Part shown: positions 1-32,000 of the stretch, piece after piece | How the letters are laid out: every line of letters starts with the position of its first letter | Position numbering within the stretch: the first letter of the stretch is position 1 | Assembly: GCF_000012285.1 (NCBI RefSeq) | Contig: NC_007181.1 | Location: 2,100,001 to 2,132,000 of the forward strand | Direction: 5' to 3' | Length of the DNA stretch: 32,000 nt | From: Sulfolobus acidocaldarius DSM 639 | Lineage (GTDB): Archaea; Thermoproteota; Thermoprotei_A; Sulfolobales; Sulfolobaceae | Made by a program: the position numbers and the translations under genes | Notes under the pieces: generated by a model | What the model saw: the letters and a program-made list of their open reading frames with translations, nothing else | Databases searched by the model: none | What the model was told of the DNA's origin: nothing

Positions 1-161
1 TCCAAATATTATAGGCAAATACGGAAGAACATTTACGAGGGATTTCACATTATTTAATCATTATTTCAAATTAATAAATCTTACTTAATCTAGAATAAAA
101 TTGTGTTAAAGAGAATGTACCAACTGTTAATAAAAAAGAGAAAAAATATATGACTTTCCCT

Positions 162-608
162 TTAGTCCGTGAAGTACATTTTATATATTAAGTAAATTAT
201 TGAGCCAAATACAAAAACGTCAGCTGATGCTAATGCGCCTATTAAGAATTCATATGAAATGGTCATCATTAAATACGTTATGACTACTCCTGCAATTAGA
301 TCCATGACTAGAGCTATGTAATAGTAAGTTACTGTACTTATTCTCTTTACCTCCGTAGTTGTTGAAGGAGCTCTAAATCTAACTGCAAGAAATACAATAC
401 TCCCCATAAATATGGCGAAAACGATTCCAGCAGCCAAATATGTGGCTGTGTAAAGATTCTCCACATAACTACTGATTGGACTTGACGTTAAATATGCTAA
501 TTTGCCGAAATCACCAACCCACTCAAAAGCAACAAAGAATGCTACGACAGTAACTACCCACCATATATAATCCTTTAAAGTCAGTCTCTTCCTATTATTA
601 GCGTCCAT
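162..608 (-). CDS. soxI: Small hydrophobic subunit at the SoxI position of the SoxM oxidase cluster
   Basis: 148-150 aa and very hydrophobic, with several predicted TM helices. It is the last gene of the minus-strand soxF-G-H-I string. The ATG at 608 lies 6 nt after GGTGAG (620..615), whereas the ORF-track start at 614 is TTG. The name comes only from its position in the published Sulfolobus SoxM cluster; there is no diagnostic motif. Confidence 0.6.
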   Translation of the reverse strand: MDANNRKRLTLKDYIWWVVTVVAFFVAFEWVGDFGKLAYLTSSPISSYVENLYTATYLAAGIVFAIFMGSIVFLAVRFRAPSTTTEVKRISTVTYYYIALVMDLIAGVVITYLMMTISYEFLIGALASADVFVFGSIIYLIYKMYFTD

Positions 609-610
609 TC

Positions 611-1051
611 TCAACTCACCACTATGAGAGTTCCTTTCATGGTGTAATGACCAGGACCGCAGAATTCAGCACACCATATATCATATGTGCCTGGCGTCTT
701 CACCACTATATAGAAGTCGTACACATATCCAGGGATAGCCTCAAACTTAAACCCTAACTGCGGTATATAGAACGCATGAATGACATCCTTTGACTGTATT
801 TCCAGCAAATAGGTCTGATTAGCCTTAAGCACTAGCTTGTCTATAGTGGTAGTTCCGTTAGGATATACAAACTCCCAAGCGTATTGAAAAGCTATGACCT
901 TAATAGGTATCGCATCTTGTTTCTGTTGCGCTGACAAATAATTACCACTGTTTATAAGAGCTAAATATCCATCCGATATAACACCTAATACGATTAAAAC
1001 AACTGCTGCAAGAACTATAGTTGTTAATTCTAATATTCTACCTCTTTCCAT
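611..1051 (-). CDS. soxH: Quinol oxidase subunit II with a CuA centre (SoxH)
   Basis: Complete CuA signature: H-x34-C-x-E-x-C-x3-H-x2-M, i.e. VIHAF followed 34 residues later by CAEFCGPGHYTM. There is an N-terminal TM anchor. The ATG at 1051 is preceded by GGTGA (1062..1058); the track start at 1057 is TTG. Confidence 0.9.
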   Translation of the reverse strand: MERGRILELTTIVLAAVVLIVLGVISDGYLALINSGNYLSAQQKQDAIPIKVIAFQYAWEFVYPNGTTTIDKLVLKANQTYLLEIQSKDVIHAFYIPQLGFKFEAIPGYVYDFYIVVKTPGTYDIWCAEFCGPGHYTMKGTLIVVS

Positions 1052-2558
1052 AACCAATCACCACGTTCAGAAATATGGATAATGAAAACATAATCATGGA
1101 TAGACCTATATATTGACCTATTATAAATTGATTAGCTAATGAAGTCATGGGTATTGTTAATGCTTGATATAGAGAGTAGATCAGCGTACCTAGGATGAAG
1201 AGATTCATTGATAGAACCAATGCTCCACTAAGAACTCTTTTCTCAGGCTTTATTGTCATTATACCGCCGTCTCTAAATGGTGAACTACTCATTTTCGCCA
1301 ACACCCTTGGCTGTACAACGTATCTGAGTAAGGGCCATAGAACTGCAAAACAGGCTATGAATATAATTGCGTCCACAACTAGACCTATGGTACCAATCTC
1401 TTGACCTGGAGTTTCCTCTGCCCAAATGGTATTTACTATGAATGCTATTATGAATCCTGTACCTAAAGATACTGCGGCAGGTCTGAGTCCTGGATGAGGA
1501 GCCTTATGCCTAAATACATAAGCATCTATAAATGGGAATAGTACAGTGACTGCTACCCAGCCTAAGAATATTATTGAGGCACTACTGGGATCTATTGCTT
1601 TGTAGAAGAAGTAGATGAATAAGAAATACCAGTCTGGTAATGGAGGTGCTTGGGCAGCGTTTATAGGATTGTACTCCGGTTTAACGTATTTAAGCACAGT
1701 ACCGCTAACAGAAATATCAAAGGGTATCATAGATGCAATGAAGAATATTATCCCGAAGGTTAATAGGAAAATCATTACTACCATACCTATAGATCTTATT
1801 AGAGGTTGTAGCTCCCATCTGTAGTCAGACTTCAGCTTGTCTTGATACTCGTCTATTAACTCAGGTGCACCGGGCTTAACTTCAGAAACTGGTGGAGTTA
1901 TACCGTGTTTCTCGAATATATATAGGTGAAGCCCAACGACAGCTACTAATAACCCGCCAACTATCCAGTGGAAAACAAAAAACCTTTGAACCAAAGGATC
2001 CACACCAGACATTATTCCTGGTTGGTTAGGATTCACTATAGTAAATAGAGAAATTAGATAACCTAAGTTGAACGGCATATATCCGAACAAGTTTAGTCCA
2101 GTGGTTGTAGCAACCCATGAAATTAGATTATAGGGCAAGGAATAACCAAGATAGGCTTCAGTTAGAGTCAGACCAGCTAATAAAGTACCAACAATCCACA
2201 TGAACTCTCTCGGAGGTCTATAAGCTCCAACTATGAAGTTTCTAGTTATGTGAACTAACATAGCAAATATCATAACGTAAGCTCCCCAGCTGTGGAGACT
2301 AAACAACAGTGCGCCGTAAGGAACTTGAGATATAAGGTAAGTAGTAGATGTATATGGATCACTTGGAGTGTAATATAGTGCAGTCAGTGCTCCAGTTATT
2401 ATCTCAAAAATTAGTGAAGCAAGTACAAATCCTCCTAGCCAATAATCTATTGAATAAGCATATCTTGGAGCTTGCCTTAATGTATGACCATAAATACCTA
2501 ATCTCTCATCTAACCAATATAATATCCTATCCAGAGTAGATCCTTTCTGTGTTACCAT
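1038..2558 (-). CDS. soxG: Cytochrome b of the SoxM supercomplex (SoxG)
   Basis: About 506 aa polytopic membrane protein with two H-x13-H heme-ligand pairs, LHSWGAYVMIFAMLVH and FHWIVGGLLVAVVGLH. The ATG at 2558 is preceded by GGGTGA, which overlaps the soxF stop. The track start at 2567 is a GTG inside that Shine-Dalgarno site. Confidence 0.9.
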   Translation of the reverse strand: MVTQKGSTLDRILYWLDERLGIYGHTLRQAPRYAYSIDYWLGGFVLASLIFEIITGALTALYYTPSDPYTSTTYLISQVPYGALLFSLHSWGAYVMIFAMLVHITRNFIVGAYRPPREFMWIVGTLLAGLTLTEAYLGYSLPYNLISWVATTTGLNLFGYMPFNLGYLISLFTIVNPNQPGIMSGVDPLVQRFFVFHWIVGGLLVAVVGLHLYIFEKHGITPPVSEVKPGAPELIDEYQDKLKSDYRWELQPLIRSIGMVVMIFLLTFGIIFFIASMIPFDISVSGTVLKYVKPEYNPINAAQAPPLPDWYFLFIYFFYKAIDPSSASIIFLGWVAVTVLFPFIDAYVFRHKAPHPGLRPAAVSLGTGFIIAFIVNTIWAEETPGQEIGTIGLVVDAIIFIACFAVLWPLLRYVVQPRVLAKMSSSPFRDGGIMTIKPEKRVLSGALVLSMNLFILGTLIYSLYQALTIPMTSLANQFIIGQYIGLSMIMFSLSIFLNVVIGYGKR

Positions 2559-2563
2559 ATTAA

Positions 2564-3316
2564 TCACCCATTACTACATGAAGGATTATTTGGAACCGAA
2601 TAACTATATCTTGGATCATACAGTAAGTTATCTTGAGGTGTAGTTCTTGGTATTCCGGCACTGAAGTATGGTGCATTCGTTCCAACTGCATATATATCCC
2701 CTGTAGAACTATCGTAGTCAAGTATAACGATTGGAAGTGGTCTAGGTGCTGGACCCGAAACTACAACTCCACCGTCCTTTAATGCATATATTGAACCGTG
2801 ACATGGACAGTGTAAATCAGCGCCTTTAGCATACAATCCAGGATCAGACTCACTGGAGACTATAACCTGAGCAGGGAGTTGGCAACCTAAGTGTACACAT
2901 ACATCAGAAAATGCAAATATTGTACCGTTTGGACCAACACCCTTAATAGTTTGTATTTGACCTAAAGGACCTGCATATTTGCCATAGTAAGGATTAGGAA
3001 TCTCTGTAATTTGTTGACCTGTTAACGCTTGTAGGTCAACTAAAAAACAGGGCTCATCAGTCAGAGGATATGCGAAGAAATAAACTGCACAGCCAGAGCT
3101 CTTAATCTGTTGTTGTACTTGTTGTATGTTAGCTACCTTATATCTAGGAAATCCAGCTAAGCCATCCGTGTTATCCGCCACTAAGTATTTTTTTGAGAGC
3201 GAACCTAGTTCACTATAGAAATAACCTACATAATCTAATGCAGGTTTTATAACTGGAGCAACTGCTATAGCAGCCCCTACAAGCAGATACAATCTTAAAA
3301 ATGTCCTTCTGTCCAT
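2564..3316 (-). CDS. soxF: Rieske [2Fe-2S] protein (SoxF)
   Basis: Rieske boxes CVHLGC and CPCHGS. The N-terminus MDRRTFLRL carries a twin-arginine signal and a hydrophobic anchor. It is the first gene of the minus-strand operon. Confidence 0.9.
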   Translation of the reverse strand: MDRRTFLRLYLLVGAAIAVAPVIKPALDYVGYFYSELGSLSKKYLVADNTDGLAGFPRYKVANIQQVQQQIKSSGCAVYFFAYPLTDEPCFLVDLQALTGQQITEIPNPYYGKYAGPLGQIQTIKGVGPNGTIFAFSDVCVHLGCQLPAQVIVSSESDPGLYAKGADLHCPCHGSIYALKDGGVVVSGPAPRPLPIVILDYDSSTGDIYAVGTNAPYFSAGIPRTTPQDNLLYDPRYSYSVPNNPSCSNG

Positions 3317-3338
3317 TGATTATTAATATTATATCATG

Positions 3339-3346
3339 TTTTTAAG
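3339..3346 (-). promoter_or_regulatory. TATA-like box for the soxFGHI operon
   Basis: The minus strand reads CTTAAAAA, centred about 27 nt upstream of the soxF ATG (3316). This spacing fits a leaderless archaeal transcript. Confidence 0.4.
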
Positions 3347-3430
3347 TTTTACGACAAAATTTTCTAACATAAAATTCTGTTAATTTAAAAAATAGGTGAC
3401 GGATAATTCGAAAGTTAGATAACTATTAAA

Positions 3431-3440
3431 TTTAAATTTA
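3431..3440 (+). promoter_or_regulatory. TATA-like box for soxE
   Basis: TTTAAATTTA is centred about 26 nt before the ATG at 3461 but only about 11 nt before the ATG at 3446. This favours 3461 as a leaderless start. Confidence 0.4.
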
Positions 3441-3445
3441 AGTAT

Positions 3446-4060
3446 ATGTATCTAAATTTTATGAAGGCTCAAAGTTCTGTTTTGCCTGTTGTAGTCGGAA
3501 TTTTAGTTGTAATAATAGCAGTAGCCGTAGGAGTTTATGTCTACAACCAATATGTTATGCTGTCCTCACCCTCTGCTAGTAGTAGTACAGGCACAAGTAC
3601 AGGACCTAGTAAAATCTCCATACCATATAGTAGTAGCAATAAAACTGTTTTTTTGACCATAGTAGTTGAATCTTCAAGTAACGTTAATCAGTTCAACTTT
3701 AATGGCACTTCATCAGGAAGCTTAGTAATATATATACCAGCAGGATCTACAGTAATTGTAAAATTCATCAATCAAGAATCACTGCCTCATAATCTTGTAC
3801 TTTTACAAAATTCCACGCCTACACCACAAAGCCCAGAAATAAGTAGTGATGGAAAAATAATAGACATAGTGGGTGCAACAACTAGCAACTACGACGTAAA
3901 CGGGATATCAGGAGGTGCTTCGGCTGAAGGGGTATGGGGACCAATAAGCGCAGGGGATTATATGCTAGTATGTGGAATACTTGGTCACGCTGCTTCAGGA
4001 ATGTGGGCAGTTTTGGTAGCCTCAAATAATGTAACAGCTCCTTATGCAGTGATTGATTAA
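3446..4060 (+). CDS. soxE: Sulfocyanin, a membrane-anchored type-1 blue copper protein (SoxE)
   Basis: N-terminal TM helix, a Ser/Thr-rich linker ([16 protein letters not shown]) and a cupredoxin C-terminus with the ligand pattern H...C-x4-H-x4-M (LPHNLV ... [11 protein letters not shown]). The true start is probably 3461 (MKAQSS...), judged from TATA spacing. Confidence 0.85.
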
Positions 4061-4082
4061 GAAAAGCTGATATATATGATGA

Positions 4083-4093
4083 TTATTTTTATT
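4083..4093 (+). terminator. Oligo-T tract after soxE
   Basis: TTATTTTTATT lies 23 nt after the soxE stop. Archaeal termination commonly uses T-runs. This is a weak call. Confidence 0.25.
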
Positions 4094-4704
4094 GAAAGCT
4101 AAATAACTCGTACTTATTGATTTTTGCATTAACTGTGACTCTTTCTTAATTAAATAGTAAAGCAATCTACACAGTATTCCTACTCAAAGTTTAAATTAGA
4201 ACTAATGAGACCAATTATTTTACGTTCTAATCTATCGTAAACTTAAGGTAATTAAGGTAAAACTGTGACTTAATAACACATACTGATTGTTAACTTATAA
4301 TATTGATTTTCAAAAATAGTAAATCATGAATTATGTATTATAAGATAAATAAGTTTAAATACGATTCTAGATTAAAACATCGAATCGGAAATTCTAAAAA
4401 TACTTATTGGTATATAAAGCTTTATCTACAATTAAAGATTTATAATCTTCTACAACTAGAATTAAAAAGTAATATGTAATACATTAAATTCAATTAAATT
4501 CTTCTTAGAAGTTTCTGCATTAATTAATGATTAATAATGTAGTCCTCCTTTACTAGTCTACATTTGAATGATGAAAAGATAAGAGAGCTAATCCTAAAAA
4601 TATGGTTAGAGTCATTTTTATAAAATATATTAATCTTTTATTATTAGATACTAAATTCAATATAAATACAAAGGGTTTCAGACATTAGATTTACTTAATA
4701 AAAA

Positions 4705-4714
4705 TTTAAAAATA
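4705..4714 (+). promoter_or_regulatory. TATA-like box for soxM
   Basis: TTTAAAAATA is centred about 28 nt before the soxM ATG (4738), and there is no spaced Shine-Dalgarno site. The transcript is therefore leaderless or nearly so. Confidence 0.45.
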
Positions 4715-4737
4715 AAAACTAGTATCTAATAAGTGAG

Positions 4738-7104
4738 ATGAACATAAAAAGAATTCTCAAAGTTGCACTTTACACTACTAATGCGAGTGACGTAGGACAG
4801 ATGTATATAGTATTAGGTATAGTCGCCCTTATTATAGGATCAGTAAATGCTGCCCTAATAAGAGATCAATTATCGTTCAATAATCTAAACGCTGTAGACT
4901 ATTATGATGCAGTAACCCTTCACGGGATATTTATGATATTTTTCGTTGTAATGCCATTAAGTACAGGGTTTGCTAATTATCTGGTTCCTAGAATGATAGG
5001 TGCGCATGATTTATATTGGCCAAAGATTAACGCTTTATCCTTCTGGATGTTAGTGCCCGCAGTAATACTAGCAGCTATTTCACCACTCCTGGGTGCGGTA
5101 GATTTAGGATGGTATATGTATGCCCCATTGTCTGTTGAAACAACGGTGAATTACGGACTAGGGACAAATTTGATACAAATTGCATTAATTCTTTCCGGAT
5201 TATCTTCCACTTTGACTGGTGTAAACTTTGTAATGACAATTACCAAGATGAAGAAAGTTCCCTATCTTAAGATGCCTCTTTTCGTATGGGGATTTTTCAC
5301 TACTGCAATACTAATGATTATAGCCATGCCTTCATTAACTGCAGGTTTAGTTTTCGCTTATCTGGAGAGACTATGGGGAACACCATTCTTTGATTCTGCT
5401 CTAGGTGGAAGTCCTGTTTTATGGCAACAATTATTCTGGTTCTTCGGCCACCCAGAGGTTTACATATTAATATTACCCGCTATGGGATTGGTAAGTGAAT
5501 TATTGCCAAAGATGGCTAGAAGAGAGATATTTGGATATACTGCTATAGCTTTATCCTCGATTGCAATAGCGTTCCTAAGTGCGTTAGGAGTATGGATGCA
5601 TCACATGTTTACAGCAATCGATAATACACTTGTTCAGATCGTATCATCAGCCACAACTATGGCAATTGCTATACCCTCAGGAGTTAAGGTTCTGAACTGG
5701 ACAGCTACACTATATGGTGGGGAAATAAGGTATAAGACACCTACAATATTGCTTATATCATTTATCGTAATGTTCTTATTAGGGGGAATTACTGGAGTAT
5801 TTTTCCCATTAGTACCAATTGACTACGCATTAAATGGGACATATTTCGTGGTAGGACATTTCCACTACATGGTTTATGCAATACTCTATGCTCTTCTCGG
5901 TGCCTTATTCTACTACTTCCCGTTCTGGAGTGGAAAGTGGTATAATGACGATTTAGGCAAGACTGGTGCAATATTGTTAGTAGCTGGAACGTTTTTAACA
6001 GCTACTGGAATGTCAATTGCTGGTATACTGGGTATGCCAAGAAGGTATGCAGTTATACCCAGTCCCATATATGACCCATTCCAATTCATGGCTAGTGTAG
6101 GTGCAGTTTTAACTGGTATAGGGCTATTTATATTAGCAGGAGTACTAGTTCATGGCGTTTTCAGAGGGAGAGCTGTTAACGGAGTAGATCCTTGGGATAA
6201 CATTTCCGTGAAATTACAGGACTTCTTTATAAAACCCGTAAAGTTACCGTTGAGCTTTGGTAAATCACTAGATGGAGCTTTTGATGAAGAGTACCATGGA
6301 ATTAAATTCCCATATTACAGTGTCTTAGGATTATTCCTATCATTTATACCCTTAGGTTTTATGTTCATACTGATTGGTCTAATACCTATAGGGATAGTAC
6401 TACTACTAGCATTCATGGGTGTTGGACTATATTGGGGATACGATCAGTGGTTCAAACCTATGCAACCTCCTCCACATTTTTATGCAGACGGAGGTGTACC
6501 TGTAACCAATTCAGTTAATAACTCAATTTCACCATCACTTGGAATTGCATCAATGAGGGATGCGAGAAGTGCTGTACTATGGTTTATATTAGCTGAAGTA
6601 ATACTGTTTGGATCTTTCATAGGTGGTTACGCTTTTATAATGAGCCCTGTTACTAATCCATTATCTTATGTAAATAATATTGTGCCAGCTGTAGAAGTCT
6701 TCCCATTACCCGCAATTATGACCGCAATATTACTTTCGAGCTCAATACCTGCTCACATAGCATATGAGTATTTCAAGAAAGGAAACGTAAAGATGTTTAG
6801 AAACTTAGGACTATTGACTATGGCTATGGGTCTCACATTCCTAGGTGGACAAATATATGAATTCACCCACTACATCCACTTCATCCCACAAGACTCAGCA
6901 GCTTCATCATTCTTCTTTGCGACAGTGAGCTTACACGGCTTCCACGTAATAATGGGATTAGTAATATGGGCATTTATGATGTTAAGAATTCGTAAAGGCT
7001 TTATACCATATGCAGGTTCAGTGGCAGCAACGTACTATTGGCACTTCGTAGATGCCGTATGGGTAGTGGTGTTTAGTACATTCTATTTACATTTGATTGT
7101 CTAG
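4738..7104 (+). CDS. soxM: Heme-copper quinol oxidase, fused subunit I + III (SoxM)
   Basis: 788 aa with subunit I signatures [13 protein letters not shown] (the CuB His pair) and GHFHY (heme ligands). The C-terminal hydrophobic domain ends in the subunit III-like [12 protein letters not shown]. The I+III fusion is as published for SoxM. Confidence 0.95.
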
Positions 7105-7120
7105 TATTGGGGATAAATAA

Positions 7121-7678
7121 GTGAAAAATAGCAATTTTTTTATAATTATATCGGTTTTTTTAATAATAATTACAATTAATCCATATACTGAGACCTACAT
7201 GTCTATAAATCCTATACCTTATATGTTAGCACACTATTCTTTGTACGCTTCAGGTATACTACTTGCCTACTTCGTTTATGACAGACTAAAACCACTTAAC
7301 AAATACATCTCATTAGTTATCGGAATATTTTTAGCTGTGACTTGGCACATTCCTTTCTTCTTCAATTTAGGTGTATATAATTTATGGATAAGGTTAATTG
7401 AGGAATTATCACTGTTTATAGGTGGTTACTTTATGGGACACAGTATTAAGGGGCTGAGCAGAAACTTTAACCTATTTCTCCTGGCGCTCTGGATGATAGC
7501 TGACACTTACCTTTCAGCTCTTCTTATGATTTATCCTTCCTTATATACCACACTATATAATACGCAGAGTCTACAATACCTTGGCGTAATAATGTTTCTC
7601 ATGATGAATACACTAGTTGTTTATCTGTTGCTTCAATACGTAATTAAGATATTCAAAGAGGAAAAGATGTTCATATAA
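7121..7678 (+). CDS. Polytopic membrane protein of unknown function, probably co-transcribed with soxM
   Basis: 185 aa with about 5-6 TM helices. The GTG start lies 16 nt after the soxM stop and 7 nt after GGGGA (7109..7113). It resembles, from memory only, the small archaeal DUF1404-type membrane proteins. No catalytic motif was recognised. Confidence 0.55.
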   Translation: MKNSNFFIIISVFLIIITINPYTETYMSINPIPYMLAHYSLYASGILLAYFVYDRLKPLNKYISLVIGIFLAVTWHIPFFFNLGVYNLWIRLIEELSLFIGGYFMGHSIKGLSRNFNLFLLALWMIADTYLSALLMIYPSLYTTLYNTQSLQYLGVIMFLMMNTLVVYLLLQYVIKIFKEEKMFI

Positions 7679-7921
7679 CAGTAGAAATTCCTAATCTTGT
7701 TGCAGAGGAATAGTTGGAACTTAATTGGGTGAAATGGGATTTTATTTAGTATAGTCTTTCTTTGGACATAATGTGTAAATCTAAAAGTTAGAGACAACAT
7801 TAGAGCAGCTGGCTCATAAGCCTTTACTTTTATCTTTTAACTCTAAGAGACGCTGTCTCCTCTTAGAAAAGCAGAAGACTAAGATAATTGATATAAATAC
7901 CAGTTAATTTAATAATTAACA

Positions 7922-8329
7922 ATGAAGCTTGAAGAGGAGATATTAAAGTTTCTAAAAGATATGTCTGCTAAAGAAGAGGAATTAGAATTTCTCATAATAA
8001 ACCTGTTTAGACCTCAACTGGAAAATAAGGGAATAAAACTTGGCAAAATTAGGAGAGAGTATATGGTCGACGATGTTGGAGTTTTACAAGTGGGTTATGT
8101 TTTGCCTATTATATATTATGAGGAAGGAGATAAGTTATATCTGTTCGTCTCAAAGAATTTTGCTGATTATGGTGCAATAGAACAGCTCTTAATAAGAGAG
8201 AAATTGTTGTCAGGGAAATTCAACAAACCCATACTTAGATTCTTAGTAGCGTTTACTATACCCAAGAAGTATTATGAATTAGCTAGTAAAATGGGAATTA
8301 CAGTAATTGCACAAAATATAATCGAGTAA
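7922..8329 (+). CDS. Hypothetical protein, possibly with a PD-(D/E)xK nuclease-like fold
   Basis: 135 aa. The TATA-like ATATAAATA (7891..7899) is centred 27 nt before the ATG. A weak D...(S)xK pattern (VDDVGV ... LFVSK) and a C-terminal LRFLVAFTIP..A..GITVI strand-helix-strand recall NucS/Hjc-type folds. The functional call is low confidence. Confidence 0.45.
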   Translation: MKLEEEILKFLKDMSAKEEELEFLIINLFRPQLENKGIKLGKIRREYMVDDVGVLQVGYVLPIIYYEEGDKLYLFVSKNFADYGAIEQLLIREKLLSGKFNKPILRFLVAFTIPKKYYELASKMGITVIAQNIIE

Positions 8330-8333
8330 ATTT

Positions 8334-8570
8334 TTAGTCGTTAAAAAGCTTGTAACATTCTTCTGATTCCACGACTAAGTACACTCTTTCTCTTGTATCG
8401 TCGAGACAAGGCATGGCTTTTATTACTTTTTTCTCCTTTAGGAGTTTTAGGGCATAGTAAAGAGTCCTTGTGGGAAGTTGAGTTTCTTCCTTTAATTCTC
8501 TAAATCTAAGGCTCCTTCTCTCCATAAGTATTTTTAGAACTAGCTTAGCAGAGGGCGGAAGATTTTCCAT
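8334..8570 (-). CDS. Small winged helix-turn-helix DNA-binding protein (MarR/ArsR-like)
   Basis: 78 aa with the pattern LRFRELKEETQLPTRTLYYALKLLKEKKVI, typical of a wHTH recognition helix plus wing. It has two Cys residues (MPCLD, EECYK). It lies 18 nt downstream of the rhodanese gene, with a GAGGGA Shine-Dalgarno-like site in between. Confidence 0.6.
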   Translation of the reverse strand: MENLPPSAKLVLKILMERRSLRFRELKEETQLPTRTLYYALKLLKEKKVIKAMPCLDDTRERVYLVVESEECYKLFND

Positions 8571-8588
8571 ATAATATAATCCCTCATT

Positions 8589-9014
8589 TTATTTCTTAAG
8601 AGTTTCGCTTGGTGCAACTTTCTTCAATATGTAGTCTTTCCAAAACATTCCATTGCTGTCCATACCATAAGTTGTCTCATATCCCATGTTCATCCAAAGC
8701 TCCATACCACCTAACATATTATACACTGTCTTTCCTTCGAAGAGTTCAGGTTTAGAGTTAATTAACCAAGTAGTTCTATTTGCGTGTTCACATACTAGCA
8801 CTATTTGTTTTGTTTCTAATTTAGGTAGTAATATATCACAATACTCCATTGGAATTAATATTGCTCCCGGTATATGATGGTCTTCATATTCCCACGGATT
8901 TCTTATATCAACTATTGTCACTTCTCCTTTCTTATAGAGTTCTCTCACCACTGAGGGAGGAACGTTCTTTACGTTTTTGTAATAAGGAGTTCTCCTCTCA
9001 GTTATTTGAACCAT
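8589..9014 (-). CDS. Single-domain rhodanese (sulfurtransferase)
   Basis: Rhodanese fold pattern (VTIVDIRNPWEYEDHHIPGAILIP) and the active-site loop C-E-H-A-N-R-T. The ATG at 9014 has a minus-strand TTTATAT box (9044..9038) centred 27 nt upstream. The track start at 9035 is TTG. Confidence 0.8.
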   Translation of the reverse strand: MVQITERRTPYYKNVKNVPPSVVRELYKKGEVTIVDIRNPWEYEDHHIPGAILIPMEYCDILLPKLETKQIVLVCEHANRTTWLINSKPELFEGKTVYNMLGGMELWMNMGYETTYGMDSNGMFWKDYILKKVAPSETLKK

Positions 9015-9124
9015 CGGACTAAATCTAATAGACAAGAATATAAATGTATCGCATAATACAAGTTTTACAAAATATATTTAATTATTATTATAATTACTTG
9101 AATAAGAAATTACATTAGATAAGC

Positions 9125-9132
9125 TTTTATTT
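9125..9132 (+). promoter_or_regulatory. TATA-like box for the SelD-like gene
   Basis: TTTTATTT is centred about 27 nt before the ATG at 9155. It lies in the 119-140 bp divergent region shared with the rhodanese promoter. Confidence 0.4.
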
Positions 9133-9154
9133 CTAGCCTGAGTAGGAAAAACCT

Positions 9155-10549
9155 ATGAGCATTGATAAGATGGTTGACAGATTCAGAGAGAATTTAGAGA
9201 AATATAAGAGAATGGGATTAAATCCTTTGTCTTTGGCAACAGGTTGTGCAGTGAAGGTTGACCTTATTGACACTGTATACCCAGCAATAAGTAAGATAAG
9301 ACCTGCATTAGAGAAACTGAATATAGAGATAACTCCAAGGGAAGATGCAGACATATTTATCTCAAGAAAGTTGACCACGAGAAAGAGGATAATCAACTCA
9401 GGTGAATTTGATGCCGATAGAGCAGTAGCCCTAATCCAGGTTAATCAGAACACTGCAAGTAGCCCAGAAAAATTTGGGGAGTTTCTACTGAGAGTGTACA
9501 CTTCAATTAAAACTAATAGGAAACTGACAATAGGCAAAGGGCATTCCATAGTGACCACAAATCCCAAAGGTGAGGTGGCAGTGCTGGATTTATTCAAATT
9601 AGACGGGGATAAGGAAAACTCATACACTGTCACAAACAATGATACAATTCAGATCGTGGATCCTCTGGACGATCCAGGATCCCAGGTTCAAGTTGATGTA
9701 GCTATTTCGAACTCCTTAAATGATCTGTTTACTAAGGGGGTCTTTCAGGATATTAAGATTGTTCCTGTGGTTGATGCTCCTTTAGAGGAGTTAAGGACAA
9801 AACTCCTGGAGAACTACAAAGTATTCTCTGAGAAATATTCATTTGAGATGGAAAATGATATTCAGCCTAAAGTAGGTACATTAATGATTGGGGCAACGGT
9901 TATAGGTAAGTCTGATCACGAATTGCCAACTTTTTATAATAACGTGAACGAGAAAATGGAAATTCTAGTTACGAGACCAGTAGGTGAATTAACTCCCATA
10001 AACTTATCCATGTGGATATTAGCGGTTCCTGAACTAGTAGAAGAACTTGAGAAGAGAGGAATTACCATAAAGAGGGTTGAAGATGCTAAGAGAAAGGCAT
10101 TAGATTACATGAAGAAACCTAATATTGACGTGGCGAAAACCATTTACAATTACTTACCTCCCTTTGGAAAACAGTTTGATGAGAAAAGTCACATAGCTAT
10201 TACTACTGATGTCACAGGACCTGGCTTATTTGTAGTTAAGGAGTTTGCTAAAAAGGCGAATGTTGACGTCGAAATAACTGACATTCCAGTAATCGATTCA
10301 GATATTCATGAGTTCTCAACAGAGAATTTTATAATACCAAATTCTACTGCTGGAACTAATGGTGCTATAGTCATATTCGCCCACAATGATGTGATAAACC
10401 AGTTATATGAAGATCTGAAGAAGATAGGGCAAGAACCAAGGGTTATAGGTAAGGTGATACGTAGAGGAGATGGTATTGTATACGCACCACAAATAGTTAC
10501 AAAATACATTCATAGGGCTAATGTACTTAAGGAGTTTAAGTTAAAGTAA
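9155..10549 (+). CDS. SelD-like (selenophosphate synthetase-related) PurM-superfamily ATPase, atypical
   Basis: 464 aa. The N-terminal loop A-T-G-C31-A-V-K34-V has the Cys-x2-Lys spacing of E. coli SelD (Cys17/Lys20). Core matches read by eye are [28 protein letters not shown] (SelD: [23 protein letters not shown]), TDVTGPGLF (SelD: TDVTGFGLL) and [11 protein letters not shown] (SelD: QTSGGLLLAV). It is about 100 aa longer than bacterial SelD. Confidence 0.7.
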
Positions 10550-10752
10550 AGTATATATATTTCTACTTATACATATTTTATACAATGTGAGTTAAAAAAT
10601 TTACGTTGAAAAATAATTAGGAGAAGCAGTAATACTCCTGAAAAGAGTTGAGTTCGTCCACATTTTTCAATGTAGATTTTTCACAAATTTATGCTTTAGA
10701 AGTTAAAAATATTTTAATGATTAAATAAATACTTATGAATATATTATAAAAT

Positions 10753-11598
10753 GTGTATCCGCCGGAGTTTAGTTATGTAAGGGCAGAAAGCCTGCAAGAA
10801 GCTCTAAAATTCCTGGAAGGAAACGATAACACTAGACCACTAGCTGGTGGACAGAGCCTAATCCCTATGTTAAAACTGAGAGTTCTGTCACCTGATTATA
10901 TACTAGATATTAACAGGCTCAATGAACTGAATTACGTAAAGACAAGCCTAAATGGCGTAAGTATTGGAGCTCTGACCAGATATCACGACATATTGAGTAA
11001 CGATATTGTGAAATCTAAAGTACCACTAATGCATCATGCGACAAGAACAATAGGAGACATGCAAGTTAGAAATATGGGAACAATAGGTGGGGCAATTTCT
11101 AATGCAGACCCTGCATCTGATATGCCAGTCGTATTAACTGCATTAAATGCAACCATTATTCTTTCCTCAGCTTCAGGAAGCAGATCTGTGAAAGCCCTTG
11201 ATTTCTTTAAGGGACCATTTACAACAGACACGAATAAAGGAGAATTGGTAACTCAGATTGAGGTTCCAGTATTAGACGGGTATAAGACTGTATACAAAAA
11301 AGTTGTAAGGAGAGCCGGAGACTATGCCCTGGCTTCAGTTGCACTAGCAATCAAATTAAAGGGAAATGAGATAGAGGATATTAAATTAGCCTATGGAGGA
11401 GTTCATGATAAACCATTCAGAGCCATGGAAGTTGAAAAGAATGTGATTGGAAAGAAGTTGAACGATGACTTAGTGAAAGATATTGCAAGTAAAGTTTCTA
11501 GTCAAATAAATCCTCCCTCCGATCACAGGGGAAGTTCCTGGTATAGGAGGGAAGTTGTGAAAGTTCTAACCATGAAGGCATTTAAGGAGGTGGCTTAA
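10753..11598 (+). CDS. cutB: Molybdenum hydroxylase FAD-binding medium subunit (CoxM/CutB type)
   Basis: The N-terminus [33 protein letters not shown] and [15 protein letters not shown] are the hallmarks of this subunit. GTG start, with the TATA-like TTAAATAAAT (10721..10730) centred about 27 nt upstream. Confidence 0.9.
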
Positions 11599-11600
11599 AG

Positions 11601-12092
11601 GTGTTAGTTGTTAAGAAAGGAGAAGGGGTAAAAGTAAGAGTAAGAGTAAACGGAGTATGGTATGAAAAGTATGTGAGCCCGAGAACACTACTAGTGGATT
11701 TCATAAGAGATGAGTTAGGTCTAACGGGGACTAAAGTTGGCTGTGATACAACGACCTGTGGTGCGTGTACAGTAATAATGAATGGTAAATCAGTTAAATC
11801 CTGTACAGTCTTGGCTGCACAGGCTGATGGTGCAGAAATAACAACAATTGAAGGTTTATCAAGTGATTCCAAGTTACACCCAATTCAAGAAGCTTTTAAA
11901 GACAACTTTGCACTACAATGTGGATTCTGTACTGCTGGTATGATTATGCAAACTTACTTCTTCCTAAAGGAGCACCCAAATCCCACAGAAGAGGAGGTAA
12001 GGGATGGGATACACGGTAATATTTGTAGATGCACAGGTTATCAGAATATAGTTAAAGCTGTTCTAGATGCTTCCAAGAGGTTGAGATCATGA
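11601..12092 (+). CDS. cutC: Molybdenum hydroxylase [2Fe-2S] small subunit (CoxS/CutC type)
   Basis: Two 2Fe-2S motifs: C-x4-C-x2-C...C ([12 protein letters not shown]...SC) and CGFCTAGM...CRCTGY. The GTG start lies 9 nt after a strong GGAGGTG Shine-Dalgarno site (11586..11592). Confidence 0.9.
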
Positions 12093-14335
12093 CCTACACG
12101 GGTAAATCCATAAAAAGATTAAACGACGACAAATTCATCACAGGAAGAAGTAACTATATTGATGATATAAAAATACCGTCCCTTTATGCAGGCTTTGTGA
12201 GAAGTCCATATCCCCATGCTATCATAAAGAGAATAGACGCTACTGATGCTCTGAAAGTCAACGGGATTGTGGCTGTATTTAGTGGTAAAGATATCAATCC
12301 AATGTTGAAAGGTGGTGTTGGAGTACTTTCAGCATATGTAAACCCAAGTCTATTCAGGTTTAAGGAGAGGAAGGCGTTTCCAGAAGATAACAAAGTAAAA
12401 TATGTTGGAGAACCTGTAGCAATAGTGATTGGACAAGATAAGTATGCTGTTAGAGATGCTATTGACAGAGTGAATGTAGAATATGAACAATTAAAGCCAG
12501 TAATAAAAATGGAGGATGCTGAGAAAGATGAAGTAATAGTTCATGATGAGCTGAAAACCAATGTGTCCTATAAGATACCGTTTAAGGCAGGAGATATTGA
12601 GAAAGCGTTTAGTCAAGCTGATAAAGTAGTGAAAGTTGAGGCAATAAATGAGAGACTAATTCCAAACCCAATGGAGCCAAGAGGTATTCTCTCAGTTTAT
12701 GATGGAAATTCACTTTCAGTGTGGTATTCTACACAAGTACCACATTTTGCACGTAGTGAGTTTGCTAGAATTTTTGGAATACCTGAAACTAAGATAAGGG
12801 TAGCAATGCCTGATGTAGGTGGGGCATTCGGTAGTAAAGTTCACATTATGGCAGAAGAGTTAGCAGTAATTGCATCCTCGATATTGCTAAGAAGACCTGT
12901 AAGGTGGACAGCAACAAGAAGTGAGGAGATGTTAGCAAGTGAAGCTAGAAGTAATGTGTTTACCGGAGAAGTCGCAGTAAAGAAAGACGGAACTGTCTTA
13001 GGTATCAAGGGTAAACTATTGCTCGATCTAGGCGCCTACCTCACGCTAACCGCAGGAATCCAACCTACTATTATACCCGTAATGATACCTGGACCATACA
13101 AGGTTCGTGACCTGGAGATAGAGAGCACAGCAGTTTACACTACAACTCCTCCAATAACCATGTATAGAGGAGCTAGCAGACCTGAGGCTACATATATAAT
13201 TGAGAGAATAATGAGCACTGTTGCAGACGAGTTAGGTCTAGATGACGTGACAATCAGGGAAAGGAATCTCATTGACCAGTTACCATATACTAATCCATTT
13301 GGACTGAGGTATGATACAGGAGACTACATAAGAGTGTTCAAAGATGGTGTAGCTAAGCTAGAATATAATGAGCTAAGAAAATGGGCTCAGCAAGAAAGAA
13401 GTAAAGGACATAGGGTAGGAGTTGGACTAGCGTTCTATCTAGAGATATGTAGCTTTGGTCCCTGGGAATATGGCGAGATTAAGGTAGACAATAAAGGAAA
13501 TGTGTTAGTAATAACTGGAACTACTCCTCATGGTCAAGGGACTGAAACTGCTATAGCTCAAATAGTCGCTGATGCGTTACAAATACCCATAGAGAAAATA
13601 AGAGTTGTATGGGGAGATACCGATATTGTAGAAGGTAGTTTTGGAACATATGGCTCAAGGTCACTAACTATAGGTGGCTCAGCTGCGTTAAAGGTTGCTG
13701 AAAGAGTCTTAGATAAAATGAAGAGGGCTGCAGCTAGCTACTTTAACGCTGATGTACAGGAGATAAGATATGAAAACGAAGAATTCTCGGTGAAGAATGA
13801 TCCAAGTAAGAAAGCAAGTTGGGATGAGATAGCCAGCTTAGCTACAACAAAAGAACCTATAGTAGAGAAGATATATTATGAAAATGACGTTACATTCCCA
13901 TATGGTGTTCACGTAGCTGTAGTTGAGGTTGACGACTTAGGAATGGCCAGAGTAGTAGAGTATAGGGCTTATGACGATATAGGTAAAGTCATTAACCCAG
14001 CCTTGGCAGAGGCACAAATACATGGCGGAGGAGTTCAAGGAGTAGGACAAGCATTATACGAGAAGGCTATAATTAACGAAAACGGTCAACTAAGTGTAAC
14101 TTATGCAGACTATTATGTTCCCACTGCTGTAGAGGCTCCAAGATTTATATCTTACTTCGCAGATAAATCTCACCCATCCAATTACCCAACAGGAACCAAA
14201 GGCGTTGGAGAGGCTGCTTTAATTGTGGGACCTGCAGCTATCATAAGGGCTATTGAAGATGCAGTAGGCGCAAGATTTACAAAAACGCCAACTCCTCCAG
14301 AGGAAATCTATAAAGCGATTATGAGTAAAAAGTAA
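12089..14335 (+). CDS. cutA: Molybdopterin-binding large subunit of an aldehyde-oxidoreductase-type molybdenum hydroxylase (CoxL/CutA type)
   Basis: 748 aa with GGAFGSK, an active-site loop [10 protein letters not shown] (not the AYRCSFR of true CO dehydrogenase) and C-terminal KGVGEAA. ATGA overlap with cutC. The three-subunit composition matches the glyceraldehyde oxidoreductase described from Sulfolobus, but the substrate is not determinable here. Confidence 0.9.
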
Positions 14336-14358
14336 AAAATTTCAGTTGAATATATATT

Positions 14359-14370
14359 ATTTCTTTTTTT
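14359..14370 (+). terminator. Oligo-T terminator candidate after cutA
   Basis: ATTTCTTTTTTT, with a T7 run at 14364..14370, lies about 25 nt after the cutA stop. Confidence 0.4.
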
Positions 14371-14623
14371 CCTACCCTTCTTATTATAACCTAAAGGATG
14401 GTTATGGCTCTATTTCCCTTATTCTCACTTCAAACCACATGTTTTACATAAAAGAACCCAAATTTACTTTTCAGGATAACTCAGTCTAAAGTCCAGTTCT
14501 ACGACAAAGTTCTTTTCTCTTACTGATAAGAGAGTAATTTGAAATAATTCTTTTCTTTTATCCACTCCTAATTGATAATAAAAACACTTAAATACTCTCC
14601 ATCATCATATATTATTGATCCTT

Positions 14624-15058
14624 ATGGCAGACATAAAAAATAGTAAAACTGCAGAAAACTTAAGGCACGCATTTATGGGAGAAGCAATGGCAAACAGAAG
14701 ATACCTATTCTTCGCCAAGACTGCTGATGAAGAAGGATATCCTGAATTAGCTCAATTAATGAGAAGTATAGCTGAAGGTGAAACAGCCCACGCATTCGGA
14801 CATTTAGACTACATAAAACAAGGAGGAATTGGTGATCCAGCCACAGACAAACCAATAAGGACATTAGAAGAAATGTTACAATCTGCAATAGCTGGAGAGA
14901 CTTACGAATGGACACAGATGTACCCTGGTTATGCAAAGCAAGCTAGAGAAGAGGGATTTGAAGACGTTGCAGAGTGGTTCGAGACTTTAGCAAGAGCTGA
15001 GAAGAGCCACGCAGAGAAATTCACCAAGGCTTTAGAGTTACTTAAGGGAGGCAAGTAA
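14624..15058 (+). CDS. Sulerythrin-type rubrerythrin (diiron four-helix bundle, no rubredoxin domain)
   Basis: About 144 aa with two E...E-x-x-H diiron motifs (GEAMANRRY/EGETAH and GETYEW/AEKSHAEKF) and no C-terminal CxxC rubredoxin module. The track start at 14615 is TTG; the ATG at 14624 gives MADIKNSKTAENL. The stop overlaps the next gene's start (TAATG at 15056..15060). Confidence 0.85.
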   Translation: MADIKNSKTAENLRHAFMGEAMANRRYLFFAKTADEEGYPELAQLMRSIAEGETAHAFGHLDYIKQGGIGDPATDKPIRTLEEMLQSAIAGETYEWTQMYPGYAKQAREEGFEDVAEWFETLARAEKSHAEKFTKALELLKGGK

Positions 15059-16251
15059 TGTATACTTTAAATCCAAGTAATCCTTCTTTTTTTAATTCTG
15101 AGAAATTATACTCTGAATTCATTAGACAAGCAACAGTTTGTCATGGCTGTAGAATGTGTGTAAACTATTGTGATTCCTTCCCTGTATTGTTTAAAAAAAT
15201 CGACAGTAAAGAACAGGATCTAAACAAGCTTACCCTGGATGACTTATTTGACGTTGCGTCAAAGTGTTTCCACTGTAAACTTTGTTATGTGAATTGCCCC
15301 TATGTCCCCCCACATGAATTTAACATGGATTTTCCCAGCCTAATGGAATGGGCTTGGTTATATTACAAGAGCAAAACTGGACTCAGAATTAAAGATTACA
15401 TGTTTGAAATGTTGGATGCAACCAACTTAGCAAGACCTTTAGTGAAACATTTAATGCAAAAAGGAAAAGAAGTTCTTGGACTACATAAAGACGCCCCCAC
15501 TTTGCCCGTTTCTGAAAAAGGTTTGAAGGAAAAAGTTAAGCCCAAGAAAATAGAAAATCCCAAGGCTAAAGTTGCACTATTCACTACTTGCCTTGTGGAT
15601 AACTTCTTTACAGATATAGGTGAAGATCTAATAGAAGTCTATAACTCTTTAGGTATAGAAGTTATAATACCTAACTTTTTGTGTTGCGGTGCTCCAATGC
15701 TTGATGCTGGAGATGTTAACAGACTAAAGAAGAATGCAGAACATAATATGAAATTAATTGAAGAGCTTGTGAATAAGGGCTATGACATTGTTGTACCGAT
15801 CCCTACATGTGCTCTAATGATCAAAGAATACCATAGGGTTCTTGATAAAAAAGTACCTAAAGTTTATGACTCTATTGAGTATCTACAAAAGCTGAAAAAT
15901 GAGGGCAAAATTGAATTAAATGCCAAATTTGACAAGACCATATACTATCATCCACCTTGCCATTTAAAGTACTTGCAAGTTGGTCTGCCAGGACCACGAT
16001 TACTTAGAACTCTAGGAGCCAAGGTCGAGATATCAAATAAGGGCTGTTCAGGGATTGACGGAGGATGGGGTTTAAGGAATTACGATACAGCTAGAAGAGT
16101 TGGAAGTAAAATGATGGAGTCGTTTAAGCAAAGTAAAGCTGATGTATTCATGACTGAGTGCCCACTTGCTGGGCTTCAAATTGAAAAAGCCTCTAATAAG
16201 AGGCCGTTACATCCTATACAGTTATTAAAGGAGGCGATGAAAAACGGTTAA
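15058..16251 (+). CDS. Fe-S oxidoreductase with two 4Fe-4S ferredoxin motifs and CCG domains (HdrD/GlcF/GlpC-like)
   Basis: CHGCRMCVNYC and CFHCKLCYVNCP are both C-x2-C-x2-C-x3-C motifs. There is a CCG motif (NFLCCGAP) and a second Cys-rich domain (HPPCH...GCSG...ECP). A GGGAGG Shine-Dalgarno site lies upstream. Confidence 0.8.
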   Translation: MYTLNPSNPSFFNSEKLYSEFIRQATVCHGCRMCVNYCDSFPVLFKKIDSKEQDLNKLTLDDLFDVASKCFHCKLCYVNCPYVPPHEFNMDFPSLMEWAWLYYKSKTGLRIKDYMFEMLDATNLARPLVKHLMQKGKEVLGLHKDAPTLPVSEKGLKEKVKPKKIENPKAKVALFTTCLVDNFFTDIGEDLIEVYNSLGIEVIIPNFLCCGAPMLDAGDVNRLKKNAEHNMKLIEELVNKGYDIVVPIPTCALMIKEYHRVLDKKVPKVYDSIEYLQKLKNEGKIELNAKFDKTIYYHPPCHLKYLQVGLPGPRLLRTLGAKVEISNKGCSGIDGGWGLRNYDTARRVGSKMMESFKQSKADVFMTECPLAGLQIEKASNKRPLHPIQLLKEAMKNG

Positions 16252-16345
16252 GTTAAGTGTAGAAGAATTCCTTCCATGGAAAGAGTATGAAAAGGTAAGG
16301 AGAGAGAGAGTTAAAAGGATAGTTGAAATAAAGAAGATAAGAAGA

Positions 16346-16822
16346 GTGAGTTTAGGAGATAGATTATCATTACTATTTGAGAACAGAGACACAGTAGCGC
16401 ACCAAATACAGGAGATGATATATCTAGATAAGTTATATAAGAAGGAGGATATTCTCAGGGAAATACAGGTCTACTCTACGCTGTTACCATGCAACGGAAA
16501 ACTTAAGGCTACACTCTATATTCATGCATATGACTTCAAGGACTTAGACTGGGTATTTGACAATCTAGGTGGAATTTATAATGAGGTTTACCTGAAAGTG
16601 GGAAGTAAATTAATACAAGGGGAGCCTGAGGGAGGGAGGGAACAGGGTAGAGAGTTCTCAACGGTTCAATACCTGATTTTTGATCTTCAGGGAGAAAAGA
16701 GTACAGATATGGAGTTACAAGTACTTCACAAGAACTACAAATACACAGTGAAACTGGATAAGAAACTAGCAGAGGACTTGATTAAAGACGCCTATGAAGT
16801 TTGTGAGCAAGTTATAGGTTAA
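16346..16822 (+). CDS. DUF3501-like protein (as called from the GTG; conserved-looking N-terminus lies upstream without a start codon)
   Basis: 158 aa from the GTG at 16346. The same frame is open from 16241 and encodes a further 35 residues (KTVKLSVEEFLPWKEYEKVRRERVKRIVEIKKIRR) that match my recollection of DUF3501 N-termini. It is the third gene of the rubrerythrin / Fe-S / DUF3501 string. Confidence 0.65.
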   Translation: MSLGDRLSLLFENRDTVAHQIQEMIYLDKLYKKEDILREIQVYSTLLPCNGKLKATLYIHAYDFKDLDWVFDNLGGIYNEVYLKVGSKLIQGEPEGGREQGREFSTVQYLIFDLQGEKSTDMELQVLHKNYKYTVKLDKKLAEDLIKDAYEVCEQVIG

Positions 16823-16826
16823 TAAC

Positions 16827-16836
16827 TTTTTATTTT
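16827..16836 (+). terminator. Oligo-T terminator candidate after the DUF3501 gene
   Basis: TTTTTATTTT starts 5 nt after the TAA at 16820..16822, in a 16-bp convergent gap. Confidence 0.4.
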
Positions 16837-16838
16837 GG

Positions 16839-17393
16839 TTACAACCAATCTATTTTCCTTAAGTAAATTGTTAATGCAATTCCTAAAAGTACTAAAAGTA
16901 CTAAAGACAAACCAAAGTATGGCGAGTTAAGGTTAGACGGTAAGTCGTTAAAACTTATCGCCAGTATACTTGCTACCGCGGTTATGGGCAAGAATATGAA
17001 TGAGATAGAGGTCAATTTTTTTATCACTATGTTCAAATCGTTCTGTATTTCAGTCAAGTATATGTTGTATAACTCAGATTCCCTTGTGATCAAGATTTCG
17101 GCTCTATCATAAGCAAATAGACAGTCGTCCTCCACTTCCTTATCTAGAAACTTAGATAGTTTCTTTGAAAGATAGTAGAGGGCTGAAGAATCTGAGTACA
17201 ATGTAATAATCTCTGACCTAACCTGATTTATCTCAGATGTTGATTTAACATTCCCATCTGTTATGTTCTTAAGCAAACTTTCTAGTTTCTTATTAACTTC
17301 TATCCTCCTAGTACCTAATTCATAGAGTAGACCATAGACCAGTGACTTCATGACAGAATTTACTGTACATTCTTCAACCTCACCTTCATTCAC
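16839..17393 (-). CDS. CorA-like divalent-cation channel homologue, short, with a degenerate GMN motif (possible pseudogene)
   Basis: The C-terminus IKKLTSISFIFLPITAVASILAISFNDLPS...LVLLVLLGIALTIYLRKIDWL parallels CorA TM1-loop-TM2 (…IFLPLTFIAGIYGMNF…KKKWL), but A-I-S replaces G-M-N. It is only 184 aa from a GTG start. The frame stays open upstream, and a short ATG-initiated ORF lies one frame off (see findings). Confidence 0.55.
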   Translation of the reverse strand: MNEGEVEECTVNSVMKSLVYGLLYELGTRRIEVNKKLESLLKNITDGNVKSTSEINQVRSEIITLYSDSSALYYLSKKLSKFLDKEVEDDCLFAYDRAEILITRESELYNIYLTEIQNDLNIVIKKLTSISFIFLPITAVASILAISFNDLPSNLNSPYFGLSLVLLVLLGIALTIYLRKIDWL

Positions 17394-17693
17394 TAGCTTA
17401 ACTAAGAACTCAGAGTGAAACAGTATTTTCTCATTGGTTATAGTTAGATAGTGAGGCTTCCCATCGAAGTCAATTCTAACATAATAGGAACCATTTTCAC
17501 GGATTACCCTATAGATGTCACAACATCGTCCTTTGGAAAGTCAGAGTGCAGTTCGGATACTGCGAAATTACATACCATAAAATCACATTAGAGAAGAATA
17601 TTATAAAAAATATAATCCAATATTCTTAACGCTAACTTACTGTTAAATTTGAGATGATATAACGATTTAAACAATAATTATAAATTATAAGGC

Positions 17694-18719
17694 ATGAGAT
17701 TAGGAAAGATAGACGCAAAAGTATTCTCCAGTGTGATTTATCCGCATCTGGGTAAGATAAGAGAGGAAGTCATAGTACCACCACAAAATGGTGTAGATAC
17801 AGGCGTAATCGACCTGAATGATGGAAGGGTTTTAGTAGTTAAAACGGATCCCGTATTTATTGTACCTCAACTTGGATTCAGAAAATCTGCCTGGTTTGCA
17901 GTCCATATCTTAGCGAGTGATGTAATGACTTCAGGAATTCCGCCACAGTATGCGCTAATTGATCTTAATCTTCCCCCCAGTATAAAAGACGATGAATTTC
18001 AGGATATGTGGGTAGGAATGCACGAAGCTATGAAAGAAATAGGGGTAATGGTAGTTGGTGGGCACACGGGTGTATATGAGGGTACAGATTATCCTATGAT
18101 TGGAGGCTTTTCGATGCTAGGTATCGGAAGTAAAGAAACTGTCGGAATGCCATCAAAGGTTAGGGTAGGTGATGATGTGATAATGACAAAGGGACCTGCA
18201 ATCGAGGCAGTAGCGTTACTGACCAATTTACATCCAGAGTACTTCAGACAGAGAACCAGTAGCAAAGAGCTCTTCGAAGATGCTTATAACTTATACTGGC
18301 AGATGAGTTGCTGGAAGGATGGGCTTATAGCTTCAAAGATTGGTATACACCTAATGCATGACGCTACCGAAGGAGGAGTCTACGGAGCATTAAATGAGAT
18401 AGCAAAGGTGACGAATAAGATGATAAAGATATATGAGGATAGATTATTCATTAGACCCAGCGTTAGGGAAATAACCAGAATAGTGGAGATTGACCCGTGG
18501 TCATCAATAAGTGAGGGTACCATGATTATTGTAAGTGATAAGGGAGAGGAGATAAAGAGAGAGCTCATTCGAAATGGAATTGAGGCTGAAGTTATTGGAA
18601 AGATTGATAGTGGTGAGGGAGTGGAATTGGTAGGTAAGGATGGGGCTAAGACAAAAATAAATCCACCTGAAGAGGATCCTTTCTGGAGAGCCTTCTTTAA
18701 GCTATCTAAGGAAATGTGA
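17694..18719 (+). CDS. AIR-synthase-related / PurM-superfamily protein (HypE/ThiL/SelD-related orphan)
   Basis: 341 aa with PurM-type N-domain motifs (GVDTGVIDL...VVKTDPVF...[13 protein letters not shown]...VVGGHTG) and a C-domain ([14 protein letters not shown]). It lacks the C-terminal Cys motif of HypE. The TATA-like GATTTAAACA (17664..17673) is centred 26 nt before the ATG. Confidence 0.75.
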
Positions 18720-18780
18720 TGTAGTAAAAAGAGGAACAAATAAAAAAGTACGTGATGGCTTTTAAAACATTCTTCCTTTT

Positions 18781-21700
18781 TTACTTTCTTCTGCCAATAA
18801 ATATAGCAACTATTCCTAATGCTAGTGCTATAATAGCAGCTATTAACGCTCCAGTGGCAATTGAGGATTGAGAGGACAATCTCGAGTCTAGTGTACTGGA
18901 AACCGACTGTAAATTGTTATTTAGGGTACTTGAAACCGACTGAATCTCGCTGTGAGCGGATTGTAAACCTTGATTTAATTGGTTGCTGAACGTCACATAG
19001 GTTGATGTCTTATTGAATAACCCTGTAGTTTGCTGAGCAACAACAGTCAATGTATAAGTACCGTCAGGATATTTTGTGGTATCGAGTTGATAGCTAAATG
19101 TTCCACTACCACTAAAAGTCGTCAATAACTGATTATCTAGGTATAGACTCACTTGCGATACTTGACTACCTGAGACGGTTATACCAATATTTACAGTACC
19201 CGTTAGATTACCTAAGGGAACATTTATTTGAATCGTGGGAAGTGATGGTGAGACACTGAGAATCTTAGAATTTATCTCTGAACTGATCTTGGAGTTAGTT
19301 AAGCCTGCACTATTAACGGTTGTGGATATTAGGTTAATATTACTATTTACTGCATTTATTGAGGCAACCTGTGAATTCACGATTGTAATATTAGCATTCT
19401 CGACGGTTATTGAGGACACATTAGAGCCCACAAGCATAAAGTTACCATTTGATAGAACTACGTTCTGGAGGATATTACTTCCTAAAACGGAGTTACCCGT
19501 TATATTTACGTTTCTTAAAACCATATTGTATAATTTCACGTTAGAGAGTGTCTGATTTTCCATTAGTGTATATGGAGTTACGTAAAAGGTATATGCAGAA
19601 CTTAAGTCATTTGTTGTAGGTACACCATCTGCAGAAACTCCTGAAATCAATATCTGGAATGGACCTGTGAAGTAAGTTAAACCTTTGAAATAGCTTAAGT
19701 TACCTAATGAGGAAGCTGATGGTATAGTGAAATTGCCCTCCCATAGTTGAATAGATGGATTGTAGAATAATGGTATATTGACATTCGCACTTATATTTGA
19801 ATAGCTGGAACTAAATGTCATTGGATAAACTGTAGCTGAATACATCCCATATTTTACAGGTGTTCCATTTGGATATGTAATATTAGCATAGACGTATACT
19901 GTTTGACCTTGATATACATACTTTTCAATATTTATTTGTGGTACACTGTACTTTGGTACAACATAAATCTGTCCGTAATAGAAACCTGTGAATACTTGAC
20001 CCAATGTTGACGAATTATAACTTGCGAATAATAATATCGTGTATAGACCAGCATTTAGGTTCTCTGGAACTGGTATGTAGCCATAGTACTGACCTAATGG
20101 ACTATAAGTGACTAGTCCCTGACTGACTACTTCACCCTGCTGGTTGACTAACTCAGCTTTTATTGTGATTCCCTGTGCTATATTTGGATCAGGAATGTTT
20201 GTCAATGGTGTTCCTTGTATTATTATTGACTGACCACCTGCAACAGCACCTGGTTCAGCAATAACTTGCGGTCGTATGAAGAGAGACTGTAAATAAATTC
20301 CGTTAGAGAATGCTACTATACCATAAGCGTTGTTCACGTAAATTAGATCATCACCCACTGTCAGGTTAGCCGGTAAAATACCTACCCATTCAGACGCTTT
20401 ATTATTATATACTAAAGTAATGTTAGTTAGGAATGTATATGCATTATCTGTAATATTATAAGAGTAAACAGAGGCTTCGACTGTAAAGTTAGTAGGTGCA
20501 GGATTCCCGTTAATATCTGTGACAACTGCCTGAACTGGGTTTATACCAGAGTAGAATGGAGTCATAGTTACCGGAGATAAGAAAGTCACGTAATAACCTG
20601 AAAATGTTTCAGTGAAACCATAGCCACTTGTTCCTTGAGAACTTCCATATACTACAACTGACAAGATTCCATTAGCAGTTGAAGGAAGGGTAAACTGTCC
20701 TGTCCATAAGCCAAGGCTTGAATTATAAGTTAGAGGTATGTTAGTCACATTTCCATATAAGTCCTCTAATACTGCATTGAAGCTACCTGATGAAACAACG
20801 GTTCTATTAATAGTTATATTAGCTACTACAGTCATTGTTTCTCCAGGCATGAATGTACTCTGAGATCCCTGAGGACCTAATAATTCAACCATGATAGATA
20901 GAGAACTCTTAAGTTCTGATCTGTGCGACTTTAAGTACTGCGCAAACTCTCCTGCATTCAGAGCTCCCCAACCTGTGGCTAAATTGTAGCCGTAACTAGA
21001 TGTCCATGGAATATTATATCCGAATGTTATTGGGTAGAATATTTTAGAATATAACTGAGGATTCTCGCCTATCTGATATAATAGCGGATTTATAAGCCCT
21101 AGACTATGGTTAACATAACTCATAACAGCTACGAGCATTCCTGCTAGTAATGGAGAAGCTTCACTTGTTCCTCCGGTTATGAGTGTCTGATTGAATCCAC
21201 CTATTATATATATTCCAGGGTAAACATTAGCATTCGCCGAAACGTCTGGACCAAGTCTACCATTTGGATATGTTTTAGGAGAAGTTATACCCCATTGATA
21301 CCAAGGTTTAGGTTCTACAATACTTACACCACCAGTGCCTCCTCCGTAGTTCACTCCATTAGGCACAAATCCATAATTGGACCATGCAGTCTGATAGAAT
21401 GACCCATTGGGGAACTGAATGTATGTTGTAGTTCCTCCAGCTGAAAGAACGTAGGGTGATGTAGATGGATATCCAGGTGTTCCTAAAGGACCATTACTAT
21501 AACCTGAACCGCCTACATCTCCGCTACTTGCTATAAATGTTATGCCCTCCACTGAGCCTAGTGCGTAGTATACATCAGTGAGAGCTATGTTGGTATAATA
21601 AATTGGGGCAGGATAACTAGATAATGAACTTTCAGATATGCTGAAACTTTGAGATATTATATTAACTTTATGTTGCTGATCAATATATGCAATTACTGCT

Positions 21701-22626
21701 GATAATGGCAAATTCAAATTTGCAATATATAACACCATATTTGCTCTAGGCGCCATAGTATGAGCTGACTCTACATCAAGGCTAATTTCTGAATCCCAGC
21801 CTGTTGCAATACCTAAGCCTGGATTATAAGGACCAATTGGAACGATAGTGAAGTTAGGCGGATTAGGTAACTTGACAATACTGTCATAGTAAGCTAACTG
21901 CTGTTGTATGTAAGGGTTACCGGCAAAATCTAAAATACCTATGGTAAAGTTCTGACCTTCATATCCTTTACTGTATAGTGAAGTCAAGTTGTAAACCTTC
22001 TGAAGTGCAGTAGGCCAATATGCCTCTATGGGTGCAGTAGTATTGGGTAGACTCCTGAAAGATCTTAACGACCCCTCTGAGATAAGTGTACTTGGATGTC
22101 CAAATATTAATTTTGTTACGTTTGAGGAGTATATGTAAATATTATCCACTTTCGGTGTTCCGTATATAGTGTAATATGATACGCTTCCATTGTTCATCAT
22201 TACGTATTGCACTCCCAAATAGTTCTCAACTTGTTTTACTGTTCCTGTTGCTACGATAACAGAATCAGCTGCAGTGTAAACTATATTAAATCCTGAGCTT
22301 TTGAGGTAACTTAATATTTCATTGAACTGGTCTGTAGGGTAAAATAATTTCTCTACCTGCGCTTGTGTGAGAAAATGCTGATAAAGAGGAGAGGAAGGAT
22401 TTGATATTTGGTTGACATAATAATAGAGTAGGTCAATATTCTTTAGCGGTATGTAAACTGTGAATTCCACATGATAGTTAGATGGAAGGGTACCAACTTC
22501 ATTGAAACCCTTTATGTTAATCGGCTGTATATACTGCGTAGCTCCTTGGGACTTTAAAATTAAAGCAGTTGGTATTATAAAAATACAGACTAAAAAGATA
22601 GATATTATCTTTTTTGCATACTTCAT
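18781..22626 (-). CDS. Secreted, C-terminally membrane-anchored S53 (sedolisin/kumamolisin-type) serine-carboxyl peptidase with a ~700-aa repeat-rich extension
   Basis: Signal peptide MKYAKKIISIFLVCIFIIPTALIL. Pro-kumamolisin-like prodomain (SSPLYQHFLTQAQVEKLFYPT...YLKSSGF). Catalytic residues by motif are E280/D284 (WDSEISLDVE), D370 (ASSGDVGG) and S488 (GGTSEASP, codon 21165..21163). About 29 N-x-S/T sequons by hand count. C-terminal TM helix plus RRK. Confidence 0.85.
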   Translation of the reverse strand: MKYAKKIISIFLVCIFIIPTALILKSQGATQYIQPINIKGFNEVGTLPSNYHVEFTVYIPLKNIDLLYYYVNQISNPSSPLYQHFLTQAQVEKLFYPTDQFNEILSYLKSSGFNIVYTAADSVIVATGTVKQVENYLGVQYVMMNNGSVSYYTIYGTPKVDNIYIYSSNVTKLIFGHPSTLISEGSLRSFRSLPNTTAPIEAYWPTALQKVYNLTSLYSKGYEGQNFTIGILDFAGNPYIQQQLAYYDSIVKLPNPPNFTIVPIGPYNPGLGIATGWDSEISLDVESAHTMAPRANMVLYIANLNLPLSAVIAYIDQQHKVNIISQSFSISESSLSSYPAPIYYTNIALTDVYYALGSVEGITFIASSGDVGGSGYSNGPLGTPGYPSTSPYVLSAGGTTTYIQFPNGSFYQTAWSNYGFVPNGVNYGGGTGGVSIVEPKPWYQWGITSPKTYPNGRLGPDVSANANVYPGIYIIGGFNQTLITGGTSEASPLLAGMLVAVMSYVNHSLGLINPLLYQIGENPQLYSKIFYPITFGYNIPWTSSYGYNLATGWGALNAGEFAQYLKSHRSELKSSLSIMVELLGPQGSQSTFMPGETMTVVANITINRTVVSSGSFNAVLEDLYGNVTNIPLTYNSSLGLWTGQFTLPSTANGILSVVVYGSSQGTSGYGFTETFSGYYVTFLSPVTMTPFYSGINPVQAVVTDINGNPAPTNFTVEASVYSYNITDNAYTFLTNITLVYNNKASEWVGILPANLTVGDDLIYVNNAYGIVAFSNGIYLQSLFIRPQVIAEPGAVAGGQSIIIQGTPLTNIPDPNIAQGITIKAELVNQQGEVVSQGLVTYSPLGQYYGYIPVPENLNAGLYTILLFASYNSSTLGQVFTGFYYGQIYVVPKYSVPQINIEKYVYQGQTVYVYANITYPNGTPVKYGMYSATVYPMTFSSSYSNISANVNIPLFYNPSIQLWEGNFTIPSASSLGNLSYFKGLTYFTGPFQILISGVSADGVPTTNDLSSAYTFYVTPYTLMENQTLSNVKLYNMVLRNVNITGNSVLGSNILQNVVLSNGNFMLVGSNVSSITVENANITIVNSQVASINAVNSNINLISTTVNSAGLTNSKISSEINSKILSVSPSLPTIQINVPLGNLTGTVNIGITVSGSQVSQVSLYLDNQLLTTFSGSGTFSYQLDTTKYPDGTYTLTVVAQQTTGLFNKTSTYVTFSNQLNQGLQSAHSEIQSVSSTLNNNLQSVSSTLDSRLSSQSSIATGALIAAIIALALGIVAIFIGRRK

Positions 22627-22815
22627 GAATTCTTGTGGTATTCAAAAATATATAAGTTTTATTTATGTATTAAAGGATCCAAATTATTTTTAAACTAGTG
22701 CATTAGATTTTATAATTATTATACTTTTCCGTCGATAAAATAATATAATGTTTAATATTCTATACATAAAGAATATAGTAAAATCTAGAAAAATTAAAAA
22801 TATTTTACTTAAATG

Positions 22816-23343
22816 TTATTTCTTCTCAAGACTCTTTAATGCCTTTATAAGGGAAGCTGCAAAGTAAGGTAGGTCACCAGGATGTCTAGAGGATATTAGA
22901 TTATCGTCAACGACAACTGCCTCATCAAGATATTGTCCTCCTGCAGCTATAACATCGTCTTTAATTGAACCATAAGAGGTCAACTTCCTTCCCTTTACAA
23001 CATTTGCAGATATTAAAACTTGGGGACCATGGCAAATCGCAGCAACAGGTTTCTTCAAATCAAAGAACCTTCTTGTTAAGACCTTTAGTTCTTCACTATT
23101 TCTAATGTTCTCAGGACCCCTTCCACCAGGTATAACTAATGCTAAATAATCCTCGGGTCTAACGTCCTTGAAGGCAACGTCTGAAATAACACTGTATCCA
23201 TGTTTACCTGTGACCTTAGCTTTAGCTTCCTTCCAGGCAACTACTGGCTTAAAGCCTTCTTCTATTACCCTGTAATAGGGGTAAAGGAACTCTATATCCT
23301 CAAATTCCTCTCCTATTACAAACAAGACTTTCTTTTCGTTCAT
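22816..23343 (-). CDS. DJ-1/PfpI family intracellular protease/deglycase
   Basis: 175 aa with the nucleophile elbow AAICHGPQVL (Cys-His), GFEDIE-type N-terminus (GEEFEDIE) and LVIPGGRGPE. Confidence 0.85.
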   Translation of the reverse strand: MNEKKVLFVIGEEFEDIEFLYPYYRVIEEGFKPVVAWKEAKAKVTGKHGYSVISDVAFKDVRPEDYLALVIPGGRGPENIRNSEELKVLTRRFFDLKKPVAAICHGPQVLISANVVKGRKLTSYGSIKDDVIAAGGQYLDEAVVVDDNLISSRHPGDLPYFAASLIKALKSLEKK

Positions 23344-23431
23344 AAATATATATGACCGTTCATAAAATTTAAGGTTAACCGCCTTAAAATTAAGGTCTTA
23401 TATTTTAAACTAGAAGTAAAATAGGAAACTA

Positions 23432-24382
23432 GTGAAAAACAAAAAGAAAGTAATTAAGGAGATAGAGCCGTGGGGCGTTAATATACCTTATTTGATACTA
23501 GGGTTAGTGTATTGGGGGATAGGAGGGATATCAGCATTCAACAATTTACCCCACCATTTTTACTTCATGATGATTGGAACTTATTCTATCTACTTTGGGA
23601 TGATCTCCAGGCTATTTTTCCCTGCTAGGAACTATCTCGCAACTCATCTTACTTCGCTTTTCCTCTTGGCTATACCTTATTACCCTTTTCAAGCCCTTGC
23701 ATCGTTAGTGTTGATAATTACAGAACTGTGGTCTATCTCAGATATAAGAGGATACGGTAGTAGATTTCCTTTAAACTTACTAGTCTTATCCTCACCTTTC
23801 GCTTCCCTAATAGGTTGGATATTTTACGTCCAATTTGGATACTTTGTATTAGTACCTCCACTTCTCCTCTATCTATTGGGTGTTAATATAGGAGTATTTA
23901 GTGCAACCTTAGGAATAAAAGCTAAACTAGGGTTCAAACAATTTTCCGTATTTATCTTAGTTCTGCTGTACCCAATTTCAATTAGTATAACGATTGCAGG
24001 TTATGTTTTATGGTTACTGTATAAAACTCGAGTAAAGGAGAGAAACCTATCATCAATTTTAACCCTGTCTGTAGCCGTAATTGTATCTTTTTCCTCACTC
24101 TTTCTGGGAGAGCAAATACATGCTTTCGCTTTCGGGGTTATGATACCTTTCTTCTTTAACTGTATTACGTATTCAACATCCCGATATAATTACGGGAAGC
24201 TTTTCCCAATACCTATACTATCAGCCCTCTCTTACTTTATGCGATTTGTAAATCTTCCTTTATCGTCAGTATTTTTCATTTCAGCTGTCCTAATCTTCCT
24301 CATTTTAAATAGACATAATTTTACTATAAGGACGATAAAGTTAGGCATGTCCAGTAAATATCTGCCAAGGAATTTAGAGTGA
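23432..24382 (+). CDS. Polytopic membrane protein, unknown function
   Basis: 316 aa with a GTG start, a basic N-terminus (KNKKKVIKE) and then about 9-10 hydrophobic helices. No motif was recognised. Confidence 0.5.
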   Translation: MKNKKKVIKEIEPWGVNIPYLILGLVYWGIGGISAFNNLPHHFYFMMIGTYSIYFGMISRLFFPARNYLATHLTSLFLLAIPYYPFQALASLVLIITELWSISDIRGYGSRFPLNLLVLSSPFASLIGWIFYVQFGYFVLVPPLLLYLLGVNIGVFSATLGIKAKLGFKQFSVFILVLLYPISISITIAGYVLWLLYKTRVKERNLSSILTLSVAVIVSFSSLFLGEQIHAFAFGVMIPFFFNCITYSTSRYNYGKLFPIPILSALSYFMRFVNLPLSSVFFISAVLIFLILNRHNFTIRTIKLGMSSKYLPRNLE

Positions 24383-24444
24383 GATCAAATGTGTAATAAA
24401 TTTTGAAATGATCTTTTAAATTATATAAAGTTGGACTATGAATT

Positions 24445-24966
24445 ATGAGTGAGAGGATATACAGGGGGAATATGATTAGTATCATAGCATCAGCATTTAT
24501 TTTAGTTGAACTTATATTAGTCCTTATAAATGGACTTCAGTACCTATTTTCAACCACATCTAAATTACTGATGTGGATAATATTTATCTTAGCCCTACCA
24601 TCTTATATCACATATTCTAGATCAAACCTCAAGAAAAGTTTCTTTATGAGAGTATTTGGAGCATTAGCAATAGTCATAGCATTTGCTGGACTTATACTAA
24701 TCCAGTTGAATCAGTTTATTGGAATCGAAACGTTAATACTAGGTTATATGTTTGAGCCCCTTGCAGGAATATCTATATACCTCTCGCTTTATAACGTGAA
24801 TAAACTATTCTCCTCATTATTTTTCTATGGCGCACTAATATACACGATAGGGCTTCCCATGTATCTAATAAACTTAGGCATAGTCTCTGTAGCTGGAGAT
24901 GTGATAAAAATGATAGGGTTATTTATGTTAATAATGTCTTTTTACACTAAAAGGAGAGTACTTTAG
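24445..24966 (+). CDS. Membrane protein, unknown function
   Basis: 173 aa with about 5 hydrophobic helices. It is co-oriented with the previous membrane protein across a 62-bp gap. No motif was recognised. Confidence 0.5.
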   Translation: MSERIYRGNMISIIASAFILVELILVLINGLQYLFSTTSKLLMWIIFILALPSYITYSRSNLKKSFFMRVFGALAIVIAFAGLILIQLNQFIGIETLILGYMFEPLAGISIYLSLYNVNKLFSSLFFYGALIYTIGLPMYLINLGIVSVAGDVIKMIGLFMLIMSFYTKRRVL

Positions 24967-25122
24967 AACTAGTATTGTGGACTGAAATATGAATTGCTCT
25001 CCGTCTTAGGTATTCCGCCTAAATTTATATGATACAGTAGCTTCCGTTTCTTTAATTTAGCTCAAACGTAGAAGAATTCCCTTCAGTATTGAGTATAAAT
25101 ACCTGAATTTGCATTATACATT

Positions 25123-26745
25123 ATGGAATCTGGTGCAAAAATATTTTTGGAAAATTTGAAAGAGTTAGGTGGAGTTGATAAAATATTTATAGTTTCAGGT
25201 ACGGATTATGCGGCGTTTATTGAGGAGAAAGCAAAAGATGGAGCACTACCTGAATTTATTGTTGTACCTCATGAAATAACAGCTACCGCAGCTGCTATGG
25301 GCTATTCACTCGGAGGCAAAACAGGGGTAGCAGCAGTACATACCATTCCGGGAACATTGAATGCGCTAGGTATAATTGTAGACGCTTACACGTCAAGGAT
25401 ACCACTTATAGTTATAGCAGGCAGAAGTCCTTATACAGAGGAGGGACATGAGGGAAGTAGAAACCTCAGAATCCACTGGACTCAGGAAGCTAGAGACCAA
25501 GGTACAGTGGTAAGGCAATGGATAAAATGGGACTTCGAAATAAGAAAAGTTGAACAAATTCCTGAGGCTATAGCAAGAGGGATTCAGCTAGCTTACAGTG
25601 AACCAAGAGGACCAGTTTACATAACAATTCCTAGAGAAGTAAGCGTAGAGAAGACACAGTCTCGAATATCGAGAAAGTTATCAACCTTTGAACCTGGAGC
25701 TAGATTAGAGGACATTAGGACAGCTCAGAGGATGATCGAGGAAAGTGAAAGACCTATAATACTCACCTGGAGAGCAGGTAGAAGAAAGGAATGGTTTGAT
25801 GAGATGAAGAAATTTGTTGATAACACAGGGATCCCTGTAGTGCATTACATCGGGGAAGTGGTAAACTACGAAGGTGACTTTGGGTTATATGAGTTTGACA
25901 TAACGAATTCAGATTTAGTGATCGTTGTAGAAAATGAAGTGCCATGGATACCTAAGAAGGTCGGAAAAATAAATGCTAAGGTCATAAGGGTAGACGTAGA
26001 TCCGTCATATTCTTATATACCTTTCTATGGATTTCCCTGCGACCTATGTATACAATCAACTGTCTCAGATTTCTTTTCAAGATTAAAAGTGAACGAAAAG
26101 AAAGAGTGGAAGGAGAAGGTACTAGAAATTAAAAGTGAGCAAGATAAGAAGAAGATCGAAGAGATAGAGAGATTGTCCAAAGGGAGGGATAAAATACATC
26201 CTAGATTACTCTCTTATATGATCACCAAGCTCTCTAGGGAACTGCTGGGAGACCAATATGCCATATTTAATGAATACCCGTTTAATCCGAAATATGCTAA
26301 ACTGCATTTTGGACAATACTTCTCAGATCCAGCATTCGGTCATTTGGGTTGGAGTTTAGGTGCATCCTTCGGTTTCAGTCTAGCCACAAATAAGAAAGTA
26401 ATAGCTACTGTAGGTGATGGATCCTTTATATTTGGAGTTCCTGACGCATTCTATTATGCAGTTAGGAGTTATGGGGGTGATGTTACAGTGATAATTTATG
26501 ACAATGGAGGTTGGCTCGCAAGTGCAGAAGCCACAGCTCATGTCTATCCTGAGGGAGAGGCAAGAAAAAGGCAGAACTATCCTGGGGCAGACTTCAAAAG
26601 GTATAATATAGGAGAGGGGGTTAGAGCATATGGAGGTTTCTACAAAGTAATAGAAGAAGTTAGTGAACTGGAGTACTCTCTGAAAGAGGCTATATTAAAT
26701 CGAGGACTATCAGTCCTGCAGGTTATAGTGGAAAAAACTAGATGA
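25123..26745 (+). CDS. Thiamine-diphosphate-dependent enzyme of the acetolactate synthase / 2-hydroxyacyl-CoA lyase / sulfoacetaldehyde acetyltransferase superfamily
   Basis: 540 aa. N-terminal PYR domain (VSGTDYAAF...HEITATAAAMGYS) and a C-terminal TPP-binding motif, GDGSFIFG followed about 25 residues later by IIYDNGGW. The substrate is not assignable. Confidence 0.75.
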   Translation: MESGAKIFLENLKELGGVDKIFIVSGTDYAAFIEEKAKDGALPEFIVVPHEITATAAAMGYSLGGKTGVAAVHTIPGTLNALGIIVDAYTSRIPLIVIAGRSPYTEEGHEGSRNLRIHWTQEARDQGTVVRQWIKWDFEIRKVEQIPEAIARGIQLAYSEPRGPVYITIPREVSVEKTQSRISRKLSTFEPGARLEDIRTAQRMIEESERPIILTWRAGRRKEWFDEMKKFVDNTGIPVVHYIGEVVNYEGDFGLYEFDITNSDLVIVVENEVPWIPKKVGKINAKVIRVDVDPSYSYIPFYGFPCDLCIQSTVSDFFSRLKVNEKKEWKEKVLEIKSEQDKKKIEEIERLSKGRDKIHPRLLSYMITKLSRELLGDQYAIFNEYPFNPKYAKLHFGQYFSDPAFGHLGWSLGASFGFSLATNKKVIATVGDGSFIFGVPDAFYYAVRSYGGDVTVIIYDNGGWLASAEATAHVYPEGEARKRQNYPGADFKRYNIGEGVRAYGGFYKVIEEVSELEYSLKEAILNRGLSVLQVIVEKTR

Positions 26746-26778
26746 CTTGAATAATACAAAAATTAAGGGAACTCTTCT

Positions 26779-28113
26779 TTACCTTATTTTTTCACTTTCC
26801 TCTGTCCAATACAGATCTACTGTCCTAGTCTCAGGTCCTATCAGAGCAGCTATACCATAAATTACAGCAGCTAAAATTAGGAAGAACGCAGCGACAAACC
26901 ATGGGTCTCCTCCCTCAATACCTGCAAAATATGCTGAAAGAGGTATAGAATATATTGGCATCCAAGCTGATATAAATACTCCAGAACTATAACCGAAACC
27001 GACACCGCTAGCTCTTCTCTTCGTTATGAATCTTTCTGATAGATACACTGGCACAAGTCCCCAAGGCCACTGGGTTAACCAACCTATCAAGAAGGAACCG
27101 AGGAATAATAACCCTACATCGTTTGCTTTAGCAGCATTGTACCATAAATAGAAAGAGGGTGTAGCTAAAATTATAGTTACAATTGCTGCTATTAGAAAAG
27201 CCTTCTTTCTTCCGATGAAATCTGAAGATAGACCCCATAGTGTAGCAGCTATAGCTGCAAATACACCTGCTAAAGAGTAATACAGCGACGCCTCTTGTGT
27301 AGATAGACCAGCCTTTGTGAGTATTCCAGTGGCAAAATCAAATAGTGAATAAGAGCTGAAGAATAGTCCAGTCATTAACACGAAGACATTTAAGAACGTG
27401 TATAACGTTGGTGGTCTGAACAGCGAGAAGAATGGAATTCTCTCTAGTTTCCTCTCACTTAGAGCCTTTCTGAAAACAGGAGTTTCTGGGACTAGGTATC
27501 TTATTATAAAAGCAACTGCTGCAGGAATTAGTCCAGTGAAAAAGACTAATCTCCATCCGTAGTCGCTCATCGCTTTATCTCCTAGAACTGAAATAAACAG
27601 ATAGACTATCCCTGCACCTATAGCAGTTCCCCATGAGAACGCACCTTGGGCAATACCACTTACTAGTCCTCTCCATTTACTTGGTGCATATTCTATAGCG
27701 AAAGGATGTCCTACAGCATATTCTCCTCCTACAAATATTCCCTCTATGAATCTTAACACTGCGTATAAAATTGAGGCAGCTATTCCTATTGCAGCATATG
27801 TGGGTAAAAGTCCAATTAACGCGCTAAACACTGAAAAACCTATTATAGTTATCATTAATGTCCTTCTTCTACCCCATACGTCACCGAAGTTACCGAATAT
27901 TGCGCTTCCTAAAGGCCTTCCGATCAGAGTAAGTCCTAATCCTAATGCTAAAGTCACGAAATATCCTACAAGGCCTGTTAAACCTGGTGGTACTAGGTTT
28001 TTCTCTATATATGGTGTTAGGGCTGATACGAATAGTAGATCATAGGCGTCTAGCATGAATCCTAAAAACTGGGAAGTTAGGGCAAGCTTTGCTTCTCTTG
28101 TCCAGCTTTCCAT
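26779..28113 (-). CDS. MFS transporter (metabolite:H+ symporter-like)
   Basis: 444 aa with about 12 TM helices and MFS motif A in the TM2-3 loop (GNFGDVWGRRRTLMI). Confidence 0.85.
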   Translation of the reverse strand: MESWTREAKLALTSQFLGFMLDAYDLLFVSALTPYIEKNLVPPGLTGLVGYFVTLALGLGLTLIGRPLGSAIFGNFGDVWGRRRTLMITIIGFSVFSALIGLLPTYAAIGIAASILYAVLRFIEGIFVGGEYAVGHPFAIEYAPSKWRGLVSGIAQGAFSWGTAIGAGIVYLFISVLGDKAMSDYGWRLVFFTGLIPAAVAFIIRYLVPETPVFRKALSERKLERIPFFSLFRPPTLYTFLNVFVLMTGLFFSSYSLFDFATGILTKAGLSTQEASLYYSLAGVFAAIAATLWGLSSDFIGRKKAFLIAAIVTIILATPSFYLWYNAAKANDVGLLFLGSFLIGWLTQWPWGLVPVYLSERFITKRRASGVGFGYSSGVFISAWMPIYSIPLSAYFAGIEGGDPWFVAAFFLILAAVIYGIAALIGPETRTVDLYWTEESEKIR

Positions 28114-28234
28114 ATGATAGATTAATATAACCAGTTAATAAATTGAATGTTAGAAAAAGGAAGTCTATTGTTTAAAATTTTTGTCTAAAATACGTATGGT
28201 TTGAAAACTGGTCAAATTTTATATTGGATTAAGT

Positions 28235-28807
28235 TTATAGTAAGCTATTCCAAAATTGTAACTCATAAAATTGTATTATTGTAGATATTTCTTTATATCT
28301 ACCTAAATACCTTGAAACTATGGTCTCCACTTTGTTATCGTCGATTTCAACTCTTCCAAAGAGATCAAGAAACCTGACATCAGCTTTACCTCTAAAAGCA
28401 TTAGCAAGCCTTCTGCAATTTTCCGCCCAAACCGGAAGATTGACTGTCAATGCAACAGCTTGCTCTCCGGAATTTCCATAGTTTGCCAACCATGATAGGT
28501 AATGCGTATAAGATATGGCAGTGGGAAGTGGTGAGTAGGTTTTCTTTGCTACTTCTCTAAGTATTTTTAGACCTTCATAATCACCTTGAAGAGTTGAAAG
28601 GAAGAAGTCTAGCTCGTCCTGCTGATTAGCCCTACTTACCATGATCGCTAGTGATCGCAGATCGTAATTTACGATATACCATTGTTGGTCATAAAACAAC
28701 TCGAGTTTACTTAATGGTAAATCTCCACTTTCTGCCCTCAGTATAAAGGGATGATTTAATATTTTTTCGTTTAAATTACTTAACTCCTGTCTTAACTCCT
28801 TTAACAT
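28235..28807 (-). CDS. TenA/PqqC-like heme-oxygenase-fold protein
   Basis: 190 aa. The N-terminal pattern NHPFILRAESGDLPLSKLELFYDQQWYIV matches the TenA/THI-4/PqqC family signature (HPF...G.L....F..Y..Q). All-helical composition. The function is not assignable. Confidence 0.55.
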   Translation of the reverse strand: MLKELRQELSNLNEKILNHPFILRAESGDLPLSKLELFYDQQWYIVNYDLRSLAIMVSRANQQDELDFFLSTLQGDYEGLKILREVAKKTYSPLPTAISYTHYLSWLANYGNSGEQAVALTVNLPVWAENCRRLANAFRGKADVRFLDLFGRVEIDDNKVETIVSRYLGRYKEISTIIQFYELQFWNSLL

Positions 28808-28846
28808 ATAAAATTAGATAAGGGGGAGAAATTTAAACAGTTTTCC

Positions 28847-29329
<483 letters not shown>

Positions 29330-29496
29330 TTACAATTTGGGTTTAAATACTTATCCACTATGTATAAACATGGAAACTAAAGTATAATTATTTGAAAACT
29401 GTACTATAGATTACGTATTCTAAATTCAACTTTTTATTATAATAAGGAGTAAAACAAACACAAAGGTTAAATTTAGAAGTATTTTTTAAAAAAATT

Positions 29497-30240
29497 TTAT
29501 CTTCCTTTATACTTGGGCTCACGTTTTTCTATGAATGATTGAACTCCTTCCTTGAAGTCCTCAGTCTTACCCAATTCACTTTGTAATAATGCTTCGTACT
29601 CGAGAAAATCATCCATGTCCTCAAATAATATCTTATTCACCATCTTCTTTCCTGCCACATAAGTTAAGAACGGACCTGCAGAAATTCTTTGAGCTAGCTT
29701 AACAGCGTCTGACAGGGGATCCTCAGATATTTTTACCAACCCCCACTTTTCAGCATCTTCTGCTGTAAATTCCCCTCCTAGAATTAATAGGTCGTACGAC
29801 TTCACGCCGACTAGTTTAGCTAAAAAGTAAGCTACACCTGTATCTGAGGTAAGACCAATTCTCTGGAAAGCTGTCACAAACTTTACATCTTTTCTACTTA
29901 TCCTGAAATCTGTAGAGAGTACTATTCCTAAACATGCACCAGCAACAACTCCGTTAATAGCAGAAATATACAATTTATTTGGATTTCTTATTTCCTTAAT
30001 AATAGGTTGGAAGGTATACTTGAGGTCAGCGTAAATGTCCTCAACCATCTCACTTAAATCAGCTCCTACACAAAATCCCCTACCTTCTCCAGTCAGAATC
30101 ACTGACTTAACAGTAGGATCAGCGTTTAATTTTCTTAATATCGATATCATATCATTCCTTGTTTTTAGGTTAAGTGCATTCAATTTTTCAGGTCTATCGA
30201 ACTTTACTATTGCATAACCATCTTTGTTCTCAACTATCAT
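29497..30240 (-). CDS. Enoyl-CoA hydratase/isomerase (crotonase) family protein
   Basis: Crotonase oxyanion-hole segments GEGRGFCVGADLSEM and INGVVAGACLGIVLSTDF. The ATG at 30240 forms an ATGA overlap with the stop of the upstream paralogue. The track start at 30249 is GTG. Confidence 0.85.
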   Translation of the reverse strand: MIVENKDGYAIVKFDRPEKLNALNLKTRNDMISILRKLNADPTVKSVILTGEGRGFCVGADLSEMVEDIYADLKYTFQPIIKEIRNPNKLYISAINGVVAGACLGIVLSTDFRISRKDVKFVTAFQRIGLTSDTGVAYFLAKLVGVKSYDLLILGGEFTAEDAEKWGLVKISEDPLSDAVKLAQRISAGPFLTYVAGKKMVNKILFEDMDDFLEYEALLQSELGKTEDFKEGVQSFIEKREPKYKGR

Positions 30241-31007
30241 TCTTCCCACCTGGGTTTTCTCTTTTCTAGGAACGCCTTCATACCCTCTTTAGCTTCTTCG
30301 CTAGCTAGAGCTACATAAAAGTTTCTCCTCTCTATGTCTAAACCCTGTTGAAGATTAGTCTCTAATGCTCTATTTACAGCTTCCTTTGCTAAAATTAAGG
30401 AGAATAAGGGCTTTGAGGCTATTTCATTAGCTAATCTAATAGCCTCATCTATCAGTGAACCGTCTGGAACAACCTTAACCACTAATCCCATATCTTTAGC
30501 CTCCTTGGCAGAAATGAGTTCACCAGTTAGTACCATCTTCATTGCGTTATACTTTCCTACTGTTCTAGTCAATCTCTGTGTACCACCTGCACCAGGGATT
30601 ATACCCAGGTTAATTTCAGGCTGACCAAATTTAGCTGATTCAGATGCAATGATTATATCACAAGCCATAGCAAGTTCGAGTCCTCCACCTGCTGCCACAC
30701 CATTAACAGCAGCTATTACAGGTTTCTTAAAAGCCCTCATTTTCTCCCATAAAGGCATATGACCTTTAAGTACAATTTCTTTTAAAGGAGTGTCGACCAT
30801 TTCTTTTACATCTGCACCAGCTGAAAAAGCTTTACCTTCTCCTGTAATTATCACAACTTTTACTGGAGACTTCTCCAGTTCGTCAAGAGCGTTAACTAGA
30901 TCATCCACCATTTTAAAGTTTATTGCATTGAGCCTGTCAGGTCTATTTAATTTTATGATACCAATCTTTTTATCCTTCGTCTCGAGCTTTATTGTCTCGT
31001 ACATCAA
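30237..31007 (-). CDS. Enoyl-CoA hydratase (crotonase)
   Basis: 256 aa with the canonical motifs GEGKAFSAGADVKEM and VNGVAAGGGLELAMACD, and catalytic Glu contexts (GQPEINLG). Confidence 0.9.
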   Translation of the reverse strand: MMYETIKLETKDKKIGIIKLNRPDRLNAINFKMVDDLVNALDELEKSPVKVVIITGEGKAFSAGADVKEMVDTPLKEIVLKGHMPLWEKMRAFKKPVIAAVNGVAAGGGLELAMACDIIIASESAKFGQPEINLGIIPGAGGTQRLTRTVGKYNAMKMVLTGELISAKEAKDMGLVVKVVPDGSLIDEAIRLANEIASKPLFSLILAKEAVNRALETNLQQGLDIERRNFYVALASEEAKEGMKAFLEKRKPRWEE

Positions 31008-31046
31008 TATTTAAGCTACCTACAAAAATAAAAATTCATAACAAAA

Positions 31047-32000
31047 TTATGATGATAATTTCCTTATGTCAAAGGATTCGTCCTTCAGCTTATCTACCTT
31101 ACTCTTTATGTCTACCTTATCTTGAATTAACTTATTTATAGCCTCTAATTCACTCATATCTCTGTTGAATGCAACATAACCTATAACTAACCCTCCTTTA
31201 ACATAAATTACATTCAAGGATTTCTTGTCAAAATTACCCCTCATAACATAGTCATCATACCCAGTTGTCTCCCCACCAGACTCTATATGGAGGTCAAATA
31301 TATCGGACCAAACTGTAGACAAAAAGTTATAACTCTCATTTTGACCCATCATATTTCTCGCAGCTAATTGACCAGTATAATATGCGTTATTCCAGTGTTC
31401 TATCCTCCTCCTTTTTCCTGAGACTGGATCAAGAATATTAGCTACATCTCCAGCAACATAAATGTCTTCCTTAGCTTTTAGATGTTCGTCTACTAATATT
31501 CCGTTGTTAACTTGTAATTCGTTAGCTATCTCGACATTAGGGCTTATACCTACAGCCACGAGAACCATGCTACTCTCAATTTTCTTTCCACCAGACGTTA
31601 TTACACTATTAACCCTTTGGCTTCCTTCGAACTCCTTAACACCTTCGTTCAGAAGGAAAGTCACACCCTTATTCTCAAAGTACTTCCGTACCATTTCAGA
31701 AACTTTTTCATCCACAAACGTACTCCATATGAAAGGCTTTACCTCTATTACCACAGGCTCAAAACCTAGGCTCCTGAGACTAGCGGCTACCTCAACACCT
31801 ATGAAGCCTGCCCCAACAATTACTGGCTTTTTACCGTGTTTCAAATCCTCCTTAATTGAATCTGCATCACTTAAAGTTCTAAGATAATGAACTCCATTAA
31901 GATTCTCGCCATGGATACCAAGTTTCCTAGGCTTTCCCCCTGTTGTTATGAGCAATTTATCAAAGTTCAGTGTTTGTCCTGTGGAGAGTGTTAAAAACTT
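31047..32000 (-). CDS. FAD-dependent pyridine nucleotide-disulfide oxidoreductase, ferredoxin/rubredoxin reductase-like (5' end outside the window)
   Basis: NAD(P)-binding site KPVIVGAGFIGVEVAASL, plus YVAGDVA, EHWNNAYYTGQLAARNM and a reductase C-terminal dimerisation-like domain. The frame stays open to position 32000 (…KFLTLSTGQTLNFDKLLITTGGKPRKL), so the TTG at 31955 is not the real start. Confidence 0.8.
   Translation of the reverse strand, partial: KFLTLSTGQTLNFDKLLITTGGKPRKLGIHGENLNGVHYLRTLSDADSIKEDLKHGKKPVIVGAGFIGVEVAASLRSLGFEPVVIEVKPFIWSTFVDEKVSEMVRKYFENKGVTFLLNEGVKEFEGSQRVNSVITSGGKKIESSMVLVAVGISPNVEIANELQVNNGILVDEHLKAKEDIYVAGDVANILDPVSGKRRRIEHWNNAYYTGQLAARNMMGQNESYNFLSTVWSDIFDLHIESGGETTGYDDYVMRGNFDKKSLNVIYVKGGLVIGYVAFNRDMSELEAINKLIQDKVDIKSKVDKLKDESFDIRKLSS

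Follow-up and report, generated by a model that had tools for sequence, protein, structure and literature searches.

A putative SelD-like sulfur-relay gene pair beside the glyceraldehyde oxidoreductase operon of Sulfolobus acidocaldarius: two probably separate units

SelD-like proteins were described as a family by Li et al. 2014 (BMC Genomics 15:908, PMC4210487), who named the S. acidocaldarius protein and reported a conserved catalytic Cys, a link to acylphosphatase, and SirA/TusA-like and rhodanese neighbours. The family was present in all Sulfolobales examined in that study, and its host lineages, without the Sec and SeU traits, had no known selenium trait. In reviews of 2022 and May 2026, its function is still termed speculative. 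Other described systems resemble the present locus in part. The orphan SelD-YqeB/YqeC trait of Haft and Self 2008 (PMC2276186), a paper cited in the first-pass annotation of this DNA, likewise pairs a SelD-type gene with an adjoining Mo hydroxylase of the XO family in a genome that lacks both Sec and SeU. The YeeE/YeeD (TsuA/TsuB) uptake system and the TusA/DsrE/rhodanese relays of sulfur oxidisers (PMC4175335) share the carriers and the PF04143 transporter found around selD-like genes. These relays feed CysM, the sHdr complex or Dsr and, unlike the SelD-like module, none is known with a PurM-superfamily ATP-dependent enzyme or an acylphosphatase. Finally, the glyceraldehyde oxidoreductase SaGAOR (GAOR1), encoded by Saci_2269-2271, was purified and N-terminally sequenced from S. 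acidocaldarius (Kardinahl 1999, as cited in Wakagi et al. 2016, PMC4726530).

The window, that is, the whole stretch of S. acidocaldarius DNA analysed, is 32 kb long, and all genes previously annotated in positions 8334-14335 were found there. The minus strand carries a gene for a single-domain rhodanese sulfurtransferase (8589..9035; PF00581, E=4e-14) and, downstream in the same transcription direction, an ORF for a 78-aa winged-helix (wHTH) protein (8334..8570). On the plus strand, the selD-like gene (9155..10549; Saci_2268 by position) is followed by cutB (10753..11598), cutC (11601..12092) and cutA (12089..14335). The divergent region between the rhodanese and selD-like genes (9036..9154) is 119 bp long if the rhodanese begins at its listed TTG, and 140 bp if it begins at the conserved Met8 at 9014, which is likely the true start; the distance of about 140 bp given in the first-pass annotation fits the latter. 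On the plus strand, exactly 203 bp (10550..10752) separate the selD-like stop codon from the start of cutB. No match to the XdhC, NifS/IscS or YqeB/YqeC families was found among ORFs of at least 90 aa in the 32-kb window, in agreement with the earlier reading. The ORFs of the locus are real genes and not chance ORFs, since the SelD-like protein matches, at 100% identity, a known S. acidocaldarius protein found on 57 contigs and the Mo enzyme is known in purified form from this species.

The cutBCA genes encode the biochemically characterised SaGAOR/GAOR1. The FAD (M) subunit CutB (Saci_2269; PF00941 and PF03450) scored 436 bits against NF041019 (cutoff 350), the 2x[2Fe-2S] (S) subunit CutC (Saci_2270; PF01799 and PF00111) 313 bits against NF041020 (cutoff 290), and the Mo-pterin (L) subunit CutA (Saci_2271) 1295.7 bits against NF041018 (cutoff 790). 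With all three above the equivalog cutoffs, they are the same genes as GAOR1/SaGAOR of Sulfolobales, with no difference. CutA remained well under the cutoffs for aerobic CODH, xanthine dehydrogenase and Se-dependent hydroxylases, scoring 236.7 vs. 830 and 233.5 vs. 1102 bits for the last of these. The locus differs from the trait of Haft and Self in the failure of CutA against Se-dependent hydroxylase models, as well as in having no YqeB/YqeC-like genes in the window, a SelD-type protein of another family and a clade-specific adjacency.

The annotation of the 464-aa protein as a SelD relative was borne out by family, fold and residues. It belongs to the NCBIfam equivalog NF038049, "SelD-related putative sulfur metabolism protein" (716.7 bits, cutoff 250), which is the family of Li et al., and the window protein is no different from it. 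A profile comparison, as suggested in the first-pass annotation, sets it apart from true SelD (52.5 bits with a cutoff of 291, and 17.5 with a cutoff of 125) and from HypE (18.6 bits), and the ThiL and PurM models gave no match. The AF2 model (pLDDT 92.8) has the PurM-superfamily fold, and ranks 1-13 of the Foldseek search against the PDB were all selenophosphate synthetases, with SPS1/SelD at the top (E=5e-19 to 7e-15); E. coli SelD (3U0O), A. aeolicus SelD (2ZOD) and human SPS1 (3FD5) are the best structural matches. C31, K34, D163, N186, D190 and D352 map onto C17, K20, D68, N87, D91 and D227 of E. coli SelD, and the protein keeps the Gly-Cys-x-x-Lys loop at the N-terminus as well as the Asp/Asn ATP-metal ligands. 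In contrast to SelD/SPS, to which it is just 13-18% identical, it has a longer N-terminal helix, and about 82 extra residues, among them an invariant GKGHS motif, are inserted between D64 and D163; this insertion is added here to the picture of Li et al. The G30-C31 pair stays invariant even in sequences of about 20% identity. E. coli SelD is reported to be selective for selenide, so the shared catalytic residues are no proof of a sulfide or persulfide substrate in the SelD-like protein.

Gene context was surveyed in about 84 selD-like loci, many of them from MAGs and not phylogenetically independent, and neighbours were counted within 3 kb in 82: TusA occurred in 66, YeeE/YedE in 28, rhodanese in 26, DsrE in 10 and any sulfur carrier in 71 of the 82. 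Outside the present locus, the module has a tusA-selD-like-acylphosphatase core, which another tusA, a transporter of the YeeE/YedE type or a rhodanese in tandem often accompanies. Beyond the Thermoproteales fusion in the picture of Li et al., acylphosphatase is mostly a separate abutting gene, at -31 to +31 bp of selD-like in 40 loci and fused in 2 (42 in total). A tandem rhodanese follows selD-like in 13/15 Thaumarchaeota loci, and in five Sulfolobaceae genera the gene lies divergent from an orthologue of the window rhodanese. Other Sulfolobaceae have a rhodanese facing tusA-(type III SQR-like flavoprotein)-dsrE-DUF1641-selD-like; in S. acidocaldarius, the tusA-SQR-like-dsrE cluster has disappeared from this locus, and the species is without sqr, sor and tqo. 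In addition to three lineage-specific operon layouts, the survey extends the family described by Li et al. to Desulfurococcales, Acidilobales, Pyrodictiaceae, Thaumarchaeota and others; thus it is not confined to "S-reducing" Sulfolobales and Thermoproteales. Since the rhodanese is divergent in five genera and tandem in most Thaumarchaeota loci, and TusA is so frequent, gene context supports a functional pairing of the SelD-like protein with a persulfide carrier and a putative rhodanese/SelD-like sulfur activation.

The locus probably consists of two separate units side by side, a sulfur-relay SelD-like module and cutBCA, rather than a dedicated Mo-cofactor maturation module. For the first unit, we infer substrate, product and direction of sulfur flow as follows. 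The wHTH-rhodanese genes divergent from selD-like would represent a conserved archaeal sulfur-relay module at its most reduced, in which a persulfide carrier (rhodanese here, TusA elsewhere) would pass sulfane sulfur to the invariant Cys31, the putative acceptor in a flexible G-C-x-V-K loop; a carrier-delivered substrate would be a further likeness to SelD/SPS. The SelD-type ATP site (D64, D163, N186, D190, D352, K34) would phosphorylate the delivered sulfur, most likely yielding thiophosphate, AMP and Pi on the model of selenide, water dikinase, and the acylphosphatase partner may act on a phospho-anhydride or on the thiophosphate product. The thiophosphate idea, also raised in the first-pass annotation, is reasonable but not new, having been published in 2014 (PMC4210487), and the SelD-like case is an already known one of modest interest.

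Sulfur may alternatively flow in reverse, with the SelD-like protein using ATP to activate free sulfide and placing persulfide on TusA or rhodanese, for use in housekeeping thio-cofactor, tRNA or Fe-S biosynthesis, in place of a cysteine desulfurase and with Moco as one of many sinks. Its occurrence throughout the Sulfolobales that Li et al. examined and its retention in S. acidocaldarius despite the gene losses mentioned above would agree with this direction, as would a CysM/CysK-like PLP enzyme linked to selD-like in 10 loci. The SelD-like protein SSO2635 is, moreover, abundant in aerobic heterotrophic S. solfataricus (MASCOT score 741, PMC2739297), that is, in cells not oxidising sulfur. 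However, the frequent YeeE/YedE importer and TusA neighbours suggest that sulfur comes in on a carrier, and, for a housekeeping role, the family is small, with 181 clusters at 50% identity, and patchily distributed, so that reverse flow is possible, although doubtful.

Several neighbours of selD-like score best against selenium-linked models: the transporter against YedE/FdhT (118.8 bits vs. 101.1 for TsuA), the carrier against YedF (71.2 bits vs. 36.7 for TusA) and the flavoprotein against the "Nterm_to_SelD" model of a domain fused N-terminally to some SelDs; YedE/YedF-like and flavoprotein neighbours are common to SelD and SelD-like genes. Along with the complete SelD catalytic set and a nearby PF10262 Rdx-family protein in S. 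tokodaii, they could point to a divergent selenophosphate synthetase for an unrecognised selenium trait in Thermoproteota and Thaumarchaeota. Nevertheless, all these neighbour matches are under the curated cutoffs (79 for YedF), and residue 31 is encoded by a Cys codon in 83/83 loci, with no Sec (TGA) variant among them. The hosts have no known selenium trait (PMC4210487), the loci are rich in the sulfur-specific genes DsrE, SQR-like, DoxDA and TauE, and the family name given by the NCBI curators is sulfur-related. A selenium enzyme is thus very improbable, and a sulfur relay is the preferred reading.

The first-pass annotation had proposed that the genes upstream of cutBCA feed activated sulfur (thiophosphate) or selenium to the Mo enzyme. 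The recipient would be the terminal sulfido/selenido ligand or the dithiolene sulfurs of the GAOR Mo centre, and the supply would replace XdhC/NifS-type maturation, at least in Sulfolobaceae. The selD-like/cutBCA adjacency is indeed held in Sulfolobus and Saccharolobus (the window, locus L079, and SSO2635 beside SSO2636-2639). In M. sedula and M. javensis, an orphan L-subunit gene above the GAOR alpha cutoff (918.5 bits vs. 790) overlaps the selD-like 3' end, which is an independent second juxtaposition. By a rough post-hoc estimate, the probability of two such events arising by chance in Sulfolobaceae is 0.005-0.06; they exceed casual expectation and leave a weak residual signal favouring a Mo target. 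The window without an XdhC or NifS gene and a 2026 review on the sulfido ligand, which gives no archaeal sulfuration route, also fit the proposal. On the other hand, an XO-family gene was near selD-like in 0/67 non-Sulfolobaceae loci, and none was beside it in Sulfurisphaera (S. tokodaii), Stygiolobus, Ca. Acidianus, M. yellowstonensis or Sulfodiicoccus, so across Sulfolobales the adjacency is largely unconserved. S. tokodaii, where selD-like belongs to a tusA operon located apart from all GAOR genes, has yielded three active purified GAORs. In Saccharolobus locus L001, cutBCA was deleted, leaving cutB residues 1-50 fused to cutA residues 726-748, while selD-like is intact at 464 aa. Furthermore, the only archaeal GAOR crystal structure, GAOR2 (4ZOH), has Mo with two dithiolene S, two oxo and one water, three O ligands without sulfido, resembling D. 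gigas AOR. Since across archaea the family travels with TusA, rhodanese and acylphosphatase and not with molybdenum enzymes, its position beside GAOR most likely reflects a chance gene order particular to this lineage. What stands of the proposal is the sulfur pairing of rhodanese and SelD-like protein, while the Mo enzyme is an unlikely target; the second unit, cutBCA, would owe its place to synteny inherited within the Sulfolobus/Saccharolobus clade.

The spacers are consistent with this separation. Within the 203-bp spacer, T5 tracts follow the selD-like stop at about 10664-10682, and a conserved AATAAATA box lies at 10724-10731, -29 to -22 from the cutB GTG. Because this box and the cutB start are kept in Saccharolobus E5-1-F and even in the deletion scar of L001, as seen by alignment, cutB is predicted to have its own promoter-like box, which also argues against a Mo target, and selD-like and cutBCA would be separately transcribed. 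In the divergent region, a conserved TATA-like TTTTATTT box occupies 9125-9132, -30 to -23 from the selD-like ATG. Upstream of it lies a TTAGATAAGC element, at whose position the two aligned Saccharolobus loci have the perfect palindrome GTTAGCTAAC; these are putative promoter and operator elements.

The rhodanese orthologues of Sulfolobus, Saccharolobus, Sulfurisphaera, Metallosphaera and Stygiolobus are always beside selD-like or its operon, and their six-residue active-site loop, C82-E-H-x-N-R87, is invariant. The first-pass alternative, that this protein is the N-terminal half of a split archaeal tRNA 2-selenouridine synthase (SelU) partnering the SelD-like protein, was rejected as scarcely credible: weak local similarity to MnmH/SelU rhodanese domains was found (E 1.6e-4 to 0.023), but arch_SelU_Nterm (TIGR04568) gave 19.8 bits against a cutoff of 200 over residues 32-63 only, the P-loop half was not found in the 32-kb window, and the best matches were generic (the MoeB rhodanese domain and GlpE). 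The wHTH protein matches HTH_34, HxlR, TrmB and MarR_2 of Pfam weakly, all under gathering scores. It is kept solely in Sulfolobus/Saccharolobus loci (the window, L079 and L001) and is a candidate regulator of the divergent promoter region.

A 78-aa wHTH protein (8334-8570, minus strand) and a rhodanese (8589-9035, minus strand; PF00581, E = 4e-14, 53.3 bits against a gathering score of 22.2) are encoded divergently from the SelD-like gene (9155-10549, plus strand), whose 464-aa product is 100% identical to a protein from the source species, S. acidocaldarius. The molybdenum hydroxylase genes cutB (10753-11598), cutC (11601-12092) and cutA (12089-14335) follow on the plus strand, with the cutB start exactly 203 bp past the SelD-like stop. 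The ORF listing of the window thus contains every gene of the first-pass annotation at its coordinates and confirms this distance, while the divergent spacer, described there as about 140 bp, covers a range of 119-140 bp and fits the longer value if the rhodanese begins at the conserved Met8. The catalytic Cys of the rhodanese lies in a six-residue loop, C82-E-H-[AG]-N-R87, unchanged across six orthologues. Directly 5' of the TATA-like box of selD-like, the alignment of the divergent promoter region shows TTAGATAAGC in S. acidocaldarius (9110-9132), and the equivalent position in two Saccharolobus loci (L079, from E5-1-F, and L001) holds the perfect palindrome GTTAGCTAAC. The 78-aa wHTH protein is conserved along with this element, which is a candidate for its operator. 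The alternative reading of the rhodanese as half of a split SelU system for tRNA 2-selenouridine did not hold up, since it scores 19.8 bits against a cutoff of 200 on TIGR04568 (arch_SelU_Nterm), over residues 32-63 alone.

The SelD-like protein scores 716.7 bits (cutoff 250) on the curated equivalog NF038049 (SelD_rel_HyperS, "SelD-related putative sulfur metabolism protein"), with residues 9-462 of 464 covered. No Pfam match was obtained for it. It remains below the true SelD equivalogs TIGR00476 (17.5 bits vs. 125) and PRK14105 (52.5 bits vs. 291), and its HypE score of 18.6 bits is far under the cutoff. Since a sequence-profile search of the PDB with the family alignment gave no significant match (best hit HypE, E = 0.25), a fold search was needed. 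AlphaFold (AF2), given an alignment of 16 sequences, produced a high-confidence model (pLDDT 92.8, pTM 0.91), and Foldseek ranks 1-13 are all SPS/SelD structures (E = 5e-19 to 7e-15), with HypE, ThiL and PurM ranking lower. The modelled fold is of the PurM superfamily and lies closest to SelD.

Residues C31, K34, D163, N186, D190 and D352 correspond to C17, K20, D68, N87, D91 and D227 of E. coli SelD, respectively, and by eye R62-E-D64 matches R49-D-D51. The N-terminal mapping combines motif identity with short local alignments, each of weak significance by itself (their scores are matched by 32 of 500 and 4 of 500 shuffles), and hhalign aligned only residues 182-380 with E. coli SelD (probability 17.5%, E = 0.0014). 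C31 is invariant in both family alignments (A1 and A5), and some 82 residues with an invariant GKGHS motif are inserted between D64 and D163 in the family. Compared with SelD, the protein keeps the Cys/Sec-x-x-Lys loop and the Asp/Asn ligands of ATP and metal, but fails the SelD equivalog cutoffs. Its earlier assignment as a SelD relative is therefore supported by the NF038049 membership, the nearest fold and the mapped catalytic residues.

The family was described in 2014, with the S. acidocaldarius protein named (Li et al., PMC4210487), and that work already noted the conserved Cys, fusion to an acylphosphatase in Thermoproteales, gene neighbours of SirA(TusA)-like, Prx-like and rhodanese type, and a model of thiophosphate synthesis. 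The function of the family was still termed speculative in reviews of 2022 and May 2026. A literature search found no published biochemistry of the family, and neither expression nor knockout data turned up under the locus tags of the rhodanese and SelD-like genes (Saci_2267/Saci_2268). The family is a compact, strongly conserved orphan family, published in 2014 and NCBI-curated, and uncharacterised as of 2026. Both the family and the Mo enzyme are already known, and the Mo-hydroxylase link is the sole unpublished element of the first-pass proposal.

An exhaustive profile search over 1.84 billion representatives yielded no more than 181 clusters (50% identity), of which 93 reach E ≤ 1e-30, with SelD-sized proteins confined to the weak tail. 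G30-C31 and most of the other motifs persist in a distant subgroup of 430-517 aa. The range now includes Desulfurococcales, Acidilobales, Pyrodictiaceae, Ignisphaera, Thaumarchaeota and others, which is much wider than the 2014 scope of "S-reducing Sulfolobales and Thermoproteales" (PMC4210487). Members were also observed on contigs binned outside Thermoproteota (L028, Acidobacteriota-labelled MAG, 406 kb; L073, Methanoperedens-labelled; L019, L024, L032 and L064), which may reflect either real transfer or mis-binning.

A family scan with one genome per species yielded 78 loci encoding family members, and loci of Saccharolobus E5-1-F, S. tokodaii, M. javensis, M. yellowstonensis, M. sedula, Stygiolobus and Sulfodiicoccus were added. 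Neighbours were identified by unbiased clustering (blastp, ORFs of at least 60 aa) and iterated HMM searches, and counted within 3 kb of selD-like at 82 loci; the acylphosphatase was located by a targeted search prompted by the Sulfodiicoccus locus and counted among about 84 distinct loci. TusA is encoded at 66/82 loci, mostly on the same strand and abutting selD-like, followed by a YeeE/YedE-type transporter (28/82), rhodanese (26/82; 13/15 in Thaumarchaeota and 6/15 in Sulfolobaceae) and DsrE (10/82). The acylphosphatase is present at 42 of the approximately 84 loci, 40 times as a separate gene located -31 to +31 bp from the 3' end of selD-like (e.g., 7419-7691 in the Sulfodiicoccus locus L087 and 11347-11628 in locus L016) and twice as a fusion. 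Since it abuts or is fused at 42 loci, the conserved core is tusA-selD-like-acyP. The 2014 paper knew the acylphosphatase solely as the Thermoproteales fusion, whereas here it is mostly a separate abutting gene. The proposed pairing of the SelD-like protein with a sulfur carrier is supported both by the divergent rhodanese 119-140 bp away in the window and by a carrier of some kind at 71/82 loci.

The layout tusA-selD-like-acyP is found in most Thermoprotei, including Sulfodiicoccus, while the Thaumarchaeota show selD-like-tusA-tusA-tandem rhodanese. In the Sulfolobaceae Sulfurisphaera, Stygiolobus and RB850M, a rhodanese diverges from tusA-SQR-like flavoprotein-dsrE-DUF1641-selD-like; Saccharolobus and Ca. 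Acidianus carry a rearranged version, and S. acidocaldarius has the most reduced layout, with the rhodanese (plus wHTH) divergent from selD-like. No tusA-to-DUF1641 block is present in the S. acidocaldarius window, consistent with the reported lack of sqr, sor and tqo in this species (PMC11323534). The place of this block, upstream of the rhodanese in other Sulfolobaceae, is occupied by the cluster of the SoxM terminal-oxidase supercomplex (162-7678: COX2-like, cytochrome b, Rieske, sulfocyanin SoxE, the 788-aa SoxM and DUF1404). Other sulfur or redox genes observed near selD-like in Sulfolobaceae are those for a PF10262 Rdx protein of SelW-like fold in S. tokodaii (L080, 3657-3896) and, in Sulfodiicoccus (L087, 8216-10334), TauE, DoxD/DoxA (thiosulfate:quinone oxidoreductase) and a PLP enzyme of Cys/Met metabolism.

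On whether the protein acts on sulfur or selenium, some neighbours lean towards selenium: the best match of one is the YedE/FdhT subfamily (118.8 bits, below the cutoff), that of another is YedF (71.2 bits vs. 79), and the neighbouring flavoprotein matches "Nterm_to_SelD", again below the cutoff. However, position 31 is a Cys codon in 83/83 evaluable loci and TGA in none, the hosts have no known selenium trait (PMC4210487), and nearby genes are sulfur-specific (DsrE, SQR-like, DoxDA, TauE). Sulfur is therefore favoured over selenium as the substrate element.

From its near-universal linkage to TusA and acylphosphatase, the family is predicted to perform ATP-dependent chemistry on sulfur bound to a carrier, with thiophosphate as a possible product. 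To our knowledge, thiophosphate is not established as a metabolite in biology. From the family membership, fold, residue conservation and gene linkage observed, we infer the substrate, the product and the direction of sulfur flow as follows. A persulfide carrier, here the rhodanese, would pass sulfane sulfur on to Cys31, which lies in the flexible G-C-x-V-K loop; phosphorylation at the SelD-type ATP site would then give thiophosphate, AMP and Pi; and a phospho-anhydride or thiophosphate species would be processed by the acylphosphatase partner. In aerobic heterotrophic S. solfataricus, the family member SSO2635 was the top scorer (MASCOT 741) in a Pro-Q-Diamond phospho-stained 2D-gel spot, which it shared with FadD-1 (PMC2739297, Table 3). 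Because of FadD-1 in the same spot, expression alone is established for SSO2635; the stain may come from an enzyme intermediate carrying phosphate or thiophosphate, or it may mean nothing.

We know of no described archaeal machinery for sulfurating Mo enzymes of the xanthine oxidase (XO) family. The first-pass annotation had proposed that the rhodanese and the SelD-like protein deliver activated sulfur or selenium to the Mo center of the adjacent hydroxylase, which, if true, would be an archaeal route to sulfurate or selenate such enzymes; the evidence points elsewhere. The hydroxylase itself is well identified: CutA, CutB and CutC pass the models for glyceraldehyde dehydrogenase alpha (NF041018, 1295.7 bits vs. 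790), beta (NF041019, 436.4 vs. 350) and gamma (NF041020, 313.1 vs. 290), in M-S-L order, and Saci_2269/2270/2271 are the genes of the glyceraldehyde oxidoreductase (GAOR) purified from S. acidocaldarius (PMC4726530). CutA was ruled out as a CODH (451-523 bits vs. cutoffs of 950-991). It also fails the Se-dependent hydroxylase models TIGR03311 (236.7 bits vs. 830.45) and TIGR03313 (233.5 bits vs. 1101.9). As previously noted, no XdhC-, NifS- or YqeB/YqeC-like gene occurs among the window ORFs of at least 90 aa; in this the locus differs from the Se-dependent Mo hydroxylase trait, which has YqeB/YqeC as accessory genes (Haft and Self 2008).

Desulfo forms of XO-family enzymes crystallise readily. 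The sole archaeal GAOR crystal structure, 4ZOH (2.2 Å, possibly a desulfo form), is of GAOR2, while GAOR1, encoded here, has none; in 4ZOH, Mo is modelled with two dithiolene S, two oxo ligands and water, with no sulfido, and the ligation resembles that of D. gigas AOR (PMC4726530). The lack of a sulfido ligand weakens the premise that the GAOR class needs a sulfurase, although a possibly desulfo structure at 2.2 Å is not decisive.

The adjacency of selD-like and cutBCA extends beyond a single species. The layout of the window recurs in Saccharolobus E5-1-F, whose SelD-like protein clusters at ≥90% identity with those of S. solfataricus (SSO2635), S. islandicus and S. shibatae, which rules out a trait of the genus Sulfolobus alone; SSO2636/2637/2639 are the S. 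solfataricus GAOR genes (PMC4726530). In the Saccharolobus MAG lineage L001, cutB codons 1-50 (68% identity) are joined to the final 23 codons of cutA in a scar (4273-4476), with selD-like intact and the promoter-like box of cutB kept. This lineage is a natural deletion of the Mo operon in which selD-like was retained. The AATAAATA box, located -29 to -22 relative to the cutB GTG, is preserved in the window, in E5-1-F and in the L001 scar and, together with T5 tracts 3' of the selD-like stop, argues at the sequence level for separate transcription units. S. tokodaii, the source of three GAORs purified in active form, has its selD-like in a tusA operon, and no XO-family gene occurs there within 8 kb. 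By locus-tag numbering, its sqr (STK_24850, PMC11323534) and the orphan GAOR3 L-subunit (STK24840, PMC4726530) are neighbours, which is a further case in Sulfolobaceae of a sulfur gene beside a GAOR-L gene.

M. javensis (L083, 9376-11568) and M. sedula (L085, 7325-9517) carry an orphan GAOR-type L-subunit (730 aa, 41% identical to CutA, 918.5 bits on NF041018, above the cutoff), convergent with selD-like with a 25-bp overlap. It sits between selD-like and a DUF2203 gene, which is also present in M. yellowstonensis and S. tokodaii without the L-subunit insertion. This is a second, independent juxtaposition of selD-like and GAOR-L, more than casually expected, with the chance probability of two such events at 0.005-0.06 by a rough post-hoc estimate.

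Across genomes, XO-family genes lie within 3 kb of selD-like at three loci plus the scar, all in Sulfolobaceae, and at 0/67 other loci, so that the cutBCA adjacency is clade-specific. This distribution, the deletion in L001, the box of cutB's own and the S. tokodaii GAORs do not support the Mo cofactor as the target, save for a weak residual signal that is unexplained. Given the two juxtapositions and a 2026 review of the Mo sulfido ligand without an archaeal sulfuration route, we leave a slim chance that the rhodanese- or TusA-loaded SelD-like protein makes thiophosphate as an archaeal activated-sulfur currency not recognised before, for which the GAOR-type Mo center (sulfido or dithiolene) is one sink in Sulfolobaceae. 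Such a sink would explain the two juxtapositions and a cutBCA operon without XdhC/NifS-type maturation genes. Since S. acidocaldarius combines the most stripped-down locus (rhodanese, wHTH and SelD-like) with a working genetic system, it is practical for testing both the thiophosphate and the Mo-enzyme ideas. What makes the locus valuable is mainly the chemistry of the TusA-SelD-like-acylphosphatase module, which is tightly conserved, and the ease of genetics with this minimal version.

A second PurM-superfamily protein of the window (17694-18719, plus strand; 341 aa, AIRS and AIRS_C) has HypE as its best match (80.5 bits vs. a cutoff of 251.6; PDB HypE, 1.6e-12), with neither the C-terminal Cys of HypE nor an N-terminal Cys-x-x-Lys. 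It was rejected as a partner or paralogue of the SelD-like protein, being a HypE-like orphan with no meaningful similarity to it; locus L005 has a copy with 65% identity at a distance of 2.9 kb from selD-like. Downstream of it, a large sedolisin-type secreted protease is encoded on the minus strand (18781-22626; 1281 aa, pro-kumamolisin activation domain and C-terminal Big_7). Directly 3' of cutA, a trio of rubrerythrin, HdrD-like (4Fe-4S dicluster and two CCG domains) and DUF3501 genes (14615-16822, plus strand) is syntenic downstream of selD-like in Saccharolobus L079 and L001, and the nearness of a CCG-type disulfide reductase to a sulfur-relay module could be meaningful or due to chance.

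What the first reader, a model, noticed from the sequence alone, without database searches (positions are those of the whole stretch)
14624..16822. Translationally coupled sulerythrin / HdrD-like CCG Fe-S protein / DUF3501 triad: a conserved but functionally unassigned redox module
Seen in sequence: the rubredoxin-less rubrerythrin ends in TAATG overlapping the start of a protein with two 4Fe-4S motifs and CCG domains. That protein is in turn followed directly by a DUF3501-like ORF. Established knowledge: sulerythrin from Sulfurisphaera tokodaii has a solved diiron structure but no defined physiological electron donor. CCG domains, as in HdrD/HdrB/GlcF, carry thiol:disulfide or quinone-linked redox chemistry. 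From memory, the same rubrerythrin + (Fe-S)-binding protein + DUF3501 neighbourhood recurs in many bacteria. Inference: the CCG protein is the missing reductase that feeds electrons to the diiron site, replacing the absent rubredoxin domain for peroxide or O2 detoxification. DUF3501 would be an adaptor or third subunit.
Basis: partly seen in the sequence, partly recalled or inferred. Interest (0 to 1): 0.6.

Follow-up and report, generated by a model that had tools for sequence, protein, structure and literature searches.

The report
Known aerobic-type rubrerythrin three-gene operon
The three genes are real and tightly linked, but they are the already published "aerobic-type rubrerythrin system", a peroxide-defence enzyme with two helper proteins that nobody has yet tested biochemically; the one unusual local detail is that the third gene has no normal start codon.

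Summary
Window 14624-16822 (+) holds three genes:
- a 144-aa rubredoxin-less rubrerythrin with no cysteine, about 80% identical to S. tokodaii sulerythrin (PDB 1J30);
- a 397-aa protein with two 4Fe-4S motifs and two CCG domains, joined to the first gene by TAATG;
- a DUF3501 protein (PF12007, 187 bits).

Cardenas, Quatrini & Holmes 2016 (PMC5114695) named the CCG protein RFO and proposed that it replaces the missing rubredoxin domain. Gray et al. 2020 and a 2025 B. pseudomallei preprint repeat this. Maaty et al. 2009 list the Fe-S gene and its neighbours as H2O2-induced and report the rubrerythrin as up-regulated in S. solfataricus. This scan has noted the module 273 times on other DNA.

My own checks agree. 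The same gene order is present in 17 of 18 genomes of the same family. Of 80 bacterial loci, 51 carry the full triad and 17 carry rubrerythrin-DUF3501 without RFO. DUF3501 matches only the orphan structure 3FJV. RFO folds like LutA, EtfD and HdrB but keeps 4+3 CCG cysteines.

The electron-donor role of RFO/DUF3501 remains plausible and untested.

Side result: the DUF3501 start codon here is ACG. ATG and ACG have swapped at least 4 times in the family.

The parts
14588..14594 (+). TATA-like box (TTAAATA) 29 nt upstream of the rubrerythrin ATG; implies a leaderless or near-leaderless first cistron
   Evidence: A BRE/TATA-like A/T-rich block lies 22-36 nt upstream of the ATG in the other 16 Sulfolobaceae loci. 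Promoter function is inferred, not shown.
14624..15058 (+). Sulerythrin-type (aerobic-type, rubredoxin-less) rubrerythrin, 144 aa, stop included
   Evidence: PF02915 E 4.7e-27. About 80% identical to S. tokodaii sulerythrin 1J30, by my count on the printed alignment (E 1.1e-74). 0 Cys and two ExxH motifs. Single copy in the genome.
15047..15051 (+). GGAGG Shine-Dalgarno-like motif before the RFO start; the stop and start overlap as TAATG at 15056-15060
15058..16251 (+). [quoted passage not shown]
   Evidence: PF02754 E 1.8e-20 with 2 stretches. Best NCBIfam hit is GlpC at 186.6 bits, below the 278 cut-off. All 15 Cys are invariant in 69 family members. AF2 pLDDT 94.1. Foldseek hits: LutA, EtfD, HdrB. 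Single copy.
16230..16234 (+). GGAGG Shine-Dalgarno-like motif inside the last RFO codons, 9 nt before the ACG
   Evidence: The AAGGAGG / AAGAGG block is kept at the same place in the related loci printed.
16244..16246 (+). ACG at the position where most relatives have the DUF3501 ATG/GTG/TTG start, in the +1 frame overlapping the RFO stop
   Evidence: One search shows ACG in 5 of 17 loci. At least 4 changes are needed on the tree. Its use as an initiation codon is inferred.
16253..16822 (+). DUF3501 protein (about 189-192 aa if started near 16244; the ORF called by gene finders is 16346-16822, 158 aa), stop included
   Evidence: PF12007 E 4.6e-55. PDB 3FJV by sequence, E 3.7e-18. AF2 pLDDT 92.2 with a confident N-terminal helix at residues 9-30. 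Foldseek TM 0.86 to 3fjv_A only. Family-invariant K27, R30 and R31 lie upstream of GTG 16346.
16827..16836 (+). T5-A-T4 run 5 nt after the DUF3501 stop; likely archaeal terminator
   Evidence: The function is inferred from general knowledge of oligo-T termination in archaea.

Best explanation
This is the Sulfolobus acidocaldarius-type copy of the published three-component 'aerobic-type rubrerythrin system', organised as one operon with three cistrons:
- a leaderless sulerythrin gene;
- an SD-led RFO gene coupled through TAATG;
- a DUF3501 gene that overlaps the RFO stop.

Sulerythrin is the catalytic part. Its diferrous site reduces H2O2, and probably organic hydroperoxides, to water. This step is shown for homologues, not for this protein.

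RFO is a soluble module of HdrD/GlpC/EtfD architecture. I infer that RFO and DUF3501 form a stoichiometric pair that re-reduces the diferric site. Electrons would pass from an external donor (quinol, reduced ferredoxin or a thiol; unknown) through the CCG-domain centre and the two 4Fe-4S clusters to the rubrerythrin. DUF3501 carries no conserved cysteine and belongs to an orphan fold. It would be the docking piece on the rubrerythrin side, because it stays with rubrerythrin even where RFO is missing.
For: Identity of the parts.

Module conservation:
- 17 of 18 Sulfolobaceae genomes carry DUF3501, and the 17 intact loci have identical gene order.
- 51 of 80 bacterial loci have the full triad in the same order and on the same strand. 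A further 17 have Rbr-DUF3501 adjacent.
- Cardenas et al. 2016 found all three genes together in 185 genomes. Gray et al. 2020 found the trio co-distributed even in protist mitochondria.

RFO-DUF3501 stoichiometric coupling:
- The junction is an overlap of 4 to 20 nt or a gap of a few nt in most of the 66 triads. Rbr-RFO gaps in bacteria are 45-275 nt.
- RFO-DUF3501 fusions are reported in Nitrosomonas.

Peroxide role:
- The S. solfataricus microarray lists SSO2643 (5.2x), SSO2644 (6.7x) and SSO2645 (4.3x) as H2O2-induced. The text reports the rubrerythrin SSO2642 as up-regulated on the array, and one of its 2D-gel spots rises 1.8x.
- Ferriperoxin has peroxidase activity and is essential for aerobic growth.
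- A preprint cites sulerythrin catalase/peroxidase activity.
- A Fur-family regulator is adjacent in 47 of 80 bacterial loci; AhpC is nearby in 13 and thioredoxin in 11.

Electron-transfer architecture: all 15 Cys are invariant in 69 sequences. The fold spans both the ferredoxin and CCG parts of M. smegmatis EtfD (TMq 0.60 over 366 columns).
Against: - No experiment anywhere shows RFO or DUF3501 binding or reducing a rubrerythrin.
- Ferriperoxin works in vitro with NADPH/FNR alone.
- RFO is absent from 17 of 80 loci. No comparable homologue was found anywhere in at least 1 of 5 such genomes, and only a weak one in another.
- No donor gene (flavoprotein, cytochrome b, thioredoxin reductase) is part of the operon in this window.
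- The CCG cysteine complement is reduced to 4+3, so the type of cofactor there is unknown.
Confidence: 0.62

Rival explanations
1. Sulerythrin is reduced by a general cellular reductase (FNR-type enzyme, ferredoxin). RFO and DUF3501 would then do a different job in the same stress regulon, such as maintaining or metallating the diiron site (native sulerythrin is isolated as Fe-Zn) or re-reducing oxidised thiols or disulfides at the CCG centre.
For: - Ferriperoxin is a competent peroxidase with NADPH and FNR only.
- Rbr-DUF3501 pairs exist without RFO.
- DUF3501 has no conserved Cys. Its invariant residues are Glu, Gln, Asn, Arg and Lys, which fits binding or chaperoning better than electron transfer.
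- Sulerythrin and BpRbr bind metals promiscuously (abstracts).
Against: - The in-vitro FNR reaction used a non-cognate set-up with mM Km values.
- An Fe-S protein with 15 invariant cysteines kept next to a diiron enzyme in 51 of 80 loci is most simply a redox partner.
- The trio is co-distributed across bacteria, archaea and mitochondria.
Confidence: 0.22
2. The module is mainly an O2-scavenging oxidase rather than a peroxidase. Diferrous sulerythrin would react with O2, and RFO would feed electrons from the respiratory quinol pool.
For: - Recent work treats sulerythrin as an O2-activating diiron site (PMC12851003 abstract).
- RFO's closest full-length fold relative, EtfD, and its closest sequence family, GlpC, belong to quinone-linked systems (the quinone link is from general knowledge).
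Against: - The documented induction is by H2O2.
- The biochemistry of homologues shows peroxidase activity.
- RFO has no predicted membrane segment or partner in the operon.
Confidence: 0.1
3. The adjacency is fortuitous or limited to this genome.
For: None found.
Against: Same order in 17 related genomes and in 51 of 80 bacterial loci from many phyla, plus the published counts.
Confidence: 0.01

Closest known systems
Three-component aerobic-type rubrerythrin system (RBR + RFO + DUF3501), Cardenas, Quatrini & Holmes 2016 (PMC5114695); also Gray et al. 2020 (PMC7050145)
   Same: Same three families, same gene order and same proposed role of RFO as a stand-in for the rubredoxin domain. Sulfolobales are named in that paper as the lineage where the RFO-containing form is oldest.
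   Different: Nothing of substance at module level. Local details not in the paper: the TAATG coupling, the ACG at the DUF3501 start position, and the 4+3 CCG cysteine pattern.
Sulerythrin of Sulfurisphaera (Sulfolobus) tokodaii, PDB 1J30 and many later entries
   Same: About 80% identical over 143 residues, no Cys, same ExxH motifs, same length.
   Different: An orthologue in another genus. The domain-swapped dimer and metal content were not testable here.
Ferriperoxin (Fpx) of Hydrogenobacter thermophilus, Sato et al. 2012 (PMC3317640)
   Same: Single-domain rubrerythrin of the same lineage. Peroxidase for H2O2 and organic hydroperoxides, and needed for aerobic growth.
   Different: It was shown to accept electrons from NADPH/FNR in vitro. 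In Hydrogenobacter the RFO-like gene is unlinked, whereas here it is translationally coupled.
HdrD / GlpC / EtfD-type Fe-S modules (2 x 4Fe-4S + two CCG domains) and LutA / HdrB CCG proteins
   Same: Same domain order and fold: Foldseek EtfD 9ojn TMq 0.60 over 366 columns, LutA 9a6l_A TMt 0.75, HdrB 5odc_B TMt 0.62. Best profile hit is GlpC.
   Different: Scores below the curated cut-offs for GlpC, HdrB, GlcF and TfrB. No flavoprotein or membrane partner sits in the operon. Only 4+3 invariant Cys lie in the CCG region, and the second motif reads C-S-G in all 69 sequences.
PDB 3FJV, 'novel protein of unknown function' from Burkholderia pseudomallei (DUF3501)
   Same: Same family and fold (E 3.7e-18; TM 0.86, 28% identity).
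   Different: It is a structural-genomics entry with no function assigned. No other fold relative was found in the PDB at E <= 0.001.

Membership tests
Aerobic-type rubrerythrin system (RBR+RFO+DUF3501) | Rubrerythrin domain without a rubredoxin domain | tested here: met
   144 aa, PF02915 only, 0 Cys.
Aerobic-type rubrerythrin system (RBR+RFO+DUF3501) | Co-localised COG0247-type Fe-S protein with a CCG domain (RFO) | tested here: met
   Adjacent and overlapping by one base; PF02754 with two stretches plus two CxxCxxCxxxC motifs.
Aerobic-type rubrerythrin system (RBR+RFO+DUF3501) | Co-localised PF12007 (DUF3501) gene | tested here: met
   187 bits against a cut-off of 25. The same order is seen in related genomes and in bacteria.
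Aerobic-type rubrerythrin system (RBR+RFO+DUF3501) | The three proteins act together in peroxide reduction | not testable with these tools
   Only indirect evidence exists: H2O2 induction in S. solfataricus. No biochemistry has been published.
Sulerythrin | Diiron ligand set (Glu and two ExxH motifs) in a four-helix bundle | tested here: met
   ExxH at residues 53 and 126. The alignment to 1J30 is gap-free, about 80% identical, and keeps these positions.
Sulerythrin | Domain-swapped dimer | not testable with these tools
   This needs a structure of the oligomer.
GlpC (anaerobic glycerol-3-phosphate dehydrogenase subunit C) | Score above the NCBIfam equivalog cut-off, with glpA/glpB partners | tested here: not met
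   186.6 bits against a cut-off of 278 (NF008369) and 127.6 against 279.9 (TIGR03379). No flavoprotein gene lies next to it.
HdrD / HdrB heterodisulfide reductase | Two complete five-cysteine CCG motifs (CX31-39CCX35-36CXXC, motif recalled from the literature) for two non-cubane 4Fe-4S clusters | tested here: not met
   Invariant Cys are C178, C209, C210 and C251 in domain 1, and C301, C330 (C-S-G) and C368 in domain 2. HdrB NCBIfam scores are 29.7 against 345 and 17.5 against 450. The fold itself is HdrB-like.
HdrD / GlpC / EtfD architecture (works-like, not membership) | N-terminal 2 x 4Fe-4S ferredoxin part followed by two CCG domains in one chain | tested here: met
   Foldseek alignment to EtfD 9ojn spans 366 columns.
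DUF3501 (PF12007) | Profile match and the 3FJV fold, including the N-terminal helix | tested here: met
   Invariant K27, R30, R31 and the FEN..T..Q.QEM block are present.

The most novel reading that the evidence does not exclude
In this genome the DUF3501 cistron has no ATG, GTG or TTG. I propose it is initiated at the near-cognate ACG (16244-16246) or a neighbouring near-cognate codon. A GGAGG lies 9 nt upstream, and ribosomes terminate on the overlapping RFO stop, so this would be translational coupling that tolerates a non-canonical start.

ATG and ACG have swapped at least 4 times in Sulfolobaceae while the N-terminal helix stayed under purifying selection. If correct, this would be a natural case of ACG initiation in Crenarchaeota. 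It would also fix DUF3501 output to that of RFO, which fits a 1:1 RFO-DUF3501 complex.
Probability: 0.45. Interest if true: 0.45.

Novelty: already known. Interest (0 to 1): 0.2.

Why it matters
The module is widespread: 3332 DUF3501 cluster representatives at 50% identity, and it occurs in many aerobic bacteria, Sulfolobaceae and some mitochondria. It probably answers how rubredoxin-less rubrerythrins are re-reduced in aerobes. That question is still open experimentally, so a biochemical test in the genetically tractable S. acidocaldarius would be useful. The genomic observation and the hypothesis themselves add nothing beyond the 2016 paper.

Tried and rejected
2. A conserved operator upstream of the operon in 15 non-redundant Sulfolobaceae promoters: only the BRE/TATA block recurs, and its count is within the range of shuffled sequences. 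An 'ACT..TAAT'-like pattern seen by eye did not exceed chance.
3. Natural RFO-DUF3501 fusions in my own sample: none among 66 triads. The apparent long open frame in L089 comes from a run of N. I rely on Cardenas et al. for the Nitrosomonas fusions.
4. +1 frameshift fusion of RFO and DUF3501 in this genome: no shared slippery motif at the junctions of the five ACG loci (by inspection). I judge it unlikely.
5. GlpC or HdrB/HdrD membership: rejected on curated cut-offs and the cysteine pattern.
6. Fold relatives that could hint at a DUF3501 function: none besides 3FJV.
7. Papers using guessed S. acidocaldarius locus tags: none found.
8. Literature on ACG or near-cognate initiation in Sulfolobus: nothing relevant in the library.
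9. Model coordinates are not exposed, so I could not map conserved residues onto the 3D surface.
Full report
**Observation**

The window region 14624-16822 (+) contains three co-directional genes.

Gene 1 runs from ATG 14624 to TAA 15056-15058 and encodes 144 residues.
- It has a single Rubrerythrin domain (PF02915, E 4.7e-27).
- It has no cysteine and two ExxH motifs.
- It aligns without gaps to S. tokodaii sulerythrin, PDB 1J30 (E 1.1e-74). I count about 80% identity on the printed alignment.

Gene 2 runs from 15058 to 16251 and encodes 397 aa.
- Its ATG shares a base with the stop of gene 1 (TAATG). A GGAGG lies 6 nt upstream.
- It has two CxxCxxCxxxC motifs and two CCG-domain stretches (PF02754, E 1.8e-20).

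Gene 3 is a DUF3501 protein (PF12007, E 4.6e-55, 187 bits against a cut-off of 25). The profile aligns from window 16256 to 16819.

So the sequence observation is correct. One nuance concerns gene 3. The mechanically called ORF starts at GTG 16346. The family homology begins at the RFO stop (TAA 16249-16251), in the +1 frame, and that stretch has no ATG, GTG or TTG.

The genome is one contig of 2,225,959 bases. From memory this equals the size of Sulfolobus acidocaldarius DSM 639. S. acidocaldarius was also the only one of 14 control genomes to match PF12007.

**Already published**

A full-text search for DUF3501 led directly to Cardenas, Quatrini & Holmes 2016 (PMC5114695).
- They count 185 finished genomes with all three genes and 25 with RBR plus DUF3501 only.
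- They note RFO-DUF3501 fusions in Nitrosomonas.
[quoted passage not shown] Other papers bear on the same module.
- Gray et al. 2020 (PMC7050145) call it a three-component system and find the trio in protist mitochondria.
- A 2025 preprint on B. pseudomallei rubrerythrin repeats the partner hypothesis. It cites catalase/peroxidase activity of sulerythrin.
- Sato et al. 2012 (PMC3317640) showed that the Hydrogenobacter homologue ferriperoxin is an NADPH/FNR-dependent peroxidase required for aerobic growth.
- Maaty et al. 2009 (PMC2739297) studied H2O2 stress in S. solfataricus. Their microarray lists SSO2643 'glpC' (5.2x), SSO2644 (6.7x) and SSO2645 (4.3x) as induced. The text reports the rubrerythrin SSO2642 as up-regulated on the array, and one of its gel spots rises 1.8x. 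They already remarked that the 'glpC' next to the rubrerythrin suggests another function.

This scan's own index holds 273 notes on the same module in at least 229 genomes, and the follow-ups shown to me reached the same conclusion.

**Independent neighbourhood check**

PF12007 is present in 17 of 18 sampled genomes of the window's family and in 0 of 12 other families of the order.
- The 17 intact DUF3501 loci (16 related genomes plus the window's own) carry Rbr-RFO-DUF3501 in the same order.
- One further match, L018, is cut by a contig end.

A pattern scan of the species-representative genome collection gave 586 confirmed DUF3501 loci. The best 80 are all bacterial. They include Binatia, Nitrospirota, Chloroflexota, Rokubacteria, Myxococcota, Aquificota, Acidobacteriota, Actinomycetota, Elusimicrobiota and Bacteroidota. 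They break down as follows:

| Arrangement | Loci |
|---|---|
| Full triad, same order and strand | 51 |
| Rbr directly followed by DUF3501, no RFO | 17 |
| Partial RFO between Rbr and DUF3501 | 3 |
| Cut by a contig end | 6 |
| DUF3501 alone | 3 |

These genomes are not independent; many are Nitrospira relatives.

I searched five of the Rbr-DUF3501-only genomes for an RFO elsewhere.
- Three have an unlinked RFO-like gene: 40% identity in a Hydrogenobacter, as the 2016 paper says, and 35% in two others.
- One has none.
- One has only a 23% match.

DUF3501 is thus the tighter companion of the rubrerythrin.

Conversely, the RFO-DUF3501 junction is the tightest in the operon. It is an overlap of 4-20 nt or a gap of a few nt in most of 66 triads. 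Rbr-RFO gaps in bacteria are 45-275 nt. Together these patterns fit DUF3501 as the piece that touches both partners.

Recurrent bacterial neighbours point to a peroxide/iron regulon, not to an electron donor:
- a Fur-family regulator in 47 of 80 loci;
- AhpC/TSA in 13;
- thioredoxin in 11;
- an A-type Fe-S carrier in 12.

**The proteins**

DUF3501:
- It has a solved relative, PDB 3FJV, a structural-genomics entry from B. pseudomallei with no function (phmmer E 3.7e-18).
- An AF2 model built on 49 sequences is confident (pLDDT 92.2). In the PDB it matches only 3FJV (TM 0.86), so this is an orphan fold.
- Invariant residues are K27, R30, R31, F42, E43, N44, T47, Q51, Q53, E54, M55, P79 and A86. 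No cysteine is conserved. A redox cofactor bound through Cys is therefore unlikely.

RFO:
- Its best profile hit is GlpC, but below the curated cut-off (186.6 against 278 bits). HdrB, GlcF and TfrB are far below theirs.
- Its AF2 model (pLDDT 94.1) resembles LutA (9a6l_A, TMt 0.75) and HdrB (for example 5odc_B, TMt 0.62).
- Over nearly its whole length (366 columns, TMq 0.60) it resembles M. smegmatis EtfD (9ojn).
- The architecture is therefore the HdrD/GlpC/EtfD type: a ferredoxin part followed by two CCG domains.
- All 15 cysteines of the window protein are invariant in 69 archaeal and bacterial RFOs: eight for two 4Fe-4S clusters, four in CCG domain 1 and three in domain 2. In domain 2 the motif reads C-S-G, flanked by invariant H302, D334 and H385.
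- From memory, the HdrB motif has five Cys per domain. RFO should therefore not be filed as an HdrB/HdrD or GlpC member. What sits in its CCG region is open.
- Both Rbr and RFO are single-copy in this genome.

**Mechanism**

Shown for homologues: peroxidase chemistry at the diiron site, and H2O2 induction of the cluster.

Inferred:
- RFO and DUF3501 form a stoichiometric pair that returns electrons to diferric sulerythrin.
- DUF3501 acts as the adaptor.
- The donor is unknown; it could be quinol, ferredoxin or a thiol.

I put about 0.6 on this. About 0.2 goes to the rival in which a general reductase feeds sulerythrin and the helpers do maintenance or thiol repair. About 0.1 goes to an oxidase rather than peroxidase role. 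Chance adjacency is excluded.

**Side result: the DUF3501 start**

Another note of this scan, e1-2532828, flags the missing start codon. My comparison across 17 Sulfolobaceae loci shows the following.
- In 12 loci an ATG, GTG or TTG start lies at or overlapping the RFO stop, in a shifted frame in 11 of them. A typical case is 'A ATG GTT AA', where RFO reads Asn-Gly-stop.
- In five loci the homologous codon is ACG: the window, its genus mate, and three other genera. The change is synonymous in RFO (AAT to AAC).
- On an RFO+DUF3501 tree the ACG state needs at least 4 changes.
- Two of the ACG loci have a canonical codon 8-9 codons downstream. The window, its genus mate and L011 have none before the conserved P-W-K-E-Y-E-K-V-R block.
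- In the genus mate, the GTG that gene callers use here (16346) is GTA. The whole frame shows 23 synonymous against 3 conservative changes, including changes upstream of that codon.
- Six (nearly) invariant family residues and a confident helix lie in the 'start-less' part.
- A GGAGG sits 9 nt before the ACG.

I read this as initiation at ACG or a neighbouring near-cognate codon, coupled to termination of RFO (about 0.45-0.6). A truncated product or a frameshift fusion is less likely. I found no paper on ACG starts in Sulfolobus.

**Verdict**

Novelty: already known. Interest is low, at 0.2. It rests mainly on the open biochemistry and the start-codon detail.

Noticed in passing
window 16238-16346: The DUF3501 N-terminus has no ATG, GTG or TTG. 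The codon homologous to the start in relatives is ACG (16244-16246), with GGAGG at 16230-16234. ACG occurs in 5 of 17 Sulfolobaceae loci and needs at least 4 changes on the tree. In the genus mate the GTG at 16346 is GTA. Databases hold the truncated 158-aa version of this protein (P0002).
   Followed up: partly
P0150, P0153, P0166, P0175, P0212 (about 300 aa); P0135 (538 aa): A sizeable subfamily of DUF3501 proteins carries a C-terminal extension of about 100 aa. Several of them share an H-V-x-V-E-P block and end near R-W-H. The extension has only a weak, sub-threshold HIT-domain hit (P0153, E 0.0015). One representative is fused to an Rce1-like CAAX protease domain.
   Followed up: partly
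L054, L083, L069 (bacterial loci): Between rubrerythrin and DUF3501 only part of RFO is matched: in L054 and L083 the C-terminal 60-130 residues, in L069 two separate pieces. These may be decaying RFO genes or mini-proteins.
   Followed up: no
L019-L098: A Fur-family regulator gene sits on the same strand directly before the rubrerythrin gene or directly after DUF3501 in 47 of 80 bacterial loci. AhpC, thioredoxin and an A-type Fe-S carrier recur nearby. No such regulator is adjacent in the archaeal window.
   Followed up: partly
P0003, P0038, P0046 (Sulfolobales DUF3501 orthologues): Some database names call these DUF3501 proteins 'fructose-bisphosphate aldolase' or 'fructose-6-phosphate aldolase 2'. 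Nothing in Pfam, NCBIfam or the fold search on the window's orthologue supports that, so it looks like a propagated misannotation.
   Followed up: no
window 14588-14623 and L099-L114: The rubrerythrin genes of Sulfolobaceae have a BRE/TATA-like block ending 22-36 nt before the ATG, which suggests leaderless first cistrons. No further conserved operator rose above shuffled controls.
   Followed up: yes
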